Shown one piece after another: positions 1 through 64,000 of a stretch of DNA of 64,000 bases. Source of the DNA: an uncultured Chlorobiaceae bacterium (lineage in GTDB: Bacteria > Bacteroidota > Ignavibacteria > UBA10030 > SZUA-254); the NCBI GenBank assembly GCA_964596065.1, contig CAZQSM010000002.1:10361-74360 (forward strand), in the 5' to 3' direction. The position numbers were made by a program, and so were the translations under genes. A model generated the notes under the pieces. The model was not told the DNA's origin. It saw only the letters and a list, made by a program, of their open reading frames with translations, and ran no database searches. Positions within the stretch are counted from its first letter, which is position 1; the number at the start of each line of letters is the position of its first letter.

Positions 1-656
1 TCTCGGCGTTCGCGGGCGACAACGGCTGCGTGCCGCTCGCGAAGCGGGAACTGCGCATCCCGGACAGGCGAAAAGCCTGGAAGGCCGGCATCATCATGGC
101 CGCGGCCGTGGGCGCCGCCGCCTTCGGCCTGCTTCCGGCGGCGATATCGTTTACCCTCGGCGTGCTGGCCTCCATGGCGTTGCGCACGGTGTCGCCGCGC
201 TCGGTCTACGGTGCCGTCGACTGGCCGGTGATCGTGCTGCTCGGGGCGCTGATGCCGGTGGCCGGCGCGATGGAGTCCAGCGGTACCGCCGACCTCATCG
301 CGCGCTTCCTGCTCGACAGGGTGGCGCAGGGCAACGCGGTGGTGGGGCTGGCGCTTATCCTCATCGTCAGCATGTTCCTGTCCGACCTGATGAACAACGC
401 CGCCACCGCTGCCGTCATGTGCCCGATCGCCATCGCCTCCGCCCTGGCGCTCGGCGTCAACGCCGATTCTTTCCTGATGGCGGTGGCGATCGGCGCCTCC
501 TGCGCCTTTCTCACCCCCATCGGCCACCAGAACAACACTCTGATCCTGGGGCCCGGCGGCTTTCGCTTCGGCGATTACTGGAAGCTGGGCGTGCCGCTGG
601 AGATCCTGGTGGTCGCGATCAGTATTCCGCTGCTGCTCCTGGTGTGGCCGCTGTGA
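1..656 (+). CDS. SLC13/DASS-family anion permease, C-terminal part (gene runs off the 5' edge of the window)
   Basis: ORF 30..656 translation carries conserved DASS permease C-terminal motifs (SDLMNNAATAAVMCPIA; FLTPIGHQNNTLILGPGG). The reading frame is open to the window edge. Confidence 0.7.
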   Translation, partial: SAFAGDNGCVPLAKRELRIPDRRKAWKAGIIMAAAVGAAAFGLLPAAISFTLGVLASMALRTVSPRSVYGAVDWPVIVLLGALMPVAGAMESSGTADLIARFLLDRVAQGNAVVGLALILIVSMFLSDLMNNAATAAVMCPIAIASALALGVNADSFLMAVAIGASCAFLTPIGHQNNTLILGPGGFRFGDYWKLGVPLEILVVAISIPLLLLVWPL

Positions 657-836
657 GTGACGGCCTGGGTGGCAGCGGACGGCGCCCGGACGCCGCTGAA
701 CCGGCCGGCCTGACAAGTCGTTCGAGCAGACAAGGGCGATCGTCACGCAGCCTGAGTCCGGTGGCATCCTTACGGGCAAGCCGGCCGCCAACCGGCCCGG
801 GCAGCGTGCCTCTTCCATTCAGCACCGTAGGACGCG

Positions 837-1223
837 ATGGGAAAGCGTGATCGATTTGCGAGCCAAGTATTCCTGATCGCGGGAATTTACGGGGTTATTG
901 TACTGTTCCCGCACTATTTCCTGGAGGGGGTGATCGGGAGAGATGATCCGCCACCGATCACGCATCCGGAACATTTCTATGGATTTATCGGTGTGGCATT
1001 AACATGGCAAATCATTTTTTTCGTAATATCCAGGGATGTTCAACGCTACAGACTCCTGATGCTGCCCGCCGTCCTCGAAAAGCTGTCCTTCGGACTGGCA
1101 TCGGTGATCCTCTATGCCGATGGCCGGGTGGCGGTGTCGGTCCTGGCCGCCGGAGGTATCGATCTGGTCCTGGCGGTTTTCTTCATCGTCGCGTTCCGCG
1201 CGACACGCGTCCAGCGGTCATGA
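837..1223 (+). CDS. hypothetical small membrane protein (3-4 predicted TM helices)
   Basis: ATG-initiated 128-aa ORF with hydrophobic segments; no recognisable domain. Confidence 0.4.
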   Translation: MGKRDRFASQVFLIAGIYGVIVLFPHYFLEGVIGRDDPPPITHPEHFYGFIGVALTWQIIFFVISRDVQRYRLLMLPAVLEKLSFGLASVILYADGRVAVSVLAAGGIDLVLAVFFIVAFRATRVQRS

Positions 1224-1350
1224 TCGACGCGGCAGGGTTCGGGGCGGGTGTTGTGGGTAGGAATCCGACGGCCGATACGCGCCCGCCGGACCGGTCGCTC
1301 CATCCGGGGCGTCTGGGGCGGGCTTCCCCGGCACCCGCGAAAAAAGGGAC

Positions 1351-2088
1351 ATGAAAGACACGCGTCATTTATACACGGATCTGGCATGGCTCTGGCCCCT
1401 GTGGGGCGAGCCCGACGGGGAGTACGCGCACTACTGCCGGCACGTCACCGGACTGATTCGCCGGTACGCGGGGCGCCCGGTTGCGACATTGCTGGATATC
1501 GGATGCGGTGGCGGGAAAAACGTCCTGAACCTGAAACGGGAGTTCGCCGTGACCGGTCTCGACCTCAGTCCCGCCATGCTCGCGCAGGCGAAGGAACTGA
1601 ACCCGGACTGCACGTTTGTCGAGGGCGACATGAGGCTGACCAGGCTCGGTCGGACGTTCGACGCGGTGTTGATGGACGACGCCATCACACACATGAACTG
1701 CCGGGACGACTTCGCGGCGGCATTACGCACCGCGCATGACCACCTGAATCCGGGCGGCGTCCTGGTTGTCACTCCCGACGTGACGACCGGGACGTTCCGA
1801 CAGAACAAGACCACTTCGACCCCGGCCGCGAAGGACGGCGTGGACGTGGTCTTCATCGAGAACGTGTATGACCCCGATCCGACAGACGAACAATTTGAAA
1901 CGACAATCCTGTACCTGATCCGGAACCACGGCGACTTGCGGATCGAGGCCGAACACTGGACGATGGGTATCTTTTCATTGGACACGTGGAGAGGCGTTCT
2001 GCGCGAAACGGGTTTCCGGGTGCATGAGGGGCCGTACAGTGCGGGCGGGGAGGAGTACACGGTGTTCGCCGGCGTGAAGGCGGGATGA
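1351..2088 (+). CDS. class I SAM-dependent methyltransferase
   Basis: Motif I LLDIGCGGGKN and the acidic loop LDLSPAML are typical of the Methyltransf_11/25 fold. Confidence 0.75.
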   Translation: MKDTRHLYTDLAWLWPLWGEPDGEYAHYCRHVTGLIRRYAGRPVATLLDIGCGGGKNVLNLKREFAVTGLDLSPAMLAQAKELNPDCTFVEGDMRLTRLGRTFDAVLMDDAITHMNCRDDFAAALRTAHDHLNPGGVLVVTPDVTTGTFRQNKTTSTPAAKDGVDVVFIENVYDPDPTDEQFETTILYLIRNHGDLRIEAEHWTMGIFSLDTWRGVLRETGFRVHEGPYSAGGEEYTVFAGVKAG

Positions 2089-2492
2089 ATGCCGAAGGAG
2101 AAAGCGGGGGTTCGCGCGGAGATGAAGCTCACGATCGGCGCATCGGCCACCTCGACTCCCGCGTTCCCGACGTGTCCGCGGCGAAGCGGTACCGTTCCTC
2201 CGTCGTCGGCCGGGTTTTCACCGATTATGGTCCCGACTACGCAGGTTTTCCGGATGGCCGGCTTTCCGGTGGATTCACCGCGTCCGGGGAGATCGTCGCG
2301 GGTGGTCCCCTTGTCGTTCCGTACGCCATCGATCTTTCCGTCATCAGGAAACTCATTGATCACCACATTTTCACAGATCGGCCAGGAATGGGTGTATTGA
2401 AGGCGCCCTACCCCTCAAACGAAGGCTGCGGGGTGGAATCCCGTTTTGTATCGATGGTGAAGGCGGTCGGTCCATGATAGGGGGAATTTGAA

Positions 2493-3185
2493 ATGAACAT
2501 CTGCATCGTCGGCGGCTCCGGTAAACTCGGCAGGTACATGGTTCAGCATGCGCTCGATCGGGGGTATGATGTGAGATGCGTCTGTCGGGAAAAGAGCGCG
2601 GGAAAACTCGACGCGTTCAAGGGACGCATCACCATATTCCCCGGCGCGACGGACGACCGAGAGGTCGTCAGGGCGGCCGTCGCAGGGTGCGACGGAGTCC
2701 TGACCGTCCTGGTACCCTGGGGGGTGCATGGCTACTCGACCGGGACGGCCCGGGCCGTACTCGACCACGCCTCCCCGGGGGCGCGCCTCATTTTCTCGTG
2801 CGGGTGGCACATCACGCGCGACGGCCAGGATCAATATTCACTCAAGCTGAAGATGTTCGCGGCGGTATTCGGGTGGATCGCAAAGCTGACCCGCCTGGCC
2901 GATCTGGACGACCAGGTCAACGCGTGTCGGCGGATATTCGAGAGTGATGCGCGTTGGACGGTGGTCCGCGGAAGCGACCTGGAGGAGGGGGAAAGCCAGG
3001 GTCTGCCCGTGTGGAGCCGACATGTCGGCGACCCGGTTCTGCACAGCAATCTCACCAGACGGATCGATTTCGCATTATTTATGGTCGATGCCCTGACGAA
3101 TGATGAGTTGATCCGTGAGGCGCCTGCGATTGTCGGGTGCCGGACCGCCTCGGCGCTGGCGCACACGCGGCCGGCCGAACCGTAG
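2493..3185 (+). CDS. NAD(P)H-binding protein (NmrA/SDR-like Rossmann fold)
   Basis: N-terminal IVGGSGKLGRYMVQHAL glycine-rich dinucleotide-binding motif; size about 230 aa; GGGGGAA ribosome-binding site upstream of the ATG. Confidence 0.65.
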   Translation: MNICIVGGSGKLGRYMVQHALDRGYDVRCVCREKSAGKLDAFKGRITIFPGATDDREVVRAAVAGCDGVLTVLVPWGVHGYSTGTARAVLDHASPGARLIFSCGWHITRDGQDQYSLKLKMFAAVFGWIAKLTRLADLDDQVNACRRIFESDARWTVVRGSDLEEGESQGLPVWSRHVGDPVLHSNLTRRIDFALFMVDALTNDELIREAPAIVGCRTASALAHTRPAEP

Positions 3186-3455
3186 GATGTTCGTCGCGTG
3201 TTTCGAGCGGACGGGCGGTCGCAAGCCGCCGCCGACCTCCCCGGCGGCTGAGCTCTACCGTTCGGGATGCGGTATCGGGGCTCCCCGGTGCATTCCAGGC
3301 GGTGCCAGGCAGTTCCGTCCTCCGTCGCGCGGCTTTATCGGAATAATTTCGTACCATTGGGGCATGATCGACGGGGAGCGTCCCCGCACATCCAAAGTCG
3401 CAACCGTGAAAACATACAAGCCGCATTCCTCCAATAATCAAAGGGCTGATGCGCC

Positions 3456-3902
3456 ATGACATCACCTCCGAAGTGGTATCTGCCGGTAACAATCACCGCA
3501 CTCGTGTGGAATTTTCTCGGATGCGCCGCCTATCTGGGCGACGTGATGTTGACGCCGGAGGATGTCGCCCTGATGAGTCCGGCGCAACAATCGCTGTACG
3601 CTTCAAGGACGTGGTGGTCGGTCTCCGCGACGGCGATCGCCGTCTGGTGCGGAGCGGCGGGTTCACTCGGCCTCGTCCTGCGGCGACGATGGGGAAAACC
3701 GCTGCTGATCGCATCGCTGACGGGCATCATCATCCAGGACCTGGGCCTCCTCTTTTTCACTGACGCGGGATCAGCAGCGGGGCCCGTCGGCATCGGCCTC
3801 CAGGGCCTGGTGCTGGTGATCGCCGCGGGCCTGGTCCTGCTCGCCGTCACGGCGGGCTCGCGCGGTTGGATTCCCGGGCGGACGACCGCACAGCAAGGAT
3901 AG
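3456..3902 (+). CDS. hypothetical integral membrane protein
   Basis: 148-aa ORF with four hydrophobic helices; no known motif recognised. Confidence 0.4.
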   Translation: MTSPPKWYLPVTITALVWNFLGCAAYLGDVMLTPEDVALMSPAQQSLYASRTWWSVSATAIAVWCGAAGSLGLVLRRRWGKPLLIASLTGIIIQDLGLLFFTDAGSAAGPVGIGLQGLVLVIAAGLVLLAVTAGSRGWIPGRTTAQQG

Positions 3903-3970
3903 CGATCTCAATCAGTCTCCGACCTGAGTACTGAACATTCACTGAACAATACCCGAAGGAATCCCATCGT

Positions 3971-4309
3971 ATGCAAACGATAACACGATTGGTCGTCATC
4001 GCGAGCCTCCTCGCCGGCCTGACCTCCTGTTCCACCGACCCGCCGCGCGTCCGCGTTTCGAACCAGCGGGGGGAAATCACGGATGTCCAGCTGAAGCGCT
4101 CATCGGGCAATACCTACAATTTGAACGATGTCGGGCCCAACAGCGCGACAGGGTATATCAACGTGGAGCCGTCCAATTACGAGGTCGACGCGAACGTCGA
4201 AGGTATTTCCCCCTCGGCGACAACATTTTTCACCGCGGATGAGGATGAATCGTATACCATCGTCGTGCTGAACACGACGCCGCCGACGTTGAGGGTGGAC
4301 AGACCGTGA
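3971..4309 (+). CDS. hypothetical lipoprotein
   Basis: Signal peptide ending in lipobox LAGLTSC; rest is hydrophilic. Confidence 0.5.
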   Translation: MQTITRLVVIASLLAGLTSCSTDPPRVRVSNQRGEITDVQLKRSSGNTYNLNDVGPNSATGYINVEPSNYEVDANVEGISPSATTFFTADEDESYTIVVLNTTPPTLRVDRP

Positions 4310-4350
4310 CGCCGCGCCGGCCGGCACAACCGTTGCCAGGGTGATCGGTC

Positions 4351-4815
4351 GTGAAGGTCCCTTCCACCATCGCCGGGTTTCTCTCGGGAAAGCGTATCGC
4401 CGTGGCCGGCGTCTCCCGGGGAAATACCAGCGCGGCCAATCCGGTATTCCGGAAGCTCCGTGCCAGCGGGTACGAGGTTTTTCCCGTGAATCCAAAAGCG
4501 ACCCGGGTTGAAGGAGAACCCTGTTATCCGAGTGTTACGGCGGTCCCCGGACATCTGGACGGGGTTGTCGTTGCCACCCCCCCGGAGGCGGGTCTGACGG
4601 TGGTTCGCCAGTCGATCGAACGGGGAGTGGATCGAATCTGGTTTCACCGGTCGATCGGAAAGGGGAGCGTCTCGCGGGAGGCCGTGGATGAATGCGAAAA
4701 GCACGGGGTCCGATACATCGTCGGGGGATGCCCCCTGATGTTCTGCGAACCTGTCGACTTCGGGCATCGATGCCTCCGGGGATGGATGAGCTGGCGGGGG
4801 CGATTGCCGGCCTGA
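4351..4815 (+). CDS. CoA-binding domain protein (YccU-like)
   Basis: GTG start; KRIAVAGVSRGNTSAANPVFRKL plus GYEVFPVNP and VDRIWF motifs are characteristic of the CoA_binding_2 family. Confidence 0.6.
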   Translation: MKVPSTIAGFLSGKRIAVAGVSRGNTSAANPVFRKLRASGYEVFPVNPKATRVEGEPCYPSVTAVPGHLDGVVVATPPEAGLTVVRQSIERGVDRIWFHRSIGKGSVSREAVDECEKHGVRYIVGGCPLMFCEPVDFGHRCLRGWMSWRGRLPA

Positions 4816-4884
4816 GCCGCCCCGACGCGAGCGCCGCCGGCCATGGCGGGGGCGATGACGACGAACAACAACAGAAGACGACCA

Positions 4885-5271
4885 ATGAACCGAGTCAGAG
4901 GCATCGGCGGCATCTTCTTCAAGGCCAAGGACGCTCCGTCACTGCGGGCCTGGTATCAGCGGCATCTGGGGATCGACGTCCAGTCCTGGGGCGGCGCCGC
5001 CTTCACCTGGACAGACGCCGGGGGGAAGCCGGTCGCCGGCACGACCATCTGGTCCATCGGGCCGCAGGAAGGGACGCAATTCGCTCCAAGCTCCGCCCCC
5101 TTCATGATCAATTACCGGGTGGAAGACCTTCGCGCGCTGGTGAAGGCCCTGAAGGAAGAAGGCTGCAATGTGCTGGAAAAGATCGACGAATCGGAATATG
5201 GAACGTTCGCCTGGGTCCTCGATCCGGAGGGGAACAAGGTCGAGCTGTGGCAGCCGCCCGAGGGACAATGA
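4885..5271 (+). CDS. VOC-family (glyoxalase/bleomycin-resistance fold) protein
   Basis: GIGGIFFKAKD ... FAWVLDPEGNKVELWQP is a typical VOC beta-alpha-beta-beta-beta module. An alternative in-frame ATG lies at 4843. Confidence 0.6.
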   Translation: MNRVRGIGGIFFKAKDAPSLRAWYQRHLGIDVQSWGGAAFTWTDAGGKPVAGTTIWSIGPQEGTQFAPSSAPFMINYRVEDLRALVKALKEEGCNVLEKIDESEYGTFAWVLDPEGNKVELWQPPEGQ

Positions 5272-5361
5272 GCGGACCCGTGGCTCCCCTCAAGCTGGCG
5301 CCGGTCGGCGCGTGTTCTTCCTGACGGGTTTCCCCGGCGGCGCGCTCACGGGGCGGGCACG

Positions 5362-5760
5362 ATGAGTCAGGTCCACCAGATCACGCCGATGCTCCACGTG
5401 CCGAACCTCGAGGATGCCCTCCGCCTGCTCTGCGAGACGCTGACGTTCGTCGTTAAATACCGGGAACCGGGGTACGCCTACCTGGAACTGCAGGGCGCCG
5501 GCCTCCGGCTCCTGGAGGAGCCGGGACGCGCCACGCCGCCGGATGGCAAGGCCCGGATGACCGTGTACGTCGACGTGTCCGACGTCGATCGGTTCTACGA
5601 GATGATCCGGCTGAAACTCGGGCAGCTCCCGAAGGAGATGGTCGACACACCGCGCGATAAACCGTGGCGTCAGCGCGAATTCATGGTCAGGTTGCCCGAC
5701 GGGGATTGGATGGCCTTCGGGCAGGCGGTCAAAACTCCCGAAGGATACATTCCCCCTTAA
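5362..5760 (+). CDS. VOC-family (glyoxalase/bleomycin-resistance fold) protein
   Basis: ITPMLHVPNLEDAL ... REFMVRLPDGDWMAF matches the VOC fold. Confidence 0.6.
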   Translation: MSQVHQITPMLHVPNLEDALRLLCETLTFVVKYREPGYAYLELQGAGLRLLEEPGRATPPDGKARMTVYVDVSDVDRFYEMIRLKLGQLPKEMVDTPRDKPWRQREFMVRLPDGDWMAFGQAVKTPEGYIPP

Positions 5761-5907
5761 AACGCGCTCTATGGCGCACGCCGGCAGTCCCCCCCGGCCC
5801 CCGGTCCGGACTGCTTGGAGTTATCATATTCTATCCATAGTTTCACCCGGGACGTTCCCCGGCCTTCCGGGCGGAATCGTCCGGCAAACCAACCTGAAGG
5901 AGGTTCG

Positions 5908-6276
5908 ATGAAAGCCGACAAGAAGCACCGATCCGGCGTCACGCGGATCCTCGACTCACTCCAGGAACCGATCGCGGGATACGCCCGCGATCTCCGCGGC
6001 ATCATCCGGAAGGCGGAGCCGGGGATATCCGAAGGAATCAAGTGGGGCATGCCGGTCTATGAAAAGGAGAGGCTGGTCTGCGCGATCCGACCCGGCAGAG
6101 ACTACGTCGCGCTTCAATTCTACACCAGTGGCACCAGCCTGAGCGATCCCAGTGCGCTGCTCGAAGGGACGGGAAAAAAGATGCGACACGTCAAGATCCG
6201 CTCAAAGCGCGACATCAAAAAGAGAATATTCACGGCCTGGATCAGACAGGCCGCGGCGACGGCCGGGAAATCGTGA
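5908..6276 (+). CDS. DUF1801 (YdhG-like) domain protein
   Basis: GAAGGAGG ribosome-binding site then ATG; IKWGMPVYEKERLVCAIRPGRDYVALQFY is the DUF1801 signature. The upstream part of ORF 5815.. was rejected. Confidence 0.6.
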   Translation: MKADKKHRSGVTRILDSLQEPIAGYARDLRGIIRKAEPGISEGIKWGMPVYEKERLVCAIRPGRDYVALQFYTSGTSLSDPSALLEGTGKKMRHVKIRSKRDIKKRIFTAWIRQAAATAGKS

Positions 6277-6286
6277 CCGGTCGCGG

Positions 6287-6745
6287 ATGACGATGACTGT
6301 CCAACCCGGATCGATCCACTACGTCGAAATCGTGACACCGGATGTCGAAGCCGTTCGCGCCCTCTACGAAACGTGCCACGGAGTACGCTTCCAGCCGAAG
6401 GACCCCGTACTCGGGAACGCCCATGTGGCGGCACTTCCGGCCGGACCCCTCTGCGGGATCCGGGCGCCGATGCACAGCGCCGAAAAACCGGTGGTGCGTA
6501 CCTACCTCCGCGTGAACAATCTCGCGAACTCCGTCCAGCTGGCCGCCGTGCGGGGCGCGAATATTCTGCTCGAGCGAATGGAGCTCCCCGGGCGCGGGAT
6601 CATCGCGATCTACGAACAGGGGGGTGTCGAACACGGGCTCTGGCAGGTTGAACAGTCTCCCGGCGCAACGGCGGTCGCTCACGCCGGCGGAGGAAACGAT
6701 CGTCGACGCACCCGCGGCGGGGGCGGGACGAACGCCGGACGATGA
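6287..6745 (+). CDS. VOC/glyoxalase-like domain protein
   Basis: IHYVEIVTPDVEAVRALYETCHGVRF ... GIIAIYEQGGVEHGLWQ resembles a glyoxalase-like domain. The C-terminal approximately 35 aa are low-complexity. Confidence 0.5.
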   Translation: MTMTVQPGSIHYVEIVTPDVEAVRALYETCHGVRFQPKDPVLGNAHVAALPAGPLCGIRAPMHSAEKPVVRTYLRVNNLANSVQLAAVRGANILLERMELPGRGIIAIYEQGGVEHGLWQVEQSPGATAVAHAGGGNDRRRTRGGGGTNAGR

Positions 6746-7488
6746 AGGAACTCGGGCAAATATCTGAAATCGTGCGCTATCCCGTCAAGTCGATGGCCGG
6801 CGCTGCGACGGACGCGGCGTTCCTGGGGTGGCACGGGCTGGCCGGGGACCGGCGCTTCGCCTTCCGGCGGCTTGGAGACGAGGGCGGCTTCCCCTGGCTG
6901 ATCGCGAGCCGCGTCCCGGAACTGCTCCTGTACCATCCGATGGGTTTCGACGAGACAACCGGGGAACCGCTGCCGACGCGCGTCCGCACACCCGCGGGGA
7001 CCGAGCTGGAGCTCCGCGGCGCGCAGCTGCGGGACGAAATCGCCGGGCGGTTGGGTGCCGGGGTGGAACTGATGAACTTCAGAAACGGGATCTTCGATGA
7101 TGCCCCGGTATCGGTCATCAGCCAGGCGACGATCGCGGCCATCTGCACCCGGTCGGGGGTGGCGCCCGACCGGCGACGCTTCCGGGCCAACATCGTGCTC
7201 GACGCGGGCGACCCCGCCCCGTTTCACGAGGATGGTTGGGTCGGGGGGACGCTGACGTTCGGAGACGTCAGTTCCGGGCCCGCCGTGGGGGTGACGTCCC
7301 GGGACGTGCGATGCGTGATGATCAACCTCGATCCGGATACTGCGGAAAAGGACGCCAGCGTGCTGAAGGCGGCGGTCGCGCTGAACCGGAACAACGCGGG
7401 GGTCTACGGGACGGTGTTGCGGACCGGCACGGTCCGGGTAGGCGATCGCGTGCGGTTCGCCACCGGTACCCGACGCGCCGGTCGTTGA
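6742..7488 (+). CDS. MOSC-domain protein (MOSC N-terminal beta-barrel plus MOSC)
   Basis: IVRYPVKSMAGAA... and FRANIVLD...GWVGGTLTFGDV...VTSRDVRCVMINLDPDT match the MOSC family. Start overlaps the upstream stop codon. Confidence 0.7.
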   Translation: MKELGQISEIVRYPVKSMAGAATDAAFLGWHGLAGDRRFAFRRLGDEGGFPWLIASRVPELLLYHPMGFDETTGEPLPTRVRTPAGTELELRGAQLRDEIAGRLGAGVELMNFRNGIFDDAPVSVISQATIAAICTRSGVAPDRRRFRANIVLDAGDPAPFHEDGWVGGTLTFGDVSSGPAVGVTSRDVRCVMINLDPDTAEKDASVLKAAVALNRNNAGVYGTVLRTGTVRVGDRVRFATGTRRAGR

Positions 7489-7530
7489 CTGACATCTGCC
7501 GCGCACACTGACGAACCGGGGAAAGCATTC

Positions 7531-8193
7531 GTGTCCAACAAGACCTTTACGCTCTCCGACGAGCTCCAAGCCTATCTCACGCGGGTGTCGGTGCGCGAGC
7601 CTCCGCTCCTCGCACGGCTGCGCAGGGAGACCGCGTCCGAGCCGAAGTCGCGGATGCAGATATCGCCGGAACAGGGGCAGTTCATGCAGCTGCTGGTCAG
7701 GCTCCTCGGGGCGAAGCGCTGCCTCGAGGTCGGCGTCTTCACCGGCTACAGCAGCCTCTGCGTCGCGCTCGCGCTTCCGGACGACGGCCGCCTCCTTGCG
7801 TGCGACGTGGACGAACAGTGGACATCCGTCGCGCGCCGATACTGGAAGGATGCCGGGGTCGCGGAGAAAATCGAGCTGAGGCTGGCGCCGGCGCTGGCAA
7901 CGCTTGACGAAGAGCTGGCGGCGGGACGCGCCGGCAGTTACGACTTCGCGTTCATCGACGCCGACAAGGAGAATTACGTGGAATATTACGAGCGCTGCCT
8001 GAAACTGCTGCGGCCCGGCGGCCTGATCGCCGTCGACAACGTCCTCTGGAACGGGCGGGTGGCCGACCCCGCGGAGCAGTCCGGGGACACGCTCGCGATC
8101 CGCGCCTTCAACAACCACGTCCGGTGTGATGAGCGGGTCGACCTGAGCCTCATCCCGATCTCGGACGGGATCACGATCTGCCGCAAACGGTGA
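7531..8193 (+). CDS. class I SAM-dependent O-methyltransferase (caffeoyl-CoA OMT family 3)
   Basis: GTG start; KRCLEVGVFTGYSSLCVALAL, YDFAFIDADKENY and GGLIAVDNVLWNGRV are hallmarks of the family. Confidence 0.75.
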   Translation: MSNKTFTLSDELQAYLTRVSVREPPLLARLRRETASEPKSRMQISPEQGQFMQLLVRLLGAKRCLEVGVFTGYSSLCVALALPDDGRLLACDVDEQWTSVARRYWKDAGVAEKIELRLAPALATLDEELAAGRAGSYDFAFIDADKENYVEYYERCLKLLRPGGLIAVDNVLWNGRVADPAEQSGDTLAIRAFNNHVRCDERVDLSLIPISDGITICRKR

Positions 8194-8220
8194 AATGAAG
8201 GACCCCCGGCCGCCCCTACC

Positions 8221-8553
8221 ATGCCGACGTCGATGCTGACGTTCATCCGAACCGCGCACACGGTCGTCTGGGCGGCCTTCGTCGGCTGCATCGCCGGCAT
8301 CTACGTCTGCGCGCATTCAGGGGAATTCGGCACGGCGCTCCTCCTCACCGGGATCATCACGGGAGAAGTGGGGATACTCGCCTTCAACGGATGGCGCTGT
8401 CCGCTGACGAACGTGGCGGCGCGTTACACGGAAGACCGGGCGCCGAATTTCGATATCTATCTGCCGCGCTGGCTCGCGGAGCACAACAAGGGCGTTTTCG
8501 GCAGCCTGTTCGCGGGCGGGATCGGATACGCCATCATCCGCTGGTTTGGCTGA
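8221..8553 (+). CDS. small membrane protein (DUF2784-like)
   Basis: 110 aa with two hydrophobic helices and a GWRCPLT motif. Confidence 0.45.
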   Translation: MPTSMLTFIRTAHTVVWAAFVGCIAGIYVCAHSGEFGTALLLTGIITGEVGILAFNGWRCPLTNVAARYTEDRAPNFDIYLPRWLAEHNKGVFGSLFAGGIGYAIIRWFG

Positions 8554-8574
8554 ACGGGGCAAGGGGGTGACACG

Positions 8575-9006
8575 ATGAAACGCTCACCGGAATTACGCGA
8601 CCTCTCGTCGGACCACCATCACGGGCTGGCGCTGGCGAGGATGGCGAGACGGTCCGCCGCGGGCGGCGGGGACCGCCCCATCGCCGAGGTGTGGACGGAA
8701 ATCGTGGAGAAATTTCGGGTTGAACTCGATCCCCATTTCCAGGTCGAGGAGTCGGCACTCGCCCCCGCCCTGGAGGCCCACGGGGCCTCTGCGCTGGTCC
8801 GGCGGCTGCTGGAGGAGCACGCCCTCCTGCGCGCGTCTGTCCGTCCGGGTGCGGGCCGGACATCGGCCGACCTGGAGGACTTCGGAGAGCTGCTCGAACG
8901 GCACATCCGGTTCGAGGAGCGTGAATTGTTCGACGCGGCCCAGCGGCTGTTGAGCGTCGACGAGCTGAAGGCCGTCGCCGAGGCTTCCAGGATGAGAAAC
9001 CGGTGA
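8575..9006 (+). CDS. hemerythrin-domain protein
   Basis: HHHGLALAR ... HFQVEE ... HIRFEERELF has His/Glu spacing typical of a hemerythrin-like cation-binding domain. Confidence 0.55.
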   Translation: MKRSPELRDLSSDHHHGLALARMARRSAAGGGDRPIAEVWTEIVEKFRVELDPHFQVEESALAPALEAHGASALVRRLLEEHALLRASVRPGAGRTSADLEDFGELLERHIRFEERELFDAAQRLLSVDELKAVAEASRMRNR

Positions 9007-9109
9007 TTGACAACAGGGAGATTCCGATGATGGACAGTGAACGATGCGTGACGCGCGCGCCCGTCGCCCGGGCGGAACCGGGTAATCCAGACGCACGGGG
9101 GGGCCCGCG

Positions 9110-9544
9110 ATGACGAAATTCACCGCCAGGGCCGTGTCGCCCCGGAGGGCCGCCGCGTCGCTGACCGAACTCTGGTCCCCCCGGGTGATCGGCGAGGTCG
9201 ACGACGCCTATGTCAAGGTCGCCAGGGTCCACGGTTCGCTCGCGTGGCACAGCCACGAAAACGAGGACGAACTCTTCCTCATCCTCAAAGGACATCTGCG
9301 GATCGAGATGGAGGATGGCGCCGTCGAACTCGACGAGGGGGAGATGTTCGTCGTGCCCAGGGGCGTTCGCCACAATCCGGTCGCGGACGACGAGTGCCAC
9401 CTGCTGCTCGTGGAGAGAAAGTCGACGCTCCATACCGGCGACGTCGCCACCGGAAAAACACGGTCGCTCGCCGACCAGCTCCGGCCGCTCCCGGGGGATG
9501 AATCCCGCCGCGACAGGGAACCGAAGCGACCGCCATCCTCGTAG
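9110..9544 (+). CDS. cupin-domain protein
   Basis: HSHENEDELFLILKGHLRIEMEDG ... FVVPRGVRHNP matches cupin motifs G(X)5HXH...G(X)5PXG...H. Confidence 0.6.
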   Translation: MTKFTARAVSPRRAAASLTELWSPRVIGEVDDAYVKVARVHGSLAWHSHENEDELFLILKGHLRIEMEDGAVELDEGEMFVVPRGVRHNPVADDECHLLLVERKSTLHTGDVATGKTRSLADQLRPLPGDESRRDREPKRPPSS

Positions 9545-9566
9545 GACACCATCCGGAGGAGATCCC

Positions 9567-10235
9567 GTGAGCGCGTACGTCATCGTCGACATCGACCTCC
9601 ACGCTCCCGGCGGCACCGGAACATGCGCGCTCCAGGCCGCTCCGACGGTGGCCGCGTTCGGAGGCCGGTGTCCCGCGGGCGGCGGACGGCGGAAGGTGCT
9701 TGAAGGGGAATGGAACCACCGGTGGCTGGTGATCCCCGAATTCGAAAGCATCGGGCGCGCGGAAGGGTGGCCCGAATCGGAGGAGTACCGGCCAGGCCGT
9801 ACGAAGTGCCACCGGACGGCGACGACGAATATGGTGGTGGTGGAAGGCATGCACCGACATCCACAATCGGGAGAAAGTGAAATTTCCCGTCAGTTTTTTA
9901 TATTCCATTCAACGACCGAGGGAACTCTCAACTCTGAACTCTGCATCGTCGATTGGCACCGCACATGGCTTCACCATCGCATTCGCCGTATCCGCCGCCC
10001 GGGACCCGTCCGGCGGCCGGAACCGCCCGGGATACCGCGCTCTTGGCAGGTGGAAGTCCGCGATGAAGCCAGCCCTCCTCGTCATCGACGTCCAACAAGG
10101 CCTCTGCCGGGGCGCGGAGGACTCCTTCGACACCACCGGGGTCATCGATCGGATCAACACCGTCGCGGACAGGGCCCGGGCCGCCGGTGCGCCTGTATTC
10201 TTCATCCAGCACGAAGGCCGGAACGGGTACCTTGA
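9567..10235 (+). pseudogene. DUF1330-domain gene whose frame does not terminate after the domain (possible stop-loss, frameshift or assembly error)
   Basis: GGAGG ribosome-binding site 7 nt upstream of GTG at 9567. The first approximately 96 codons read SAYVIVDIDLHAP..VLEGEWNHRWLVIPEFESIGRAEGWPESEEYRP..NMVVVEG, matching DUF1330 end to end. The frame then continues through an AT-richer promoter-like stretch and overlaps the next gene until a stop at 10235. Confidence 0.4.
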
Positions 10236-10596
10236 GTACGGCACCGACGAGTGGAAGCTGGCCCGCAGCCTCCGTTCCATGCCCTCCGACCTGTTCATCC
10301 GGAAGACGACCGCGGACGCGTTCCACTCGACACCGCTGGAGCGGATCCTCAGGGAACGTGGCGTCGATGAACTGGTCATCTGCGGGATGCATTCGGAGTT
10401 CTGCGTCGACACGACGACACGCCGGGCGCTGGCTCTCGGTTTCCCGGTCATCCTCGTTGCCGACGGGCATACAACGCAGGAGAAGGAACACCTATCGGCC
10501 GCCCAGATCATCCGGCACCAGAATGCCACACTGACGAACATCATCAGCTTCGGTCCGCGAGCCCGCGCCGTTTTCACCGCCGATGTGCATTTTTGA
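10063..10596 (+). CDS. isochorismatase-family cysteine hydrolase
   Basis: ALLVIDVQQG ... VDELVICGMHSEFCVDTTTRRALALGFPVILVADG gives the catalytic Asp/Lys/Cys arrangement of the isochorismatase family. Confidence 0.7.
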   Translation: MKPALLVIDVQQGLCRGAEDSFDTTGVIDRINTVADRARAAGAPVFFIQHEGRNGYLEYGTDEWKLARSLRSMPSDLFIRKTTADAFHSTPLERILRERGVDELVICGMHSEFCVDTTTRRALALGFPVILVADGHTTQEKEHLSAAQIIRHQNATLTNIISFGPRARAVFTADVHF

Positions 10597-10601
10597 ACAT
10601 C

Positions 10602-11272
10602 ATGGTGACTTTGCTTGAAACGATCGGGGGACGAGACTCATTCCGATTCGGCGGATGGTCCCGGAGGGGGGCCCCCGGATCCTGAAGATGATGGAATGCG
10701 AATACCCTACCGGCGGCATGAATGACCGGATGGCGCTGGCGATGATGAAAGCGGCAGAAGCCGCCGTCGGCCTGCGCCCCGGGGGCTCGGTGGTCGAGTA
10801 CACCGGCGGAAGTATCGGGGTGTCCCTCGCCTCCGTCCGCGCCGCGAAGGGGATCCCGGTCCGAATCGTCACCCCGACACCGGCGAGCGGGAAAAAACGC
10901 CACCACATGGCGGCCCTCGGGGCGCGTCTTACTGCGATCGTCAGCAAGGCGGGAGGGACCACCAAGACCCTCACGCTGGAAATGATCGAGACCGCGAGAA
11001 CACTCGCGACCGTACCGGGATCCTGCTGGATGGACCAGCTGACGAATCCCGATCCGATTCCGGCGTATGAGCGGATGGCCGACGAGTCGTGGGATCAGGC
11101 CGGCGCGAACATCGCGATGGCGCGTCGGCTGGCGAGACGCCTCGGTCCCGGGCGCACCGTGGTCACCATCGTGATCGATTCGGGAATGAAGTACCTCAGC
11201 ACAGCGTTGTATTCGCGACCCGACGATGCGACGGAAGCCCGCTCCCTCACAGCCCCGGAGGCGTCCCGATGA
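10602..11272 (+). pseudogene. degraded cysteine-synthase-like (PLP fold type II) gene
   Basis: ATG at 10602 encodes MVTLLETIGG (cysteine synthase N-terminus) and stops after 27 codons. The +2 frame from 10655 continues with PRILKM..PTGGMNDR..VVEYTGGSIGVSLA..KGIPVRIVTP.. and the C-terminal VVTIVIDSGMKYLST. An internal block of roughly 100 aa (glycine loop GTGGT) is absent, the conserved Ser/Thr of SGNTG is Gly, and the length is 205 aa versus about 300. Confidence 0.4.
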
Positions 11273-12744
11273 CCGCGAAGAGCGAACAGCAGGGGGTGAT
11301 CCTGGTGACGGGGGCTACCGGTTACATCGGCGGGCTGCTGGTGCCGCGCCTGCTGAACAACGGACTCCGCGTCCGCTGCCTGGCGCGAAATCCGGACGGG
11401 CTCGGGGCGCGCCCGTGGCGCGGCGAGGTCGAAGTCGCGAGGGGCGACGTCCTCGACCCGGGAGGCCTCTCCGCGGCGATGCGGGGTGTGGAGGCCGCAT
11501 TCTATCTCGTACACAGCCTGGGCGGCGGCTCCGATTTTCACGAGCGTGACCTCGCTGCGGCGAAAAACTTCGGCAACGCCGCCCGCGACGCCGGCGTCTC
11601 GAGGATCGTCTACCTCGGGGGACTCGCGAGCGACTCCCCCGAACTCTCGGAGCACCTCCGCTCGCGCAGGCAGACCGGCGACGCGCTCCGCCAGGCGGGC
11701 GTCCCGGTGACCGAATTCCGCGCGGGTGTGATCGTCGGTCCCGGGAGCATCTCCTTCGAGATGATCCGGTACCTGACGGAACGGGTCCCGGTGATGATCT
11801 GTCCCCGCTGGGTGTATACCCGCACACAGCCGGTCGGCATAGGCGAAGTCCTGGAGTACCTGGCGGCATCCATCGGCGTCCCTGAAAGCGCCGGACGCAT
11901 CATCGAAATCGGCGGCTCGGAGGTCGTGACATACGGCGAGATGATGACGACGTACGCCGAGGCGCGGGGTCTGACGCGGTTGATGATCGCCGTTCCGGTC
12001 CTGACGCCGCGCCTTTCGTCCTATTGGGTGAACCTGGTCACCCCAATCCCCGGCGTCATCGCCCGGCCGCTGATCGAGGGTTTGCGGAACGAAAACATCG
12101 TCCGGGACCGGAGTGCGCTTCAGCTGTTCCCCGGGATTCAGCCCGTCAGCTATCGCGCGTCGGTCGAACGGGCGCTTGCCGGGCTGCGGGTGATCGACGG
12201 GGAGTTCTCGCCGGATGAACGGACGGGACCCGGGGGAATCGCCGACACGGCCGTCGTCTCGCTGCAGCGGCAGGGAATGATCATCGAACATCGCAGGTTG
12301 TCCGTCCCGGCGTCGCCGGGGCGGGTCTACGCGGAGCTCTCGGGGTTGGGCGGGAAACGGGGGTGGCTCTACATGGACTGGGCGTGGGAGGCCCGCGGTT
12401 TCGTCGACCGCCTGGTCGGCGGAGTCGGACTGCGGCGGGGACGCCGCGACCCTGACGAACTGCGGGTGGGGGACACCCTCGACTTCTGGCGCGTGGAGGC
12501 CGCGGAGCCGGGCCGGATGCTTCGATTGCGGGCCGAGATGAAACTTCCCGGAGAGGCCTGGCTGCAATTCAGGGTGACCCAGCGCGATGGTCTCCCCGCG
12601 ACGCTCTGCCAAACCGCCTTCTTCGCGCCGAAGGGATTGATGGGGGTGCTCTATTGGTATCTCCTCTATCCGTTCCATCACCTCATTTTCGGCGGGCTGA
12701 TCGACCGGATCGGCCGGCGCGCCGCGGGCGGGAAGGGGGGGTAG
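11269..12744 (+). CDS. NAD-dependent epimerase/dehydratase-family (SDR) protein with C-terminal DUF2867
   Basis: ILVTGATGYIGGLLVPRL Rossmann motif and YxxxK-type region. The C-terminal half matches the DUF2867 region. Start ATG overlaps the upstream stop (ATGA). Confidence 0.7.
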   Translation: MTAKSEQQGVILVTGATGYIGGLLVPRLLNNGLRVRCLARNPDGLGARPWRGEVEVARGDVLDPGGLSAAMRGVEAAFYLVHSLGGGSDFHERDLAAAKNFGNAARDAGVSRIVYLGGLASDSPELSEHLRSRRQTGDALRQAGVPVTEFRAGVIVGPGSISFEMIRYLTERVPVMICPRWVYTRTQPVGIGEVLEYLAASIGVPESAGRIIEIGGSEVVTYGEMMTTYAEARGLTRLMIAVPVLTPRLSSYWVNLVTPIPGVIARPLIEGLRNENIVRDRSALQLFPGIQPVSYRASVERALAGLRVIDGEFSPDERTGPGGIADTAVVSLQRQGMIIEHRRLSVPASPGRVYAELSGLGGKRGWLYMDWAWEARGFVDRLVGGVGLRRGRRDPDELRVGDTLDFWRVEAAEPGRMLRLRAEMKLPGEAWLQFRVTQRDGLPATLCQTAFFAPKGLMGVLYWYLLYPFHHLIFGGLIDRIGRRAAGGKGG

Positions 12745-12876
12745 GATGAACAGGCGACAGTTCGCGCCCAGGCGGTTGATGGCCCACGGCCCCCCGACCG
12801 TGCGACGTTCGACCCCGGGATCGCCCGGGCAGACCGCACGATTCATTCCCAAGGTTCAATTCAATCACGACCCCTC

Positions 12877-15054
12877 ATGACCCGCACAATACTCGCCTCG
12901 TTCATCCTTCTTCTCTTCTGTTCCCCCGGCGCCCGCGCCCAATCCCCGGCGCCGCCCGACAGCCTGTACGACATCCGGGACAGCGTGCTCATCCCCACGC
13001 GGGACGGGCGCTCCATTTCCGCGACCATTGTCACGAAGAAAGGGGAGCGGGAACCGCGGCCCGCGATTCTCTTCTTCACGACATACGACGAAGGGGCCCG
13101 TGATTCCTTCTTCGGGAAAATCACCGCCGACCGCGGGTACGCGGGAATCGTCGCGTACGCCCGCGGGATCCGGACCAACCTGGACGATTACGTCCCATAC
13201 CTGCGCGACGGCGACGACGCGTATGACGTGATCGACTGGGCGAGCAGGCAGCCATGGTGCGACGGCAGGGTGGGGATGTTCGGGGGAAGCTATACCGGCT
13301 TCGCGCAGTGGTCGACGGCGCGCGATGTCCACCCCGCGTTGAAAACGATCGTCCCGCAGGCCGCGGTGATGCCGGGATTCGACACCCCCATCGAAAACAA
13401 CGTCCCGCAGGGCTTTACCCTCGGCTGGGCGGTCGACATCCTGAAGTATCCGCGACCCGCCGCCGACCTCCAGTGGCGGTGGTATGAGCGGGGGAGCTCC
13501 TACCGCTCGCTCGACTCGCTCGCCGGGCAACCGAACCGGATCTTCCAGGAGTGGCTCAGGCACCCCTCCTACGACGCGTACTGGAGTTCCCTGGCGCCGA
13601 CGCCCGGGGAGTACGAGCGCATCGGCATCCCGATCCTCTGCACCACCGGATATTTCGACGGCGCCCAGCTCGGCGCCCTGCAGTACGTCAAGCAATACTA
13701 CCGGCACAATCCGCAACCGAATCTCTACCTGGTGATCGGGCCCTACGACCACCGGGGGGCCCAGCGGGGGATGCCGTCAGACACGACCGGCGGTTACGCG
13801 ATCGATCCGGTCGCGAAGGTCAGCATGAGGGGCCTGGCGCTCGACTGGTTCGATCATATCCTCAAGGGGAGGGAAAAGCCCGCGATCCTGAAGGACCGGA
13901 TCAACTACCAGGTGATGGGGTCGAACGAGTGGAGGCACGTATCCACCCCCGCCGACATCAGCAACGACACGCTGACGTTCCACCTGAGCGACGCCCGCGC
14001 GGGGGGCGTGTACCTCCTTGCCGCCGCGGGCCCGCCCGCGGGGGGATGGGTCGACCAGTCCGTGGATTTCACCAGGCGCGACGACCAGAACAATTATTTC
14101 ACGCCGTTCATCATCAACGATTCGCTCGACCCGAGCAACGGGCTGGTCTTCGCGACCGAACCCTTCCCCGGGCCGGTCACCGTCAACGGGGGATTTTTCG
14201 GAAACCTCGCCGCGTCGATCAACAAGAAGGACATGGACGTGTCGATCGCCTTCTACGAGCGGACGCCCGACGGAAAATATTTTTACCTCACGAGGTACCT
14301 CGGCCGGGCGAGTTACGCGAAGGACCCGTCGCGAAGGCAGCTCCTGGCCCCCGGGGAGGTCGAGCGGATCCCCGTGCGGGAGACGAGGATGGTGTCGAGG
14401 CGCTTCAGCCGGGGAAGCAGGCTGGTGTGCGTCCTGAACGTCAATAAACACCCGTTCGAGGAGATCAATTACGGGACGGGAAAGGACGTGCACGACGAGA
14501 CCATCGCCGACGCGGGAGCGCCCCTCCGGGTCAGGTGGCTGAACGAGAGCTACCTGAAGGTCCCGGTGTTCTGGGACACGGTGGAGTTCGCGCCGACGAC
14601 CATCTTCATCGTCCGGCACGCCGAAAAGGCCGCCCGGCCCGCGGGGGATCCGCCGTTGCTGGAGGCGGGGGAGAAACGCGCGTCTGACCTGGCGCGGCTG
14701 CTCGGCAGGGCCGGGATCCGGGCCATTTACGCGTCGCAGTACCTCCGCGCGCGGCAGACCGCCGAACCGCTCTCGAAACAGTCGGGCATCCCGATCACCG
14801 TGGTGCCGGTCACGATGAGCCCGATGAATCCGCGCGAACTCTCCCGCGAGTCGATCGACGAGCTGGTGGGGCGCATCCGGCGGCACCCCGGCGAAACCGC
14901 CCTCATCGTCGGGCACAGCAACACGGTGCCCGGGATCATCCGGGCGCTCGGCGGCGACCCCGTGCCCGCCATCGAGGACGCTGACTACGATAATCTCTAT
15001 ATTGTGACGACCGTCGGACGGGGAACGGCGAAGGTCGCGCGGCTGTCGTTCTGA
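12877..15054 (+). CDS. secreted CocE/NonD-family (S15 X-Pro dipeptidyl-peptidase-like) hydrolase fused to a C-terminal histidine-phosphatase (SixA/PGM branch) domain
   Basis: Signal peptide MTRTILASFILLLFCSPGARA. Nucleophile elbow GMFGGSYTG with CocE/NonD architecture over about 550 aa. The last about 170 aa carry IFIVRHAEKA ... LIVGHSNTV (histidine phosphatase RHG/H motifs). Confidence 0.65.
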   Translation: MTRTILASFILLLFCSPGARAQSPAPPDSLYDIRDSVLIPTRDGRSISATIVTKKGEREPRPAILFFTTYDEGARDSFFGKITADRGYAGIVAYARGIRTNLDDYVPYLRDGDDAYDVIDWASRQPWCDGRVGMFGGSYTGFAQWSTARDVHPALKTIVPQAAVMPGFDTPIENNVPQGFTLGWAVDILKYPRPAADLQWRWYERGSSYRSLDSLAGQPNRIFQEWLRHPSYDAYWSSLAPTPGEYERIGIPILCTTGYFDGAQLGALQYVKQYYRHNPQPNLYLVIGPYDHRGAQRGMPSDTTGGYAIDPVAKVSMRGLALDWFDHILKGREKPAILKDRINYQVMGSNEWRHVSTPADISNDTLTFHLSDARAGGVYLLAAAGPPAGGWVDQSVDFTRRDDQNNYFTPFIINDSLDPSNGLVFATEPFPGPVTVNGGFFGNLAASINKKDMDVSIAFYERTPDGKYFYLTRYLGRASYAKDPSRRQLLAPGEVERIPVRETRMVSRRFSRGSRLVCVLNVNKHPFEEINYGTGKDVHDETIADAGAPLRVRWLNESYLKVPVFWDTVEFAPTTIFIVRHAEKAARPAGDPPLLEAGEKRASDLARLLGRAGIRAIYASQYLRARQTAEPLSKQSGIPITVVPVTMSPMNPRELSRESIDELVGRIRRHPGETALIVGHSNTVPGIIRALGGDPVPAIEDADYDNLYIVTTVGRGTAKVARLSF

Positions 15055-15108
15055 CGTTTCCGCCCCGCGCAACCGTCGGACGGTCATCATCACATCGAAG
15101 GGGTGCAC

Positions 15109-16473
15109 ATGAGCGAAGTCGTCACACCGTGGGAAACCATCGGGGAATTGATCGCGGCCGGCAACAGGGTCGCGTTGACGGAGTTCATCGAGTCGTTGAG
15201 TCCGTCCGAGACCGCGAGGGCCATCTCGCGCCTCAACCAGGAGGAGCACCTCGGCCTGCTCCGGATGCTGAGCCCGGAGGACGCGGCGGAGATGATCGAG
15301 GACATCCCGGACGCACAGGCGGCCGACCTGGTCGAGGAGATGACGTCGGAACAGGCGGCGGCGATCATGGAGGAGATGCCGAGCGACCACCTCGTCGACG
15401 TCCTGGGGGAGATGGACGAGGACGCCAGCGAGGCGATCCTCGAGAAAATGGACCGGGAGGACGCAGAAGAAGCCCGGATGCTGCTCGATTACGAGCCGGA
15501 CTGCGCCGGCGGTCTGATGATCCCGGAGTTCCTCTCGTACAGGGACGACCAGACCATCCAGGACGTGCTCGACGACCTGCAGGCCAACAGGAGCCTGTAC
15601 GCCGACTACCTGATCCAGTATTTCTACGTCGTGGACCGGGAGGGGAAACTGACGGGTGTCCTGCGCCTGCAGGACCTCCTGTTTCCCCCGCGAGACACCC
15701 GGCTCTCCCGGATCACGGTCCCCGCGCCCTCTCGCGTGAAGGACACCGCCACGATGCGGGAGCTCGAGGATTTTTTCGACGAACATCCGCTCCTCGGGGC
15801 GCCGGTGGTGACCGGGGAGGGGAAGCTCGTCGGGGTCGTCCTCCCGGGCGCCGTCGAGGCGGCGGTGAACAGGGGAAAGACCAGCAGCCTGCTGCGCCTG
15901 GGCGGCATCATCGGGGGGGAGGAATTCCGGAGCATGCCGCTGGCCTCCCGTTCCGGCCGCCGCCTCTCCTGGCTGAGCATGAACATCGGCCTCAACATCA
16001 TCGCGGCCAGCGTCATCGCCCTCTACCAGGACACGCTCGCCGCCGCGATCACGCTGGCGGTGTTCCTGCCGATGGTCAGCGACATGAGCGGATGTTCGGG
16101 GAACCAGGCGGTGGCCGTTTCGATGCGCGAGCTCTCCCTCGGGCTGGTGAAGCCCGGCGATCTTTTCTGGGTGCTCCGGAAGGAGGCCACGGTCGGGATC
16201 ATCAACGGACTGGTGCTGGGCCTGCTGCTGGCGGGGGTGGCCTTCTTCTGGAAGGGCAACCCCTGGCTCGGGGCCGTCGTCGGCGGGGCGCTCGCGGCGA
16301 ACACGCTCGTCTCGGTCACGCTCGGGGGCATGCTCCCGCTGATGCTCAGGAAACTGAAGCTCGATCCCGCGCTGGTCTCCAGCCCGCTCCTGACCACTGT
16401 CACCGACATGTGCGGATTCTTCTTCGTGCTGAGTTTCGCCTCGGCCGTGCTGGGCAACCTGGGAGGGATCTGA
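15109..16473 (+). CDS. mgtE: magnesium transporter MgtE
   Basis: MgtE_N acidic helical region, CBS pair and the five-TM MgtE channel domain (PMVSDMSGCSGNQA, GFFFVLSFA). RBS GAAGGGG upstream. Confidence 0.8.
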   Translation: MSEVVTPWETIGELIAAGNRVALTEFIESLSPSETARAISRLNQEEHLGLLRMLSPEDAAEMIEDIPDAQAADLVEEMTSEQAAAIMEEMPSDHLVDVLGEMDEDASEAILEKMDREDAEEARMLLDYEPDCAGGLMIPEFLSYRDDQTIQDVLDDLQANRSLYADYLIQYFYVVDREGKLTGVLRLQDLLFPPRDTRLSRITVPAPSRVKDTATMRELEDFFDEHPLLGAPVVTGEGKLVGVVLPGAVEAAVNRGKTSSLLRLGGIIGGEEFRSMPLASRSGRRLSWLSMNIGLNIIAASVIALYQDTLAAAITLAVFLPMVSDMSGCSGNQAVAVSMRELSLGLVKPGDLFWVLRKEATVGIINGLVLGLLLAGVAFFWKGNPWLGAVVGGALAANTLVSVTLGGMLPLMLRKLKLDPALVSSPLLTTVTDMCGFFFVLSFASAVLGNLGGI

Positions 16474-16476
16474 CCG

Positions 16477-17241
16477 GTGACCAGAACGCTCGTGAACATC
16501 CTCGCGATCGGCGCGATCGGCTACGTCGGACTCTGCGCGGCGCTCTATCTGTTTCAGCGTTCCCTCATCTACTTTCCACGGCCCGCCCCGGACGCGGTCG
16601 CCGGATCCAGGATCAGTATCCCGTCGGGCGGGGAAACCGTGATGGTGAGCGTCCGGCCGGCCGGCGGTCCCGACGCGCTGATCTACTTCGGGGGGAACGC
16701 GGAGGAGGTTTCCGGCAATCTATCCACGTTTTCCGCCGCGTTCCCCCGCCACGCGGTGTATTTGCTCCACTACCGGGGATTCGGGGGGAGTTCCGGCAGC
16801 CCGTCGGAGGAGGGGATCTTCGAGGACGCCCTCGCGCTCTTCGACCTCGTGCACGCCGAACATCCCCGGATCGTGCTGATCGGTCGCAGCCTCGGATCGG
16901 GCGTCGCCGTGCGCCTGGCGAGCGTCCGGCCGGCGGCGCGCGTCGTCCTGGTGACCGCGTACGATAGCCTTCAGGAAGTGGCCGCGGGCATCTACCCGTT
17001 CTTCCCGGTGCGGTGGCTCCTGAAGGACAGGTATGAATCGTGGCGGTACGCTGCGAAGGTGACCGCGCCGACGCTCGTCATCGCCGCCGGGCACGACGAG
17101 GTGATCCCCCGGGAGAGCACCGAGCGACTCATGACGCATTTCGCCCCGGGCGTGGCGTCGTTCCGGGTCCTCCCCGGGACGGGCCACAATACGATCGGGA
17201 ACAGCCCGGAATACCTTCCGCTGCTCAGGGGGGTCGAGTGA
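16477..17241 (+). CDS. alpha/beta hydrolase (membrane-anchored)
   Basis: GTG start; N-terminal TM helix; nucleophile elbow GRSLGSG plus downstream Asp/His (HDEVIP, GTGHN). Confidence 0.65.
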   Translation: MTRTLVNILAIGAIGYVGLCAALYLFQRSLIYFPRPAPDAVAGSRISIPSGGETVMVSVRPAGGPDALIYFGGNAEEVSGNLSTFSAAFPRHAVYLLHYRGFGGSSGSPSEEGIFEDALALFDLVHAEHPRIVLIGRSLGSGVAVRLASVRPAARVVLVTAYDSLQEVAAGIYPFFPVRWLLKDRYESWRYAAKVTAPTLVIAAGHDEVIPRESTERLMTHFAPGVASFRVLPGTGHNTIGNSPEYLPLLRGVE

Positions 17242-17328
17242 TGAAATGATTTTTTTCCCCGGCAACAGGAGGGGGGTGCAAGTGACCCGCCGGCTCATTA
17301 TATTCCCGGATCAACGATGGAGGAAATC

Positions 17329-18093
17329 ATGAAATCCCTGTTCCCCGCCCTCGCACTCCTGGCGATAACGGCGTTGACGTCCTTCCGGGCAGTCGCGCAG
17401 GATGACGGCGCCGCCGCCGTCACCGTCGTCGAAGGGGCCTCCGGCGCGGCGGACGGCCTCGACCTGAAGGCCGTCGGCGCACTCTTCAGGGAATCGAAGG
17501 ACCTCGAGGCCTTCGAACGATCCCTGAACGATCCGGAAACCGGCGTCAACAACCTCGACCTCGACGGGAACGGCGAAACCGATTTCATCCGCGTGGTGGA
17601 GGAGGTCGCCGACGACACGCACGTCATCATCCTGCAGGTGCCGCTGGGGAAGGACGAGTTCCAGGACGTCGCGACGATCGAAGTCGAGAAGTCGGGCGAC
17701 GAATCGTACAACCTGCAGGTCCGCGGCAACGAGGTCGTCTACGGCCCCGATTACTACGTCGTACCCGCGGACGCGCACATTCACGCCTGGCCCGTCATCG
17801 CGTGGATCTACAGGCCCCTCCACCGTCCCTACCGCTCGGTGGTCCGTTTCAACGTCTATCCGCGGTGGTGGAGGCCCCATCCCGTGGTGTCGGTGAAAGC
17901 GTACCGCGTCCGGACCGGCAGGCTCGCCGTCGGGACGTTTTCCGTGGCCAAGGCCACCCGTGTCAGGAGCGTCACGCGGGTCAGGTACAATCCCCGCACG
18001 TCGACGCTGGTCAGGAAAACCACGGTGACGGGGCCGAGGGGGGGGAAGAAAACGGACGTCACCCGGACGAAGGTCAGGAAGCGTAAGAACTGA
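17329..18093 (+). CDS. secreted hypothetical protein with acidic N-domain and highly basic Arg/Lys/Thr-rich C-terminal tail
   Basis: GGAGG ribosome-binding site 6 nt before ATG 17329; signal peptide MKSLFPALALLAITALTSFRAVAQ; C-terminal approximately 70 aa are RVR/TRV/KRK-rich. Confidence 0.5.
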   Translation: MKSLFPALALLAITALTSFRAVAQDDGAAAVTVVEGASGAADGLDLKAVGALFRESKDLEAFERSLNDPETGVNNLDLDGNGETDFIRVVEEVADDTHVIILQVPLGKDEFQDVATIEVEKSGDESYNLQVRGNEVVYGPDYYVVPADAHIHAWPVIAWIYRPLHRPYRSVVRFNVYPRWWRPHPVVSVKAYRVRTGRLAVGTFSVAKATRVRSVTRVRYNPRTSTLVRKTTVTGPRGGKKTDVTRTKVRKRKN

Positions 18094-18094
18094 C

Positions 18095-19288
18095 GTGGAA
18101 GGCGCACCAGCCGGCGGACCTCCCAGGGTCGCGTCGATCGACCTGATCCGGGGGGCGGTGATGGTCCTGATGGCGATCGACCACGTGAGGGTGTTCGCGG
18201 GCGTCCCCGCCGGCGGAGAGACGTTCGGGCTCTTCTTCACCCGGTGGGTCACGCATTTCTGCGCCCCGGCGTTCGTCTTCCTCGCAGGAACGAGCGCGTT
18301 CTTCCACGGCCGCCGGCACCCCGGCCTTCCGAAATTCCTCCTCACGCGCGGGGCCTGGCTCGTCATCCTCGAGCTGACCGTCCTGCGGGTCGCCTGGACA
18401 TTCAATTTCGAATTCGCGCGCTACGAGATGGCGGGCGTCATCTGGGCGATCGGGTGGTGCATGATCATCCTGGCGGGAGCGGCGAAGCTGCCGGCGGGCG
18501 GCCTCGGCCTCGCGGGGATCCTCATCATCGCCGGGCACAACCTCTCCGACCCTTCCTTCGATGCGCTGGCCGGGTCACTCGGCAATGACGCCGGTTCCGC
18601 GCTCTGGAAAATGCTGTACGTCGGATTCTGGGCGGGGCCGATCTCGTTCGGCCCCGAAGGACCGAACCTGGTCGTGCTCTATTCCATCGTCCCCTGGATC
18701 GGCGTGATGGCGGCGGGGTACGGCTTCGGAACGGTGCTCGCGGCGGAACCGGGCCGGCGCGACCGGCTCTGCCTGGCGATCGGTCTGGGGGCCGTCGCCG
18801 CGTTCCTGGTGCTGCGCGGGTCCAACGTCTACGGGGATCCGCGGCCCTGGGTCGCCCCGTCGGGAGAGGGCGGGATGCCGGCGCTTTTTTCCTTCCTCAA
18901 CACGACGAAATATCCGGCGTCGCTCTCGTTCCTGCTGATGACGCTCGGGCCCGCCATCGCGCTGATGCCGCTCGCGGAACGGGCGCGAGGCCCGCTCGCC
19001 GGCGGGATGGCGCTCTTCGGCCGCGTCCCGTTTTTTTTCTACGTGCTCCACCTCCCGCTCATCCACGCCGCGGCGATCGGGGTCTCGTTCCTTGCCTCCG
19101 GATCGGTGGACGGCTGGCTTTTCGCCGACCACCCGATGGGCAGCCCCCCCGCCCCGGAAGGTTACGCCTGGTCGCTGGGGACGCTCTACATCGTCTGGGC
19201 CGCAGTGATCGGCATCCTCTACGGCGCGTGCCGCTGGTTCGCGGGGGTCAAATCCCGGCGGACGGAGTGGTGGCTTAAATATCTATGA
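18095..19288 (+). CDS. DUF1624 / heparan-alpha-glucosaminide N-acetyltransferase-like membrane protein
   Basis: GTG start; IDLIRGAVMVLMAIDHVR catalytic-His motif of the DUF1624 family; about 10 TM helices. Confidence 0.6.
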   Translation: MEGAPAGGPPRVASIDLIRGAVMVLMAIDHVRVFAGVPAGGETFGLFFTRWVTHFCAPAFVFLAGTSAFFHGRRHPGLPKFLLTRGAWLVILELTVLRVAWTFNFEFARYEMAGVIWAIGWCMIILAGAAKLPAGGLGLAGILIIAGHNLSDPSFDALAGSLGNDAGSALWKMLYVGFWAGPISFGPEGPNLVVLYSIVPWIGVMAAGYGFGTVLAAEPGRRDRLCLAIGLGAVAAFLVLRGSNVYGDPRPWVAPSGEGGMPALFSFLNTTKYPASLSFLLMTLGPAIALMPLAERARGPLAGGMALFGRVPFFFYVLHLPLIHAAAIGVSFLASGSVDGWLFADHPMGSPPAPEGYAWSLGTLYIVWAAVIGILYGACRWFAGVKSRRTEWWLKYL

Positions 19289-19319
19289 CGGTCGTTCACC
19301 CATATCATCGAGGAATCAG

Positions 19320-19739
19320 ATGCAGATCGGAATGCTGATACGGCTCCCCTTCGCGGCCACGTTCCTCTACCACGGGACTGGCAAACTTCTCACACCGGCC
19401 GCCTCGGCCGAAAGCCTGGGCATCCCGCTGGCCGTCACTCTCCTTGTCGGCGTCGCCGAAGTGCTCGCCGGGCTCGGCGCCGCGCTCAGCGGCCTGGAGG
19501 TTTTTCCGCGCCGGGAGCTCGTGGCGCGCCTCTCCGGGCTGGCGGCGGCCCCGGCCCTGGTCGGGGCGATCGTCATGGTGCACTGGCCCCGCTGGTCATT
19601 CACTCCGTCTCCGTCGCACCCGATCGGGGGAATGGAATTCCAGCTCCTCCTGCTGGGGGTGGCGCTCACCCTGGTCCTTTCGGGAAGGTCCGGGGATCGC
19701 GGGGCCGGGCCGGGGATGGGGGACCGCCGGCCGTCCTGA
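19320..19739 (+). CDS. DoxX-family membrane protein
   Basis: RLPFAATFLYHGTGKL ... four-TM topology typical of DoxX. Confidence 0.55.
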   Translation: MQIGMLIRLPFAATFLYHGTGKLLTPAASAESLGIPLAVTLLVGVAEVLAGLGAALSGLEVFPRRELVARLSGLAAAPALVGAIVMVHWPRWSFTPSPSHPIGGMEFQLLLLGVALTLVLSGRSGDRGAGPGMGDRRPS

Positions 19740-19804
19740 TTGCTTATCGGGACCGATTTCAATATTTTTCCAACCAAGGGGGGTTTCATTCTCAGGAGCG
19801 GGTG

Positions 19805-20134
19805 ATGGCTTACGACGAACTTGCGGCTGACCGCGTCCGTCTCGCCCTCAAGGGGCGGCGCGGCGTCACGGAAAAAAAGATGTTCGGCGGCCTGGCGTTC
19901 ATGCTCCGCGGCCACCTGTGCTGCGGCATCGTGGCGGACGAGCTGATGCTGAGGGTCGGGCCCGACCGGTACGGGGAACTGCTCGAAGCCCCGCACGTCC
20001 GGCCGATGGATTTCACCGGAAAACCGCTCAGGGGCTTCCTCTATATCGAGCCGAAGGGCTTCGCGACCGCCGCGGGCCTCGCCCGATGGATCGACATCGC
20101 GGCCGGTTTCGTCCGCACGCTTCCGGCGAAGTAG
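19805..20134 (+). CDS. TfoX N-terminal-domain protein
   Basis: KKMFGGLAFMLRGHLCCGIV...LMLRVGPD matches the TfoX_N (Sxy N-terminal) domain. AGGAG ribosome-binding site 6 nt upstream. Confidence 0.6.
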   Translation: MAYDELAADRVRLALKGRRGVTEKKMFGGLAFMLRGHLCCGIVADELMLRVGPDRYGELLEAPHVRPMDFTGKPLRGFLYIEPKGFATAAGLARWIDIAAGFVRTLPAK

Positions 20135-20172
20135 CCGTCCCCGAACGCTCCCACACTCCACGGAAGGATGAG

Positions 20173-20553
20173 ATGATCCACCTCCCGACAGACGAATTCG
20201 ACGAGATCGCCACCCGGGCCATCGACCGGATCCCGGAGGAGCTCAGGGGCTACCTGGAGAACATCGTCATTTCGGTCCAGCCCAGGCCGTCCGACGAACT
20301 CCTCGAAGAGATGGGTATGGACCCGGACGAGGACACCCTGCTCGGGCTCTACCAGGGCGTCGCCCTCACCGAACGGTCGGCGACCGATCCCCCGATGTAT
20401 CCCGACACGATCTTCCTCTTCCAGGAACCGATCGAGGAGATGTGCGACACGGTCGAGGAGATCGAGGAGGAGATCGAGATCACCGTGGTCCACGAGATCG
20501 CGCACTTTTTCGGGATCGACGAAGACCGGCTGGCCGAACTCGGGTACGATTGA
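20173..20553 (+). CDS. zincin-like metallopeptidase-family protein (Zincin_1-like)
   Basis: ATG at residue 86 of ORF 19918..; acidic protein with HEIAHFFGIDED HExxH motif near the C-terminus. Confidence 0.55.
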   Translation: MIHLPTDEFDEIATRAIDRIPEELRGYLENIVISVQPRPSDELLEEMGMDPDEDTLLGLYQGVALTERSATDPPMYPDTIFLFQEPIEEMCDTVEEIEEEIEITVVHEIAHFFGIDEDRLAELGYD

Positions 20554-21177
20554 ATGGGGGCGACGAAGGGTCCGAAGGGCGCGAAGGCCACGACGACGAT
20601 CTACGTCAGGGACATGGTCTGTCCGCGCTGCGTCAAGGTGGTCCGGGACGAGCTGTCCCGGCTCGGCCTCGACGTCCGGAGCGTCGCGCTCGGCGAGGTG
20701 GTGGTCGGGGGAGAGAGCGGCGCGCTGCCCCACGCGGAGATCCGCCGGGCGCTGGAGTCGAACGGTTTCGGCGTGGTCGAGGACAGGGGGGCCAGGGTGA
20801 TCGAGCGGATCAAGCACGCGGCGATCAGGCTCGCCCGCAACGACCACGACCGCCATCCGGTCAGGGAGAAGGATTCGGAGTTCATCGCCCGGGAGGTCGG
20901 CCTGGAGTATCACCATCTCACCACACTGTTCTCCAGGGTGGAAGGCATGACCATCGAACACTACCTCATCCTTCAGAAGGTGGAATACGTCAAGGAGCTC
21001 CTCAAATACGGGGAACTCACGCTGAGCGAAATCGCCTACCGGATGGGATACAGCAGCGTCGCCCACGCCTCCTCCCAGTTCAGGAAAATCACCGGGATGA
21101 CCCCCACCGCCTTCCGGTCGATGGGCGCCCGCCACCGGCACCCGATCGACCGTCCGGGCGACGCCACAATAGTGTAA
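20554..21177 (+). CDS. AraC-family transcriptional regulator with N-terminal HMA-like metal-binding domain
   Basis: N-terminal TIYVRDMVCPRCVKVV (MxCxxC ferredoxin-like HMA fold); C-terminal AraC HTH pair (LSEIAYRMGYSSVAHASSQFRKITGMTP). Lies immediately upstream of copZ-copA. Confidence 0.7.
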   Translation: MGATKGPKGAKATTTIYVRDMVCPRCVKVVRDELSRLGLDVRSVALGEVVVGGESGALPHAEIRRALESNGFGVVEDRGARVIERIKHAAIRLARNDHDRHPVREKDSEFIAREVGLEYHHLTTLFSRVEGMTIEHYLILQKVEYVKELLKYGELTLSEIAYRMGYSSVAHASSQFRKITGMTPTAFRSMGARHRHPIDRPGDATIV

Positions 21178-21258
21178 ACCTTTCCAACGATTCTGTAACG
21201 CTTCGTCCCGCCTTCCCCAGTATATTTCCGTCGACACCTGACTGAAAGGAGAGATCGC

Positions 21259-21480
21259 ATGAAACGGATCGAATTGAGCATCGAGGGGATGAGCTGCGGG
21301 CACTGCGTGGCGGCCGTGAGGCGGGAATTGCAGAAAATCCCCGGGGTCGCCGTGGAGGATGTCAGGATCGGCGGCGCGACAGTCGCGGTGGACGGGGCGA
21401 TCGCCGACGAAAAAATGCTCTCCGCCGCCATCGCCGCCGCCGGGTACGTCCTGGCCCGGGCGGTCCCGCGGGAGGGGTGA
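21259..21480 (+). CDS. copZ: heavy-metal-associated copper chaperone
   Basis: [12 protein letters not shown] MxCxxC motif; 73 aa; AAAGGAGAG ribosome-binding site upstream. Confidence 0.75.
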
Positions 21481-23693
21481 TGGAACGGAAGACCATCACG
21501 CTCCCCGTTTCGGGGATGACCTGCGCGAGCTGCGTGACACGCGTGGAGCAATCGGTGAAGAAGGTCGACGGGGTGGACGACGCGAGCGTCAACCTGGCCA
21601 CCGGGAAGGTGCGGTTCACCTACGACCCGTCGAAGACGAACCTGGACGCCATCGCGACGGCCGTCGAAGGGGCGGGGTACTCGCTGGAGACGGCGGCGGA
21701 GGCGGGCGGGGCCCGTAACCCGGTGTCCCCGCAGGACGACGCGTTCCGGAAGCTCAACAGGGATCTCATCCTGAGCGCAGTCCTGAGCGCGCCCGTGATG
21801 TTCGCGAGCATGGCGGCGATGACGGGATGGTTCGCCGCGACGGTCCCGATCGGGACCCGGACCCTCAACACGATACTGTTCCTTCTGACCACCGTGGTGC
21901 TGGCCGGGCCGGGGCGGCGCTTCTTCACCGTCGCCTGGCGGCTCGCCGGCCATTTCACCGCCGATATGAACACCCTCGTCGCGGTCGGGACCGGCACGGC
22001 GTACGCCTACAGTTCCGTCATCACCCTCTTCCCGGACGTGTCCGGCGCCGCGTCGGGGCACGTCTATTTCGACACCGCCGCGAGCATCGTCACGCTCATC
22101 CTCCTCGGGAGGACACTCGAATTCCGCGCGAAGCGCCGCACGTCGGACGCCATCCGGAAACTCGCGGCGCTCCGGCCGGTCAGCGCGCGGGTCGTCCGGG
22201 ACGGCCGCGAGGTGGACGTACCCGCGGGCGAGGTGAGGCCGGGGGACGTCGTCATCGCCAGGCCCGGCGAGCGGCTCGCGGTCGACGGCGTCGTCGAGGG
22301 CGGCGATTCCTCGATCGACGAATCGATGATCACGGGCGAGAGCGTCCCCGCCGACAAGAGAACGGGTGACAGGGTCACCGGCGGCACGGTCAACCTGACC
22401 GGCTCGCTGACATACCGGGCGACGGCGGTGGGCTCCGACACCGTCATCGCCGGCATCATCCGCATGGTGGAGGAGGCGCAGGGCTCGAAGGCGCCGATCC
22501 AGGCGCTCGCGGACAGGATCGCCGCGGTCTTCGTCCCGGTCGTGATCGTGGTCGCAGCGCTGACGTTCCTCGGCTGGATCACACTGGGCGGGGAGGGCTT
22601 CACGCCCGCGATGCTCAAGTTCATCGCGGTCCTGATCATCGCCTGCCCCTGCGCGCTGGGGCTCGCCACCCCCACGGCGATCATGGTCGGCACGGGCGCG
22701 GGCGCCGCGAAGGGGATACTCATCAGGAACGCGGAAAGCCTTGAACGCGCGCACAGGATCAGCGTGGTGGTGCTGGACAAGACCGGCACGCTGACCTCCG
22801 GGCGGCCTTCGGTCACGGGGCTCCTCCCCCTGGCCGGATACGACGGACCCTCCCTGCTCCGCCTCGCGTCGTCGGTCGAATCGCGCTCCGAGCACCCGCT
22901 CGGCGGGGCGGTGGTGGACCACGCGCGGGGCCTCGGCATCGCCCCGCTCCCCGTCGAATCGTTCCGGTCGCTGACCGGGCAGGGGGTAACGGGAGTCGTC
23001 GGCGGGGCCGCGGTGGCGGCGGGCAGTCCGGCACTGATGCGGGAGTTCGCCATCGACACCCGGGAGGCCGACGAGGCCGCGGCCCGGATGCGATCCGGCG
23101 GCCAGACACCGGTCTTCGTCGCGGTGAACGGGTCGCTGGCGGGAGTGGTCGCGGTCGCAGACACGATCAAACCGGGGTCGAGGGATGCGGTCGAAACGCT
23201 GCGCGCGATGAAGATCGAGGTCGTGATGATCACCGGGGACAACGAGCGGACGGCCCGGGCGATCGCGGGGCAGGCGGGGATCGACAGGGTCATCGCGGGC
23301 GTGATGCCGCGGGACAAGGCCGCCCGCATCGCGGAACTCCAGGAGGCGGGGGCGGTCGTGGCGATGGCGGGAGACGGCATCAACGACGCACCGGCGCTCG
23401 CGCGCGCGGACGTCGGCATCGCGATGGGTCAGGGCACCGACATCGCGATGGAAGCCGCGGACATCACGCTGATGGGCGGCGACCTCGCGGGCATCGCCGC
23501 GGCGATACGGTTGTCGAGGAAAACAATCGGCGCGATCAGGCAGAACCTCTTCTGGGCGTTCATTTACAACGTCGTCGGCATTCCCGTCGCCGCGCTCGGC
23601 CTCCTCAACCCGGTCTTTGCCGCCGCGGCGATGGCCCTCAGTTCGGTGAGCGTGGTGTCGAATTCGCTCCGGTTGAAACGCGCGGCGAGGTAA
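21480..23693 (+). CDS. copA: copper-translocating P1B-type ATPase
   Basis: N-terminal HMA (GMTCASCV), CPC transmembrane metal site ([13 protein letters not shown]), DKTGTLT phosphorylation motif, [10 protein letters not shown] hinge. Start overlaps the copZ stop. Confidence 0.9.
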
Positions 23694-23769
23694 GGGAGAC
23701 GCGGAGTGTTGCGCGGCCCGGACCCATCCGCTATATTGTCGGTCGGGAGAACCAGTCAAGGAGCAACGC

Positions 23770-24270
23770 ATGTCGACCGATAGCAGGCCGCAGATCGATC
23801 CCGGAGCCCGGATCGGCCACGTCCACCTCAGGGTGTCGGACCTCCGGCGTTCCCTCGGGTTTTACGAGGGGGTGCTCGGTTTCCGCGTGACGCAGCGGAT
23901 GGGGGAGGGCGCCGCGTTCCTCGCGGCCGGGGGTTATCACCACCACATCGGGCTCAACACGTGGGAGAGCGCCGGCGGAAAACCCCCCGCCCGCGGGACC
24001 ACGGGACTCTATCACATCGCGATCCTCTACCCCGACAGGGCGTCGCTGGCGGCGGCGCTGCGAAGGGTGATCGCGGAGGGCATCCCCCTCGACGGGGCGA
24101 GCGACCATGGCGTGAGCGAGGCGGTCTACCTGCGCGACCCGGACGGCAACGGCGTGGAGCTCTACCGCGACCGGCCGGAGGGCGAGTGGCCCCGGTCGGC
24201 CGACGGGTCGCTCAGGATGACGATCGGCCGCCTCGACCTCGACGCGCTCCTTTCGGAGCCTGCACGATGA
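23770..24270 (+). CDS. VOC-family protein (glyoxalase/extradiol-dioxygenase fold)
   Basis: IGHVHLRVSDLRRSLGFYEGVLGF ... HIAILYPD ... VYLRDPDGNGVELY. Confidence 0.6.
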   Translation: MSTDSRPQIDPGARIGHVHLRVSDLRRSLGFYEGVLGFRVTQRMGEGAAFLAAGGYHHHIGLNTWESAGGKPPARGTTGLYHIAILYPDRASLAAALRRVIAEGIPLDGASDHGVSEAVYLRDPDGNGVELYRDRPEGEWPRSADGSLRMTIGRLDLDALLSEPAR

Positions 24271-24300
24271 CCCCGGAGTCCCGGTGACGACGGCCGCACG

Positions 24301-26100
24301 ATGAGGGTGAACGGCGGGCGCTCCGGCCCGGGCGCATACGCGGTGGCGCTCGGGATGGCGGTCGCTCTCGGGGTGTCGCTGCGCCTCTACCTCCTGCCGT
24401 CGCAGATCCTGCTCGACGACGAATGGCACGGGCTCAACCAGGCGATCGGCGCCTCGTTTTCCGACCTTCTCGGGAGCGACGGCGCGAGGGACAACACCAG
24501 CCTGCCGCTCAATATCTACCATTGGATCCTGCTCCACACCGCCGGATGGACCGAACTCACCATCCGGCTGCCGGTGATCCTCGCCGGGCTCCTCGGCCTC
24601 GTCCTGCTGCCGGGCGCGGCGCGGAGGGCGCTCGGTGAACCGACGGCGCTGATATTCGCCTTCCTGCTGGCGATCGCCCCGTTCGCGATTTTTTACAGCC
24701 GGTTCTCGCGCGCCTACAGCATCGTCCTCCTCCTCGGTTTCCTGGCCCTTTTCTCGGCGCACCGGTGGCTCTCGACGGGGGACCGGCGCGCGGCGCGGGG
24801 ATTCCTTTCGACCGGCACGGTCGCCGCCTACTTCCATCCGTTCGCGGCGATCGTCGTCGTGGCGCCGTTCGCCCTCTATTACGTCCGGGCGATGGCCGGT
24901 CTCATCGGCCTGAAGGCGTGGAAGGGGATCCGGTTCGGGCCGGATCCGCGTGCCGTGCGGCGAACCGGTCTGATTCAGGCGGCGCTGCTCCTTCCCGCGA
25001 TCTGGTCCTGGGCTTCGGCGTCCCCGAATCTTCCCTGGGGGGAGGGGTCGTGGTCGTGGCCGGGGCTGGCGGACGCGCTCGGGCTGCTGGCCGGGTCCTC
25101 CAGTCCCTGGCTCGCCGTACCCTTCTACGGGTTCCTGTCGCTCGGCGGTGTCGCGCTGCGCCGGAAGGCTCCGCTGCTTGCCGGCATCTTCGGGACCGTG
25201 GTCGCGCTGTACATCGCGGCGCTGACCGCAAGCCGGCCCTTCGGGCTCGGGAACGGGGTGGTCGCCCTGCGATACGCCATCGTCCTCGTTCCGATCGGGC
25301 TCGTGTGCGTCGCGGCCGGGATCGACGCGATCCGGGGGCGATTAACGCCGTCCGGAAGCGGGACCCCGGCGACGGGAGCGGACCGGGCCCTCCCGCGTTT
25401 TCTCCGGCCCGGGGCCATCGCGCCGGCCCTCTTCGCCGCGATGATCCTCGCCCTCTTCCTGGGCGGACCGCTTCCCGCGATCTACGCCCCGCCCAATAAC
25501 TTTACGGGTCATTCCGCGTATCAGGGGTCATACGCCCCGCTCGATCCGGAACGCTCCGAGGCGCGGCACGTCTATCCCGGCCATCCGGTGACGGTGTGGG
25601 AAGTACCTGAATACTACCGCATCCTCCGGGGCCGGGGGGATATCGGGACGATCGTCGAATATCCGCTCGACGTGACAAATTACAACAACCTGTTCTATTT
25701 CTATCAACGGGTCCACGGGAAACGAGTCATCGCCGGATATTGCGCGGACGGGAGACTGCTCGGCCACAGGGCGGTACTTCCCCCGGGCGAAGAGGGGATG
25801 GGGCTTCGGCTCGGGATGCTGACCGCGGACCAGATCCTCTCGCACGCGGAGGACCGGCGAAGGCTGGAGTTCGCGAACATGGCCGATGTCACCGATCCGG
25901 CCGCGCTCCGCGCCTCGGGCGCGTCCGCGGTCATCCTCCATAAAACCGTCACGGCGCTCCGGTTCCTGCCGGGAGGCCACGGCACCGTCAGGGTCCGGTA
26001 CCGCTCGGTGCCGGTCATCGCCGGGCGGCTCGCCGCGGCGTTCGGGCCGCCCGTCTATGAAGACGAATCGATCATTTGTTTTGAGATGAAAAAACAGTAA
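24301..26100 (+). CDS. polytopic membrane protein, possibly GT-C glycosyltransferase (ArnT/PMT, GT39/GT83-like)
   Basis: About 11 TM helices in the N-terminal 400 aa followed by a soluble C-terminal domain, an architecture like GT-C transferases. No catalytic motif could be confirmed by eye. Confidence 0.35.
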   Translation: MRVNGGRSGPGAYAVALGMAVALGVSLRLYLLPSQILLDDEWHGLNQAIGASFSDLLGSDGARDNTSLPLNIYHWILLHTAGWTELTIRLPVILAGLLGLVLLPGAARRALGEPTALIFAFLLAIAPFAIFYSRFSRAYSIVLLLGFLALFSAHRWLSTGDRRAARGFLSTGTVAAYFHPFAAIVVVAPFALYYVRAMAGLIGLKAWKGIRFGPDPRAVRRTGLIQAALLLPAIWSWASASPNLPWGEGSWSWPGLADALGLLAGSSSPWLAVPFYGFLSLGGVALRRKAPLLAGIFGTVVALYIAALTASRPFGLGNGVVALRYAIVLVPIGLVCVAAGIDAIRGRLTPSGSGTPATGADRALPRFLRPGAIAPALFAAMILALFLGGPLPAIYAPPNNFTGHSAYQGSYAPLDPERSEARHVYPGHPVTVWEVPEYYRILRGRGDIGTIVEYPLDVTNYNNLFYFYQRVHGKRVIAGYCADGRLLGHRAVLPPGEEGMGLRLGMLTADQILSHAEDRRRLEFANMADVTDPAALRASGASAVILHKTVTALRFLPGGHGTVRVRYRSVPVIAGRLAAAFGPPVYEDESIICFEMKKQ

Positions 26101-26129
26101 CATCATCGTATCACTCATCGGAGGTCCCC

Positions 26130-26828
26130 ATGATCCACCCGGTCGCCGCGTTGTCGCTCCTCTCGTTCCTCACGCTCGTCCCCGGCATCTCCTCCCCGGT
26201 CGCGGGGCAAACATCCGGAACGCGGCCCCCCACGCAGCCGCCCCCTCCGCAATCCCCGGTCGAATATACCTGTCCGCCGTGCGGATGCCGCGGGGACGAC
26301 GCCACGCACAACAGTCCCGGCAACTGCCCAAATTGCGGGATGGAGATGATCGACAAATCGACGACCCTCACGATTTCCGGAATACCCAATTTTTCAAAAC
26401 CGAACGACAGCGTCTGGACGGGGGGACAGCCGACGCTGGCGCAGCTCGAAAAATTGAAGGAAGCGGGGGTGCGGACGGTCATCAACCTTCGCATGCCGGA
26501 AGAGCATGACGGTCATCTCGAAATGGCCCGGGTGAAGGAACTGGGCATGCGGTACGTCAACATCCCGGTCGATTACAGCAGGCCCGACACCGCCGACGTG
26601 ACCGCGTTCCTGCGCGCGACCGACACGACGTTGAACAAGGGCCGGGTGTTCATTCATTGCACGGCCGCGATCAGGGTCGGCGCGTTCTGGATGATCAGGC
26701 GGATCGTCCGCGACGGGGTGGAGGCGGCGCAGGCCCGTGAGGAAGCGAGGACCATCGGCCTCGGGAACCAGCAGTCGTGGGTCGATTTCGCGACGAAGAT
26801 GGCCGGCGCCGGATCGGGGAAACGCTGA
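26130..26828 (+). CDS. secreted heavy-metal-binding-domain (HMBD, YxCPxH/CPxCGM-type) protein fused to DUF442/PTP-like (sulfurtransferase-associated) domain
   Basis: Signal peptide; YTCPPCGCRGDDATHNSPGNCPNCGMEMI resembles the HMBD found in Cu-ATPases; C-terminal TVINLRMPEEH...VFIHCTAAIRVG matches DUF442 (CX4-5R). Confidence 0.5.
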   Translation: MIHPVAALSLLSFLTLVPGISSPVAGQTSGTRPPTQPPPPQSPVEYTCPPCGCRGDDATHNSPGNCPNCGMEMIDKSTTLTISGIPNFSKPNDSVWTGGQPTLAQLEKLKEAGVRTVINLRMPEEHDGHLEMARVKELGMRYVNIPVDYSRPDTADVTAFLRATDTTLNKGRVFIHCTAAIRVGAFWMIRRIVRDGVEAAQAREEARTIGLGNQQSWVDFATKMAGAGSGKR

Positions 26829-28028
26829 ATGAGGAATCCCGTCGCAGGGAGCACGCTCCTCGTCGCCTGGGCCCTGGCGCTGGCGGTCGAATGCCGGGGT
26901 CAGGACCCCGCGAGGGCCATCCCTTCCCCCGCCGCCGCCGGGAGCGCCCAGGCGTCGCTGGCGGTCGGGCCCGACGGCCGCGTCTACCTCAGCTGGATCG
27001 AGCCGGCGGGGGAGAAGCGTCACTCGCTGAAATTTTCGGTGCTCGCCGAATCGTCCTGGTCCGTGCCCCGGACGATCGCGTCGGGAACGGGGTGGTTCGT
27101 CAACTGGGCCGATTTCCCCGCGCTCGCGATCCTCGCCGACGGCTCCATGGCGGCCCACTGGCTGGAGCGGAGCGGGCCCGACGCGTACGCCTACGGCGTC
27201 CGGATCGCCCTCTCGGCGGACGGCGGAAAGAGCTGGTCGGCGCCGGTCACGCCGCACCACGACGGTACGCAGACCGAACACGGGTTCGTGTCGATGTTTC
27301 CGGCCCCGGACGGTTCGCTCGGCGCCGTCTGGCTCGACGGACGGGAGATGTCGGGCGGTGAGGAGGGGCACGGCCACGGGAACATGACGCTCCGGTACAC
27401 GACCATCGCCGCGGGAACGACCCCGGCGGACGGGGTGGTCCTCGACCCAAGGGTGTGCGAATGCTGCCAGACATCGGCAGCGCTGACGGCGGCGGGTCCG
27501 GTCGTGGCGTACCGCGACCGGGACGAAGCCGAGGTGCGCGACATTTCCGTCGTCCGGCTCGCGGGCGGCGCGTGGACTGCGCCCCAAACGGTCGCCGCGG
27601 ACGGGTGGAAGATCGAGGGGTGCCCGGTGAACGGGCCCGCCATCGCGGCGATCGACAGCAGCGTGGCGTTGGCCTGGTTCACGGCCGCCGGCGACACGCC
27701 GAGGGTCTCTCTGGTGTTTTCAGCCGACGCCGGGGCGACGTTCGGCCGCCCGATCCGGATCGACGACGGATCGCCGTCGGGACGGGTGGACGTGATCCTC
27801 CTCGGGGACGGGAGCGCCGTCGTGAGCTGGCTCGAGCGCGTGGCGGGGGCGGGGGAACTCCGGGCGAGGCGCGTCACGGCCGGGGGGACCCGGGCCGCCG
27901 CGACGACCATCGCCCCCTCCGGAACGGCGCGTTCGAGCGGTTTTCCCCGCATGGCGAGGTCGGGAAATGACGTCGTGTTCGCCTGGATCGGCGAGGGCGT
28001 CCTGACCGCGAAGCTCCGGGTGCCCTGA
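26829..28028 (+). CDS. secreted BNR-repeat (sialidase-fold) protein
   Basis: Signal peptide; SxDxGxxW-type BNR motifs (SADGGKSWS, SADAGATF); beta-propeller-like periodicity. Start overlaps the previous stop. Confidence 0.5.
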   Translation: MRNPVAGSTLLVAWALALAVECRGQDPARAIPSPAAAGSAQASLAVGPDGRVYLSWIEPAGEKRHSLKFSVLAESSWSVPRTIASGTGWFVNWADFPALAILADGSMAAHWLERSGPDAYAYGVRIALSADGGKSWSAPVTPHHDGTQTEHGFVSMFPAPDGSLGAVWLDGREMSGGEEGHGHGNMTLRYTTIAAGTTPADGVVLDPRVCECCQTSAALTAAGPVVAYRDRDEAEVRDISVVRLAGGAWTAPQTVAADGWKIEGCPVNGPAIAAIDSSVALAWFTAAGDTPRVSLVFSADAGATFGRPIRIDDGSPSGRVDVILLGDGSAVVSWLERVAGAGELRARRVTAGGTRAAATTIAPSGTARSSGFPRMARSGNDVVFAWIGEGVLTAKLRVP

Positions 28029-28122
28029 CCCTTTGCACACCGCGGAACGCAACTTCGCGGGTCGCCGGTTCGTATAGAGACCGTAGACCTGTTTCCGGCA
28101 ATCATTCGGGGAGGCACGCGCA

Positions 28123-28338
28123 ATGCGCGGATTCACCGCATTCATCGGCTTTTGCGTCCTCATGCTGCTCTGCTGGCCCCTCGCCCTGCTGGCGCTGATA
28201 CTCTATCCGATCGTCTGGATCCTGCTGCTCCCGTTCCGGCTGATCGGGATCACCGTGGACGCCGTCTTCGCGCTCCTGCGCGCCATCCTGATGCTGCCCG
28301 CCCGTCTCCTGGGCTGGAGGAAGGCGCCCGCCCGATGA
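28123..28338 (+). CDS. hypothetical small membrane protein (two TM helices)
   Basis: 71-aa ORF in an otherwise unannotated gap; strongly hydrophobic. Confidence 0.3.
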   Translation: MRGFTAFIGFCVLMLLCWPLALLALILYPIVWILLLPFRLIGITVDAVFALLRAILMLPARLLGWRKAPAR

Positions 28339-28402
28339 CGGAACTGAAGGCCATGCAACACCGCATCACTGACAATCCACATCCATCCGCGGAGAAACCA
28401 CG

Positions 28403-28978
28403 ATGAGCGACACGGAAAAAGCCCTTGCCACACAACTCGAAAACCTCCAGAAACGCTCGGGAAAGACGCTCGCGCAGCTCGAAAAAATCATCCGTTCGAG
28501 CGGGCTCACCAAACACGGCGAGATCCGGGACATGCTGAAGCGGGACCTCGGCATGGGACACGGCGACGCCAACACGCTGGTGCACGTCGTCCTGAAATCG
28601 GACGGGGCGGGCGCCGCGGCCGACTCGGGGCTCCCGGCCGGCGACGTGGTGGCGGGCTTCTACGCCGGGCCGAAGGCGGCCCTCAGGCCGATCCACGACC
28701 TGCTGATGAAGGAGATCTCCGGGTTCGGCGACTTCGAGGTCGCGCCGAAAAAAACCTACGTGAGCCTGCGGAGAAAAAAACAGTTCGCGATGATCGGGCC
28801 GGCCACGAAAACGCAGGTGGAGGTCGGCATCAACACGAAGGGACTCAAGGCGACGGGCCGGCTCGTGGAGAATCCCCCGAACAGCATGTGCCAGTACAGG
28901 GTGAGGATCTCCGACGTGAAGGAGGTGGACCCGACGCTCATCGGCTGGATCAGGCAGGCGTACGAAGGGGCGGGCTAG
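28403..28978 (+). CDS. DUF4287 + DUF5655 domain protein
   Basis: N-terminal KTLAQLEKIIRSSGLTKHGEIRDMLKRDLGMGHGDANTLV (DUF4287); C-terminal FEVAPKKTYVSLRRKKQFAMIGP (DUF5655). Confidence 0.5.
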   Translation: MSDTEKALATQLENLQKRSGKTLAQLEKIIRSSGLTKHGEIRDMLKRDLGMGHGDANTLVHVVLKSDGAGAAADSGLPAGDVVAGFYAGPKAALRPIHDLLMKEISGFGDFEVAPKKTYVSLRRKKQFAMIGPATKTQVEVGINTKGLKATGRLVENPPNSMCQYRVRISDVKEVDPTLIGWIRQAYEGAG

Positions 28979-29052
28979 TTCCCGCCCCGGATGGCAATTC
29001 TCCCCGAAATTCGTTAAATTCCTCCATATTCGTTCCCACACACCGGAATTTG

Positions 29053-30438
29053 ATGAATATCACCGACGTCGACGTTCAATTATTGAGGAAATATTCGGTC
29101 GCCGGGCCCAGGTACACAAGCTACCCGAGCGCGCCCCTCTTCTCCGAAAAATTCCGGTCCGAAGATTACCTCGCCGAAATCCGGGACACCAACCCCGACG
29201 GCCAGGACGCCCCGATTTCGATCTACGTCCACCTCCCCTACTGCGATACCCTCTGTTATTTCTGCGGCTGCACGATGAAAGTCACGCACGACCCGTCGCA
29301 GATCACCGACTACAACCGGTACCTCAAGAAGGAGATCGCGGCGATCGCGCCGCTGGTCTCCCGGTCGCGCCCCGTGGTCCAGCTCCACTGGGGCGGGGGG
29401 ACGCCGTCGTACCTGAGCGCCGACGAGATCAGGGACCTGGGCGCGTTCCTGAAGTCGACGTTCTCCTACGCTCCGGACATCGAAGCCGGCGTGGAGATCG
29501 ATCCGCGCGGCCTGACCCGGGACCGGATGGAAGCGTTCAGGGAATCGGGATTCAACCGTGTGAGCATGGGGGTGCAGGACTTCAATCCCGAGGTGCAGAA
29601 GGCGGTGAACCGCGTCCAGTCGGAGGAGATCACCCGGGACGCCGTGGAGTGGAGCAGGGAGCTGGGATTCCAGAGCATCAACATCGACCTCATCTACGGA
29701 CTCCCCCACCAGTCCGTCGCCCAGTTCGCCGAAACCGTCGACAAGGTGATCGCCCTCTCGCCCGACCGGCTCGCGGTCTTCAATTACGCCCACGTCCCCT
29801 GGCTCAAACCGCACCAGAAGGTGATCGACGACTCGACCCTCCCCTCGCCGGAGGAAAAACTCGGGATTTTCCTGATGACGCTCGGAAAGCTGATCGGGGC
29901 CGGGTACGTCAACATCGGCATGGACCATTTCGCCAAGCCGGACGACGAACTCGCCATCGCCCGCGACAACGGGACGCTCTACAGGAACTTCCAGGGATAT
30001 TCGACCAAGTCGGGATGCGACATGTACGCGTTCGGGATGTCGGCCATCAGCTTCCTTGGAGGGGTGTACCACCAGAACCTGAAATCGATACACGATTATT
30101 TCGGACGGCTCGACGAGGGGAGGCTCCCGACGCACGCCGGTTACCGGATGACGCCCGACGACGTGGTCCGGCGCGAGGTGATCATGCGGATGATGTGCGA
30201 CAACGAGGTGATGAAGGCCGACGTCGGCCGGAAGTTCGGGATCTCGTTCGACGCCTATTTCGCGGACGCGCTGGTGAAACTCCGGCAGTTCACCGGGGAC
30301 GGACTCCTGGAGCTGCACGCGGACAGGATCGTGATCACCCCCCCGGGCAGGCTGATCGTCCGGAACATCGCGATGTGCTTCGACCCCTACCTGGAATCGA
30401 TGCGGAAGGACACGCCCGTCTTCTCGAAGACCGTCTGA
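29053..30438 (+). CDS. hemN: oxygen-independent coproporphyrinogen III oxidase (radical SAM)
   Basis: CxxxCxxC radical-SAM motif YCDTLCYFCGC, GGGTPSYL, and the HemN C-terminal domain. ATG at codon 56 of ORF 28888..; the upstream extension was rejected. Confidence 0.85.
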   Translation: MNITDVDVQLLRKYSVAGPRYTSYPSAPLFSEKFRSEDYLAEIRDTNPDGQDAPISIYVHLPYCDTLCYFCGCTMKVTHDPSQITDYNRYLKKEIAAIAPLVSRSRPVVQLHWGGGTPSYLSADEIRDLGAFLKSTFSYAPDIEAGVEIDPRGLTRDRMEAFRESGFNRVSMGVQDFNPEVQKAVNRVQSEEITRDAVEWSRELGFQSINIDLIYGLPHQSVAQFAETVDKVIALSPDRLAVFNYAHVPWLKPHQKVIDDSTLPSPEEKLGIFLMTLGKLIGAGYVNIGMDHFAKPDDELAIARDNGTLYRNFQGYSTKSGCDMYAFGMSAISFLGGVYHQNLKSIHDYFGRLDEGRLPTHAGYRMTPDDVVRREVIMRMMCDNEVMKADVGRKFGISFDAYFADALVKLRQFTGDGLLELHADRIVITPPGRLIVRNIAMCFDPYLESMRKDTPVFSKTV

Positions 30439-30451
30439 CCGGGAGCGCCCG

Positions 30452-30844
30452 CTATTTTCGGCTCCAGACCATCTGCTCCCGCAACACACCCCTGATCCCC
30501 GTCAGGTCCTCGATCCGCCGGATGTCCCGTATCGCCTCCTCCGCGCTGTCGAACCGGCCGACCCACACCAGAAAGAGCAGCCGTTTTCCATCGATCAGGT
30601 TGTCGTAGATGACCGCGTCGATCCCGTTCGATTTGAGCCGGGAAACGAGATTCTCGGCATTCTCCCGGAGTGAGAACGCGCCCATCTGGACTGCGTAGAC
30701 TGCCATTCGATGTCCGGATGTGTCCATCGTTCGGGGTGCCGAATATATCGCGGGATTGGCAGAGCTGCCCGAGCCGGTGATATCGATCGATGTCAGTATG
30801 ATTGAAACAATAAAAACAAGCGCTGTCAGGAAGAATGTTTTCAT
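30452..30844 (-). CDS. SPOR (peptidoglycan-binding, septal) domain protein with N-terminal membrane anchor
   Basis: YAVQMGAFSLRENAENLVSRLKSNGIDAVI...LFLVWVGRFDSAEEA is a classic SPOR domain. One of only two credible minus-strand genes in the window. Confidence 0.65.
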   Translation of the reverse strand: MKTFFLTALVFIVSIILTSIDITGSGSSANPAIYSAPRTMDTSGHRMAVYAVQMGAFSLRENAENLVSRLKSNGIDAVIYDNLIDGKRLLFLVWVGRFDSAEEAIRDIRRIEDLTGIRGVLREQMVWSRK

Positions 30845-31049
30845 CGTTATCCTCCACGGATTTCCAAAATCAGGGTCGAAATGTAAGTTGATTCATCCAA
30901 AATATCAACTAACGCCCGGAAAACCTTGATTTTTAAGAGAAAATAACATATCCTAGGCCGAAAGCTTTTAAAAACAATCCGATATCCGGGATTTCGATAT
31001 CTGCGCGTGTCCGGTCCGGGAGGGTCGACACCGGGAGGAGGAACAACCA
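30845..31049. promoter_or_regulatory. AT-rich divergent intergenic region (probable back-to-back promoters for the SPOR gene and the coiled-coil receiver gene)
   Basis: About 205 nt with clearly lower GC than the 68-70% background (runs such as TTTTTAAGAGAAAATAACATATCC). Flanked by divergent gene starts. GGGAGGAGG ribosome-binding site precedes ATG 31050. Confidence 0.5.
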
Positions 31050-33323
31050 ATGGCATCATCCAAAGAACACACCCATCTCGAGTTTCGGGGCTTCCTGCGG
31101 CAGGCGGACAAGTTTCTCGCCGAGGCAAGGTTCACTGAGGCGAAGGAGGAGCTTGAAAAAGCAAGGAAGCTCGATCCCGCGAATCCATTCATCCGCGCGT
31201 TCGACGAGCGGATCTCGCTCTTCGAGGTAAAGTCCAAAACCGCCGCCGGAGACGAACAGCCCGTGGGGGGCTCCGGGAGGGACGCGAAACCAGCCGCGCC
31301 ACCCCCCGGCCGCGCCCGCAGCGCCGCAGAAGTCGGGGGGCCGGAGCCGGGCGTCCCGCCGGAGGTGCGGATGGGGGTGGAGGAGGAAATCAGGCGGAAA
31401 TATACCGAGGAGGTGCGGAGAGCCGAGGAACGCGCCGCGAAGCTGGTGGCCGAGGAGAAGGAGCTGCTGGAGAAAAATTTCCTGAAGCAGCGGCTCGAAA
31501 ACGAACGCGAATTCGACAAGGTCAAGCAACGCTACGAAAAGGAATACCAGGAACGGCTCGCCACCGAGATCCGGAAGACGGAGATGCGGCTGGAGGGGGA
31601 ATACCAGTCGGAGCTCGCACGCCTGGAGGGGGACCTGCGCACGAAACTCCACCAGCAGTTCCAGGCCGACCTGGTCGAAGAAAAGGAGCGGTTGAAGAAT
31701 GAACTGCGCGGTCTCGCCGACAAGGAACGGCATTCGGCGGCCGAGATGGAGCAGGGGCTCCGCGCGGCGTTCGAGGCGCGGCTCGCTGAAGAGCTGGAAA
31801 AAGCCGGGATGGAACTCCGGCTGCAGCTGCAGGAAACGCACCGCCGTGAGGAGGAGAAGCTCAAGATCACGCTCACGGAGGAATTTGAAAACCGGCTGAC
31901 CTACGAGCGCGACAAGATGAAGGAAGAGTTCGACAAGCAGCGGAGGAAGGGGGACGACCTCCACCGGATCGAACTCTCAAAGGCGCGCCAGGCACAGGAG
32001 GAACTCGAGAAGAAGATGCGGGACGAGTTCAACCGGAGGCTCCTTGAATCGGTCAGGAAGGCCGAAGTGGTGTACGAAGAACAGGCGGCGCTCCGGCTGA
32101 AGGAGGAGCGGGAAAAACTCAGGCACCAGCTCGAAGGGGAGTTCCGCGCGGAACTCGAGCGTGAACGCAATGCGCTCAGGGTGGAGTACGAAAAACTGAA
32201 GGCGTCGCTCGAAGCCTCCGCCGACGACGAATCCGCCGGGGTCAGGCAGCAGGCGGAGGCGCGGATCCGCGACCAGGTCGACGCGGCGAAAAAGCAGCTC
32301 GAGGAGGAACTCGGGCGCCGGTCGACGGCCCTGCGCAACGAGCTGGAATCGAAGTACCAGATCGAGTACGAGGCGAAGCTCCACGACGAACGGGAGAAGA
32401 TCAGGAAGGACGCCGACCTGAAGATCGAAGCCGAGACGGCGCGCCTCGACGCCGGGTTCCAGGCGAAGATCCGCGAGCAGGAGGAAAAGCTCAAGGCCGT
32501 CCGGAAGGAGCTTCGGGCCAGGATGGACGAGGAGCTGCTCCGGCGGATGGAATCGATGGCGTCCGACTACGAGACGAAACTCGACCTGCTGGGCGTGCGA
32601 CTCCCCGAAACCCGCGCGGAGCAGATGCACCACTACCGGGAGGCGATGCTGGCCCGGTACGCGAAGGGGGCCCTCGACGTGGAGGACGCGAAGAAGCTCC
32701 TCCAGCTGAAGGAAATGCTGGGGCTGACGTTCGACGACCACCTGGTCATCGAGGGCGAAGTGCGGTTGAAAACGTACTCCGACCGGATCCGGCAGCTCGT
32801 CGTCTCGGGCGCCCTGGACCCTGAAGACGAGGTGGCGCTCGGGAAGCTCAAGGAGAAATACGACATCACCGAGGAGGAATCGAAGACGCTCGAACACCAC
32901 CTGCTGGCGAGCTTCGGCAAGCTGCGCGTGAAGGGCCGGCTGATGGTGGCGGACGACGATCAGCTGCTCCTGAGGACCCTCGAGGACATCCTGGGCGACG
33001 CGGGGTATGCCGTGGTCACGGCGCCCGACATCGAAACCGCCATCGCACACCTGAAGACGACGCCGTTCGACCTGATCCTCAGCGACATCAAGTTCTCGGA
33101 CAACGAATTCGAGGGGTTCGCCTTCTTCAAGCAGGTCCAGGGCATCCCGCCGTACGCCGGCATTCCGTTCATCTTCATGAGCGCGCTCTCCGACGGCGTG
33201 ATCGTGAGGTCGGGAATCCAGCTCGGGGTGGACGATTACCTCACCAAGCCGATCGAGCCGGAACTCCTCCTCGCCGTGGTCGAGGGGAAGCTGAAGCGCT
33301 TCCGCGCGATGAAGCTCCAGTGA
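31050..33323 (+). CDS. 757-aa protein: N-terminal TPR-like helix pair, about 550-aa charged coiled-coil, C-terminal response-regulator receiver (REC) domain
   Basis: Residues about 120-600 are a continuous E/K/R/L heptad-like region. The last about 125 aa carry REC signatures: acidic pocket ADDD, phospho-acceptor LILSDIKF, MSALSD, YLTKP. Confidence 0.7.
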   Translation: MASSKEHTHLEFRGFLRQADKFLAEARFTEAKEELEKARKLDPANPFIRAFDERISLFEVKSKTAAGDEQPVGGSGRDAKPAAPPPGRARSAAEVGGPEPGVPPEVRMGVEEEIRRKYTEEVRRAEERAAKLVAEEKELLEKNFLKQRLENEREFDKVKQRYEKEYQERLATEIRKTEMRLEGEYQSELARLEGDLRTKLHQQFQADLVEEKERLKNELRGLADKERHSAAEMEQGLRAAFEARLAEELEKAGMELRLQLQETHRREEEKLKITLTEEFENRLTYERDKMKEEFDKQRRKGDDLHRIELSKARQAQEELEKKMRDEFNRRLLESVRKAEVVYEEQAALRLKEEREKLRHQLEGEFRAELERERNALRVEYEKLKASLEASADDESAGVRQQAEARIRDQVDAAKKQLEEELGRRSTALRNELESKYQIEYEAKLHDEREKIRKDADLKIEAETARLDAGFQAKIREQEEKLKAVRKELRARMDEELLRRMESMASDYETKLDLLGVRLPETRAEQMHHYREAMLARYAKGALDVEDAKKLLQLKEMLGLTFDDHLVIEGEVRLKTYSDRIRQLVVSGALDPEDEVALGKLKEKYDITEEESKTLEHHLLASFGKLRVKGRLMVADDDQLLLRTLEDILGDAGYAVVTAPDIETAIAHLKTTPFDLILSDIKFSDNEFEGFAFFKQVQGIPPYAGIPFIFMSALSDGVIVRSGIQLGVDDYLTKPIEPELLLAVVEGKLKRFRAMKLQ

Positions 33324-33342
33324 GCGCACCGGGGTGACACGT

Positions 33343-33369
33343 CCGGGGGGATTTGTATCTTCCCCCCGG
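33343..33369 (+). terminator. GC-rich hairpin downstream of the coiled-coil REC gene (possible terminator, no U-tract)
   Basis: CCGGGGGGA-N9-TCCCCCCGG perfect 9-bp inverted repeat 20 nt after the stop codon. Confidence 0.35.
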
Positions 33370-33453
33370 ATTCGCTACCATTACGAAGGACACGCCGACA
33401 TCCTCAGTCCGGCGACACGCTGAAATTCCCCTTCATCCACAATCGTCACGCTG

Positions 33454-34860
33454 ATGAAATCGTCTTTGCTCGCCCTGCTGCTCGCGGCGTTCGTGGCCGG
33501 AACCTCGGCCCAGCCACCCACGCGCAGAAACGTCTCGGAAAAGCGCGTCACCACGATGGACACGCTCACGTCGATCAGGGAATCGATCGTCGAAAACCCC
33601 GATTCGCGTAGCGTCTCGTACGTCCTGAAGACCTCCAACGAGACGATGGCCGTGATACTGGGCGACAGGATCCAGAAGGACTACGACGCCATCGGGATGC
33701 CGGGGGTGACGTACGCGGCGGACGGCTCGCGCTGGGCGTACATGGCCAAGGCGGGCGACAAGTTCCTGGTGGTGGTGGACGGCGTCGAGTCGAAGCTGTA
33801 CGACGGGATCGGGACCGATCCCGTCTTCAGCCCCGACGGGAAGCGGGTCGCCTTCGTCGCCCGCAGGGGCGAGCGGCAGGTGGTCGTCGCGGACGGCCGA
33901 GAGGGAAAATTATACGGCGGCATCGGGGCGATCGGGCCGGTCTTCAGCGCCGACGGTAAACACCTGGCCTACGTCGCCGTCGACAGCGCGCGGAGCGTGC
34001 TGGTCACGGACGGGCGCGAGGGGAGGAGGTTCGACGCGATCGTGATGAGTTCCTTCGCCCTGAACCGCGACGGGACGAGGAGCGCGTACGTCGCCGTCGA
34101 GTCGGACACGCTCCTGCTGGCGGTCGACGGCAAGCCGGTCCGGGGCGTCAGGGTGTCGGAGGGGATCAGGCCGCAGTTCAGCCCCGACGGACGGCGCCTC
34201 GCGCTCGTCGCGTACGAGGGCGCGAAGGAATTCGTCTATCTCGACGGCAGCGGCGGGCCGCGGTACGACCGCGTTTCCGACAGGACGATGGCCTTCAGCG
34301 CGAATTCGAAGCGCTTCGCCTACCTGGCGCAGAAGGGCCCGAAGTGGTGCATGGTGATCGACGGGAAGGAGGGGAAGCTCTACGACGAGGTCGGGTCGGG
34401 GACCTTTTCGTTCAGCCCCGACGGCGCCCACCACGCGTACGTGGCGATCTCCGCCGGGAAGCGGATCGTGGTGCGTGACGGCGTGGAAGGGAAGCCGTAC
34501 GACGCGATCCCCGGGGGCAACCCGGTGTTTAGCCCCGATTCCTGGAGCCTCGCTTACGCCGCGAAGGCGGACACGATGTGGAGACTGGTGGTCGACGGAA
34601 AGGAGTCGGCGCCCTTCCCCTCGATCGAACCGGCGACGATCGTGTACGCCCCGGGGGCGAGGGGACGGGCGGCGTGCGTGGTGTCGACCGGAAGCGGCTG
34701 GGCGGTGCTGCTCGACGGGTCGCTGGGGCCGGTGTACGACGCGCTGCTCACCAGGCGGGGAGGGAGGCTGATCTTCGATTCGCCGACCAGGCTCCGTTAC
34801 CTCGCGGTCCGGGGCCAGGACGTCCTGCAGGTTTCCGAGACGATACCGCCGCGGGAGTAG
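33454..34860 (+). CDS. secreted PD40/TolB-like beta-propeller repeat protein
   Basis: Signal peptide; about ten copies of an approximately 40-aa unit (DG.R.AYVA......VVDGKEGK.YD.I....FSPDG). No HExxH or other catalytic motif. Confidence 0.55.
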   Translation: MKSSLLALLLAAFVAGTSAQPPTRRNVSEKRVTTMDTLTSIRESIVENPDSRSVSYVLKTSNETMAVILGDRIQKDYDAIGMPGVTYAADGSRWAYMAKAGDKFLVVVDGVESKLYDGIGTDPVFSPDGKRVAFVARRGERQVVVADGREGKLYGGIGAIGPVFSADGKHLAYVAVDSARSVLVTDGREGRRFDAIVMSSFALNRDGTRSAYVAVESDTLLLAVDGKPVRGVRVSEGIRPQFSPDGRRLALVAYEGAKEFVYLDGSGGPRYDRVSDRTMAFSANSKRFAYLAQKGPKWCMVIDGKEGKLYDEVGSGTFSFSPDGAHHAYVAISAGKRIVVRDGVEGKPYDAIPGGNPVFSPDSWSLAYAAKADTMWRLVVDGKESAPFPSIEPATIVYAPGARGRAACVVSTGSGWAVLLDGSLGPVYDALLTRRGGRLIFDSPTRLRYLAVRGQDVLQVSETIPPRE

Positions 34861-34881
34861 CGCGCCCCGCCGCCGGGGTTC

Positions 34882-35406
34882 CTACGCGGTGAGGCGACCG
34901 CGGAGGCGGTCGCGCATCAGCAGGAGCTCCTCGCGGACCGAGAGGTCGAATTCAGCCCTCGCCGCGTATCCGAGACGCCTGCGGATTGCTTCCTGCAACT
35001 CGCCGGGGGGCGGAAGGGGAGGGGGCGCGACGAATTCATACCCGAATTTGCTCCTGTAGTAACCGAGGTCGTCGATAACCGCAGCGGGAAGGGCCTCGCC
35101 CCCCTCGAACGTCCGTTCGCGGAGCGCCTCGCGCCGGTCGTCGTCGCCGAGGCAGTGCCAGATGACCTCGGCCGCATTGAACACCACCTGGATGTTCCAG
35201 TACGGCCTGCACCCGGCCAGGGCGGCCGCCCACCGCGTCGAGCCGCAGCAGGAGAGGAAGAAATCCCTCGCATTGTCGCCGGACATGGTGTTGAGCTGGT
35301 CGAGGGTCGGCACGGGATCGGGGGTCAGGGTATGGGCCAGGCGTGGCGTGTTCGTTATCGGCGAATGGGCTGCCGATATGGTATCGAACTCCGGCGTGAA
35401 AAACAA
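34882..35406 (-). CDS. OHCU-decarboxylase-like protein (UraD family)
   Basis: FLSCCGSTRWAAALAGCRPY and YRSKFGYEFV resemble UraD conserved blocks. The domain probably starts at the internal Met (about 35286), since the N-terminal 40 aa have no counterpart. Confidence 0.45.
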   Translation of the reverse strand: MFFTPEFDTISAAHSPITNTPRLAHTLTPDPVPTLDQLNTMSGDNARDFFLSCCGSTRWAAALAGCRPYWNIQVVFNAAEVIWHCLGDDDRREALRERTFEGGEALPAAVIDDLGYYRSKFGYEFVAPPPLPPPGELQEAIRRRLGYAARAEFDLSVREELLLMRDRLRGRLTA

Positions 35407-35539
35407 ATCCTCCCGGCGTTGGAATTATTCCACCGGTTTGATATACTGCACTCCGGGCGCGGATCGCCGGTCTCTCGCCGGCCGCGGGGAACTTCCCCGC
35501 TCGCCCGTTGTTCTGAAGAAACGACACCGACCATTGCCG

Positions 35540-36883
35540 ATGACATCCACGCTTCGAACGCTCCTCGGAACCGCCCTCGCGCTTACGCTCCTTTCCCCCG
35601 CCGGGGCACACTCCCAGCGCAGGTTCGTGCTCGAAGGCGCGACCCTCATCAACGGGATCTTCGACCGGCCCCTCAAGGACCACGTCGTCGTGGTCGACGG
35701 CGGCCGGATCACCGGTGTCGGGCGGAGGAACAAGGTCATCATCCCCCAGGGCGCCGAAACGATCGACATGACGGGAAAGTACATCATACCGGGCCTCATC
35801 GACGTCCACGTCCACGAGGAATCCATGGGCGACTGGCCGCTCTTCCTGGCGTGGGGGGTCACGTCGGTCAACTGCATGTACGAAAATTCCGACACGGCGA
35901 TGGAGCGGGAGGCGTGGAGCCGGTCCGACACGCTTGCCGCGCCGAGGATCTATTCCACGGCGACCATCTTCACCGCCAGGGGAGGGTGGTGGGAGGGTGA
36001 CGGCTTTCCCGACGACCCGGCCGTGAACCGTTTTCCGGAGAACCCCGCCGAGGCGCGGGCGGCCGTGCAGGCGCTGCACGCCCGCGGGATCACCCGGATC
36101 AAGCTGATGGTCGACGACATGGGCTGGTGCCGCGACCCGCTGCCGCGACTGCGGAAGATGGACCCGGCCGTGATGAACGCCCTCCTCGACGAGGCGAAGA
36201 AACTCCGGATTGCGGCCGAGGTGCACGCGCCGAACCTCGCCGACGCCGCCGCCGCCGTCGGCGGAGGAGCGTCATCCCTGGTCCACGGCATCATCGACAG
36301 GCGCCTCGACGCGCCGTTCATCGAATCGGTGCTGGCGGGCGACGTGTTCTACGTCCCGACGTTCTCGCTCTACAGCTTCCTCGCGTCGCCGGAGGGCTTC
36401 GTCGCGCGGGCGCTGGCCGACAGCGCCTTCAGCGCCGCACTCCCGCCCGTCCGCGTCGGGAAGCTCACGGCGCCGGAGTACGCCGCGACCTACCTGGAAC
36501 GGTATCCGAACCAGGCATACGTGGCCGACCACCTCGCCATCCTCGACGCGAACGCCTCGACGATGGCGGGCAACTACGCGCAGATCGCGCTCGGGACCGA
36601 CATGTGGGCCTTCCCGGGGATCGGGGCGCACCTCGAACTCGAGTCGATGACCGCGGCCGGGCTGACGCCGATGCAGGCGCTCACCTCGGCGACCTTCCTC
36701 TCGGCGAAGATGCTCCGGATCCTCCCGCGGACCGGGACGATCGAGCCGGGGAAGGACGCCGACATCCTGGTCCTCGACGCCGACCCGCTCGCCGACATCC
36801 GGAACACCCGGTCGATCGCGATGGTCATCAAGCGGGGGAAAATCTTCACCCCGGACAGTCTGCTCGCCGCGCCGGCCCGATGA
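35540..36883 (+). CDS. secreted metal-dependent amidohydrolase-family protein
   Basis: Signal peptide MTSTLRTLLGTALALTLLSPAGA; GLIDVHVHE metal-binding HxH motif; C-terminal GTD...DADILVLDADP typical of the amidohydrolase superfamily. Confidence 0.7.
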   Translation: MTSTLRTLLGTALALTLLSPAGAHSQRRFVLEGATLINGIFDRPLKDHVVVVDGGRITGVGRRNKVIIPQGAETIDMTGKYIIPGLIDVHVHEESMGDWPLFLAWGVTSVNCMYENSDTAMEREAWSRSDTLAAPRIYSTATIFTARGGWWEGDGFPDDPAVNRFPENPAEARAAVQALHARGITRIKLMVDDMGWCRDPLPRLRKMDPAVMNALLDEAKKLRIAAEVHAPNLADAAAAVGGGASSLVHGIIDRRLDAPFIESVLAGDVFYVPTFSLYSFLASPEGFVARALADSAFSAALPPVRVGKLTAPEYAATYLERYPNQAYVADHLAILDANASTMAGNYAQIALGTDMWAFPGIGAHLELESMTAAGLTPMQALTSATFLSAKMLRILPRTGTIEPGKDADILVLDADPLADIRNTRSIAMVIKRGKIFTPDSLLAAPAR

Positions 36884-38082
36884 GTCCGCGGCCCGCCGAT
36901 CCGCTCCTCCGGTGGCGGAAGCGTTTCCCGATCCTCTCCGGCTCCACCTACCTGATTTCGAATTCCCTCGGCGCAATGCCGCGCGACGTCTACGGCGACC
37001 TCCGGGAGTACGCGGACACCTGGGCCTCCCGCGGCGTGAGGGCGTGGAACGAAGGCTGGTGGTCGATGCAGTCGGAGGCCGCCGACGTCGTCGCGGGGCT
37101 GATCGGCGCCCGGCCGGGGAGGCTCACGATGCACGCGAACGTGTCGCTCGTCCAGGCGCAGCTCGTGTCGTCGTTCGATTTCGCCGGGAAGAAACGCGAG
37201 GTGGTCTTCAGCGACCTCGAATTCCCGTCGGTGATGCACGTCTACCGGGAGTTCGCGACGGACCGCGGCGCCAGGGTGGTCGTGAAGCGATCGGGAGGCT
37301 CGGCCGCGAACGCCCAGCAGATGGTGTACGACGCGATCAACGAGAAGACGAGGGTCGTCCCGGTCTCGCACGTCTTCTTCCGGAACGGGGAGATCCAGGA
37401 CGTCCGGGAGATCGTCCGGAAGGCGCATCGCTGGGGCGCGGCGGTGGTCCTCGACGCGTACCACTCCGTCGGCATCATCCCCGTCGACGTGGCGGCGCTC
37501 GGCGTCGACGCGCTGGTCGGCGGCGTGTTGAAATGGCTCTGCGGCGGACCGGGCGGGGCGTTCCTCTGGGTGCGGCCGTCCCTCCTGAAGACGCTGAAAC
37601 CGAAAGTCACCGGGTGGATGGCCCACCGGTCGCCGTTCGCCTTCCTCCCCGCGATGGAATACGCACAGGGCACGCACCGGATGCTCTCGGGGACGCCGCC
37701 GGTGAGCGTTTTCTACGCGATGCGTTCCGGCCCCGCGATCATCGCGTCGGCGGGGATCGGGAAGGTCCGGGCGAAGTCGATGCGCCAGACCGCGCTGATC
37801 GCGGGGGCGGCCGCGCGGCTCGGGTACCGGATGGTCAGCCCGTCCGATCCGGAGCGACGGGGCGGGGCCGTCACGCTGGACGTTCCGCACGCCTTCCAGG
37901 TGGCCCGCGAACTCCTCAGGAGGGAGATCATCGTCGACTTCCGCGAAGGCTCGGGCATCCGGATCGCCCCCCACTTCTATAATTCCGACGCCGAGGTGCT
38001 CCTCGCGCTGACCGAGATCGGGGATATCCTCCGCTCGGGGGCCTGGCGCCGGCATTCCTCCCGGAGGACACAGGTCACCTGA
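36880..38082 (+). CDS. kynU: kynureninase (PLP-dependent, aminotransferase class V fold)
   Basis: TYLISNSLGAMP, WASRGVRAWNEGWW, KWLCGGPGGAFLWV and TGWMAH blocks align with kynureninase signature regions. ATG overlaps the amidohydrolase stop (ATGA). Confidence 0.75.
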   Translation: MSPRPADPLLRWRKRFPILSGSTYLISNSLGAMPRDVYGDLREYADTWASRGVRAWNEGWWSMQSEAADVVAGLIGARPGRLTMHANVSLVQAQLVSSFDFAGKKREVVFSDLEFPSVMHVYREFATDRGARVVVKRSGGSAANAQQMVYDAINEKTRVVPVSHVFFRNGEIQDVREIVRKAHRWGAAVVLDAYHSVGIIPVDVAALGVDALVGGVLKWLCGGPGGAFLWVRPSLLKTLKPKVTGWMAHRSPFAFLPAMEYAQGTHRMLSGTPPVSVFYAMRSGPAIIASAGIGKVRAKSMRQTALIAGAAARLGYRMVSPSDPERRGGAVTLDVPHAFQVARELLRREIIVDFREGSGIRIAPHFYNSDAEVLLALTEIGDILRSGAWRRHSSRRTQVT

Positions 38083-38189
38083 GGCACGCGCCGGACGCCA
38101 CCGCCCGGCCGGGGCGCCACCGCCACACCCGGGCCCCATCACGCGCCCGTCCCGCTTGTGTCTCATCGGCCGGTGAGGTATATTTTTCA

Positions 38190-39386
38190 ATGATCTCCGC
38201 GGAACAGGCACGATCGACGATCCTCGAACGGGTTCCCGTACTCGGCCCGGTGTCGCTCTCCGTCAGGAGGGCCGGCGGTCACCGCCTCCACGGGGACCTT
38301 GCCGCCCCGGTGAACGTGCCGCCGTTCGATAATTCGGCCATGGATGGTTATGCCGTCCGATCGGGGGACCTCCGGGACACGCCCGTCCTGCTGGCGATCG
38401 CGGGAGAGACGGCCGCCGGGTCCGGTCCCGGCGAGCCCCTCGCGCGGGGGACGGCGCGGGCCGTCATGACCGGGGCGCCCATCCCTCCGGGGGCCGACGC
38501 CGTCGTCCAGATCGAATGGACGGAACGGGCTTCGGACCGGGAGGTCCGCGTCCTCAGGAACGTCGCGGCGGGGGCGAACGTCCGCAGGGCCGGATCGGAC
38601 ATCCCCGCGGACAGGATCGCCCTCGCCGGGGGGACGCTGGTGGGGCCCTTCGAGCAGGGGATGCTCGCGTCGCTGGGGGTGGAATTCGTAACGGTCCACC
38701 GCCTTCCATCCGTCCGTTTCATCCCGACCGGGAACGAGCTCACGCCTCCGGGGACGCCACTCGGGCCCGGGAAGATCCGGGAATCCAACTCGCACGTCGT
38801 GGCGGGGCTCCTGCGCCGGGAGGGGTGCGATGCGCGGATCGACCCCATCGTCGCGGACGATCGCGGAAGTCTCGCCGCCGCGTTCGCGGCGCGTCGCGGC
38901 GATGACGCGCTGCTCATCAGCGGCGGGGTCTCGGCGGGACGATTCGACATCGTGCCCGACGCGCTCGCCGCCGCCGGGGTCGAGATCGTTTTTCACAGGG
39001 TGAACATCAAACCGGGGATGCCCCTCCTCTTCGGGATGCGCGGGGACACGCCGGTGTTCGCGCTCCCCGGTAACCCGGTATCGGCCGCGGTCACCTTCCT
39101 CCAGTTCGTGAGGCCGGCGGTCAGGAAGTTGTCGGGGGACCCCGACCCGGGCCGCCGGGAAACGGTCCGGGCCAGGCTCGCGGACAGCATCGTGAAGAAG
39201 GACGGCAAGCGCCATTTCCTCCGGGGCCGGCTCGAGCGCTCCGACGGGGAATTGAGGGTGCGCCTGGCGGGGCCGCAGGGTTCGAACGTCGCGTCGGGAC
39301 TCGCGGCCGCCGACTGCCTCGTCATCCTTCCCGAGGAGAGGTCGGAATTCGGCAGGCTGGACATCATCGAAGCGGAGATGCTGTGA
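38190..39386 (+). CDS. moeA: molybdopterin molybdotransferase
   Basis: MoeA N-terminal domain (PPFDNSAMDGYAV), MoCF-biosynthesis domain (LLISGGVSAGRFD) and C-terminal domain. Confidence 0.85.
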   Translation: MISAEQARSTILERVPVLGPVSLSVRRAGGHRLHGDLAAPVNVPPFDNSAMDGYAVRSGDLRDTPVLLAIAGETAAGSGPGEPLARGTARAVMTGAPIPPGADAVVQIEWTERASDREVRVLRNVAAGANVRRAGSDIPADRIALAGGTLVGPFEQGMLASLGVEFVTVHRLPSVRFIPTGNELTPPGTPLGPGKIRESNSHVVAGLLRREGCDARIDPIVADDRGSLAAAFAARRGDDALLISGGVSAGRFDIVPDALAAAGVEIVFHRVNIKPGMPLLFGMRGDTPVFALPGNPVSAAVTFLQFVRPAVRKLSGDPDPGRRETVRARLADSIVKKDGKRHFLRGRLERSDGELRVRLAGPQGSNVASGLAAADCLVILPEERSEFGRLDIIEAEML

Positions 39387-39631
39387 GCGGAATCAGGGTC
39401 CGGCTGTTCGGGAGCGTGAAGGAGATCGTCGGCTCCGGGGAGATCGAGGTGTCCGCGGCGCCCGGGGCCACCACCGGGAGCCTCCTCGCCGGACTGATCG
39501 ACGCCCATCCGCGCCTCGCACCCTGGAAGGAGTACCTCCGGGTCGCGGTCAACCAGGAATACGCGCCCGTCGAGGCGCCGGTCGCGCCGGGCGACGAGGT
39601 CGCCGTCATCCCCCCGGTGAGCGGCGGATAA
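39383..39631 (+). CDS. moaD: molybdopterin synthase sulfur-carrier subunit
   Basis: 82 aa, ThiS/MoaD fold ending in the diglycine VSGG. GTG start overlaps the moeA stop. Confidence 0.7.
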   Translation: MSGIRVRLFGSVKEIVGSGEIEVSAAPGATTGSLLAGLIDAHPRLAPWKEYLRVAVNQEYAPVEAPVAPGDEVAVIPPVSGG

Positions 39632-39632
39632 G

Positions 39633-40049
39633 GTGCCCTCCCACGCGGTGGACATCGTCGAGACGGCGCTCGACGCCGGCGAAATCCTCTCACGGGTCGC
39701 GGACCCGGCGGCGGGCGGCACGGCACTCTTCGTCGGCACCACCCGGACCCCCTCGAACGACAGGGCGGTGCGGCACCTGGAGTACGAGGCGTACCGGCCG
39801 ATGGCGCTGAAACAGATGGAGGCCATCGTCGGGGCGGCCATGTCGCGCTGGCCCCTCGTCCGCGTCTGCGCGATCCACAGGGTCGGCAGGGTGGGGGTGG
39901 GCGAGGCGAGCGTCGTGATCGCCGTGTCGGCGGCGCACCGGGGCGCGGCCTTCGAGGCCTGCCGCTACGTCATCGACGCCGTCAAAAAGGACGTGCCGAT
40001 CTGGAAGAAGGAAGTGTTCGCGGACGGGCACGAGTGGGTGGGTCCGTAA
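39633..40049 (+). CDS. moaE: molybdopterin synthase catalytic subunit
   Basis: ALFVGTTR ... HRVGRVGVGEASVVIAVSAAHR ... VPIWKKE are conserved MoaE blocks. Confidence 0.8.
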   Translation: MPSHAVDIVETALDAGEILSRVADPAAGGTALFVGTTRTPSNDRAVRHLEYEAYRPMALKQMEAIVGAAMSRWPLVRVCAIHRVGRVGVGEASVVIAVSAAHRGAAFEACRYVIDAVKKDVPIWKKEVFADGHEWVGP

Positions 40050-40202
40050 AAAAATCGAGCCCGACGCTTTCACGCGCCGGGCTTTCCCCTAACACGACAG
40101 TAAGCTGCGGAGGAACAGCTTACACAGACAATGTACGGAGAAGGACCGGAAGCATGATGTGTCCTGCGTCACAAATCTCACTTTTTTCAACGGCGTGAGC
40201 CG

Positions 40203-41198
40203 ATGCACCGCGACCGATTGATCGATTCGTTCGGGAGGGTCATCGACAATGTCCGCATTTCGGTGACGGACAGGTGCAATTTCCGCTGCCGGTACTGCAT
40301 GCCGGAGGCGGGGATGATCTGGCTCGACCACGCCGAAATCCTCACCTACGAGGAGATCGGGCGGCTGGTCCGGATCCTGGCCGGCATGGGGGTCAGCAAG
40401 GCGAGGCTCACCGGGGGTGAACCGCTGATGCGGAAGGAACTCCCGCTGCTGGTACAGCGCCTCTCGGCCATCGAAGGGCTCGACGACATCGCCCTCACCA
40501 CCAACGGGTATTTCCTCGCCGAACAGGCGGCCCCGCTCGCCCGCGCCGGCCTGCGCCGGATCAACGTCAGCCTCGATTCGCTCGACCCCGTCACCTTCGA
40601 GGCGATGGCGAGGCGCAATTACCTCGACCGGGTCCTCGCCGGCATCGAGGCCGCCCACGGGTGCGGCCTCGGGCCGCTGAAGCTGAACGTCGTGCTGATC
40701 AGGGGCGTGAACGACGGCGAGGTCGCCGGATTCGCGGAGCTGGCCCGCTCCCGCCCGTACGTCGTGCGATTCATCGAATTCATGCCGATCGGCAGCGACG
40801 ACGGCTGGTCGAACGACCGCGTGGTCACCACCGCGGAGGTGCTCGCCGCCCTCCGGCGCCTCGGGTATGCAACCGTCCCGATCGGCGGCGACGGAACCCA
40901 TCCCGCGGACCGCTACCGGTTCGCCGACGGCAGGGGGGAGCTCGGGTTCATCAGTTCGGTGTCCCAGCCGTTCTGCGGTTCGTGCAACCGGATCCGGATC
41001 ACCTCCGACGGGAAATTGCGCACGTGCCTCTTTTCCCTCATCGAGACAGACCTCCGGGGACCGCTCCGCGGCGGCGCGGAGGACGGGGCGATCGGGGAGA
41101 TCATCCGCGCGGCGGTCGCCGCGAAGGAGGAGGGACACCTGATCAACCGTTCCGAATTCGAGCGGCCGGGAAGAACGATGAGCAGCATCGGAGGGTAG
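40203..41198 (+). CDS. moaA: GTP 3',8-cyclase (radical SAM)
   Basis: CNFRCRYC radical-SAM cluster, GGEPLMRKEL, C-terminal CxxCxnC (CGSCNRIRITSDGKLRTC). Confidence 0.9.
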   Translation: MHRDRLIDSFGRVIDNVRISVTDRCNFRCRYCMPEAGMIWLDHAEILTYEEIGRLVRILAGMGVSKARLTGGEPLMRKELPLLVQRLSAIEGLDDIALTTNGYFLAEQAAPLARAGLRRINVSLDSLDPVTFEAMARRNYLDRVLAGIEAAHGCGLGPLKLNVVLIRGVNDGEVAGFAELARSRPYVVRFIEFMPIGSDDGWSNDRVVTTAEVLAALRRLGYATVPIGGDGTHPADRYRFADGRGELGFISSVSQPFCGSCNRIRITSDGKLRTCLFSLIETDLRGPLRGGAEDGAIGEIIRAAVAAKEEGHLINRSEFERPGRTMSSIGG

Positions 41199-41199
41199 C

Positions 41200-42150
41200 G
41201 TGAAATCCACATCCGCGACGAGGGACGTTTCCGACAAGCCGGTCACGCTGCGCATCGCGAGGGCGGTCGCACGCGTGATCGCCCGGCCCGCGACGATGAG
41301 GGCGCTCAGGGCCGGCGCGACGCCGAAGGCCGATCCGATCGGCGTCGCGAAGGTGGCGGCCATCCAGGCCGCCAAGGAGACGAGCCGTCTCATCCCGTTC
41401 TGCCACCAGGTCCCGATCGACGGGATCAGGGTGTCGATCGTTCCGGGCCGCGTCGGGATCGACATCGAGACGGAAGTGACCGCCATCTGGAGGACCGGCG
41501 TCGAGATGGAAGCGCTCGTCGCGGCTTCGGCCGCTGCGCTCACGCTCTATGACATGCTCAAGCCGATCGACGCGGCGCTCGAGATCCGTGAGATCCGGCT
41601 CGCCGGCAAGACGGGCGGAACATCGAACGCGGTGCCGGGTCTCGCCCCCGGGAGGCAGGCCTCCGCGGGAAGGGGCATCCGGGCCGCGGTCCTGGTCATG
41701 AGCGATTCGATCAGCGCGAAGCGCGCGCGCGACCGTTCGGGGAAACTGCTCGTGGAACGGCTCAGGGGGTGGGGCGCGGCGGTCCCCGTCTACCGCGTCC
41801 TGCCGGATGATCGGGGCGCGATCTCGCGCGCCCTCAGGGAACTCTGCGACAGGCGGCGCGTCGACCTGGTCATCGCGTCGGGAGGGACCGGCATCGGCCC
41901 GCGCGACGTGACCGCCGAGGCGATCACCGACGTCATCGACCGGCGCCTGCACGGCGTGGAATCGGCCTTCCTCGCGCACGGACAGGAACGGGTCCGCACC
42001 GCGATGCTCTCCCGCTGCGTGGCGGGGACCAGGAAGGGGTCGCTGATCGTGGGGATCCCCGGGTCGGCCTCGGCCGCCGGGGACGCCGCGAGCGTGCTGT
42101 TCCCCGCGATCTTTCACGCCTTTCCGATCATGAAGGGAGGAGGACACTGA
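41200..42150 (+). CDS. moaC: bifunctional cyclic pyranopterin monophosphate synthase MoaC fused to MoaB/MogA-type molybdopterin adenylyltransferase
   Basis: N-terminal half has MoaC blocks (KGDPIGVAKVAAIQAAKETS.LIPFCHQ, ASAAALTLYDM). The C-terminal half has the MoaB/MogA fold (AAVLVMSDS..., GGTGIGPRD). Confidence 0.8.
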   Translation: MKSTSATRDVSDKPVTLRIARAVARVIARPATMRALRAGATPKADPIGVAKVAAIQAAKETSRLIPFCHQVPIDGIRVSIVPGRVGIDIETEVTAIWRTGVEMEALVAASAAALTLYDMLKPIDAALEIREIRLAGKTGGTSNAVPGLAPGRQASAGRGIRAAVLVMSDSISAKRARDRSGKLLVERLRGWGAAVPVYRVLPDDRGAISRALRELCDRRRVDLVIASGGTGIGPRDVTAEAITDVIDRRLHGVESAFLAHGQERVRTAMLSRCVAGTRKGSLIVGIPGSASAAGDAASVLFPAIFHAFPIMKGGGH

Positions 42151-42152
42151 CG

Positions 42153-42869
42153 ATGCGGACGCCGCGCTCCACGGGGGCCTTCCACGTGATCGGCGGAGCG
42201 CGCGTCGCGTGCGTCGCGCTCGTCATGCTCGTCGCGCCGTCCGCAGCCGCGGTTTCGGCGGCGCGTCCGGTCGGGCCCGCCGCGTCGCCCGGGCCCGCGG
42301 GCCGGCTCCGGCCGGCGGTCCCGGCCGCCACCGAAGCCATCGAGGGTTACGTCCGGGCGAACCCCGACCGGTTCTGCAACGCGGGGTGCGGCGACTATTA
42401 CATCGAGGACGCGTCGGGTTTTTTCCTCTCACACCTCGCCGGTTCCGCCGGTTCCGTCGGCATCTACGCCGACCGTTACATCGAGACCACCGGTTTCCGC
42501 GCCCCCTGCGGGGGATGCGCCTCGTTTTACATCACGGGGCCGGTGAACATCATCGTCACCGGCGCGGAGAGCGACCCGGCGCCGGTCCCCTGGTCGGTCA
42601 CGCTCCTGCAGAACTATCCGAACCCCTTCAACCCGGTCACGACGATTTCGTTCGTCGTCACGCGGGAGTCGGACGTGTCCCTGACCGTGTACGACCTCCT
42701 CGGACGCGTCGTCGACGGTCCCGCCGGGCGTCGCTGCGCCCCGGGGGCCCACGCCGTCGCGTGGGACGCGGCCGGCCGGCCCGCCGGGGTGTATGTCTAT
42801 GAAATCCGGGCCACGCCTTCCGGCGGAGGGCCGGTCGTCGAACGGAAGGCGATGCTCCTTCTGCGGTAG
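42153..42869 (+). CDS. secreted protein with type IX secretion system C-terminal sorting domain (Por_Secre_tail)
   Basis: Signal peptide; C-terminal 80 aa LLQNYPNPFNPVTTISF...LTVYDLLGRVV...GVYVYEI match the T9SS CTD consensus. GGGAGGAGG ribosome-binding site. Confidence 0.65.
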   Translation: MRTPRSTGAFHVIGGARVACVALVMLVAPSAAAVSAARPVGPAASPGPAGRLRPAVPAATEAIEGYVRANPDRFCNAGCGDYYIEDASGFFLSHLAGSAGSVGIYADRYIETTGFRAPCGGCASFYITGPVNIIVTGAESDPAPVPWSVTLLQNYPNPFNPVTTISFVVTRESDVSLTVYDLLGRVVDGPAGRRCAPGAHAVAWDAAGRPAGVYVYEIRATPSGGGPVVERKAMLLLR

Positions 42870-43053
42870 CTCCCGCCCCCCTCCGTCCGCGCACGCCTCA
42901 CCCTCCTCTCCATCGCGCGGACCCGCGACCCCCGCGCCTTGTAAATGGGCCCTATTTTTCTTAGTATTCCCCGATGAATCACCCAATCCGCGACCTCCGC
43001 CGCTTCCCGGGGACCGTCCCGCGGTCACCATCGCACCCCTCGCGGGCCGGCCG

Positions 43054-44133
43054 ATGGAACTGATCGGCGCCATCATCGCCGGGCTCGCGATCGGCGCGTT
43101 GTTCCTCTACCAGCGCAACCTCGCGCGGGGCCAGGGGAGGGACGAAGCGGCGCTGCTTGTGATGCGTCAGCAGGTGGAGTCGCTCCGGACCGACCTCAGG
43201 GAGAGTCTGCAGAGTGTCGCGGGCCTCGTCCAGCAGCAGCTTTCAATGGTGAACCAGCAGATCCAGTCGCAGACCGTCTCCGTCGGCAACAGGCTCGACC
43301 ACGCCTCCAGGGTGATCGGCGACGTGCAGAGAAACCTCGGAGAGCTGGGGAAGGCCACGGACGAGATCCGGGAACTCGGGCAAAACGTCTCGAAACTCGA
43401 GGAGCTCCTGAAGGCGCCCAAGCTCCGCGGCGGGCTCGGCGAGTTCCTGCTCGAGGACCTGCTGAAGCAGGTGCTGCCCGCGTCGCATTTCGAGATGCAG
43501 CACCGGTTCCGCACCGGCGACGTTGTCGACGCGGTGATCCGGACCTCCGACCGGCTGGTGAGCGTGGACTCGAAATTCCCGCTGGAAAATTTCCGGAGGC
43601 TGGCCGCAGCGCACGAGGGGGAGAAAAAATCGCTCCAGCGCGCGTTCGTCGCGGACGTCAGGAAGCACATCGACGCGATCGCGGGGAAATACATCCTGCC
43701 CGACGAGGGCACCTTCCCCTTCGCGCTGATGTACGTGCCCGCGGAAAACGTGTACTATGAAATGATCGTCAAGGACGAGCACTCGAACGGCGCCGGGCTC
43801 TACAGTTACGCGCTCGAACGGAAGGTGGTCCCCGTGTCGCCCAACTCCTTTTACGCCTACCTGCAGGTGATCGCCCTCGGGCTGCGCGGGTTCTACGTGG
43901 AGCAGCGGGCGAAGGAAATCCTCGCGGACCTCCAGCAGCTGCACGGGGACGCCTGGAAGCTTCGGGAATCGTTCGAGGTGCTCGGGACCCATTTCGAGAA
44001 CGCCAGGAAGAAATACGACGAAACCGACACGCGCCTCGCGCGGTTCGAGGGCGGGCTCGAGGGGATCGCGCGGAAATCGATCGCGGACGGCCCGCGGGCG
44101 GAGACCCCCGCCGACGAACCCCTGCTTCGCTGA
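43054..44133 (+). CDS. rmuC: DNA recombination protein RmuC
   Basis: N-terminal TM helix, long coiled-coil, C-terminal RmuC domain (LYSYALERKVVPVSPNSFYAYLQVIALGLRG). ATG at codon 88 of ORF 42793... Confidence 0.8.
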   Translation: MELIGAIIAGLAIGALFLYQRNLARGQGRDEAALLVMRQQVESLRTDLRESLQSVAGLVQQQLSMVNQQIQSQTVSVGNRLDHASRVIGDVQRNLGELGKATDEIRELGQNVSKLEELLKAPKLRGGLGEFLLEDLLKQVLPASHFEMQHRFRTGDVVDAVIRTSDRLVSVDSKFPLENFRRLAAAHEGEKKSLQRAFVADVRKHIDAIAGKYILPDEGTFPFALMYVPAENVYYEMIVKDEHSNGAGLYSYALERKVVPVSPNSFYAYLQVIALGLRGFYVEQRAKEILADLQQLHGDAWKLRESFEVLGTHFENARKKYDETDTRLARFEGGLEGIARKSIADGPRAETPADEPLLR

Positions 44134-44154
44134 GGACCCGGGCGGGCGCGTCGA

Positions 44155-44787
44155 ATGAAATCCCCCGTCGTCCTCCCGGTACACCCGCGCAACCCGCAGG
44201 GCCGGCACATCGCCCGCGCGGTCGAGGTGCTCCGCTCGGGCGGCGTCATCGTCTACCCGACGGACACGGTCTACGGGCTGGGATGCAGCATCCTGCAACC
44301 GGCCGCGATCGGGAAGGTCTACGCCATCAAGCGGCAGGACCAGGTGAAGCCGTTCAGCTTCATCTGTTCGGACCTGGGCAACATCAGCGAATACGCCGTC
44401 GTCTCGAACGAGGCGTTCCGGCTGATGAAACGGCTCATCCCGGGCCCCTACACGTTCATCCTCCCGGCCAGCCGGATGAAACAGATCCCGAAGAGCCTGA
44501 TGACGAAGCGGAAAACGGTCGGCATCCGCGTGCCGGACAATGCCGTGTGCCAGAGTCTCCTCCGGGAACTGGGGCATCCGCTCCTGAGCGCCAGCGTGAC
44601 CGACGACGGGGGAGGGGTCCTGCACGATCCGGAGGAGATCGCGGAGCATTTCGGCCCGCGGATCGACCTGATGCTCGAAGCGGGCCACGGCCAGATGGAG
44701 GTTTCGACGGTCCTCGACCTGACCGGCGACCTCCCGGTCGTCACCAGGCAGGGAAAGGGCGACACCGGATTTTTCACAACGGCTTAG
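44155..44787 (+). CDS. tsaC: L-threonylcarbamoyladenylate synthase (YrdC/Sua5 family)
   Basis: VIVYPTDTVYGLGC and GIRVPDNAVCQSLLRELGHPLLSASV are canonical YrdC-domain motifs. Confidence 0.75.
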   Translation: MKSPVVLPVHPRNPQGRHIARAVEVLRSGGVIVYPTDTVYGLGCSILQPAAIGKVYAIKRQDQVKPFSFICSDLGNISEYAVVSNEAFRLMKRLIPGPYTFILPASRMKQIPKSLMTKRKTVGIRVPDNAVCQSLLRELGHPLLSASVTDDGGGVLHDPEEIAEHFGPRIDLMLEAGHGQMEVSTVLDLTGDLPVVTRQGKGDTGFFTTA

Positions 44788-44799
44788 CACGGACAACGA

Positions 44800-45522
44800 A
44801 TGTATCTGAAGAGCAACGCTCTCTCCATCTCCGACCAGGCGACCTCCATCCGGGGCGAGAGGGAAAACGCCGTCATCGCGTACGCCGACCTGCGCGGCTT
44901 CGCCCCCTGGTCGCTCCAGGCAACGCCCGAGCAGGTGACCCGGGTCATCGAGGTCGTCTACGACCGCGTCATCCAGCTCTCGTTTTTCTACAAGCACACG
45001 TTCCATAAGTTCCTGGGGGACGGGTTTCTGCTGATCTGGGAGGCGAAGGACCACGGTTCGCTCGGCGAAGCGCTCCACTGGGCCCTGTCGGCATCCTTCG
45101 AGATCCACAAGCGGTACTGGTACATCGCCCGCCAGCTCAACTTCCCGTCGCCCCTGGGATTCGGCATCGGCATCTCGTGCGGCGAGGTGATCAGGATCGA
45201 TCCCGAAACCTTCATCCCGGAAATGAACGAGCCCGACTTCGTCGGCTACCCGATGAACAGCGGTTCGCGGCTCCAGAAGCTGGCGGGCCCCTACGGCACC
45301 GTCATCGACAGCCGGGGCGCGCGCGAGGCGACGCTGAACCCCGCGCGCATCCTCCGGGACGAAAACCCGGTCCTGCGGCTCGAGCTGATCAAGCCGAACA
45401 ACAAGGCGGTGTCGCTGGCGGACAAGTTCACCGGACTCCACGTGGACGACGTGTTCGGGTTCCAGTACGTGACCTGGCCCTATGTCAAGGATGCCCTCTG
45501 GAAAGTCGACGGCCGGATCTGA
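44800..45522 (+). CDS. class III nucleotidyl (adenylyl/guanylyl) cyclase-homology-domain protein, standalone
   Basis: AVIAYADLRGFAPWS ... HKFLGDGFLLIW resemble the class III cyclase metal-binding Asp (ADIxGFT) and substrate-specifying KFIGDGxM blocks. No sensor domain is present. Confidence 0.45.
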   Translation: MYLKSNALSISDQATSIRGERENAVIAYADLRGFAPWSLQATPEQVTRVIEVVYDRVIQLSFFYKHTFHKFLGDGFLLIWEAKDHGSLGEALHWALSASFEIHKRYWYIARQLNFPSPLGFGIGISCGEVIRIDPETFIPEMNEPDFVGYPMNSGSRLQKLAGPYGTVIDSRGAREATLNPARILRDENPVLRLELIKPNNKAVSLADKFTGLHVDDVFGFQYVTWPYVKDALWKVDGRI

Positions 45523-46015
45523 CCCGGGGGTGCCTCCTCCCCCGGTCCTGACGGGCCGCGACGCGGTCGCTGCCGCGGTGGTCGCCGGCGTCGCCTACCT
45601 GACGGCCAAATTCACCGCTCCGACCGTTCCGGAACACGCCGCGGTGTTCTTCGCCGCGGCGGTACTGCTGATCGGCGCGGGCCGGCTCGCCGACCGGCTC
45701 TGGGATTCGACGATGGCCCCGGTCCTGCCGGCGTCCCTCGCGTGGGGACGATCCGGCCGGTGGGGGATTGCCGCCCGCTTCCCGTTCCGGCTGCTCGGCG
45801 GGGGGATCGCGTTCACGGCGGCACTCCTCGCGGCGAAGCGGGCCGGCATCATACCGCTCCGGGACGTGCCGGTGATCGAAATCTTCGCGACCGGCGCGCT
45901 CCTCTCGGCGGCCTATCACGCGATCGACGAGGGCCGGAAGGCGCTGCGGAGGGGCCGGCTCAGGGAAGCCGCGCGGGACGGGACGCCCACAACCACCGAA
46001 GGAGGAAACGGATGA
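45482..46015 (+). CDS. hypothetical membrane protein (start uncertain)
   Basis: Four hydrophobic segments. The ORF overlaps the cyclase gene by 40 nt, so the true start is probably an internal codon. Confidence 0.3.
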   Translation: MSRMPSGKSTAGSDPGVPPPPVLTGRDAVAAAVVAGVAYLTAKFTAPTVPEHAAVFFAAAVLLIGAGRLADRLWDSTMAPVLPASLAWGRSGRWGIAARFPFRLLGGGIAFTAALLAAKRAGIIPLRDVPVIEIFATGALLSAAYHAIDEGRKALRRGRLREAARDGTPTTTEGGNG

Positions 46016-46200
46016 CGAAGAACGAACAGCGGCGGATGATCGAATCGCTCGGGGAATACGCGCACAAACTGCGCGGCCGGGAGGCCGACGAATTCGAGAT
46101 GATGCGCAAGCGCGACAGGGACGACGAAGACCTCGACAGGCTTTCCGCGCAGAAGCTCGTCGGGCTGTTCGAGAAATACGTGCCGGAACGGTACCGGTAA
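46012..46200 (+). CDS. hypothetical 62-aa charged protein
   Basis: GGAGG ribosome-binding site 6 nt upstream of ATG 46012, inside ORF 45742..; highly charged helical peptide. Confidence 0.35.
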   Translation: MTKNEQRRMIESLGEYAHKLRGREADEFEMMRKRDRDDEDLDRLSAQKLVGLFEKYVPERYR

Positions 46201-46218
46201 GGGCGGAGCCGAACGATC

Positions 46219-49200
46219 GTGGCCGTCGTCCTCACCAGGAACCTGACCGGGAGCGCAGGAGACCCCGCGGCCGAAATCGCATCACGCCTGGCGTCGGGCC
46301 GGGGCGACTCGTTTTTCTACGTCGCCCCCACCCGCCGGAAGGTGCGCGAGCTCCAGCGCGAATTTCTCTCCCGATGCCCCTCGGCCGCCTCGGGTCCGTT
46401 CCACCTCTTCACCCTCGAGTCGCTCGCCGAGACGGTCCGCGGGCTGCTCCTGCCGCCGAAGCGTCTGCTGAGCTCACAGCTCCAGGCCGCGATCGTGCAG
46501 GAGGCGATCCGCACCCGCGCACCGGACCTCCGCTACTTCACCCTGCGGGGCCCCGCCCGGCGCCTTCCCCGCGGCACGCTCGCCCGCATCGCCAACGTCA
46601 TCAACCGCCTCAAGGAGTCGGGGGTCTACCTCTCCACGCTGATGCAGGAAATCGGCGAGGGGGACGAGAGCGAACAGCTCAAACTCCGGGACATCGCCGC
46701 CATCTACGAAACCTACGAAGCCCTCCTGGAGGACCGCTACATCGACCCCCCCGGCCTCTTCAAGGAGGCGAACCTCGCCTGGATCCGACCGGGTTCCGCC
46801 GGGGTGTTCAGGGCGCGATACCCGGGCGTGGACCTGCTGGCGGTGACCGGCTTCGACGAGTTTTCGGACCCCGAGCTCACGCTGCTCAACTACGTTTCCG
46901 ACGTGCCGGGCCTCGCGAGCGTCGTCACGTTCGATTACCACCCCGACAACGACAACCTCTTCGGGCACCTGAAGGAGAACTACGTCAAGTTCCTGGCGAT
47001 GGGGTTCAGGAAGGCGGACGCCCCGCCGGAACCCCTTCCCACGTTCCGCGCGCACATCGCCCGATCGCTCTTCTCGGGGGAGGAGGGGAGGATCGGGAAG
47101 TTCGACGCCGCCGCCACCGTCACCGTGTGCCAGGCCGCCGACCGGGCGCGCGAGGCGGAGCTGATCGCCAAAATCATCCGGACGAACATCGCCGACACAC
47201 CGGGGCTCGGACCCGGGGACATCTGCGTCTGCGCCCCGAGGCCGGAACTGTACGCGTCGCTCTTCCGCGAGGCGTTCGAGCAGGCGGGGATTCCCGCGAA
47301 CGTCACCGACCGGTTCCAGCTCGAGGAATCGATGGCCGTGAGCGGGATCGTCTCGATGCTGCTCATCGCCCAGAATAATTTCCGGCTCGAGGACATCCTC
47401 AGGGCCGGCACCAACCCGTTCCTGAAGGTGACCGCGGCCGGCGGAAACATCGGCGCGTCGAACCTCCTCCGGACGGCCTCCGGGCTCAGGACCCTCTCCG
47501 GGAGAAAACGGTGGTTCGAGAGGATCGGATCAAGGATCGGGTACCTGGAGCGGGCGGCCGCGGACGGGGGAACGGGCGGGGGGGCCGCCTCGCGCGAACG
47601 GGCGGAAATCGGGGCGCTCCGGCGCGCAGAGGAGGACCTGCTCGCCCTGGACCACTGCGTCGCCCCGTTTCGCGCCCCGATGACACCGGCGGAATTCCGC
47701 GACGCCGTCGTCCGGCTGACCGCCGGGCTGGGGGTGGCGGAAGGGATCGCCGGGGGGGCGGCCGCGGGGGTCGGCGACGCGGACGCGGAACGCGAAGCGA
47801 GGGCGCTCGCCGAATTCCTCCGCTTCCTCGACGACCTCCCGGAACTCCTCTCGCGTGAATCGTCCCCGGCGGCGAACCATCCGCTCTCCTGGTACCTTGA
47901 ACGCGTCCGCCCCCTGCTCTCCCAGGTCCGCTACAACGTCAGGCAGGGCTACGGCGAGGGGGTGCTCGTGACATCGATCGACGAGACGAGGGGGCTCACG
48001 TTCCGGGTGCTGATCCTCGCCGGTCTGGTGGACGGCGAATTCCCGGCGGTCTACGAACCGGAGGTCTTCCTCACGCCGAGGGGGCGGGAGAAACGCGAGC
48101 GGTATCATCTGCACGAACAGCGTTACCTGTTTTACCAGGCGTTGTCCGGCTTCCGGGACCGTCTCTACCTGACCAGGCCGATCAAGGAGGACGACATCGA
48201 CCTCAACCCCTCGGGGTTCCTCGAGTGGATCGAATCGGCCGCCACCGTTTCCCGCCAGGACCCGGTCGGGGGCGGAGCGTACGCCGGCGTGCTGGTCACG
48301 CCCGATGAAGTGCTCGCCAGGCGGATCGAGGAGGGGGTGGAGGCCGACGCCGATCCCGGGGACGACCTCCTGCTGCGCGTCCGGGCGGCGATCGCCACGG
48401 AGACCGCGAGGCGCCGCGACGCCGGGTCGGAGGCATTCCGGGGGTTGCTGCCGGAGGGGGAGCTCTCCCCGGCGGCCGCGTCGCGGCTGGCCGGATTCAG
48501 GCACGGGACATACTCCGCGACGCAGCTCGAGACGTACGGCGACTGCCCCTTCCGGTTTTTCGCGGGACGCGTACTCCGGCTCAGGGCGACGGAGGCGCCG
48601 GAGGAGGGGATCACGCCGAAGGAATTCGGGAGGATCCTCCACGAAATCCTCTACGAATTCTACAAGGACCGGCGCGACCGCGGACTGCCGCCGATCTCCG
48701 GCCTCGACGACGCGCAGTTTGCCGCCGCGCTCGACGGGCTCCGGACCATCGCCGTCCGGACAATCGACGGGACCGACGTCGACGACATCTTCTGGGAGAT
48801 CAGCCGGGAAACGGTGGTCGGAAGCCCCGGCCGGCCCGGGACGCTCGAGGCGATGCTCCATGCCGAGCGGCAGTCTGGCGTGACGGCGGTCCCCTCGTAT
48901 TTCGAGGTGCGCTTCGGCCGGGCGGGCGACGACCGGGTCCACTCGGACCCCCTGATGTCCAGCGACACCCCGGTGCCGGCGGGAGGGATTTTCCTGCAGG
49001 GGAAGATCGACCGCATCGACGTGGCCGGCGACGACTTCAGCGTCGTGGACTACAAGACGGGATCGGGAATCCCGTCGAAAAAGGATGTCGACGAGGGCGC
49101 CAGCCTCCAGCTTCCGCTCTACCTCCATTGCGCGGAAGCGGTGCTCTCGGAACGGACCGGCAGGCGGATGACCGGCGGCGCGGGTCTCTACTATCACCTC

Positions 49201-49521
49201 CGGCCCGATTTCAAGGCGGTGCCGAGGATCGGCAACGCCGGGATGAAGGGGACGCTGCTCGATCCCGGCGGGCGGACCAGGCTGGCGGGGGACGCCGGGG
49301 CGCTGCACGAGCAGGTCCGCGGGGCGGTGGCCCGGGCGGACGACTACGCCGGACGGATCTCGCTCGGCCGGTTCCCGGTCGAGCCGAGGGACCCGGCCAC
49401 GGTCTGCCGGAACTGCGATTTCAGGAGGATGTGCCGGATCAGGACGCGGATGGCGCCCGGACCCGCCCGGGAGGGAGACGCGGGCCGGGACGAAACGGAA
49501 CACCAACTTCAGGACGGATGA
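46219..49521 (+). CDS. AddB/RexB-like PD-(D/E)XK nuclease-family protein with inactivated helicase-like N-terminal region and Fe-S-type Cys cluster
   Basis: 1100 aa. The C-terminal nuclease core is GKIDRIDVAGDDFSVVDYKTGSG (D..D/EYK of RecB-type nucleases) followed by CRNCDFRRMCRI. The N-terminus is degenerate: Walker A is missing (FFYVAPTRRKV). No adjacent AddA/UvrD-type partner in the window. Confidence 0.7.
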   Translation: MAVVLTRNLTGSAGDPAAEIASRLASGRGDSFFYVAPTRRKVRELQREFLSRCPSAASGPFHLFTLESLAETVRGLLLPPKRLLSSQLQAAIVQEAIRTRAPDLRYFTLRGPARRLPRGTLARIANVINRLKESGVYLSTLMQEIGEGDESEQLKLRDIAAIYETYEALLEDRYIDPPGLFKEANLAWIRPGSAGVFRARYPGVDLLAVTGFDEFSDPELTLLNYVSDVPGLASVVTFDYHPDNDNLFGHLKENYVKFLAMGFRKADAPPEPLPTFRAHIARSLFSGEEGRIGKFDAAATVTVCQAADRAREAELIAKIIRTNIADTPGLGPGDICVCAPRPELYASLFREAFEQAGIPANVTDRFQLEESMAVSGIVSMLLIAQNNFRLEDILRAGTNPFLKVTAAGGNIGASNLLRTASGLRTLSGRKRWFERIGSRIGYLERAAADGGTGGGAASRERAEIGALRRAEEDLLALDHCVAPFRAPMTPAEFRDAVVRLTAGLGVAEGIAGGAAAGVGDADAEREARALAEFLRFLDDLPELLSRESSPAANHPLSWYLERVRPLLSQVRYNVRQGYGEGVLVTSIDETRGLTFRVLILAGLVDGEFPAVYEPEVFLTPRGREKRERYHLHEQRYLFYQALSGFRDRLYLTRPIKEDDIDLNPSGFLEWIESAATVSRQDPVGGGAYAGVLVTPDEVLARRIEEGVEADADPGDDLLLRVRAAIATETARRRDAGSEAFRGLLPEGELSPAAASRLAGFRHGTYSATQLETYGDCPFRFFAGRVLRLRATEAPEEGITPKEFGRILHEILYEFYKDRRDRGLPPISGLDDAQFAAALDGLRTIAVRTIDGTDVDDIFWEISRETVVGSPGRPGTLEAMLHAERQSGVTAVPSYFEVRFGRAGDDRVHSDPLMSSDTPVPAGGIFLQGKIDRIDVAGDDFSVVDYKTGSGIPSKKDVDEGASLQLPLYLHCAEAVLSERTGRRMTGGAGLYYHLRPDFKAVPRIGNAGMKGTLLDPGGRTRLAGDAGALHEQVRGAVARADDYAGRISLGRFPVEPRDPATVCRNCDFRRMCRIRTRMAPGPAREGDAGRDETEHQLQDG

Positions 49522-49525
49522 CAAC

Positions 49526-50620
49526 ATGAGCGTCAAACTGCAGCGGATCGGCATCCTCACCGGCGGCGGAGACTGCCCCGGACTCAACGCGGTGATCAGG
49601 GGGATCAGCAAACCCGCGATGAAATTCTATCACTCGACGGTGATCGGGATCCAGGACGGTTTCGAGGGGCTGGTGGAGGGGTCGATGAAGGAGCTCTCCT
49701 GGCTCGACGTCTCCGGGATCATCTCCCTCGGAGGCACGATCCTCGGCACGTCGAACAAGGGCGACCCCTTCCGGTACCCGACGGTGAAGGAAGGCGCCGA
49801 AACTGTCGCAGACTGCTCGGAGCGGGCGATGGAACACTACCGGAAGTGGAACCTCGACGTCCTCTTCGCCATCGGCGGCGACGGGACGATGCACATCGCG
49901 AACAGGTTTTCGGCGATGGGGATGAACGTGATCGGGATCCCCAAGACGATCGACAACGACCTCGACGGCACCGACGTGACCTTCGGGTACGACACCGCGC
50001 TCCAGATCTCGATGGAGGCGATCGACCGCCTCCACACGACCGCGTCGTCCCACCACCGGGTGATGGTCGTGGAAGTCATGGGCCGCTACGCGGGCTGGAT
50101 CGCGCTCGGCTCGGGCCTGGCCGCGGGGGCCGACATCATCCTGATCCCGGAAATTCCCTTCCGGTGGGAAAGCATCTACCGGAGGGTCCTGGAACGGAGC
50201 CTGGGCGCCCGGTTCAGCATCGTCACGGTCGCCGAGGGCGCGATGCCCGAGGACGGGGAACCGGTGGTGAAGGAACACGACCCGAAACGGACCGACCCGG
50301 TCAGGCTCGGCGGCATCGGGGACCTGGTGGCCGCGCGAATCACCGGGCAGACCGGCCTCGAAACGAGGGTCACGGTCCTCGGGCACCTCCAGCGCGGCGG
50401 CAGTCCGACGGCGTACGACAGGGTGCTCGCGTCGAAGTTCGGCGTCATGGCGCTCGAGGCGGCCTCGCGCGGGGAATTCGGGAGGATGGTCAGCCTGCGG
50501 GGAACGGAAGTCGTCACGGTAAAGCTCCTGGATGCCATCGGGAAGCGGAAGGTGGTCGAACCCGGGTCGCAGATCGTGACCGCCGCGCGGGGGACGGGCA
50601 TCGTCTTCGGGGATAGTTGA
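49526..50620 (+). CDS. pfkA: 6-phosphofructokinase
   Basis: GILTGGGDCPGLNAVIRG, GGDGT, PKTIDNDL, MGRYAG are signature PFK motifs. Confidence 0.85.
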   Translation: MSVKLQRIGILTGGGDCPGLNAVIRGISKPAMKFYHSTVIGIQDGFEGLVEGSMKELSWLDVSGIISLGGTILGTSNKGDPFRYPTVKEGAETVADCSERAMEHYRKWNLDVLFAIGGDGTMHIANRFSAMGMNVIGIPKTIDNDLDGTDVTFGYDTALQISMEAIDRLHTTASSHHRVMVVEVMGRYAGWIALGSGLAAGADIILIPEIPFRWESIYRRVLERSLGARFSIVTVAEGAMPEDGEPVVKEHDPKRTDPVRLGGIGDLVAARITGQTGLETRVTVLGHLQRGGSPTAYDRVLASKFGVMALEAASRGEFGRMVSLRGTEVVTVKLLDAIGKRKVVEPGSQIVTAARGTGIVFGDS

Positions 50621-51228
50621 CGCCGCTTCCGACCGCGCTGCTCCTGAGGGCCTACTCGGAAGGGTTCTTCCCGATGGCCGATCCGCTGGACGGGCGGATC
50701 GGGTGGTATTCGCCCGATCCCAGGGCGATTATTCCGCTCGACGCGTTCCGTATTTCACGGAGTCTGCGAAGGGCCGTGGAGCGGAAGGTCTTCGCGGTCA
50801 CGACCGACCTCGATTTCCCCGCGGTGATCACGCGCTGCGCCGGCCGCCCCGAGACCTGGATCTCGCGTGACATCGAGGCGGCCTACACAACGCTGTGGCG
50901 GGAGGGCCACGCACACAGCGTGGAATGCCGTTCCGGCGGGGAACTCGCGGGCGGCCTCTACGGCGTCTCCCTCGGAGGGGCCTTTTTCGGGGAATCGATG
51001 TTCAGCCTGCGTCCCGACGCCTCCAAGGTCGCCCTGGTCCATCTCGTAAGGATGCTCCGCGAGGGGGGATTCACCCTCCTCGACGTCCAGTACCCCACCC
51101 CCCACCTGGAGCGTTTCGGGGCGGTCGAAATACCGCGGACCCGTTATCTCGCGCTCCTGGCCGATTCCCTTCAAAAAACCGCGAAATTTCAATCCCCCGG
51201 CATCATCCCCGGGGATCCCGATGGTTGA
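50617..51228 (+). CDS. aat: leucyl/phenylalanyl-tRNA--protein transferase
   Basis: LLRAYSEGFFPM...WYSPDPRAIIPLD...ISRSLRR and GGLYGVSLGGAFFGESMF align with Aat. Probable TTG start overlapping the pfkA stop; the alternative ATG is at 50674. Confidence 0.7.
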   Translation: MTPLPTALLLRAYSEGFFPMADPLDGRIGWYSPDPRAIIPLDAFRISRSLRRAVERKVFAVTTDLDFPAVITRCAGRPETWISRDIEAAYTTLWREGHAHSVECRSGGELAGGLYGVSLGGAFFGESMFSLRPDASKVALVHLVRMLREGGFTLLDVQYPTPHLERFGAVEIPRTRYLALLADSLQKTAKFQSPGIIPGDPDG

Positions 51229-51284
51229 CACTCTGGATATTAATCGGTAATTTGCCACATTCCCGTACGATTATTCCATCGGAA

Positions 51285-51635
51285 ATGATCATCGAAGAAA
51301 CCAGTGTCGGTGGCGTCGACGTGTTTCGGCTCAAGGGTGATTTCATCAGCGAACCCGACCAGACGAAATTCCAGCAGAAGGTCAGAGACCTCGTCCACGG
51401 GGGAGTCACCAGGCTGGTCGTGGACCTGCACGACGTCCATTACATCAACAGTTGCGGTATCGGTTCCCTCGTCGGGGCCCTGACGACCCTCCGCCGATCG
51501 GGCGGCGACATCCACCTCGCCGAAACCACGCGCGAGGTCAGGAGCGTCTTCGAAACCGCCCAGCTCGAACTGATATTTCATTTTCATTCCACCGTCCAGG
51601 ACGCCATCGGCGCCATCGGTCGGAAGACCCTTTAA
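51285..51635 (+). CDS. STAS-domain anti-sigma-factor antagonist (SpoIIAA/RsbV-like)
   Basis: 116 aa; LVVDLHDVHYINSCGIGSLVGA with the phosphorylatable Ser in the NSCG context typical of anti-anti-sigma factors. ATG at codon 131 of ORF 50895..; TTGACA hexamer about 55 nt upstream. Confidence 0.65.
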   Translation: MIIEETSVGGVDVFRLKGDFISEPDQTKFQQKVRDLVHGGVTRLVVDLHDVHYINSCGIGSLVGALTTLRRSGGDIHLAETTREVRSVFETAQLELIFHFHSTVQDAIGAIGRKTL

Positions 51636-51733
51636 CCAGCCACCGGGGGAGAACCACCCGCGGTCCATCATCGGTCCATTGTCCCCGGACGGGTCCGGGG
51701 GCCGGCCATTTCGTTCCCGCATCGAGCATCGGC

Positions 51734-52138
51734 ATGGAGAAAAAGTTCAGCAAGGATTTCGGTTCCCTCGACCGGATCGACGCGTTCGTCAGGTCGTTCG
51801 CGGCCGGACGCGGCCTCGACGAGGGCACCGTGTTCACGCTCAATTTCGTAATCGAGGAGATCTTCACCAACATGGTCAAGTACCAGCCCACCGCCGCGAA
51901 TGACGTCCTGATCGGACTCTCGATCGACGGCGGTTCGGTTACCGTCAAGATGGTCGACTACGGGGTGCGATACTTCGACCCGACGTCCGCTCCCCCGGTC
52001 GACACCGGGAAACCGCTCTCGGAGAGGCGCCCGGGCGGCCTCGGCGTCCACCTGGTGAAGCAGTACATGGACGACTTCAATTACGAGTATGTGGGTTCCG
52101 ACAGCATCATCACACTGACAAAAAAACTGAAGGTTTAG
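51734..52138 (+). CDS. anti-sigma regulatory factor, RsbW/SpoIIAB-like serine kinase (HATPase_c_2)
   Basis: 134 aa; NFVIEEIFTNMVKY (N-box) and GGLGVHLVKQYMDDFNY (G-box) of GHKL ATPases of the RsbW type. Confidence 0.6.
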   Translation: MEKKFSKDFGSLDRIDAFVRSFAAGRGLDEGTVFTLNFVIEEIFTNMVKYQPTAANDVLIGLSIDGGSVTVKMVDYGVRYFDPTSAPPVDTGKPLSERRPGGLGVHLVKQYMDDFNYEYVGSDSIITLTKKLKV

Positions 52139-52139
52139 C

Positions 52140-52424
52140 ATGTTCGACGCGACAATACCGGGGGAGGGACGGATCCTGCTCTCCGGACGATTTGATGCGG
52201 CCCAGGTCGAGAAGGCGAGGGCCGTCTTCGACCTGGTGAACGTCCATACGGTGGTGGATTTCGCCCAACTCGATTATATCTCGAGCGCCGGACTCGGGAT
52301 ACTCCTGATGACCCAACGGCGCCTGAAGGAGTCGGGGACCGGCCTGAAGCTGATCAACATGAACAAGCATATCAGGGACGTCTTCCAGTACGCGGGTTTC
52401 GACAAGATTTTTGAAATCGCTTGA
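52140..52424 (+). CDS. second STAS-domain anti-sigma-factor antagonist
   Basis: 94 aa; VDFAQLDYISSAGLGILL with the conserved Ser in the DxISSAG context. Starts 1 nt after the kinase stop. Confidence 0.6.
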   Translation: MFDATIPGEGRILLSGRFDAAQVEKARAVFDLVNVHTVVDFAQLDYISSAGLGILLMTQRRLKESGTGLKLINMNKHIRDVFQYAGFDKIFEIA

Positions 52425-52521
52425 AAAAAGTCCGTTATCCGGCCCGTTTTGGCATGTTTAAGCGCCCGGGAGGATGTTTCGGCGGAGATCCCAACTTTTT
52501 CCCTGATCGCCTGTACTTCCA

Positions 52522-53055
52522 ATGACCGAAGACCAGACACTGGTCCGGCGATACCTCGGCGGAGAGCGCGGGGCCTTCGAACCCCTGGTGGACCGGTACC
52601 AGAAGACGATCTACAATGTCGCGCTCCGGATGGCCCGCGATCCGGACGACGCCGCGGACATCACGCAAAACGTCTTCATCAAGGCGTCGGAAAAACTGGG
52701 GAGTTACGATCCGAAGTACAAGTTTTTCAGCTGGATCTACAGGATCGCGGTCAACGAGTCGCTGAATTTCGTCGGGTCGAAGCGGAGGAACGACGAATTG
52801 CCGGAGGACCTGGTCTCCGGCGAGGGCAATCCGGAAGAGATGCTCCAGGCGGGGATGCTTTCACACTCGGTCGAGGAAGGGCTCGCGAAACTGACCGACG
52901 ACAACCGGATCGTGATCATCCTCCGCCACTTCGAAGAGCTGTCGTACGACGAGATCGGCTTCATCCTCGACCTGCCCGTGAAAACGGTCAAATCGCGGCT
53001 CTTCACGGCGAGGCAATCACTGAAAAAAATTTTATTACAGAAATTCGAACAATGA
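52522..53055 (+). CDS. RNA polymerase sigma-70 factor, ECF subfamily
   Basis: Region 2 (YQKTIYNVALRMARDPDDAADITQNVFIKA) and region 4 HTH (LSYDEIGFILDLPVKTVKSRL). Confidence 0.85.
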   Translation: MTEDQTLVRRYLGGERGAFEPLVDRYQKTIYNVALRMARDPDDAADITQNVFIKASEKLGSYDPKYKFFSWIYRIAVNESLNFVGSKRRNDELPEDLVSGEGNPEEMLQAGMLSHSVEEGLAKLTDDNRIVIILRHFEELSYDEIGFILDLPVKTVKSRLFTARQSLKKILLQKFEQ

Positions 53056-54434
53056 AACCAACGGATTATCGGGAACTGGTCTACCGGGAACTCGACGGGG
53101 ACCTCACGCCGGAGGAGTCGGCGAAGCTCGGGGAGATGCTCGCCTCCGATCCGGAAGCGCGCATGTTCCACGACGAATGCCGCTCGATGTTCGCGATGCT
53201 GCGGGAAATCCCCAGGCGGGAGCCGTCGTCCCAGTTGAAGAAGAAGATCCTCAACAGCATTAAACCGCCGGCGCCCACTCGCCGGCATTCCATCATTCAC
53301 ACAATCACATCAACATTCACTTTTTCACAATATCAGGAGGTCGGTATGAAAAACAAGCTCATCATCGGCGGAGCGCTGGCCGCGGTCGCGGTCCTCTACT
53401 TCGCGGTTCTGTATCCCTGGCCGTCGGAATCCGAACTGTTCGGGACCATCGGCGGGGCCAAGAAATACCGTTCCGAGCAGATCGCCGACAAGGACGTCGT
53501 CCTGGAAGGGCAGGAAAACTCGACAGACGGTTCTTCGGGCGGATCGGCAAACGACGGCGGCCTCGGCCGCTCGGCGGAAGTCTTCCGCAGCGCGGACGTG
53601 CAGAAGCTCGCGGAGATCGCCCGCACCGCCGACGTGCAGAAGCTCGCGGAGATCGCCCGCACCGCCGACGTTCAAAAGCTGGCGGCGATCGCCCGCACGG
53701 CGGACTACTACCGCACGGCCGACGTCCAGAAGCTCGCGGAGATCGCGCGCACGGCCGACGTCCGGAAGTTCGCGGAGATCGCGCGCACGGCCGACGTCCA
53801 GAAACTCGCGGAGATCGCGCGCACGGCTGACGTCCAGAAGCTCGCGGATATCGCCCGCACGGCGGATTTCTACCGTACCGCGGACGTCCAGAAACTCGCG
53901 GCCATTGCCCGCACGGCTGATGTCCAGAAGCTGGCGGAGATCTCCCGCACCGCCGATGTCCAGAAAATGGCGGACATCGCGCGCACGGCCGACGTGCAGA
54001 AGCTTGCCGAGATCGCCCGCACGGCCGACGTGCAGAAGCTGGCCGAGATCGCCCGGACCGCGGACTTCTATCGCACGGCCGACGTGCAGAAGGTTGCCGA
54101 CATCGCCCGCACGGCGGATGTCCAGCGCATGGCGGACGTCGCCCGCACGGCGGATGTCCAGCGGATGACGGCCATCGCCCGCACGGCCGACGTGCAGAGG
54201 CTCGCCGACATCGCCCGCACCGCCGAGGTCTACCGCACGGCCGACGTGCAGAAGCTGGCGGAGATCGCGCGCACGGCGGATGTCCAGCGCATGGCGGACA
54301 TCGCCCGTACGGCGGACGTCCAGCGGATGACGGCCATTGCCCGCACGGCGGACCTTCAGAAGCTCGCGGAAATCGCGCGTACGACCGACATCCAGAAGAT
54401 GGCGGATATCGCCCGCTCCGCTTCCCACGAATAA
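53052..54434 (+). CDS. single-pass anti-sigma factor with tandem-repeat extracytoplasmic domain
   Basis: ATG overlaps the sigma-gene stop (ATGA). N-terminal 98 aa resemble an anti-sigma N-terminal domain (YRELDGDLTPEESAKL..FHDEC, degenerate zf-HC2). TM helix at residues 100-121. Residues 181-456 are 21 copies of ARTADVQKLAEI plus 4 AD(Y/F)YRT hexamers. Confidence 0.65.
   Translation: MKPTDYRELVYRELDGDLTPEESAKLGEMLASDPEARMFHDECRSMFAMLREIPRREPSSQLKKKILNSIKPPAPTRRHSIIHTITSTFTFSQYQEVGMKNKLIIGGALAAVAVLYFAVLYPWPSESELFGTIGGAKKYRSEQIADKDVVLEGQENSTDGSSGGSANDGGLGRSAEVFRSADVQKLAEIARTADVQKLAEIARTADVQKLAAIARTADYYRTADVQKLAEIARTADVRKFAEIARTADVQKLAEIARTADVQKLADIARTADFYRTADVQKLAAIARTADVQKLAEISRTADVQKMADIARTADVQKLAEIARTADVQKLAEIARTADFYRTADVQKVADIARTADVQRMADVARTADVQRMTAIARTADVQRLADIARTAEVYRTADVQKLAEIARTADVQRMADIARTADVQRMTAIARTADLQKLAEIARTTDIQKMADIARSASHE
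53592..54419 (+). repeat. in-frame 36-bp tandem repeat array (21 units) with four 18-bp punctuation units, coding ARTADVQKLAEI
   Basis: The period-36 repetition is directly visible in the sequence (gcccgcacggccgacgtgcagaagctcgcggagatc, etc.). Units differ mainly at synonymous third positions. Mirror ORFs on the minus strand are artefacts of the repeat. Confidence 0.9.
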
Positions 54435-54461
54435 CAGACGGCATCCCGACCGACGGTCGGA

Positions 54462-54492
54462 GGGGGGACGCCCGGCGTCCCCCCTTTTTTTT
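54462..54492 (+). terminator. rho-independent terminator downstream of the anti-sigma gene
   Basis: GGGGGGACG-cccgg-CGTCCCCCC stem-loop (9-10 bp G/C stem) immediately followed by T8. Lies 28 nt after the stop codon and only about 35 nt before the next ATG. Confidence 0.75.
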
Positions 54493-54527
54493 GCCCCCCT
54501 TTGGCATTTTTTTTAATATATTCACGA

Positions 54528-57509
54528 ATGCGTTTCACCATTTCCGTGGGCCGGATATCGGCCCGTCTGCGATTCGGCCTCCTGCTCCTGTCCGCCGCCG
54601 CGTCGGCGCCCGTCGGCGGGCCGCTCAGGGCCCAGTTCACGACGCTCGAGACGGAGCGCCAGCGCCTGATCTGGTACGACCCGGGCATCGACTACCTGAT
54701 CCCCCACGCGGCGCGGACCTTCGAGAACGCGATGACCTTTCACATGCGATTGTTCGACTATGAGCCGTCGGAGAAGGTCAGCGTCTTTCTCCACGATTTC
54801 AACGACTACGGCACGGGCGGGACGAGCACCATCCCGTGGAATTTCCTCAATATCGGCGTCGAGCCGTATGATTACGTCTACGAGACGGCCCCCACGAACG
54901 AGAGGATGAACTGGGTCTTCAACCACGAACTGGCCCACCTGGTCGCGGTGGACAAGCCCGCCGGCAGCGACCGCTTCTTCCGGTCGGTCTTCTTCGGGAA
55001 GGTGCTCCCGGTGGCCGAGAACCCCGTTTCGATGTTCTACAGCTTCCTGACCAACCCGCGATGGTATTCCCCCAGGTGGTACCACGAGGGGATCGCCACC
55101 TTCCTCGAGACCTGGATGGCCGGCGGCATCGGCAGGGCGCTCGGCGGTTACGACGAGATGATGTTCCGGACGATGGTGGCCGATTCCACCTACTTCTACG
55201 ATTTCGTCGGGATCGAGTCGGAGGGGACGACGATCGATTTCCAGATCGGGGCCAACGCGTACCTCTACGGGACCCGCTTCGTCAGTTACGTGGCGCTGAC
55301 GCGCGGGCCTGAAAAAATCCTGGAGTGGTTCAACCGGTCGGAGGGGAGCTCCGCCTACTTCGCCTCGCGGTTCGAGCAGGTCACGGGGAGCTCCCTCGAC
55401 GACGAATGGTCGCGCTGGATAGAGTTCGAGAAACGGTGGCAGCGCGCGAACCTCGATTCGGTGGGGACCTATCCCCTCACGCCGTACCGCGTGATCTACG
55501 ACGGCGTCCTCGGCTCAGTCTCGCGTCAATTCTATGATTCGGCGGCCGGTGAAATCTATTGCGCCGTCAATTATCCGGGCGCCACCGCCCACATCGCCGG
55601 GATCGACGTGGGGAGCGGGACGAAAGAGGCGCTCGTCGACGTCGAGACCCCGACCCTCTACTATGTCACGTCCATCGCCTACGATCCGGTACTCCGCAGG
55701 ATCTACTACACCACCGATAATTCCCGCTACTGGCGGGACATCAGGGTCCTCGACCTGAACACCGGCGACGACCGGAAGCTCTACAACGACGTCCGGACCG
55801 GGGACCTGGTCGTCAACCCGGCCGACCGGTCGCTCTGGGGGGTCCAGCACAACCGGGGAATCTCGAAGGTCGTCAGGATGCCCGACCCGTACACCCACCA
55901 GTACGAGGTCCTCGAGCTCGCCTACGGCAACGACCTCTTCGACCTCGACATTTCCCCCGACGGGAGGACGCTGATGGGGGTGCTGCTGGAGATCAACGGG
56001 CGGCAGAAGCTCGTCAGGATGGAGATCGATTCACTCGTCGCGGGCGTCCGCTCCCACGAGACGATCTACGAATTCGAGAACAACTCGCCGGCGAATTTCG
56101 TCTTTTCCCCGGACGGGAAGTCGGTCTACGGCACCTCGTACTACACCGGGGTGTCGAACGTGTTCAGGATCGACCTGGAGACGAAAAAACTCGACGCCCT
56201 CACGAACGCGGAGACCGGGATGTTTCGTCCCATCCCGTACACCGCGGATTCGATCATCGCATTCCGGTATTCGGGGAAGGGATTCATCCCGGTGGCGATC
56301 CCCATCCGGCCGACGGAGGACATCGCCCCGATCCGGTACCTCGGCCAGCAGATCGTCGAGCAGCACCCGGTCGTCACCACGTGGAAACTCGAACCCCCCA
56401 ACCCGCAGCGGATCAACATCGACTCGCTCACGATCTCCAGGGGCGAATACGACGGGCTGGGCGGCCTGCGCGTCGCCTCGGTCTACCCGATCGTGCAGGG
56501 ATACAAGGACGTCTACGCGCTCGGATTGACGGCGACGATCTCCGATCCGCTGCCGGTCCATTATTTCCTCCTGACGGGGTCGTGGTCCCCCAACCGCGAC
56601 CTGCCGGCGAAGGAACGGTTTCACGGTTCGGCGGAGTATTTCTACCAGACCTGGAAATTCGGCGCGGGGTACAACACCGCGGATTTCTATGACCTCTTCG
56701 GTCCCACCAAATCGAGCCGAAAGGGGTACACAGCGTCGATCGGCTACAGCCGGACAGTCTTCGAGGAGCGGCCCCGTTCGTTCGACTACGGCCTCACCCT
56801 GTCGGGCTTCTCGGACCTTGACCGGCTGCCCGACGCCCAGAACGTCACCCCGACGGTCGACCGGTTCCTCAGCCTCGGCCTGAGGCTCAATTATACGGCG
56901 TTGATGCGGACGCTCGGCGCCAACGATCACGAGCGGGGAATCAAGGCCACGCTCAACCTCAGCAGCAAGTACGGGACGAAGAAGTACTTCCCCAGGGTCC
57001 ATGCCACGTTCGATTACGGGCTGATCCTCTGGCAGCATTCGTCGCTCTGGTTCCGGACGTCGGCGGGCAATTCGTTCGGAGACCGTTCGAACACGCTGGC
57101 GAATTTCTACTTCGGCGGTTTCGGCAACAACTGGGTGGACCACGGCGAGGTGCGGCGGTACCGGGACTATTACAGTTTCCCGGGCGTCGAGATCAATGAT
57201 CTGGGGGGAAGCAACTTCGCCAAACTCACGCTCGAGTGGGACCTCCCGCCGATCCGCTTCAGGCGGGTGGGACTGCCCGCGGCCTACGCCAACTGGGCGA
57301 GGGTGGCGCTGATCTCCACCGGACTGGTGACGAACCTCGACGATGAGTCGCTGCGCCAGCGCGCGCTGAGCGTGGGGGCGCAGCTGGACCTCAAGCTGGT
57401 GTTGTTCTCCAACCAGGAATCGACCCTTTCAGGCGGCTTCGCGGCTGCCTTCCGGCCCGACCAGCGGCGCACGAGGGAGTGGATGGTGTCGCTGAAAATC
57501 CTCCGGTGA
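54528..57509 (+). CDS. 994-aa secreted protein: N-terminal HExxH (gluzincin-like) module, central PD40/TolB-like beta-propeller repeats, C-terminal beta-rich (outer-membrane-barrel-like) region
   Basis: Signal peptide MRFTISVGRISARLRFGLLLLSAAASAPVGGPLRAQ (ATG 54528; the TTG at 54501 proposed by the ORF caller was rejected). WVFNHELAHLVAVD HExxH with a downstream WYHEGIATFLE candidate third ligand. SPDGRTLMGV and FSPDGKSVYGT propeller blades. Last about 350 aa show alternating hydrophobic patterns. Confidence 0.55.
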   Translation: MRFTISVGRISARLRFGLLLLSAAASAPVGGPLRAQFTTLETERQRLIWYDPGIDYLIPHAARTFENAMTFHMRLFDYEPSEKVSVFLHDFNDYGTGGTSTIPWNFLNIGVEPYDYVYETAPTNERMNWVFNHELAHLVAVDKPAGSDRFFRSVFFGKVLPVAENPVSMFYSFLTNPRWYSPRWYHEGIATFLETWMAGGIGRALGGYDEMMFRTMVADSTYFYDFVGIESEGTTIDFQIGANAYLYGTRFVSYVALTRGPEKILEWFNRSEGSSAYFASRFEQVTGSSLDDEWSRWIEFEKRWQRANLDSVGTYPLTPYRVIYDGVLGSVSRQFYDSAAGEIYCAVNYPGATAHIAGIDVGSGTKEALVDVETPTLYYVTSIAYDPVLRRIYYTTDNSRYWRDIRVLDLNTGDDRKLYNDVRTGDLVVNPADRSLWGVQHNRGISKVVRMPDPYTHQYEVLELAYGNDLFDLDISPDGRTLMGVLLEINGRQKLVRMEIDSLVAGVRSHETIYEFENNSPANFVFSPDGKSVYGTSYYTGVSNVFRIDLETKKLDALTNAETGMFRPIPYTADSIIAFRYSGKGFIPVAIPIRPTEDIAPIRYLGQQIVEQHPVVTTWKLEPPNPQRINIDSLTISRGEYDGLGGLRVASVYPIVQGYKDVYALGLTATISDPLPVHYFLLTGSWSPNRDLPAKERFHGSAEYFYQTWKFGAGYNTADFYDLFGPTKSSRKGYTASIGYSRTVFEERPRSFDYGLTLSGFSDLDRLPDAQNVTPTVDRFLSLGLRLNYTALMRTLGANDHERGIKATLNLSSKYGTKKYFPRVHATFDYGLILWQHSSLWFRTSAGNSFGDRSNTLANFYFGGFGNNWVDHGEVRRYRDYYSFPGVEINDLGGSNFAKLTLEWDLPPIRFRRVGLPAAYANWARVALISTGLVTNLDDESLRQRALSVGAQLDLKLVLFSNQESTLSGGFAAAFRPDQRRTREWMVSLKILR

Positions 57510-57534
57510 CGGACGCGCCGATGGTGATCACCCG

Positions 57535-58560
57535 ATGAACATGGTTTCCGCCGACAGGCTCCTCGACATCGCGGTGAGCGTGCTCCCCGTGTTCCTCTTC
57601 CTCCTTGCCCTGGTGTTCCTCGACAGTTACAAGCTCGTGAAGGTCCACGAGGTGGCGGGGACCATCATCTTCGGGGCGCTCTCGGCGGTCGCGGCCCTCT
57701 TCCTGAACACGTTCATCGCCCAGTATGTGCCGAGGGGCATGCACATCATGCCCCGGTACGTCGGGCCGGTCACCGAGGAGGTCCTCAAGGCGGTGTTCGT
57801 GGTCTACCTCATCCGCAGCGGCAAGGTGGGGTTCATGGTGGACGCGGCGATCCACGGCTTCGCCGCCGGCGCCGGGTTCGCGTTCATGGAGAACGTCTAC
57901 TACCTCCAGACGGTCGGGGGGAGTTCCACCATGGTGGTATGGCTGATCCGCGGCTTCGGGACGGCCGTGATGCACGGCGGCACGGCGGCGATCATGGCGA
58001 TCATCGTGAAGAGCCTCGCCGACCGCTCCCCGTCGCCCCGGCTCTGGCACCTGGCCCCGGGCGCCGGCGCCGCGATGCTGCTCCATTCCTTTTTCAATCA
58101 TTTCCCCCTTCCGCCGCAGTTCATGACGGCGTTCCTGCTCGTCTCGCTGCCGCCGATCATGGTGTGGGTCTTCCACCGGAGCGAGAAGTCGACACGCGAG
58201 TGGCTCGGGGTCGGCTTCGACACCGATGCCACGCTCCTGGAAGCCGTGAACACCGGGGAGGTTTCCCGCACGAAGGTGGGGGAATACCTGGAGACCCTGA
58301 AGGCCAAGTTTCCGGGGGAGCTGGTCGCCGACATGCTCTGCATGCTGCGGATCCACCTGGAGCTCTCCATCCGGGCCAAGGGGGTCCTGCTGATGCGAGA
58401 GCACGGGTTCGAGTCGAAACCGGAGCCGGACACCGCGGAAAAGTTTTCGGAGCTGGACTATCTCGAGAAGAGCCTCGGCAAGACGGGGATGATGGCGATC
58501 AAGCCCTTCCTCCATACCACCTCCAGGGACCTGTGGCAGCTCTATTCGATCGGCCGATGA
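57535..58560 (+). CDS. prsW: PrsW-family intramembrane metalloprotease
   Basis: Polytopic; conserved PrsW blocks EExxK (VTEEVLKAV), FxxxH/FAFMEN (IHGFAAGAGFAFMENVYY) and HGGTAAIMA; long cytoplasmic C-terminal tail. Confidence 0.7.
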   Translation: MNMVSADRLLDIAVSVLPVFLFLLALVFLDSYKLVKVHEVAGTIIFGALSAVAALFLNTFIAQYVPRGMHIMPRYVGPVTEEVLKAVFVVYLIRSGKVGFMVDAAIHGFAAGAGFAFMENVYYLQTVGGSSTMVVWLIRGFGTAVMHGGTAAIMAIIVKSLADRSPSPRLWHLAPGAGAAMLLHSFFNHFPLPPQFMTAFLLVSLPPIMVWVFHRSEKSTREWLGVGFDTDATLLEAVNTGEVSRTKVGEYLETLKAKFPGELVADMLCMLRIHLELSIRAKGVLLMREHGFESKPEPDTAEKFSELDYLEKSLGKTGMMAIKPFLHTTSRDLWQLYSIGR

Positions 58561-59033
58561 CCGCGACGCGCGGAAGGGGGGCGTGGCCGGCGGTCACGGC
58601 CGCCGTGACGCTCTTCCTCCTCGCCTCCTGCGGGGCGCCCCCCGCGCCCGACTGGCGGAGCGAGGTGAGCGCACTCCTCACCGCCCAGGCCGCGGCGTGG
58701 AACCGCGGGGACATCGCCGGATACATGGACGGGTACTGGCGGTCGGACAGCCTCCTGTTCACCAGCGGCGGCTCGGTCAGGAGGGGGTGGTCGGAGACAT
58801 TCAAAAAGTACGCCGCGACCTACGATTCGCGTGAGAAAATGGGAACGCTCACCTTCTCCGGTCTGGAATTCCACCTCCCCGCCCCCGGCGCGGCGTGGGT
58901 CTTCGGCCGGTGGGAACTGGCCCGGGCCTCCGACGCGCCCGGCGGCGTGTTCACCGTCGTCCTCCGGCGCTTCCCCGAAGGATGGAAAATCGTCCACGAC
59001 CATACATCGTCCGACCCGGAACAACACCAGTGA
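58557..59033 (+). CDS. SnoaL-like / DUF4440 (NTF2-fold) lipoprotein
   Basis: ATG overlaps the prsW stop (ATGA). Lipobox LLASCG. LTAQAAAWNRGDIAGYMDGYWRSDSLLF...VFGRWEL...GWKIVHDHTS is typical of NTF2-like DUF4440. Confidence 0.5.
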   Translation: MTATRGRGAWPAVTAAVTLFLLASCGAPPAPDWRSEVSALLTAQAAAWNRGDIAGYMDGYWRSDSLLFTSGGSVRRGWSETFKKYAATYDSREKMGTLTFSGLEFHLPAPGAAWVFGRWELARASDAPGGVFTVVLRRFPEGWKIVHDHTSSDPEQHQ

Positions 59034-59041
59034 AAAGGACC

Positions 59042-59938
59042 ATGAACGCCGACGCCCTCTACCAGACCGACTTCCCGACCCTGAAGCTCGTACGACGCGG
59101 TAAGGTCCGCGACCTCTACGACCTCGGCGACCACCTGCTCATCGTCGCGACCGACCGGCTCTCGGCCTTCGACGTGGTGATGCCGCAGCCGATCCCGCTG
59201 AAGGGGAAGGTGCTGACGCAGATATCAAACTACTGGTTTTCGCTGATGACCGACATCATCCCGAACCACCTGGTGGCGACGTCGGTCGACGAATTCCCGG
59301 CGGAGTGCGCGCCCTACCTCGACCTGCTCAGGGGGCGGAGCATCCTGGCGAGGAAGACGACGCCCCTCCCGATCGAGTGCGTGGCCCGCGGGTACGTGTC
59401 GGGCTCCGGATGGATCGAGTACCGTGACGGCGGGAAGATCTGCGGGATCCCGCTCCCCCCGGGGCTGAAGGAGTCGGAACGGCTCCCCCGGACGCTCTTC
59501 ACCCCCGCCACGAAGGCGGAGGCCGGGCACGACGAAAATATTTCGTTCGAGACGGCGGCCGGGATCGTGGGAATCGAAACGGCGGAAGCCGCGCGAGCCA
59601 CCACCCTGAAGATCTACGAACGGGCCTCGGAGATCGCGCTCGACAGGGGGATCATCATCGCCGACACCAAGATGGAATTCGGGACCACCCGCGGCGGGCT
59701 GGTCCTGATCGACGAACTCCTCACGCCCGACTCCTCCCGCTTCTGGCCGAAGGGCCGTTACGCCCCGGGGCGGCCCCAGGAGAGTTACGACAAGCAATTC
59801 GTCCGGGACTACCTGCTGTCGATCGGCTTCAACCGTCAACCGCCGGGCCCGGCCCTCCCGCCCGACGTCATCGAACGGACGACCGACCTCTACCGGCAGG
59901 CGCTCATGCTCGTCACGGGGAAGGACGTGGAGGGGTAG
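59042..59938 (+). CDS. purC: phosphoribosylaminoimidazole-succinocarboxamide synthase (SAICAR synthetase)
   Basis: GKVRDLYDLGDHLLIVATDRLSAFD, IADTKMEFG, SRFWPKG are PurC signature blocks. Confidence 0.85.
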   Translation: MNADALYQTDFPTLKLVRRGKVRDLYDLGDHLLIVATDRLSAFDVVMPQPIPLKGKVLTQISNYWFSLMTDIIPNHLVATSVDEFPAECAPYLDLLRGRSILARKTTPLPIECVARGYVSGSGWIEYRDGGKICGIPLPPGLKESERLPRTLFTPATKAEAGHDENISFETAAGIVGIETAEAARATTLKIYERASEIALDRGIIIADTKMEFGTTRGGLVLIDELLTPDSSRFWPKGRYAPGRPQESYDKQFVRDYLLSIGFNRQPPGPALPPDVIERTTDLYRQALMLVTGKDVEG

Positions 59939-60087
59939 ACCGGGGGATTTTTCTCCCCCGCGGAATTTTCGTATAATGGTGAACAACCGCCATCCCGGCG
60001 CGTACACCCGTGGGCGCCGGGCCGTCACGTTTCCCGCGTTGCCGCTCACAATCAACGATTCCCAGTACAATGACATTGGAGGAGATT

Positions 60088-61434
60088 ATGTTCAGAGGCA
60101 TCAGTCTGGTCGTGATGACGCTGCTCGGGGGTTTCGCCCTGACGGCGCAGCAGGACGAGAGCAAGGTTTTTCCGTACCCGATCAACCAGGTCACGCTCGA
60201 CAACGGCCTGAAGATCGTTTCGATCCCGTTCGACAGCCCCGGGATCGTCGCCTTTTACACGGTGGTGAGGACCGGTTCGCGCAACGAGGTGGAGCCCGGC
60301 AAATCGGGCTTCGCCCATTTCTTCGAGCATATGATGTTCCGCGGGACGGAGAAATACGACAAGACCGCCTTTAACGAAATCCTCCAGTCGATCGGGGCCG
60401 ACAACAACGCGTTCACCTCCGACGACCAGACGGTCTATCATACGCTCGCGAGCGCCGACGCCCTCGAGACGATGATGGACATGGAGTCGGACCGGTTCAT
60501 GAACCTGAAGTACTCCGAGGAGGACTTCAAGACCGAGGCGGGCGCGATCCTCGGCGAATACAACAAGAACTATTCGAGCCCCTTCATGACCATCTTCGAG
60601 AAGATGCGCGAAGCGGCGTACGAGCAGCACACCTACAAGCACACCACGATGGGCTTCCTGAAGGACATCGAGGACATGCCGAACCAGTACCAGTACAGCC
60701 TGGAGTTCTTCGATCGCTGGTACCGGCCGGAGAACTGCGTGCTGGTGATCGTCGGGGATTTCGACCAGGAGAAGCTCGTGGCCCTGGCGAAGAAATATTA
60801 CGGTCCGTGGAAACGCGGGACCTACAAGCTCGACGTTCCGCTCGACGCTCCCCAGACGGCGGAGAAGCTGATCAACCTCCCCTGGAAGGCCAAGACGCTG
60901 CCGATCGTCGCCATCGGCTACCACGGGCCGGCGTTCAGCGACAATTCACGCGACATGCCGGCGATGGACCTCCTCTCGCAGCTCGTCTTCTCGCAGACGT
61001 CCGACCTTTTCCGCAAGCTGGTCATCGAACAGCAGCTGGTGGAGTTCGTGCAGGGCAGCCAACCGGACAGCAGGGACCCGGGCCTCTTCACCATCTTCGC
61101 GCGGGTGAAGGACCCGAAGAACATCGACCTGGTCCGCGAGGAGATCGAGAAGGCGATCGCGGACGCGATGGTGACGCCGGTGTCGGCGGAGCGGCTGAAG
61201 GACATCAAATCGCACCTGAAATACCAGTACGCGATGGGGCTCGACAACCCGAACTCGGTGGCGAACAGCATCAGCCATTACATCCAGCTCACGGGCGACC
61301 CCGAATCGGTGAACAGGGTCTACCGGCTCTACGACCAGATCACGCCCGCGGACATCCAGGCCGCGGCGAAGAAATATCTCACCAGGACCAACAGGACCAC
61401 GGTCATTCTCAAGCAGGAGGAGAGCTCACAATGA
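60088..61434 (+). CDS. M16-family (pitrilysin-like) zinc peptidase, catalytic subunit
   Basis: Signal peptide; inverted zinc motif HFFEHMMFRGT (HxxEH) plus downstream E; GGAGG ribosome-binding site. Confidence 0.8.
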   Translation: MFRGISLVVMTLLGGFALTAQQDESKVFPYPINQVTLDNGLKIVSIPFDSPGIVAFYTVVRTGSRNEVEPGKSGFAHFFEHMMFRGTEKYDKTAFNEILQSIGADNNAFTSDDQTVYHTLASADALETMMDMESDRFMNLKYSEEDFKTEAGAILGEYNKNYSSPFMTIFEKMREAAYEQHTYKHTTMGFLKDIEDMPNQYQYSLEFFDRWYRPENCVLVIVGDFDQEKLVALAKKYYGPWKRGTYKLDVPLDAPQTAEKLINLPWKAKTLPIVAIGYHGPAFSDNSRDMPAMDLLSQLVFSQTSDLFRKLVIEQQLVEFVQGSQPDSRDPGLFTIFARVKDPKNIDLVREEIEKAIADAMVTPVSAERLKDIKSHLKYQYAMGLDNPNSVANSISHYIQLTGDPESVNRVYRLYDQITPADIQAAAKKYLTRTNRTTVILKQEESSQ

Positions 61435-62948
61435 AGACGTCGGCACTGATACTGATGGCAGCATTCGCGATGGCCCTGACCCCCGCACCCCTCTCCGCCC
61501 AGGGCGGGTCCGCGGTGAAAATTACCGAGCTCCGGAGCGAACGTTCTCCGCTCATCACGATCCGGATCGCGCTCCGCTCCGGGGCGATCAACGATCCCGC
61601 CGGCAAGGAAGGGCTCAACGCCCTCACCGCCACGCTCATCGAGCAGGGCGGGACGCAGAGCCTCACCTACGCCCAGGTGATGGAAAAACTCTACCCGTGG
61701 GCGGCAAACATCTCCTCGCAGTCGGACCACGAGCTCACGACGTTCACCGGCAACGTCCACCGCGACCACCTCGAGGCGTTCTACAGGCTCTTCACCGACC
61801 TCGTGCTCAGGCCGCGGTTCGATTCGGCCGATTTCTCGAGGGTGAAGGACCTGGGGATCAACTACCTGGTGAACACGCTCCGGTCCACCGACGACGAGGG
61901 GCTGGGCAAGCAGGCGCTCAACGCGTTCCTCTTCGAGGGGCATCCGTACGGTACGACGGAATTCGGGACGGTGCAGGGGCTGACGTCGATCACGCTCGAC
62001 GACGTGAAGGCCTATTACGCGAAGACCTACACCCGGGCCAACATCTGGGTCGGGATCGCGGGCGGCTATCCGGCCGGGTTCGCGGAGAGGATCCGCGCCG
62101 ATTTCGGATCTCTGCCGGCGGGCGAAGCGACGGTCGTGGCGCTTCCGGCGCCGTCGAAGATCGAAGGCCTGGAACTGCTGGTGGTCCAGAAACCCGCGCG
62201 GGCCTACGCCGTCTCGATGGGGTTCCCGCTCCCGATCACCAGGAAGGACAGGGACTTCTACGCACTGATGGTGGCGAACTCCTATTTCGGGGAACACCGG
62301 ACCTTCAGCGGTGTGCTGATGAACACCATCCGGGGCGACCGGGGAATGAACTACGGCGACTACTCGTACATCGAAAAATTCACCGGCGGGACCTCGGGGA
62401 CCACCTTCCCGAACGTGAACACCCCGCTGCGGCAGCAGTTTTTCAGCATCTGGCTCCGGCCGATGCCCCCGGCGCAGACGCACTTCGGGATACGGGCCGC
62501 GCTGTACGAACTCAAACGCCTCGTCGACCAGGGGCTGAGCGAGGCGGACTTCGAGACCACGCGAAAATTCCTCACAAACTATTCCAAGCTCTGGGCCGCC
62601 ACGGCGGACCGCCGGCTCGGATACGTGATGGACAGCGAATTCTACGGCACGCCATACTACATCGACCGGATCGCGAGCGAGCTGAAGACGCTCACGGCGG
62701 CGGACGTCAACGCGGCGGTGAAGAAATACCTGTCGCCCGACAACCTCAGGATCGCGGTGGTGGTGGACGCCGGCGCCGGCACGGCGTTCTTCGACAACCT
62801 GGCGAACAACGTCCCCTCGCCGATGGCGTACGAGGCCCCGAAGCCGCAGGCCGTCCTGGACACCGACAAGGTGATCGAGGTCTTCCCGCTGAAGGTGAAC
62901 AGGGCGAAGTCGAGGGTGGTCGAGGCGAAGGACCTGTTCGAGAAGTAG
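61431..62948 (+). CDS. M16-family peptidase homologue lacking HxxEH (non-catalytic partner subunit)
   Basis: Signal peptide; M16 fold blocks present but no HxxEH. ATG overlaps the upstream stop (ATGA). Confidence 0.7.
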   Translation: MKTSALILMAAFAMALTPAPLSAQGGSAVKITELRSERSPLITIRIALRSGAINDPAGKEGLNALTATLIEQGGTQSLTYAQVMEKLYPWAANISSQSDHELTTFTGNVHRDHLEAFYRLFTDLVLRPRFDSADFSRVKDLGINYLVNTLRSTDDEGLGKQALNAFLFEGHPYGTTEFGTVQGLTSITLDDVKAYYAKTYTRANIWVGIAGGYPAGFAERIRADFGSLPAGEATVVALPAPSKIEGLELLVVQKPARAYAVSMGFPLPITRKDRDFYALMVANSYFGEHRTFSGVLMNTIRGDRGMNYGDYSYIEKFTGGTSGTTFPNVNTPLRQQFFSIWLRPMPPAQTHFGIRAALYELKRLVDQGLSEADFETTRKFLTNYSKLWAATADRRLGYVMDSEFYGTPYYIDRIASELKTLTAADVNAAVKKYLSPDNLRIAVVVDAGAGTAFFDNLANNVPSPMAYEAPKPQAVLDTDKVIEVFPLKVNRAKSRVVEAKDLFEK

Positions 62949-62951
62949 CGG

Positions 62952-63176
62952 TTGAAAATATCCGTCATCGTCAAACCGAACTCGAAGCGGGAGGGCGTCG
63001 TCGCCTCGGGGGAGGGGACCTACACGGTGCGCGTGTCCGCGCGGCCGGTGGAGGGGAGGGCGAACGAAAGGGTCGTGGAACTGCTGGCCGGCCATTTCGG
63101 GGTCCCGAAGGGGCGGGTGACCATCCTCCGGGGGGTCGCCGGACGGAAGAAGATCGTCGAAATCGCAACGTCGTGA
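62952..63176 (+). CDS. DUF167 (YggU-family) protein
   Basis: 74 aa; VKPNSKREGV ... VRVSARPVEGRANE ... GVPKGRVTILRGVAGRKK matches DUF167. Confidence 0.6.
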   Translation: MKISVIVKPNSKREGVVASGEGTYTVRVSARPVEGRANERVVELLAGHFGVPKGRVTILRGVAGRKKIVEIATS

Positions 63177-63180
63177 TATC

Positions 63181-63216
63181 GCCCCCGCCGGGAGCCCGGC
63201 GGGGGCATCCATTTTC
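63181..63216 (+). terminator. rho-independent terminator after the DUF167 gene
   Basis: GCCCCCGCCGGG-agc-CCCGGCGGGGGC perfect 12-bp stem followed by a T-rich tract. Confidence 0.65.
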
Positions 63217-63341
63217 GTTACCACTATTTAAATGCGTATTTTGATCCCGACCCGGGGCCATGTTCAGGCCCGCGACACTCTTTCCTTGCGCCCCTCAGGG
63301 TCATTGCGTACATTGAACGTTCCCTGAATTCAGCATTGACG

Positions 63342-64000
63342 ATGAAGGACCTGAAAGGGCTCTCCGAGGCCGAGCTCGAGGAGTTTGCCGTTTCCCTTGG
63401 CGAAAAGCCGTTCCGGGGCAGGCAGATCTTCGAATGGCTCTACCACAGGGGGGCCTCGACGTTTACGGAGATGGTCAACATCCCCGCGGCACTCCGGCGG
63501 CGGCTCGGGTCCGAAGCGCGCATCGGCGCGATCACCCTGGCCGGCACGCGGCGCTCAGGGACCGACGGGACCACCAAGCTGCTCTTCGAACTCCACGACG
63601 GAAGGAAGATCGAGAGCGTCCTCATTCCCCCGCGGACGACGTTCCGCGACGGGGAGGAGGAGGCCGCCGGGGAGGAATCGGCGGCCGGAGCGCCGGCGGC
63701 CGTGGAGCGCCTCACCCTCTGCGTCTCAACGCAGGTCGGCTGCCCGCTCGACTGCGTCTTCTGCGCGACGGCGACGATGGGCTTCCACCGCAACCTGACG
63801 GCGGGCGAAATCGTCGACCAGGTGATGTCCGCCTCCCGGCTCGCCGGGCGGCCGATCACCAACCTCGTCTACATGGGGATGGGGGAACCGTTCCTGAATT
63901 ACGACGAAGTGATGAAGTCCGCGGAGATCATCTCCACGGGCCTCAAGATCACGGCCCGGCGGATCACCATCTCGACGGCCGGCTGGGTCCCCGGGATCAG
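63342..64000 (+). CDS. rlmN: 23S rRNA (adenine2503-C2)-methyltransferase RlmN, N-terminal part (runs off the 3' edge)
   Basis: Own translation from ATG 63342 gives MKDLKGLSEAELEEFAVSLGEKPFRGRQIFEWLYHRGA ... CVSTQVGCPLDCVFCATATMGF, i.e. the RlmN N-terminal domain and CxxxCxxC radical-SAM cluster. Not in the ORF track because no stop is reached. Confidence 0.8.
   Translation, partial: MKDLKGLSEAELEEFAVSLGEKPFRGRQIFEWLYHRGASTFTEMVNIPAALRRRLGSEARIGAITLAGTRRSGTDGTTKLLFELHDGRKIESVLIPPRTTFRDGEEEAAGEESAAGAPAAVERLTLCVSTQVGCPLDCVFCATATMGFHRNLTAGEIVDQVMSASRLAGRPITNLVYMGMGEPFLNYDEVMKSAEIISTGLKITARRITISTAGWVPGI

Follow-up and report, generated by a model that had tools for sequence, protein, structure and literature searches.

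Does the reading frame at positions 12877..15054 (+ strand) of the window, the 64,000-nt stretch of an uncultured Chlorobiaceae contig analysed here, encode one protein made of two enzymes, and if so, how were they joined and what might they do together? The frame starts with ATG and runs unbroken over 725 codons plus stop, with zero internal stops, and its product is identical to a database protein (P0001) from a 99-kb contig of an NCBI assembly. Its parts follow one another in the order signal-peptide-like N-terminus, CocE/NonD hydrolase, SixA-sized histidine phosphatase. A preliminary description had proposed that an alpha/beta-hydrolase and a histidine phosphatase are combined here in one protein, and this is borne out by the single reading frame and by Pfam and NCBIfam matches: the fusion is genuine, and its one polypeptide carries a CocE/NonD alpha/beta-hydrolase together with a histidine phosphatase of branch 1 (SixA-sized). 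The architecture is new and its two component families are already known. No papers emerged from a literature search that combined CocE/NonD with 'histidine phosphatase', and a search of the PDB for a two-domain match to hydrolase plus phosphatase found none.

The first 21 residues (MTRTILASFILLLFCSPGARA, then QS; 12877..12939, +) have the features of a predicted Sec signal peptide: a basic residue, a hydrophobic run (12-residue Kyte-Doolittle mean 2.72) and A-x-A before Q. In close homologs, none of A19, A21 and Q22 varies. The protein had been described as secreted, and the resemblance of its N-terminus to a Sec signal peptide agrees with this; judging from these sequence features, we infer export to the periplasm or exterior.

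The hydrolase module (residues 23-570; 12943..14586, +), delimited by HMMs and by its relation to CocE, comprises an alpha/beta-hydrolase followed by a C-terminal beta-sandwich. Pfam Peptidase_S15 (PF02129) matches residues 43-292 (E 3.9e-34, 119 bits against a cut-off of 23), PepX_C (PF08530) residues 378-520 (25 bits against 22.5) and the NCBIfam model TIGR00976 CocE_NonD residues 40-544 (164.8 bits against 66.3). HMMs, catalytic triad with oxyanion tyrosines and fold all identify a member of the CocE/NonD family. Where 'S15 peptidase/esterase' had been suggested earlier, the fold holds but the peptidase reading is not established: among solved structures, cocaine esterase (1ju3, E 3.4e-27) comes closest, and NF003780 and NF003781, the equivalog models for PepX, stay far below cut-off (27.2 bits versus 642 and 13.1 versus 881), matching solely in a 40-residue stretch around the nucleophile.

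Rhodococcus CocE (1ju3) has the same succession of an alpha/beta-hydrolase with helical insertions and a C-terminal beta-sandwich, and its triad and two tyrosines align with those of the fusion. The nucleophile Ser138 (GGSYTG; codon 13288..13290, +) aligns with the Ser of CocE GVSYLG, which we take to be Ser117 of the CocE structure; Asp261 (GYFDG; 13657..13659, +) aligns with the Asp of GWYDG and His292 (GPYDH; 13750..13752, +) with the His of GPWSH. Y70 and Y139 align with the two oxyanion-hole tyrosines of CocE, and all five residues are invariant in 32 homologs. The full-length AF2 model, built from alignment A5 and with a phosphatase part that rests on two sequences (pLDDT 50-75), has the three-domain CocE fold of alpha/beta-hydrolase, helical insert and C-terminal jelly-roll, with TMt 0.69-0.74 against CocE and ~0.7 against alpha-amino acid ester hydrolases. 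The chains of the latter enzymes match the hydrolase more weakly than CocE does (E ~1e-12 to 1e-13 versus 3e-27). In alpha-amino acid ester hydrolases, a carboxylate cluster after the catalytic Asp binds the alpha-amino group of the substrate; the fusion reads D261-G-A-Q after its triad Asp, resembling the D-G-F of CocE. Differences from CocE are nevertheless substantial. CocE is cytoplasmic, whereas the fusion has a predicted signal peptide and an additional C-terminal phosphatase domain, and its hydrolase is only ~21-25% identical to CocE, or indeed to any characterised enzyme. It belongs to a large, tightly conserved clade of ~565-aa predicted exported proteins in Acidobacteriota and Bacteroidota.

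Residues 571-725 (155 aa; 14587..15051, +) form the SixA-sized phosphatase module, as delimited by PF00300 and by fold. Pfam His_Phos_1 (PF00300) covers residues 576-643 (E 1.5e-15, 57.9 bits against a cut-off of 21.7), and HMM, motif and fold evidence places the module in branch 1 of the histidine phosphatase superfamily. For an AF2 model of the domain (pLDDT 78.9), the best Foldseek matches in the PDB are the MutT1 C-terminal domain, SixA, PGAM5, PhoE and RosC; the 50 PDB matches listed are histidine-phosphatase/PGM-family or uncharacterised proteins (probability 1.00, TMq 0.5-0.7). The catalytic His and Arg, looked for by alignment to PhoE, are present. Arg580-His581 (RHAEK, the family counterpart of RHG; 14614..14619, +) aligns with the RH of PhoE RHGET, Arg624 (YLRARQTAEP; 14746..14748, +) with the Arg of SGRALETAE, and the second active-site His680 (VGHSNT; 14914..14916, +) with the His of IVTHG. 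These residues are invariant across 23 members of the phosphatase family.

The nearest relatives of the module are stand-alone, exported SixA-like phosphatases of Acidobacteriota (P0121, P0122, P0135), which show 54-76% identity over the whole 155-aa core and identical motifs (RHAEK, DPPL, SQ..R..TAEP, VGH.NT.P). They differ in having their own signal-peptide-like segment of 35-65 residues, whose place is taken in the fusion by the whole hydrolase. A strongly hydrophobic N-terminal run after basic residues is found in 19 of 22 stand-alone phosphatases; no hydrophobic signal-like run is found at the fusion junction. At source, proteins of the P0121/P0122/P0135 type are labelled 'phosphohistidine phosphatase SixA', 'PhoE' or 'phosphoglycerate mutase family'. 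A scan of metagenome contigs with the phosphatase domain gave only two matches, both distant (39-40% identity).

How far does the likeness to SixA extend? The E. coli enzyme has the same minimal fold of ~155 residues and the same order of Arg-His, Arg and His, and a putative Agrobacterium SixA (2rfl) is among the structural matches of the domain. However, the fusion phosphatase falls under the cut-off of the SixA equivalog TIGR00249 (28.3 versus 74.5 bits), and the predicted export does not agree with the profile of a cytoplasmic enzyme acting on phospho-His proteins (ArcB, NPr, Ndk). The substrates of SixA are cytoplasmic phospho-histidine proteins (PMC12407098), and would thus be out of reach for an exported enzyme. 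The 'SixA' label is probably functionally wrong across the exported family. Screens of soil metagenomic libraries for phosphatase activity have yielded signal-peptide-bearing proteins of the histidine phosphatase family (PMC6355987). The top structural match, mycobacterial MutT1 (5gg9, Foldseek E 1.1e-6), also joins an N-terminal hydrolase to a SixA-sized histidine phosphatase, but there the partner is Nudix rather than alpha/beta-hydrolase, the protein is cytoplasmic and identity is about 20%. The C-terminal domain of MutT1 dephosphorylates sensor histidine kinases (PMC12407098).

The esterase–phosphatase fusion is very rare. Besides the window's own protein, one full-length fusion and one fragment were detected among 5.8 billion protein clusters. 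That the two folds are normally separate, as had been stated, agrees with the best matches: 118 of 120 for the hydrolase are single-domain, as are all 120 for the phosphatase domain in a list that did not include the fused P0001 and P0002. A second fusion, P0002 (locus L001), comes from a different assembly and is 82% identical; a third dataset (L094/L095), of about 1x coverage and with many indels, also contains the fusion junction and is collinear with L001 over 2.5 kb. The fusion is conserved in these relatives and specific to one narrow lineage.

These occurrences bear on the objection that a sequencing or assembly error, or a missed frameshift, has made one gene out of two. One of the three datasets is indeed of such low coverage and so rich in indels. 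On the other hand, three datasets, each assembled independently and ~17% apart in nucleotide sequence, share a homologous, in-frame junction, both complete genes (window and L001) have exactly 725 codons, and the phosphatase signal peptide is missing at the DNA level rather than merely out of frame. A stop or frameshift was looked for at the junction and is absent. An artefact is hardly credible at this point and may be considered effectively refuted.

Both putative active sites are intact, with Ser138/Asp261/His292 assisted by Tyr70 and Tyr139 in the one and Arg580-His581, Arg624 and His680 in the other, and both domains are presumably active. A different view would make the phosphatase domain a non-catalytic or decaying passenger, for example a binding/regulatory module or an accidental read-through product, and the hydrolase the only functional part. 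Its dN/dS between window and L001 is higher than that of the hydrolase (0.257 versus 0.149, at dS ~0.5-0.6), RHA replaces the canonical RHG, and the great rarity of the fusion points the same way. However, both ratios indicate purifying selection on both halves, clearly so even for 0.26 at dS ~0.5. RHAEK is invariant throughout the stand-alone family and is therefore a family trait, not decay; the fused copy also keeps all the invariant family positions listed, and the domain is predicted to take the histidine-phosphatase fold. We consider a passenger role very improbable.

The junction itself (residues 566-575, WDTVE/FAPTT; 14572..14601, +), located from the ends and starts of homologs, is essentially without linker. 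Unfused hydrolases terminate in '...PVWRDxE*', corresponding to residues 563-570 of the fusion. The phosphatase core begins at F571, where the conserved core of stand-alone phosphatases opens with [DE]-F-K-V-T-T. HMMs and homologs thus confirm the fusion, but the domain boundary lies at ~566-571, slightly downstream of the 555-560 given in the preliminary description.

The pre-fusion state is seen in the closely related contig L009, where a hydrolase C-terminus 81.5% identical to that of the window lies directly upstream of P0121, the closest stand-alone phosphatase (76% identity). The hydrolase stop overlaps the phosphatase start (ATGA), which implies co-expression before fusion, and the phosphatase gene encodes a predicted signal peptide of its own. 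Removing nt 376-569 of L009 (194 nt, from the stop codon through phosphatase codon 65) reproduces the in-frame junction exactly. The three fused sequences are mutually closer than to L009, and no other unfused homolog is as near to them as L009; because L009 is a single 1.15-kb contig, it is by parsimony that the event is read as a fusion and not as a fission. We also considered P0121 (221 aa) as a truncated fusion and ruled this out, as the protein is a stand-alone phosphatase, complete and with a hydrophobic segment at its own N-terminus. A 170-aa gene downstream of the unfused hydrolase P0004 (locus L002) was considered as a cryptic phosphatase and is unrelated (BLASTP E 0.35).

We think it likely that the locus is a genuine, lineage-specific gene fusion, produced by deletion between adjacent genes and encoding an exported bifunctional enzyme. 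In the ancestor, a signal-peptide-bearing CocE/NonD hydrolase gene would have stood directly upstream of a small exported SixA-like phosphatase gene, with the overlap of hydrolase stop and phosphatase start that is still seen in L009. A deletion of ~194 nt may then have taken out the hydrolase stop along with ~65 codons from the start of the phosphatase gene, its own signal peptide included, and put the complete hydrolase in frame with the mature phosphatase core. The phosphatase would now owe its export entirely to the hydrolase signal peptide, travelling as a passenger in 1:1 stoichiometry. The benefit would be that two extracytoplasmic scavenging hydrolases are exported and localised together, one for ester or amide hydrolysis and the other for phosphomonoester hydrolysis, rather than an obligatory hand-over of substrate.

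Only within one narrow lineage are the hydrolase and phosphatase genes linked. No CocE/NonD gene occurs within 3 kb of the phosphatase in 80 species-representative loci, nor does a phosphatase adjoin the unfused hydrolase in any of 5 hydrolase loci. A survey of the genes flanking 83 phosphatase loci revealed no enriched neighbour, the commonest neighbouring family being present in 4 of 68 loci. Elsewhere, the phosphatase family is fused to Peptidase_S41 (P0352), to Amidohydro_1 (P0259) and to a module with a weak Emfourin-like match (P0274), each of these being a single cluster representative in which assembly errors are possible. The family's other hydrolase-type fusions, like the ATGA overlap of L009, fit a functional partnership better than mere co-localisation.

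Could the two domains instead act in sequence? Outside the cytoplasm, both might process phosphorylated substrates of a single class, the fusion having been selected for hand-over: the phosphatase might strip a phosphate that blocks peptide or ester cleavage by the serine hydrolase or, alternatively, the hydrolase might free a phospho-compound from which the phosphatase then liberates phosphate. Such a scheme would account for translational coupling before the fusion, for retention of the fusion with both active sites under purifying selection and for the recurrence of this phosphatase in fusions with other hydrolytic modules; moreover, in the absence of a linker, the two domains must pack closely. 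Against it stand the restriction of linkage to one lineage and the lack of a conserved phosphatase neighbourhood, while the other architectures may be assembly errors and the junction has a mechanical explanation in a small deletion between adjacent genes. MutT1, itself a hydrolase–SixA-like fusion, can have separate substrates for each domain (PMC12407098). We regard sequential catalysis as unlikely, though deserving of consideration. Somewhat more doubtful is the broader proposal that the fusion is a Rosetta-stone marker of an extracytoplasmic partnership, in which the phosphatase would dephosphorylate peptides or esters and serine or metallo-hydrolases would finish their degradation. Hints in its favour are the translational coupling in L009 and the recurrence of this phosphatase in the Peptidase_S41, amidohydrolase and weakly Emfourin-like fusions. 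If true, it would give a role to two groups at once, a widespread phosphatase family wrongly labelled 'SixA' and a large clade of exported CocE/NonD proteins.

Under the favoured reading of a deletion-born bifunctional enzyme, the fusion is of narrow distribution and came about in an ordinary way, by loss of a short stretch between neighbouring genes. Both halves come from large, well-conserved, biochemically uncharacterised clades of predicted exported proteins, common among the Acidobacteriota and Bacteroidota of soils and sediments, and a natural fusion found alongside its unfused precursor offers a cheap experimental handle. With one construct, we could probe both the exported SixA-like phosphatase as a general phosphomonoesterase for phosphorus scavenging and its cooperation with a CocE/NonD hydrolase.

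Around the fusion locus, nothing informative came from scanning for promoters, terminators, Rfam families and tRNAs. Downstream, and outside the enzyme, lies a magnesium-transporter gene (15103..16473, +; Pfam MgtE_N, CBS, MgtE). The corresponding database protein has 454 aa, so that the actual start is probably the ATG at 15109. Its taxonomic signal points to MAGs named as Desulfobacterales, Thermodesulfobacteriota or Pseudomonadota, and not to Acidobacteriota. This MgtE gene is a syntenic neighbour, as it also comes next after the fusion in L001 and L094.

The gene at 12877..15054 (+), whose coordinates were exact in the preliminary description, is a 725-codon ORF with an ATG start and zero internal stops. 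Its product matches the Pfam families Peptidase_S15 (residues 43-292, E 3.9e-34), PepX_C (residues 378-520) and His_Phos_1 (residues 576-643, E 1.5e-15), as well as the NCBIfam model TIGR00976 (CocE/NonD; residues 40-544, 164.8 bits versus a cut-off of 66.3). The NCBIfam SixA equivalog model is not reached (28.3 bits, cut-off 74.5), and PepX models score far under cut-off. The initial assignment to CocE/NonD-type S15 hydrolases is borne out by the TIGR00976 and Peptidase_S15 matches; the term 'peptidase' is not established. The domain junction, first placed a few residues early at 555-560, lies at residues ~566-571. No second copy of either domain is present in the window. The protein represents a new, very rare domain architecture drawn from two known enzyme families.

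In a full-length search of 5.8 billion protein clusters, the only fusions among the matches listed are the window protein (P0001) and P0002 (82% identity, assembly GCA_964517655.1); all of the remaining 118 are unfused and measure 517-614 aa, most about 565 aa. At the P0002 locus (L001), MgtE and HGSNAT-like genes lie downstream of the fusion, as in the window. A chimeric query spanning the junction, run against 1.84 billion representatives, returned one further case, P0241, a fragment reading through the identical junction ('PVFRETEAFRPATVFLVRHAEK'). Its contig (L094/L095) has ~1x (~1.1x) coverage and many indels; it matches L001 collinearly for 2.5 kb (83% nucleotide identity), then runs into MgtE. 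A search with the phosphatase domain only left P0001 and P0002 unlisted despite 100% and ~80% identity to the query, and searches of this kind can miss multi-domain carriers. Comparison of the window with L001 gives dN/dS ratios of 0.149 in the hydrolase half and 0.257 in the phosphatase half (dS ~0.5-0.6). The recurrence of the junction in P0002 and P0241, together with these ratios, excludes an assembly error or frameshift as the source of the fusion and indicates that function has been maintained in both halves since it arose. The proposed fusion of a hydrolase with a histidine phosphatase is thus confirmed as one ORF, with no stop or frameshift splitting it.

Over the whole 2521-nt L094/L095 contig (ENA ERZ2470813, ERZ1300416), the fusion locus is broken into at least 4 short ORFs, and its alignment to L001 has 28 gap openings. 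Read errors probably account for this, although the copy may also be a decaying pseudogene.

The origin of the fusion by deletion is well documented by L009, a 1.15-kb contig with an unfused gene pair. It bears P0121, the closest stand-alone phosphatase (76% identity), and directly upstream the 3' end of a hydrolase gene of the CocE/NonD type, 81.5% identical to that of the window; other unfused hydrolases, among the matches listed, do not exceed ~72% across this 119-residue stretch or 70% across their full length. The hydrolase stop and phosphatase start overlap (ATGA), and P0121 begins with a 65-residue N-terminal segment of its own that includes a hydrophobic stretch. Removing nt 376-569 of L009 (194 nt, from the stop codon to phosphatase codon 65 inclusive) places the last hydrolase codon in frame with 'A-F-K-V-T-T...', which is the architecture of L001 ('...PVFRETE/AFRPTT...') and of the window ('...PVFWDTVE/FAPTT...'). 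The three fused sequences share 88-90% identity in the hydrolase C-terminus and ~80% in the phosphatase; they are less similar to L009 (76-81% and 76%), which in turn resembles them more than it does the other unfused proteins. Most parsimoniously, the two genes would have been adjacent in an L009-like ancestor before a single deletion joined them in frame. The phosphatase, having lost its own signal peptide, would now ride on that of the hydrolase.

Among solved structures, the hydrolase half matches cocaine esterase best (E ~3e-27); an archaeal S15 aminopeptidase and alpha-amino-acid ester hydrolases come next. S138 (GGSYTG) aligns with the nucleophile elbow of CocE, D261 and H292 with its triad Asp and His, and Y70 and Y139 with its two oxyanion tyrosines; all five residues are invariant across 32 homologs. 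This half falls within a tightly conserved clade whose members are ~565 aa long (56-70% identity) and come from Acidobacteriota and Bacteroidota; sources name them just 'CocE/NonD family hydrolase'. In the N-terminus of the fusion (MTRTILASFILLLFCSPGARA/QS), a basic residue precedes a strongly hydrophobic stretch and a conserved A-x-A-Q; homologs share this pattern, and export is therefore likely.

Residues 571-725 share 54-76% identity with stand-alone proteins of 170-220 aa, mostly from Blastocatellia, Pyrinomonadaceae and other Acidobacteriota, and retain all invariant motifs of that family (RHAEK, DPPL, SQ..R..TAEP, VGH.NT.P). The catalytic Arg-His, Arg and His of PhoE have their aligned counterparts in R580-H581, R624 and H680. 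The AF2 model built for this domain (pLDDT 78.9) matches solely histidine-phosphatase superfamily or uncharacterised proteins among the 50 PDB matches listed, the best being the SixA-like C-terminal domain of mycobacterial MutT1, then putative SixA, PGAM5, PhoE and RosC. A hydrophobic N-terminal stretch follows basic residues upstream of the conserved core in 19 of 22 stand-alone phosphatases (the remaining three look short at the N-terminus), which suggests that the family itself is exported or membrane-anchored. SixA and the MutT1 C-terminal domain are known to act on phospho-histidine proteins of the cytoplasm (PMC12407098); the function of such a family is therefore unlikely to be the one its 'SixA' label implies. 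Soil libraries screened for phosphatase activity yielded signal-peptide-bearing histidine-phosphatase-family proteins (PMC6355987), a general precedent for phosphorus scavenging at the level of the wider family.

Does the fusion reflect a joint function? The genes were translationally coupled before fusing, and the fused form has persisted. Members of this phosphatase family also occur in other candidate multi-domain proteins (P0352, P0259, P0264, P0265, P0295, P0273 and P0274, a single cluster representative each), combining His_Phos with Peptidase_S41, Amidohydro_1, SnoaL or a sub-threshold Emfourin match, or CarboxypepD_reg with tandem His_Phos. However, a CocE/NonD gene lies within 3 kb of the phosphatase in 0 of 80 species-representative loci, no phosphatase adjoins the hydrolase at any unfused locus examined, and no flanking gene is enriched at 83 phosphatase loci (top families: 4/68 upstream, 3/62 downstream). 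Functional coupling thus has weak backing. In MutT1, moreover, a hydrolase is fused to a SixA-like domain and the substrates of the two domains can be unrelated (PMC12407098). Given this precedent and the scarce linkage, we favour a putative exported bifunctional enzyme; sequential action on one phospho-substrate, as first proposed, seems rather improbable, the architecture being right and the mechanism unsupported. The fusion is of modest interest, chiefly because it offers experimental access to two uncharacterised clades of exported enzymes.

Upstream of stand-alone phosphatases, DUF1801 is the commonest neighbour, yet at only 4/68 loci. A DUF5655/DUF1801 gene also lies upstream of a hydrolase (L010, 1088-1501) and a few genes upstream of the L001 fusion (5203-5595), probably by coincidence.

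In its neighbourhood the fusion has an isochorismatase-family gene, a short PALP ORF and an NAD-binding/DUF2867 gene on one side, and MgtE, an alpha/beta-hydrolase and an HGSNAT-like gene on the other; the window contains no RNA genes. The named relatives nearest to MgtE (15103-16473) come from MAGs of Desulfobacterales, Thermodesulfobacteriota or Pseudomonadota (74-78% identity), unlike both fusion halves, whose closest relatives are proteins of Acidobacteriota. The hydrolase-phosphatase pair may have been acquired horizontally, but the mismatch could also stem from unreliable MAG names; GC content shows no local difference (0.66). The PALP ORF (10655-11272 (+), 205 aa) covers just positions 24-158 of the PALP (PLP-dependent enzyme) profile, which has 295 positions, and is overlapped by the following ORF; it looks like the remnant of a truncated or frameshifted PLP-enzyme gene. 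Across 2-kb blocks, GC ranges from ~0.60 to ~0.71, with 22001-28000 and 38001-40000 contrasting with 28001-32000 and 52001-54000, possibly compositional islands unrelated to the fusion.

Follow-up and report, generated by a model that had tools for sequence, protein, structure and literature searches.

The 64-kb window, by which we mean the whole stretch of DNA analysed, carries eight genes on the + strand between positions 51285 and 59033. They encode a STAS/RsbW/STAS trio, an ECF sigma factor, an anti-sigma/repeat fusion protein, a HExxH/propeller envelope protein (hereafter the big protein), a PrsW-family protease and a lipoprotein:

51285-51635, + strand: STAS1, a STAS protein of the anti-sigma-antagonist type, 116 aa
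51734-52138, + strand: RsbW/SpoIIAB-like serine kinase and putative anti-sigma (HATPase_c_2), 134 aa
52140-52424, + strand: STAS2, the kinase's antagonist partner, 94 aa
52490-52518, + strand: P1, an ECF-type promoter motif, CCCAACTTTTT-N-TGTACTT, ending 6 nt before the sigma ATG
52522-53055, + strand: ECF (group 4) sigma factor, 177 aa
53052-54434, + strand: anti-sigma/repeat fusion protein, 460 aa
54459-54495, + strand: intrinsic-terminator-like hairpin, 13-bp G+C-rich stem followed by T8 (RNAfold, -31.4 kcal/mol)
54528-57509, + strand: HExxH/propeller envelope protein (big protein), 993 aa
57535-58560, + strand: PrsW-family intramembrane protease, 341 aa
58557-59033, + strand: SnoaL_3/DUF4440 lipoprotein, 158 aa

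Gene boundaries were set by a GC3 frame plot and inspection of start codons. This upheld the eight same-strand genes of the initial annotation and its two ATGA overlaps (53052-53055 and 58557-58560), and Pfam and NCBIfam searches supported its domain calls for every protein. The minimal spacing it had described throughout the locus did not hold: three gaps measure 93-98 nt, one containing a conserved promoter motif and another a strong intrinsic terminator. Because nearly all genes across the 64-kb window lie on the + strand, the co-orientation of the eight genes carries no weight. The flanks of the locus consist of housekeeping genes, with addB, pfk and aat upstream and purC and M16 peptidases downstream.

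Domain composition of the encoded proteins

The RsbW-like kinase matches HATPase_c_2 (PF13581) at 63.3 bits against a cut-off of 27.4, and reaches 21.8 bits with the RsbW/SpoIIAB equivalogs (cut-offs 135-155), below every one of them. Across 51 sequences its N-box (VEExFTN) and G2 box (GGLGxHLV) are conserved, and its G1 box partly so, with glycines that vary. STAS1 scores 56.8 bits with Pfam STAS and 55.7 bits with TIGR00377 (cut-off 53.45), while STAS2 scores 47.7 bits with Pfam STAS_2 and 47.8 bits with TIGR00377; the Pfam scores of both exceed the cut-off. Both elements on which the STAS assignment depends, the fold and a phosphorylatable serine in a DSSGLG-like loop, were found, and the serine of the STAS2 loop YISSAGLG is kept in at least 95% of 49 sequences. 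The window encodes no PP2C phosphatase, and an ECF-derived HMM, a weak test for group-3 sigmas, detected no second sigma-like ORF in its 64 kb.

With sigma2 and sigma4 domains only and a length of 177 aa, the sigma factor belongs to ECF group 4 (about 170-200 aa). It matches Sigma70_r2 (55.6 bits) and Sigma70_r4_2 (48.4 bits) in Pfam, and TIGR02937 at 109.5 bits against a cut-off of 42.9. Orthology to RpoE (120.6 versus 236 bits) or SigW (118.9 versus 209) was rejected, and the protein falls below the cut-off in all 90 equivalog/subfamily models.

In the fusion protein, a cytoplasmic anti-sigma domain occupies approximately residues 1-75, where NCBIfam anti-sigma models match weakly (NF052375, E = 2.5e-5, below cut-off). 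It is followed by a membrane helix (residues 103-121, nt 53358-53414), a conserved juxtamembrane motif, GTIGGAKKYRSEQIADKDVVL (nt 53442-53504), and a tandem-repeat ectodomain (residues 173-457, nt 53568-54422). The repeat comprises about 22 units of 12 residues, RTADVQKLAEIA, together with five 6-residue units, RTAD[YF]Y (TRF score up to 736), and scores 36.6 bits with the LED repeat (PF20854; cut-off 59). It thus makes up most of the ectodomain and not, as first described, the whole, since a conserved 50-residue juxtamembrane segment precedes it. An internal AGGAGG with an ATG at 53346 could yield a stand-alone repeat protein.

The big protein carries a signal peptide and a gluzincin domain (residues 38-312) in which HELAH (nt 54924-54938) is complemented by a third ligand, E187. 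These residues (H133, E134, H137 and E187) do not vary among 21 homologues, and the HExxH motif with its downstream glutamate ligand marks the protein, by motif, as a gluzincin. The segment WYHEGIA aligns locally with WLNEGFA of M1 aminopeptidases, and 7 of the 21 members give weak matches to Peptidase_MA_2. In the structure model, a six-bladed TolB-like propeller (residues 329-592, nt 55512-56303) is followed by a C-terminal beta-barrel of 16-18 long strands (residues 637-991, nt 56436-57500). The barrel is predicted from this model and from a sub-threshold Pfam match, Omp85_2, which reaches 22.4 bits against a cut-off of 23.1 and hits 1 of 21 members; the barrel region has no sequence match in the PDB. 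The protein was rejected as a TolB orthologue (TIGR02800, 17.8 bits versus a cut-off of 343) and as an Omp85 superfamily member, because POTRA domains are absent, with the zincin and propeller in their place, and Omp85_2 stays sub-threshold.

Because of the predicted barrel, the big protein probably has an outer-membrane anchor instead of being secreted freely, and by analogy with Omp85 proteins the zincin and propeller are assumed to face the periplasm. The earlier description of a 994-aa secreted HExxH propeller protein therefore retains its motif and its propeller, while the length becomes 993 aa and "secreted" gives way to a predicted barrel anchor.

PrsW matches PF13367 at 76.6 bits (cut-off 23.5) and combines this domain with the EExxK, H and HxxxN signatures of a PrsW protease, whose residues E81, E82, K85, H147, H184 and N188 are invariant. 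Its model contains seven membrane helices (residues 6-224), followed by a C-terminal domain (residues 231-340, nt 58225-58554) that consists of helices only, is specific to this subfamily and is predicted to be cytoplasmic. Structure comparison reveals a resemblance of the fold to APH-1 and TMEM147; APH-1 was reportedly described by Pei et al. in 2011 as homologous to the PrsW/CPBP superfamily. Orthology to the B. subtilis PrsW was rejected (NF033739, 25.8 bits versus a cut-off of 225, plus the extra C-terminal domain). As the initial annotation correctly stated, PrsW of B. subtilis is the site-1 protease of RsiW (PMC10202637). Gene linkage and this precedent suggest that the PrsW encoded here would perform site-1 cleavage of the anti-sigma ectodomain. 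The downstream lipoprotein matches SnoaL_3 (31.9 bits) and DUF4440 (31.5 bits) in Pfam and has the lipobox LLASC.

Conservation of the module across phyla

To survey synteny, we used the big protein (993 aa) as the anchor and fetched 80 species-level loci. The species-representative genome set holds at least 596 places that match the module, in hundreds of species, and what had appeared to be a one-off composite cassette is nothing of the kind. The 80 loci come from more than 10 phyla, within the FCB group and Acidobacteriota. Represented are Bacteroidota/Ignavibacteria, KSB1, Eisenbacteria, Latescibacterota, Krumholzibacteriia, Zixibacteria, Calditrichota, Fibrobacterota, Balneolales/Rhodothermaceae and several classes of Acidobacteriota. 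The recurrent gene order is RsbW-STAS-ECF-anti-sigma-repeat protein-big protein-PrsW.

Under a strict test, 61 of 70 loci have PrsW directly 3′ of the big gene, and the two genes adjoin in about 68 of 70 when ORF-call artefacts and the opposite side are allowed for. Among the 46 loci with enough flank, the genes upstream of the big gene include ECF in 36, RsbW in 40 and STAS in 41, with STAS2 3′ of RsbW in 37. A membrane-anchored repeat protein is encoded directly 5′ of the big gene in all loci inspected. The components are thus genetically linked, and PrsW, ECF, repeat protein and HExxH-propeller co-occur in dozens of species from many phyla. The HExxH-propeller and repeat proteins are not common families without linkage, as both adjoin PrsW, ECF, anti-sigma and RsbW/STAS genes, and the conserved order reaches far past the sigma/anti-sigma pair.

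All-against-all clustering of the 80 loci identified no other widely shared families in the 10-kb flanks, and the genes outside the module differ between phyla. Pairwise identities of the components correlate with one another (Spearman r = 0.37-0.71), indicating co-inheritance, and RsbW-STAS2 is the best-correlated of all pairs (r = 0.71). The most conserved component is the big protein, with a mean pairwise identity of 52% across phyla. Judged from these sequence comparisons, the module is old, widespread and probably inherited vertically, and functional linkage of its genes, beyond mere adjacency, is supported.

The eight-gene unit originally proposed stands for six or seven of its genes, which form the core by their recurrence. 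The RsbW-like kinase and STAS2 count among the core members on these comparisons, as do the big protein, PrsW and, in most lineages, the ECF sigma. STAS1 occurs upstream of the big gene in just 7 of the 46 loci and is retained in a relative of 79% identity (L081); by this distribution it is accessory, present in close relatives and sporadic in other phyla. The SnoaL lipoprotein has no homologue in the 80 loci and is kept only in that same close relative, a pattern that places it outside the conserved module as a local passenger. Like the SnoaL gene, aat and purC do not co-occur with the module in the 80 loci, and both were rejected as members.

A PP2C phosphatase is adjacent or fused to RsbW in 23 of the 80 loci, and no sigmas other than ECFs were seen in any of the 80. 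The RsbW/STAS pair lies downstream of PrsW in two loci (L045 and L062) and is kept where ECF is missing in five (L073, L074, L077, L078 and L080). Six Acidobacteriota loci keep STAS-RsbW-repeat-big-PrsW, with ECF and anti-sigma absent within 10 kb.

The repeat-bearing anti-sigma reported for the window is a fusion, and in most lineages it resolves into two genes, one for an anti-sigma that has a membrane helix of its own, the other for a membrane-anchored repeat protein. Beyond the window, fusions occur in L003, L004, L005, L011, L023 and the Balneolales/Rhodothermaceae loci; by lineage, they are found in some Bacteroidota/Ignavibacteriales loci and in Balneolales. Such joining of an anti-sigma domain and a repeat protein in one gene ties the repeat protein to anti-sigma function. 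Anti-sigmas and repeat proteins also share a GT[ILM] juxtamembrane motif. Repeat units are wholly different between lineages; the orthologous protein of L001 matches the LED repeat at 72.8 bits and also MgtE_N (E = 2e-14). Among the repeat proteins, lengths run from about 245 to 856 aa, a more than three-fold variation that argues against a strict distance-ruler role.

Promoter and terminator organization

The promoter motif CCAACTTTT-N13-TGTA, with the geometry AAC-N17-GTA, was found in 61 instances across the loci, 28 of them 3-4 nt 5′ of the sigma ATG. In 24-29 loci, drawn from several phyla, it directly adjoins the start codon of the ECF gene, and a second copy precedes the repeat-protein gene in about 28 loci. 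P1 is the single match in the 64-kb window, where 0.04 would be expected by chance. The RsbW/STAS genes lie upstream of this sigma promoter and have no motif copy of their own. Of 76 loci, 22 have a comparable hairpin with a T-run at the equivalent position, between the repeat gene and the big gene.

No description of this arrangement was found in the searchable literature; to that extent the initial impression of novelty holds, and the module is apparently undescribed. Within it, a pair of envelope proteases, a fast-evolving repeat protein and a kinase-based switch are linked to an ECF sigma factor.

Proposed mechanism and alternative explanations

Starting from the observed gene content, domains, catalytic-residue conservation, synteny, promoter motif and fusions, we consider it on balance probable that the module is an ECF system that spans the envelope, is controlled by proteolysis and receives a cytoplasmic input from the partner switch. 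All steps of binding and cleavage are inferred from these observations, as are the topology of the big protein and the RsbW target. The core would comprise the RsbW-like kinase, the STAS antagonist, the ECF sigma, a class-I-type anti-sigma domain, the repeat protein, the big protein and PrsW.

In the resting state, the anti-sigma domain, fused here to the repeat protein, would keep the sigma at the inner membrane. The repeat protein would combine an inner-membrane anchor with a hypervariable short-helix repeat ectodomain, a rod that may extend through the periplasm to the barrel-anchored zincin-propeller, where the propeller would bind it and the zincin trim or cut it. PrsW may cleave near the juxtamembrane GT[IL]G motif common to repeat proteins and stand-alone anti-sigmas, and a site-2 protease encoded elsewhere would finish the release. 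The freed sigma would activate its own promoter abutting its start codon and, in separate-gene lineages, also the second promoter before the repeat, big and PrsW genes. RsbW/STAS would provide a cytoplasmic, phosphorylation-controlled input, and we propose as the target of this switch either the ECF sigma or PrsW, through its cytoplasmic domain.

Several observations run counter to this mechanism. In the window, as in 22 of 76 loci, a strong terminator lies between the anti-sigma/repeat gene and the genes for the big protein and PrsW; the conservation of the big protein is more like that of a housekeeping enzyme than of a sensor; the six Acidobacteriota loci are without ECF or anti-sigma within 10 kb; PrsW lies far under its equivalog cut-off; and a PP2C phosphatase is absent from the window. 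Synteny and the shared promoter would be just as compatible with the repeat protein, big protein and PrsW being outputs of the sigma rather than sensors.

The ECF/anti-sigma pair could accordingly be an ordinary envelope-stress regulator, with the repeat protein, zincin-propeller and PrsW as its regulon instead of a sensing cascade, a possible account that we nevertheless rate as rather unlikely. The trio would then serve to maintain the envelope or control its quality, for instance by degrading mislocalised envelope proteins. The second promoter before the repeat gene would make the three genes regulon members, the big protein is conserved more strongly than the regulators, the terminators fall between regulatory and effector halves, and the Acidobacteriota loci retain the trio in the absence of a local ECF. 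Set against this, the recurrent anti-sigma/repeat fusion places the repeat protein physically within the sigma-control step, the juxtamembrane motif is common to repeat proteins and stand-alone anti-sigmas, and anti-sigma cleavage is the only established role of PrsW. The two accounts are also compatible, as sensors are often autoregulated.

It is quite improbable, in our judgement, that RsbW/STAS is an unrelated neighbour that controls a group-3 sigma or another target elsewhere and is syntenic through shared regional ancestry. Its position upstream of the sigma promoter with no motif copy and the absence of a phosphatase from the window would agree with such independence, as would the Bordetella btr switch, which is not a classical anti-sigma for its co-located ECF (PMC7498569). 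However, the pair stays beside the module in more than 10 phyla despite a moved position or a lost ECF, the other flanking genes all differ between phyla, and the ECF-derived HMM found no further sigma-like ORF in the 64 kb. Chance juxtaposition of common families has a negligible claim: nearly all window genes are on the + strand and the flanks are housekeeping, yet the cross-phylum arrangement refutes it, and aat, purC and SnoaL do not accompany the module elsewhere.

Within the trans-envelope ECF model that we favour, a bolder proposal, which we regard as unlikely, is that the module is an FCB/Acidobacteriota envelope-integrity sensor, a counterpart of sigmaE/Rcs, in which RsbW/STAS/PP2C gates PrsW through its cytoplasmic domain with no sigma sequestration. 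The periplasmic zincin-propeller on its barrel would read the short-helix rod anchored in the inner membrane, and rod cleavage would license PrsW. The ECF-less STAS-RsbW-repeat-big-PrsW loci and the conserved C-terminal domain of PrsW fit this proposal. If true, it would be the first partner switch controlling regulated intramembrane proteolysis.

Comparison with known systems

As in the RsbU-RsbV-RsbW-sigmaB and SpoIIE-SpoIIAA-SpoIIAB-sigmaF systems, a HATPase_c_2 kinase lies beside a STAS protein with a phosphorylatable serine, and a PP2C phosphatase joins them in the 23 module loci noted above. Unlike in those switches, no group-3 sigma was found nearby with the ECF-derived HMM, the linked ECF has its own putative anti-sigma, and the kinase and STAS2 fall under the RsbW/SpoIIAB/SpoIIAA equivalog cut-offs, with a partly conserved G1 box. 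In the Bordetella btr locus, too, an ECF sigma and an anti-sigma of its own (a putative one in the module) are found together with a PP2C/kinase/STAS trio (PP2C in 23 of 80 module loci). There, the ECF BtrS lies beside BtrU/BtrW/BtrV, a trio whose mode of action is not simply to sequester the sigma (PMC7498569). Unlike the module, btr controls type III secretion in one genus and is without PrsW, outer-membrane protease or repeat protein.

The big protein differs from TolB and the Omp85 superfamily, being no TolB orthologue, lacking POTRA domains and matching Omp85_2 just under the cut-off. As an analogy of layout only, FecA-FecR-FecI similarly joins an outer-membrane barrel, a periplasm-spanning inner-membrane anti-sigma and an ECF sigma, and FecR-type anti-sigmas are processed by proteolysis. 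Unlike FecA, the module's barrel protein is not TonB-dependent and has a zincin and propeller instead of a signalling domain; domain searches of every component found no FecR-type anti-sigma, TonB-dependent transducer or signalling domain.

The E. coli sigmaE-RseA-DegS-RseP pathway surveys the envelope via anti-sigma proteolysis, and Rcs (RcsF/IgaA) signals via a contact that depends on envelope geometry. Like them, the module is proposed to relay surveillance of the outer membrane and periplasm to the cytoplasm. Its sensing components share no homology with theirs, and in place of a PDZ serine protease its candidates for cleavage are a barrel-anchored gluzincin and PrsW.

The module also resembles the sigmaW-RsiW-PrsW-RasP system of B. 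subtilis in that an ECF sigma would be held by a single-pass anti-sigma. Its protease is of the PrsW family, with the conserved EExxK, H and HxxxN residues, and its AAC-N17-GTA promoter geometry is like that of sigmaW promoters (consensus TGAAAC-N16-CGTA). In B. subtilis prsW is unlinked to sigW, whereas here it lies inside the module, in a host with an outer membrane, and encodes an extra 110-residue cytoplasmic domain in a protein far below the equivalog cut-off. Beyond this shared plan, the module includes a zincin-propeller predicted to sit in the outer membrane, together with the repeat protein and the partner switch.

Gene content and genomic setting of the locus

Because the window is G+C-rich (about 65%), genes were called from third-position G+C together with start-codon context. 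This analysis recovered the eight same-strand genes that the initial annotation had placed at 51285-59033, including both of its claimed ATGA overlaps, and Pfam and NCBIfam HMM searches bore out all of its domain calls.

Features of the locus (PN, domain call from Pfam/NCBIfam)
51285-51635, +, STAS1, the first STAS protein of the set (PN)
51734-52138, +, RsbW-like HATPase_c_2 protein (PN)
52140-52424, +, STAS2, the STAS protein that follows RsbW (PN)
52490-52518, +, predicted promoter motif, 6 nt upstream of the ECF ATG; sole match in 64 kb versus 0.04 expected
52522-53055, +, ECF sigma factor (PN)
53052-54434, +, 460-aa anti-sigma/repeat fusion protein
54459-54495, strong terminator-like hairpin between the fused gene and the big gene
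54528-57509, +, 993-aa big protein (HExxH domain, TolB-like propeller, predicted C-terminal beta-barrel)
57535-58560, +, PrsW (PN)
58557-59033, +, SnoaL_3/DUF4440 lipoprotein (PN)

The locus is flanked by housekeeping genes, with addB-like, pfk and aat upstream and purC and M16 peptidase genes downstream. The insulinase-type M16 genes follow purC both in the window (60010-63244) and in L081 (13732-18273), a close relative of the window locus with 79% identity; in L081 they are followed by a gene for a Por_Secre_tail protein (type IX secretion signal), which indicates a Bacteroidota-type host. The + strand carries nearly all genes and credible ORFs of the 64-kb window, an extreme strand bias, so co-orientation does not speak for an operon. 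The window yielded no tRNA genes. G+C falls to 0.60 across the regulator genes at 52000-54000, whose third-position G+C is 0.77-0.79 versus 0.88-0.91 in the big gene and PrsW, a pattern that fits weaker codon bias and provides no evidence of foreign origin.

Elsewhere in the window, a 783-aa ORF (30972-33323) carries a C-terminal response-regulator receiver domain preceded by approximately 650 residues without a Pfam match; with an unusually low G+C at second codon positions (0.35), it sits where the G+C of the window is lowest (28-32 kb). A second PD40 propeller protein, of the same propeller class and unrelated to the module, adjoins an amidohydrolase (33424-34860 and 35063-36883).

A conserved module across phyla

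A search of the species-representative genome set with an alignment of the big protein gave at least 596 confirmed places, from which 80 loci were fetched (L numbers denote individual loci). These span Bacteroidota/Ignavibacteria, KSB1, Eisenbacteria, Latescibacterota, Krumholzibacteriia, Zixibacteria, Calditrichota, Fibrobacterota, Balneolales/Rhodothermaceae, Thermoanaerobaculia, Aminicenantes, Bryobacterales, Vicinamibacteria and Terriglobia; Gracilimonas, Ignavibacterium and Paludibaculum are among the genera represented. Searches of the window proteins against six-frame ORFs of the 80 loci revealed that the order RsbW-STAS2-ECF-anti-sigma-repeat protein-big-PrsW recurs repeatedly. Among loci with sufficient flank, PrsW starts within 1 kb downstream of the big gene in 61 of 70; most of the exceptions are ORF-calling artefacts or have PrsW on the opposite side, which brings the count to about 68 of 70. 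Upstream of the big gene lie ECF (36/46), RsbW (40/46) and some STAS gene (41/46).

The co-occurrence of PrsW, ECF sigma, repeat anti-sigma and HExxH-propeller protein that the initial annotation had proposed to look for is therefore found across phyla, with anti-sigma and repeat protein as two genes in most lineages. Its eight-gene cassette shrinks at the edges: RsbW, STAS2, ECF, anti-sigma/repeat, big protein and PrsW are recurrent, but STAS1-like genes are sporadic, and the SnoaL protein, like aat and purC, was absent from all 80 loci. All-against-all clustering of the locus proteins yielded no further widely shared family. The components are correlated in their pairwise identities (Spearman r = 0.37-0.71); co-inheritance would lead to this, but so does shared phylogeny alone. 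What looked like one odd locus is thereby defined as a six- to seven-gene unit that hundreds of species carry.

The big protein family

A word-indexed search matched the big protein to more than 4,400 clusters, and an exhaustive search of 50%-identity representatives returned 458 matches at E <= 1e-30, with the full-length architecture retained down to 27% identity. Across 21 diverse members, mean column identity is 65%, and H133, E134 and H137 (HELAH) together with E187 are invariant. Pfam coverage is sparse: Peptidase_MA_2 matches 7 of the 21, PD40 5 and Omp85_2 a single member, slightly below the cut-off. A phmmer search of the barrel region against PDB sequences returned no match, and an exact-sequence look-up of contigs gave no record for the window's big protein. 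The protein, described in the initial annotation as secreted, is instead predicted to be barrel-anchored. The family, of about 980 residues and nearly without Pfam coverage, would combine zincin, propeller and barrel in one protein.

The repeat protein and its anti-sigma fusion

The repeat protein counts as a separate component: all inspected loci encode, immediately upstream of the big gene, a protein whose N-terminal part bears a membrane helix. The 460-aa window product, absent from a collection of 15 billion proteins, has four parts: an N-terminal anti-sigma-like domain, a single membrane helix (residues 103-121), a juxtamembrane stretch without repeats, and a repeat array in which five RTAD[YF]Y half-units are scattered among approximately 22 copies of RTADVQKLAEIA. 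The tandem repeat noted initially is therefore real, but it does not make up the whole ectodomain, as the juxtamembrane stretch precedes it. This stretch contains a conserved motif, G[TA]IG..(K/R)Y(R/Q)..QI...DV.L (window version GTIGGAKKYRSEQIADKDVVL), followed across the family by a long array of 9- or 12-residue units. The units are near-identical within one protein and unrelated across lineages (for example SDAFRQALA, SPDFSRLMA, RATLQEKAxxxE, LEKMPxLERAxx and NSxFxxLxx), so that these proteins form a membrane-anchored class with short helical repeats homogenised inside each lineage and wholly replaced between lineages.

Each unit contains helix N-cap-like motifs (S/T-x-x-D/E, SP), and one orthologue matches Pfam LED_rpt above threshold and the helical MgtE_N at E = 2e-14, which leads us to interpret the array as short helices forming a solenoid or rod. 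A left-handed beta-helix, suggested by the 6/12-residue periodicity and weak LpxA/LpxD matches, was dropped because of these same features and the 9-residue units of orthologues. A strict role as a periplasm ruler is weakened by more than three-fold variation in length.

Most lineages encode the anti-sigma separately, as a protein of about 250 aa that has a membrane helix and a periplasmic domain of its own, and these stand-alone forms carry a G-T-[ILM] motif 10-15 residues past the helix. Direct fusion of anti-sigma domain and repeat protein is seen in the window, L081, several Bacteroidota/Ignavibacteriales loci and Balneolales/Rhodothermaceae. In public gene calls the anti-sigma part of the fused gene is missing (window 53052-53345; L081 6614-6909), an omission corrected here; in L081 the repeat gene is called from an internal ATG (329 aa), leaving about 290 nt unannotated. 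The anti-sigma part of L081 is frame-shifted relative to the repeat part, through sequencing error or real disruption. Within the fused gene of the window, a strong Shine-Dalgarno-like AGGAGG lies 7 nt upstream of an in-frame ATG at 53346 (53326-53348), exactly at the expected start of the stand-alone repeat protein known from other lineages. Judging from this sequence, both a fused and a stand-alone repeat product may be made.

Predicted promoters and likely transcription units

The ECF gene is directly preceded by a bipartite motif with the consensus CACCAACTTTT-N12-TGTAyTT in 24-29 loci belonging to several phyla; in 28 instances 3-4 nt separate the GTA of the motif from the ATG. Its AAC-N17-GTA geometry is that of sigmaW-type promoters. 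We considered and rejected the possibility that the promoter-adjacent ATG is not the true ECF start: conserved protein sequence sets in at residues 4-8, ahead of all alternative start codons, so this ATG is real and, as it abuts the predicted promoter, the ECF mRNA would be leaderless or nearly so.

A second copy of the motif precedes the repeat-protein gene in approximately 28 loci, and none was found upstream of RsbW in the loci scanned. In seven Balneolales loci (L041, L049, L051, L054, L063, L069 and L070) the motif stands before the fused anti-sigma/repeat gene and not before the ECF gene, the reverse of the window arrangement. Hairpins resembling the terminator-like one of the window occur in 22 of 76 loci. 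Motif placement and hairpins together make three units likely, [RsbW-STAS2], [ECF-anti-sigma] and [repeat-(attenuator)-big-PrsW], of which the fusion joins the last two in this genome. A sigma-70 promoter scan of the locus was uninformative (1 match versus 1.7 expected). The module comes with a predicted promoter as well as predicted catalytic residues.

The partner switch

The RsbW-like kinase keeps its N-box and G2 box and only part of the G1 box, and the STAS2 serine is kept. A SpoIIE-type PP2C phosphatase with GAF or cNMP sensor domains occurs in 23 of the 80 loci; tblastn detected none in the 64-kb window. The kinase domain is fused to PP2C in Thermoanaerobaculia (L022, L034, L044 and L046; order GAF-PP2C-kinase) and Aminicenantes (L079; order kinase-cNMP-binding-PP2C), so that, by predicted domain content, phosphatase and kinase of the switch lie within one polypeptide.

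Six Acidobacteriota loci from Bryobacterales, Terriglobia and Vicinamibacteria (L062, L073, L074, L077, L078 and L080) carry an ECF-less variant, STAS-RsbW-repeat protein-big-PrsW, often with PP2C nearby. No ECF or anti-sigma gene was found within 10 kb of them, nor any copy of the promoter motif before their repeat genes. The envelope trio is thus bound to the partner switch at least as tightly as to the sigma factor. Candidate RsbW targets are the sigma factor, the anti-sigma domain and the PrsW C-terminal domain.

A proposed trans-envelope circuit

The module genes are genetically linked. The best-supported reading, whose mechanism we infer, is an ECF system that works across the envelope under proteolytic control and to which a cytoplasmic phospho-switch has been added. 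The anti-sigma domain would tether sigma, while the periplasmic repeat rod would be presented to the barrel-anchored zincin-propeller protein; the juxtamembrane motif may then be the site at which PrsW acts, and release would be completed by a site-2 protease whose gene lies elsewhere. The freed sigma would amplify itself and renew sensor and proteases.

The main rival treats repeat protein, big protein and PrsW as outputs of the sigma factor, not as its sensors; it is favoured by the second promoter copy, the terminators, the strong conservation of the big protein and the loci that lack an ECF. As a complete account, however, it is opposed by the anti-sigma/repeat fusions and by the juxtamembrane motif shared with stand-alone anti-sigmas. 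Fusion and shared motif are also the best evidence that the repeat protein is part of sigma control, the natural gene fusion pointing to who touches whom.

Comparison with known systems

Pfam and NCBIfam placed none of the module proteins at orthologue level in SigW/RpoE, PrsW, RsbW/SpoIIAB, TolB or Omp85. Full-text searches for PrsW with ECF, STAS, RsbW, Omp85 or PD40 returned solely Firmicutes sigmaW/sigmaV work and unrelated papers. The arrangement, which had initially looked undescribed, was accordingly not found described in these searches, but the ECF group may already be listed in the supplementary tables of the ECF re-classification paper, whose main text does not mention PrsW, STAS, RsbW or HATPase.

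Control of ECF sigma factors through anti-sigma proteolysis is well known; what appears new is the conserved set of components, including the association of a partner switch with an ECF system and a PrsW subfamily predicted to carry a cytoplasmic domain. To our knowledge, the envelope-stress circuitry of Acidobacteriota and the FCB group (here Ignavibacteria, Rhodothermia/Balneolia, KSB1, Zixibacteria, Calditrichota, Fibrobacterota and relatives) is essentially uncharted.

PrsW links the module to sigmaW-RsiW-PrsW-RasP (PMC10202637), as does the promoter geometry. The module has its three-compartment layout in common with FecA-FecR-FecI, and the logic of kinase, STAS and PP2C in common with RsbUVW and SpoIIE/AA/AB. 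The Bordetella btr locus (PMC7498569) likewise brings together an ECF sigma and a partner switch.

Follow-up and report, generated by a model that had tools for sequence, protein, structure and literature searches.

Three consecutive plus-strand genes, at positions 51285 to 52424 of the window (the whole 64-kb stretch of DNA that we analyzed), encode two serine-bearing STAS proteins, STAS1 and STAS2, and one RsbW-like kinase. A sequence-only reading had recognized a partner-switching-type trio at these coordinates, and clear Pfam matches bear this out (Table 1). All three ORFs are uninterrupted and have coding-type GC3. On related contigs, gene calls made independently gave an identical gene model, which is kept within the clade at 70 to 88% protein identity.

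Table 1. Features of the locus, in window coordinates
Feature	Coordinates	Strand	Supporting data
Probable housekeeping-type promoter of the STAS1-kinase-STAS2 unit, TTGACA-N17-TAATTT	51225..51253	+	Conserved hexamers
STAS1, anti-sigma-antagonist-like, 116 aa	51285..51635	+	PF01740, E = 2.1e-15, 56.8 bits
RsbW-like Ser kinase/anti-sigma-type GHKL protein, 134 aa	51734..52138	+	PF13581 (HATPase_c_2), E = 3e-17
STAS2, core cassette antagonist, 94 aa	52140..52424	+	PF13466, E = 1.8e-12, 47.7 bits
Putative ECF-type autoregulatory promoter motif, CCAACTTTTT-N11-CTGTA	52491..52515	+	Ends 6 nt before the ECF start codon
ECF sigma factor, RpoE/AlgU/SigW-like, 177 aa	52522..53055	+	Sigma70_r2, E = 4.7e-15; r4_2, E = 7.3e-13
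Membrane anti-sigma-like protein	53052..54434	+	ATGA overlap with the sigma gene; TM residues 103-121
Strong intrinsic-terminator-like hairpin, after the anti-sigma gene	54459..54497	+	13-bp stem, 9 GC pairs, and T-run
~1000-aa secreted protein with HExxH...E zincin motif, PD40 beta-propeller, and Omp85-like C-terminal barrel	54501..57509	+	Cassette core component
PrsW-family intramembrane protease with 127-aa charged C-terminal extension (residues 215-341)	57535..58560	+	PF13367, E = 2.4e-21, residues 40-211

The kinase and the two STAS proteins

The kinase scored 63.3 bits on PF13581 (cut-off, 27.4) and fits the single-domain GHKL class (~135 to 160 aa, with an N-box E...N, an ATP-binding Asp, and a GxxGxG-like G2 box). 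E42, N46, G101, and G104 are present in all 108 homologues, and D75 is present in 104 of them. The nearest solved structure is that of B. subtilis RsbW (6m36; E = 6e-8), followed by SpoIIAB (E of ~2e-3). On the NCBIfam RsbW/SpoIIAB equivalog models, the kinase fell below the cut-offs (NF003144, 21.8 bits versus 145; TIGR01925, 21.8 versus 135; TIGR01924, 19.8 versus 155). Judged by equivalog score, it is not an RsbW or SpoIIAB ortholog, and its sequence assigns it to a distinct clade, marked by the motif EE[IL]FTNMVKY. An exact-sequence look-up of the window kinase returned no record.

Both STAS proteins have a single-domain STAS fold and lie within the STAS-only class of ~95 to 120 aa (SpoIIAA/RsbV type). 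With TIGR00377, STAS1 scored 55.7 bits, above the cut-off of 53.45, and STAS2 scored 47.8 bits, just below it. STAS2 begins 1 nt past the kinase stop codon. Each protein carries a conserved phosphorylatable serine two residues ahead of a G-[LI]-G turn (the SpoIIAA S58 position), in the contexts that the sequence-only reading had correctly quoted: YINS56CGIG for STAS1 and YISS49AGLG for STAS2. The candidate site in STAS1 (Ser56, in INSCGIG) is kept in 9 of 9 family members, and in STAS2 (Ser49, in YISSAGLG), S48-S49-A-G is kept in 76 of 77 sequences. We take S56 and S49 to be the candidate phosphorylation sites from manual alignment to D57-S58-S59-G-L-G of SpoIIAA.

STAS1 is a lineage-restricted second STAS protein, an addition to a core of kinase and STAS2. 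It was present in 13 of the 160 loci of our collection scan (~8% of cassette loci), and its 33 close homologues all belong to one clade and have the same synteny. In the window's clade, STAS1 occupies the position where other lineages carry a GAF-SpoIIE phosphatase. A reading of the trio as the basic unit is not supported; the core is kinase plus STAS2, together with a GAF-PP2C protein in many lineages.

Upstream of STAS1, the window and five relatives are identical in the hexamers and spacer block of TTGACA-N17-TAATTT and differ in the flanks. This conserved element, which a consensus promoter scan missed, is probably a housekeeping-type (sigma70-like) promoter, as judged from its sequence; TAATTTG also fits the Bacteroidota-type -7 element.

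The ECF sigma factor and its partners

The ECF sigma factor contains Sigma70_r2 and r4_2 domains only, and its best PDB matches are AlgU (6in7), SigW (5wuq), and RpoE (1or7). We confirmed that it has its own membrane anti-sigma-like protein, as the sequence-only reading had stated. This single-pass protein consists of a cytoplasmic N-domain of ~100 aa, one TM segment, and a periplasmic domain in which a 12-residue repeat (RTADVQKLAEIA; 36 nt at the DNA level) occurs ~24 times. It has weak matches to anti-sigma profiles (NF052375, E = 2.5e-5; PRK13920, E = 1e-4), and its N-domain aligns weakly with RsiW (5wuq_C, E = 0.24), colinearly over residues 5 to 67. In most other loci, one gene encodes the anti-sigma N-part and another the repeat or TM protein.

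Residues H142, E143, H146, and E196 of the ~1000-aa protein do not vary among 14 sequences from several phyla; its PD40 and Omp85_2 Pfam matches are weak, and phmmer E-values across phyla range from 0 to 1e-250. The PrsW-family protein scored 76.6 bits on PF13367 (PrsW-protease; cut-off, 23.5) and fell short of the PrsW equivalog cut-off of NCBIfam (25.8 versus 225). The NCBIfam profile spans residues 13 to 211 only, and canonical PrsW is without the 127-aa tail, which is probably cytoplasmic, as judged from the positive-inside rule. As in SigW/RsiW/PrsW-like systems, the locus thus has a sigma factor with regions 2 and 4 only, an ATGA-coupled single-pass anti-sigma-like protein, and a PrsW-family protease. 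The similarity of the ECF sigma factor to AlgU, SigW, and RpoE, the weakly RsiW-like N-domain, and the presence of PrsW point to a proteolysis-controlled ECF sigma factor.

The ECF-type promoter motif, of general form CCAACTTT-N11-14-YGTA, occurs once in the window (0.00 occurrences expected by chance). Motif matches were found in 79 of 165 loci, always on the cassette strand. In 54 genome loci, the ECF gene is immediately preceded by the motif, and ~25 loci have a second copy ahead of the next downstream gene. The distance from the end of the motif to the ATG is 3 to 8 nt. In the loci scanned, it was never found upstream of the kinase, PP2C, or STAS1 genes, and it is absent from the ECF-less cassette variants. 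We interpret it as a putative autoregulatory promoter. Because the motif precedes the ECF gene and never the switch genes, and STAS1 has a separate sigma70-like promoter, the switch would be an upstream input that lies outside the regulon.

When all plausible genes of the window were scanned with Pfam, no sigma factor besides the ECF protein and no PP2C was detected; a group-3 sigma factor is therefore absent from the window, as had been proposed. The sequence-only reading had further described the ECF protein as the only sigma factor in at least 25 kb on either side. This holds upstream of the trio, where the window extends for 51 kb; downstream, the claim goes beyond the 11.6 kb covered.

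Conservation of the cassette

A relative of the kinase is present in at least 432 species genomes, and our scans also yielded more than 592 metagenome loci. Phyla with the cassette include Ignavibacteriota, Bacteroidota, Calditrichota, Zixibacteria, Eisenbacteria, Latescibacterota, Acidobacteria, and Beta- and Gammaproteobacteria. The order of the cassette is GAF-PP2C phosphatase (where present), RsbW-like kinase, STAS2, ECF promoter, ECF sigma factor, membrane anti-sigma (with a periplasmic repeat or TM protein), outer-membrane zincin/propeller/barrel protein, and PrsW. Among the best genome loci with enough flank, which represent many phyla, 68 of 71 have the order kinase, STAS2, ECF sigma, anti-sigma. 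This is at odds with the view that the module is without a cognate system and that the ECF gene merely lies downstream. The ~1000-aa protein was found in 37 and PrsW in 34 of 38 loci with enough flank. When metagenome loci were anchored on the ~1000-aa protein, the kinase and/or STAS2 was recovered in 19 of the 28 with at least 5.5 kb upstream. The link of kinase and STAS2 to the ECF gene also persists in rearranged layouts, with divergent orientation or PrsW-first order.

A GAF-SpoIIE phosphatase (PP2C) is adjacent to or fused with the kinase in 35 of 80 genome loci. Where separate, its gene lies directly upstream of the kinase gene; in beta- and gammaproteobacteria, it forms a GAF-SpoIIE-HATPase_c_2 fusion (17 of 108 kinases).

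Three variants without ECF and anti-sigma genes (L152, L156, and L160) keep kinase, STAS2, PrsW, a TM protein, a REC-PP2C protein, and the big protein. Conversely, at 6 of 28 loci, the ECF cassette has no kinase or STAS2 gene within 6 to 10 kb. Neither partner is therefore obligatory for the other. We also compared protein trees at 48 loci (mirror-tree analysis, with partial Mantel tests controlling for the big protein). Partial correlations were significant for both kinase-ECF (0.39) and kinase-PrsW (0.34), and did not separate ECF from PrsW.

The sole non-ECF sigma factor among the 160 collection-scan loci (L001 to L160) is a primary-sigma-like protein encoded at three Rhodothermales-type loci. 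It is near-identical in all three and resembles the short primary sigma factor of Bacteroidota-type organisms. We considered this protein (regions 1.2 to 4; its gene immediately precedes that of the kinase in L032, L037, and L047) as a general cognate and rejected it; it is absent from the other 157 of 160 loci. We likewise rejected apparent pairs of kinase and stand-alone PrsW tail in L032 and L051 as evidence for kinase-PrsW contact. These pairs are deletion scars, in which the first ~22 STAS2 residues are joined in frame to the PrsW C terminus.

Comparison with known systems

The cassette has the same three protein types as the B. subtilis sigma-B module of RsbU (PP2C), RsbV (STAS), and RsbW (kinase and anti-sigma), including a conserved STAS phospho-serine and, in relatives, the PP2C protein. 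However, its neighboring sigma factor is an ECF and not a group-3 protein, and the sigma-dependent transcription unit does not include its switch genes, which come before the ECF promoter motif. Its PP2C input domain is GAF, and its kinase is far below the RsbW equivalog cut-offs. The mark of a sigma-B- or sigma-F-type operon, a co-encoded autoregulating group-3 sigma factor, was neither found in the window nor recurrent within 8 to 10 kb in the 160 collection-scan loci, in agreement with the sequence-only reading.

Two antagonists per kinase have precedents in RsfA/RsfB of M. tuberculosis and RsbV1/RsbV2 of Chlamydia (PMC8256260). In the mycobacterial RsbW/UsfX-RsfA-RsfB and chlamydial RsbW-RsbV1-RsbV2 systems, as in the window, the two STAS proteins differ around the phospho-site, and separate inputs are thought to be involved. 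Those systems target SigF or sigma-66; in the cassette, both STAS proteins keep the serine, and the rare STAS1 lies on the opposite side of the kinase from STAS2.

The proteobacterial relatives, which fuse PP2C and HATPase_c_2 beside a STAS-only protein, resemble HsbR/HsbA-FlgM of P. aeruginosa, CrsR/CrsA-RpoS of Shewanella, and SypE/SypA of Vibrio. Unlike these, the cassette has a GAF rather than REC input and an ECF/anti-sigma pair as partner, and the window kinase is stand-alone. HsbA binds the anti-sigma factor FlgM, and in the CrsR-type switch the output is a sigma factor. The STAS protein carries the output in the SypE/SypA and PA3347 systems (PMC8256260). With CapK/CapS and VapK/VapS, the cassette shares an RsbW-like kinase and a STAS protein whose genes immediately precede the controlled operon, with the conserved STAS serine as the switch (PMC13373217). 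However, CapS has a DNA-binding wHTH, CapK has HTH and STAS domains, and the pair is linked to immune operons (PMC13373217), whereas the proteins of the cassette are STAS-only, with output presumably via the sigma system.

Similarity to B. subtilis SigW/RsiW/PrsW lies in the SigW/RpoE-like ECF protein, the single-pass anti-sigma with its weakly RsiW-like N-domain, and the PrsW-family protease in the cluster. The cassette adds the PrsW tail, the outer-membrane HExxH/propeller/barrel protein, the repeat protein, and an attached partner-switching module, and its hosts are Gram negative. In the Bordetella btrS-btrU-btrW-btrV locus, an ECF sigma gene also adjoins PP2C, RsbW-like, and STAS genes. 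However, this is a type III secretion locus in which the Btr proteins regulate secretion and not BtrS activity (PMC8256260), and it has a different gene order, without PrsW, a membrane anti-sigma, or the big-protein context. PhyR/NepR/EcfG (ECF15) is the sole partner switch established for the control of an ECF sigma factor (PMC7826278), but its proteins are a response regulator that mimics sigma and a small anti-sigma, without STAS, GHKL kinase, or PP2C proteins. In the main text of the ECF classification, the PhyR/NepR type, which is unrelated, is the sole partner switch listed for ECFs, and no RsbW, STAS, or PP2C neighborhood is listed (PMC7826278). We found no description, in the literature searched, of the combination of a switch, an ECF/anti-sigma pair, a protease-like barrel protein, and PrsW.

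Proposed working of the trio and alternatives

We conclude that the module likely belongs functionally to the neighboring ECF cassette. The trio is probably the arm for cytoplasmic partner switching in an envelope-signaling cassette that is conserved across many phyla, and it would give a SigW/RsiW/PrsW-like proteolytic ECF pathway an additional, cytoplasmic input. Its direct target could be the ECF sigma factor, the anti-sigma, or PrsW.

Given the gene identities, conserved residues, synteny, PP2C fusion, and promoter motif position observed here, we infer the following protein-protein contacts and direction of control. The kinase would phosphorylate STAS2 on Ser49 and, in the window's clade, also STAS1 on Ser56. 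The GAF-SpoIIE phosphatase, whose gene would have to lie elsewhere in the source genome, would strip the phosphate when its signal is present. Unphosphorylated STAS protein would then capture the kinase, and this capture would alter the free fraction of the neighboring ECF sigma factor. Extracytoplasmic input would arrive via PrsW-type proteolysis of the membrane anti-sigma. STAS1 may be a second, clade-specific antagonist with a separate input, comparable to RsfA/RsfB or RsbV1/RsbV2.

In the simplest version, the kinase would serve as an additional, soluble anti-sigma; by buffering basal sigma, it would gate the sigma factor's positive autoregulation. Direct binding of the kinase to the ECF sigma factor is a tentative prediction that we regard as somewhat doubtful. 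The kinase gene lies outside the autoregulated unit, so the amount of kinase cannot track induced sigma as RsbW tracks sigma-B. We know of no published case, and found none in the literature searched, of an RsbW-type protein that binds an ECF sigma factor. The ECF protein already has a co-translated membrane anti-sigma and does not require another, which speaks against a direct second one. Against our main reading, we also weigh the variants that are without either the ECF gene or the switch genes, and the mirror-tree values, which do not single out ECF over PrsW as the partner of the kinase.

It is rather unlikely that the STAS protein, and not the kinase, is the output. STAS2, unphosphorylated or phosphorylated, would then bind the anti-sigma N-domain or the PrsW tail, and thereby free sigma or gate site-1 proteolysis, and the kinase and PP2C would only set the phosphorylation state. 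The kinase-phosphatase fusion of beta- and gammaproteobacteria is consistent with this, being a layout typical of the HsbR/SypE-type systems in which STAS carries the output, as are CapK/CapS and VapK/VapS, in which the STAS protein acts as effector for the operon next to it (PMC13373217). Moreover, the ECF-less variants retain kinase-STAS2 directly beside PrsW. No other conserved protein of the cassette has a soluble and probably cytoplasmic domain of appreciable size, and canonical PrsW is without it. However, the contact of STAS2 with the anti-sigma or the tail is a predicted one, as is the cytoplasmic location of the tail, which is deduced from the positive-inside rule. The tail also occurs in cassettes without adjacent kinase or STAS2, and the kinase and PrsW-tail pairs of L032 and L051 are scars.

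A related possibility, which we consider quite unlikely, is that a Ser-phosphorylation partner switch (GAF- or REC-PP2C, kinase, and STAS) gates regulated intramembrane proteolysis by docking on the PrsW tail. STAS2 or the kinase would dock on this cytoplasmic C-terminal tail, and a cytoplasmic metabolic signal would decide whether an envelope signal, sensed by the outer-membrane zincin/propeller/barrel protein and the periplasmic repeat protein, may destroy the anti-sigma. In the ECF-less variants, the switch-plus-protease core would drive another output.

We think it very doubtful that the switch acts on a target elsewhere, either a group-3 or primary sigma factor or a non-sigma target (compare BtrW/BtrV and RbaV/RbaW), with the ECF linkage due to shared physiology or co-inheritance. 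Cassette variants that keep kinase and STAS2 without the ECF gene would fit such a target, as would the primary-sigma-like gene directly upstream of the kinase in the Rhodothermales-type loci. Chlamydial RsbW has been reported to act on the primary sigma factor, and the Bordetella Btr switchers adjoin the ECF gene btrS yet act on secretion (PMC8256260; see also PMC7498569). However, the extra sigma factor is limited to one lineage (3 of 160 collection-scan loci), whereas ECF linkage is found in 96% of kinase-anchored loci across phyla and persists through gene-order changes. Many host phyla (Bacteroidota and relatives) are not generally known to have group-3 sigma factors, which we also count against a target elsewhere.

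Finally, it is exceedingly improbable that the kinase is an ATP-binding-dead pseudo-kinase and the STAS proteins are relics beside an ordinary ECF system: deletion scars in some genomes did remove most of the cassette and leave the kinase, and the window is without PP2C, but there is next to no variation across 77 to 108 homologues in the two serines or in the residues of the N-box, Asp, and G2 box, and the ORFs are intact, with coding-type GC3 and a gene model kept in the clade.

Significance of the cassette

We therefore favor the trio as the partner-switching arm of the ECF cassette. RsbW/RsbV/PP2C switching and ECF control by proteolysis of a membrane anti-sigma are treated as separate textbook routes to sigma activation, and the cassette physically joins both. 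Handles for experiments are the two serines as sites for mutation, the defined promoter motif as a reporter, and natural variants without each part. If the coupling is functional, the cassette would be a compact natural ECF system in which a cytoplasmic signal (a GAF ligand) and an envelope signal are integrated, and the target range of RsbW-type or STAS proteins would extend to ECF systems.

Organization and conservation of the switch genes

Three co-directional open reading frames (ORFs), encoding a STAS protein (STAS1), an RsbW-like kinase and a second STAS protein (STAS2), lie exactly where the sequence-only reading had placed them (see table). STAS1 is separated from the kinase gene by 98 nt, and the kinase stop from the STAS2 start by 1 nt. 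The serine contexts given in that reading, NSCG for STAS1 and SSAG for STAS2, are correct, since the translations contain HYINSCGIGS and DYISSAGLGI, respectively. We take Ser56 of STAS1 and Ser49 of STAS2 to be the candidate phosphorylation sites, based on alignment to the SpoIIAA sequence D57-S58-S59-G-L-G.

Across 108 kinase domains, residues E42, N46, G101 and G104 are invariant and D75 (104/108), R98 (106/108) and G102 (104/108) nearly so; in GHKL kinases these residues make up the N-box, which binds Mg/ATP, the Asp that binds adenine, and the G2 box. The STAS2 block L-x-Y-I-S-S-A-G is kept in 76 of 77 sequences. Judged by the conservation of the kinase residues and of this serine block, enzyme and STAS substrate both look functional. 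Ser56 of STAS1 is kept in 9/9 members and the adjacent Cys57 in 8/9. As to placement of the kinase, a question that the sequence-only reading had raised, the nearest solved structure is B. subtilis RsbW (E=6e-8), followed by SpoIIAB (~2e-3), but the protein scores far below the curated cutoffs for both; its sequence marks it as RsbW-like, yet a clade apart.

Features of the switch and the adjoining cassette genes
Feature	Position	Strand	Remarks
TTGACA-N17-TAATTT	51225-51253	+	5' of STAS1; invariant in six relatives, flanks drift
STAS1	51285-51635	+	116 aa; Pfam STAS E=2.1e-15
HATPase_c_2 kinase	51734-52138	+	134 aa; Pfam E=3e-17
STAS2	52140-52424	+	94 aa; Pfam STAS_2 E=1.8e-12
ECF-type motif CCAACTTTTT-N11-CTGTA	52491-52515	+	in 97-nt STAS2-ECF spacer; ends 6 nt before ECF ATG
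ECF sigma	52522-53055	+	regions 2 and 4 only
Anti-sigma-like ORF	53052-54434	+	ATGA overlap with ECF gene; TM residues 103-121
Strong terminator-like hairpin	54459-54487	+	3' of anti-sigma gene
Secreted big protein, ~1000 aa	54501-57509	+	HExxH motif; weak PD40 and weak Omp85-like matches; probable true start ATG 54528
PrsW-family intramembrane protease	57535-58560	+	PF13367 E=2.4e-21

The switch is part of a widespread ECF/proteolysis cassette

The module had been described as a switch lacking a cognate group-3 sigma and lying just upstream of an ECF gene; the comparison of loci inverts that framing. The kinase has many homologues of ~134 aa. A kinase-anchored scan of one genome per species gave 432 relatives, and the best 80 of the 432 loci were compared; hosts include Ignavibacteria/Bacteroidota MAGs, Eisenbacteria, Zixibacteria, KSB1, Calditrichia, Latescibacterota, Acidobacteria and Beta/Gammaproteobacteria. 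When the window proteins were compared with all ORFs of these 80 loci, 71 of which reach at least 1.2 kb past the kinase, 68 of the 71 had the order kinase, STAS2, ECF sigma. The big protein and PrsW travel together, and with at least 7.9 kb downstream they were found in 37/38 and 34/38 loci, respectively. Because this synteny holds across phyla, the ECF sigma is no chance neighbor; it belongs to one cassette with kinase, STAS2, anti-sigma, repeat/TM protein, big protein and PrsW, to which the switch is probably dedicated.

A reciprocal scan of metagenome contigs, with the first 400 aa of the big protein as anchor, gave at least 592 relatives, of which 80 were compared. Upstream sequence extended for at least 5.5 kb in 28 of these loci, and kinase and/or STAS2 was present in 19 of the 28. 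Four layouts occur. Type A is window-like. In type B, STAS2 and kinase run divergently, on the strand opposite to ECF-anti-sigma-big protein-PrsW-PP2C. Type C has the order PrsW-ECF-anti-sigma-TM protein-big protein, with kinase-STAS2 5' of PrsW in some loci (L139, L147) and no kinase-STAS2 within 6 to 10 kb in 6/28 (L134 inspected). Type D (L152, L156, L160) has the order kinase-STAS2-PrsW-TM protein-REC-PP2C-big protein and no ECF/anti-sigma pair. The linkage of switch and cassette survives rearrangement, an argument for function; types C and D show that the cassette does not strictly require either the ECF pair or the switch. Type D loci (e.g., L156, 5353-12877) are on low-GC contigs, lack the promoter motif, and have a response-regulator-type PP2C (REC-SpoIIE) preceding the big protein.

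Two kinase-anchored exceptions were set aside as deletion scars in which the STAS2 N-terminus is fused to the PrsW C-terminus: the first ~22 STAS2 residues are in frame with the last ~120 (L032, 8404-8841) or ~42 (L051, 8487-9278) of PrsW, and the ECF/anti-sigma/big-protein core is entirely gone, with the kinase retained. Immediately 5' of the kinase, two Ignavibacteriales/Bacteroidota loci encode a DUF6901 protein (L045, 2699-3445; L071, 7194-7976; E about 1e-81).

ECF sigma, anti-sigma and downstream proteins

A Pfam scan of every plausible gene found no second sigma factor in the 64-kb window. The earlier statement that no other sigma lies within 25 kb on either side holds upstream only, because the window ends 11.6 kb past the trio. 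The ECF sigma is nearest to AlgU, SigW and RpoE, each of which is controlled by anti-sigma proteolysis. Its partner has an N-domain of ~100 aa, a single TM segment and a long repeat domain; similarity to known anti-sigmas is weak (NF052375, E=2.5e-5; PRK13920, E=1e-4; RsiW, E=0.24, colinear). In the repeat domain (53556-54421), a 36-nt (12-aa) unit, RTADVQKLAEIA, recurs about 24 times; RTAD(Y/F)YRTAD units punctuate a higher-order periodicity of 162/198 nt, and the only Pfam match, 'LED repeat', is subthreshold. The domain is fused to the anti-sigma in the window; most other loci encode it separately, behind an ECF promoter motif of its own.

The big protein matches no Pfam family above threshold. 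It has a signal-peptide-like N-terminus, a zincin motif, a PD40/TolB-like propeller and an Omp85-like C-terminal barrel. Its conservation is very strong (phmmer E from 0 to 1e-250 across phyla), with 43 to 81% identity across the first 400 residues from Ignavibacteria to Proteobacteria and an invariant H142-E143-x-x-H146...E196, in fuller form NHExxH...WYxEGxAxFxE. The PrsW homologue aligns to the canonical protease over residues 13 to 211 only. Residues 215 to 341 form an extra charged C-terminal domain of 127 aa, which is missing from the canonical PrsW profile, has no assigned family, is kept in all cassette types, and is probably cytoplasmic, because basic residues open the tail after the last hydrophobic segment.

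Window genes are nearly all on the + strand. Among those outside the cassette, a 757-aa protein (31050-33323) has a C-terminal receiver (residues 632-744) as its sole recognizable domain; its N-terminal 630 aa have no Pfam match and an unusually low second-codon-position GC (0.34). A 725-aa ORF (12877-15054) combines, unusually, an S15 X-Pro dipeptidyl-peptidase domain with a following His_Phos_1. A compact molybdenum-cofactor biosynthesis cluster (38190-42150) encodes MoeA, a MoaD/ThiS-like protein, MoaE, MoaA and a MoaC-MoCF_biosynth fusion; MoaA, the MoaC fusion, RmuC, Sua5 and the AddB-like gene are syntenic across the window's clade.

Promoters and transcription units

The ECF-type motif occurs once in the window, versus 0.00 expected. 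The form CCAACTTT-N11-14-YGTA lies directly 5' of the ECF gene in 54 genome loci, with a second copy directly 5' of the gene following the anti-sigma in about 25. The motif was matched in 79 of 165 loci, each time on the cassette strand, and is kept in rearranged cassettes and missing from ECF-less variants. AAC-N16-(C/T)GT spacing is typical of ECF promoters. We read the motif as the sigma's autoregulatory promoter; the ECF mRNA is possibly leaderless or near-leaderless. STAS1-kinase-STAS2 appear to be a separately expressed unit, probably constitutive, that feeds into the ECF rather than being driven by it, because TTGACA-N17-TAATTT lies upstream and the ECF-type motif was never seen before kinase, PP2C or STAS1 in the loci compared.

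Phosphatase partner and STAS1

In beta/gammaproteobacterial loci, the kinase makes up the C-terminal domain of a larger protein, ~570 to 610 aa, which in L033 carries GAF, SpoIIE (PP2C) and HATPase_c_2 on one chain (Pfam); such fusions account for 17/108 kinase domains. Other phyla have a stand-alone GAF-SpoIIE gene immediately 5' of the kinase (L021, L050, L056, L075). A profile search found PP2Cs of this kind in 35/80 loci. Since the phosphatase adjoins or is fused to the kinase, the module has the makeup of a complete RsbU/RsbW/RsbV-type switch in many lineages. No PP2C/SpoIIE phosphatase was found in the 64-kb window, using Pfam on every plausible gene and a profile from related PP2Cs; that of the window clade must be encoded elsewhere in the genome.

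In this clade (L001-L005, L161-L165), STAS1 occupies the slot held by PP2C in other lineages, and synteny is rigid: AddB-like, PFK, Leu/Phe-tRNA transferase, STAS1, kinase, STAS2, ECF, onward. STAS1 is, by its distribution, a second antagonist confined to certain lineages, because STAS1-type proteins occur in only 13/160 loci and a database search found only 33 close homologues (each about 116 aa, at least 60% identity), those inspected sharing the window's synteny. Outside the clade they are usually accompanied by one or two PP2Cs (e.g., L050 and L075; the order in L050 is PP2C-STAS1-PP2C-kinase-STAS2). A Chlorobiaceae-labelled MAG (L056, 2124-8694) has a doubled switch 5' of the ECF gene (1056-aa PP2C protein, second weak kinase homologue, STAS1-like gene, second PP2C, kinase-STAS2-ECF), which suggests, by analogy, a cascade resembling RsbT/RsbS feeding RsbU.

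Comparison with known systems

The sigma-B/sigma-F switch has the same components, but its defining group-3 sigma is absent here: as the sequence-only reading held, the Pfam scan found none in the window, and none recurs in the 160 loci scanned. Two STAS proteins per kinase have precedent in mycobacteria and Chlamydia (PMC8256260). The Bordetella btr locus likewise has an ECF gene adjoining PP2C/RsbW/STAS genes, but its switch acts on secretion (PMC8256260; PMC7498569). PhyR/NepR, in the main text of PMC7826278 the only established ECF partner switch, acts on an ECF through proteins unrelated to those here. That main text, an ECF reclassification, gives anti-sigmas, extensions, two-component systems, Ser/Thr kinases and TetR as conserved ECF neighbors, RsbW/STAS/PP2C modules not being among them, and a review of STAS-only proteins makes no mention of ECFs (PMC8256260). 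No description of a cassette joining PrsW, STAS, RsbW, PP2C and ECF was found in the literature searched. The original observation is real and the impression of something unusual justified; its framing is to be inverted.

Proposed mechanism

From the parts, their conservation and linkage, and the promoter positions, we infer that the kinase would phosphorylate STAS2 (and STAS1) and the GAF-PP2C would undo this; unphosphorylated STAS would capture the kinase, and whether kinase and STAS are free or bound would alter the availability of the adjacent ECF sigma. The switch would act alongside PrsW-dependent destruction of the membrane anti-sigma, for which the trigger would come from the envelope, by way of the outer-membrane big protein and the periplasmic repeats.

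In the main rival, STAS2 would be the output and would bind the anti-sigma N-domain or the PrsW tail. PP2C-kinase fusions, an HsbR/SypE-like architecture, favor it, as do the ECF-less type D loci, where kinase-STAS2 adjoin PrsW, and the recent examples CapK/CapS and VapK/VapS, whose effector is the STAS protein (PMC13373217). A mirror-tree analysis did not separate this model from the kinase as anti-sigma. A third possibility, that the target is encoded elsewhere, is weakened by the 96% ECF linkage and the absence of a recurrent non-ECF sigma in the 160 loci scanned. The sole non-ECF sigma, a primary-sigma-like gene, is confined to a single lineage, with three loci (L032, 6872-7843; L037, 5129-5968; L047, 6945-7784). 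In these Rhodothermales-type loci, the sigma (279 to 323 aa; regions 1.2, 2, 3 and 4) lies just 5' of the kinase, is near-identical among the three and resembles the short primary sigma of Bacteroidota-like organisms.

In the simplest version of the ECF-directed mechanism, the kinase would serve as a second, soluble anti-sigma; by buffering basal sigma, it would gate the positive feedback loop.
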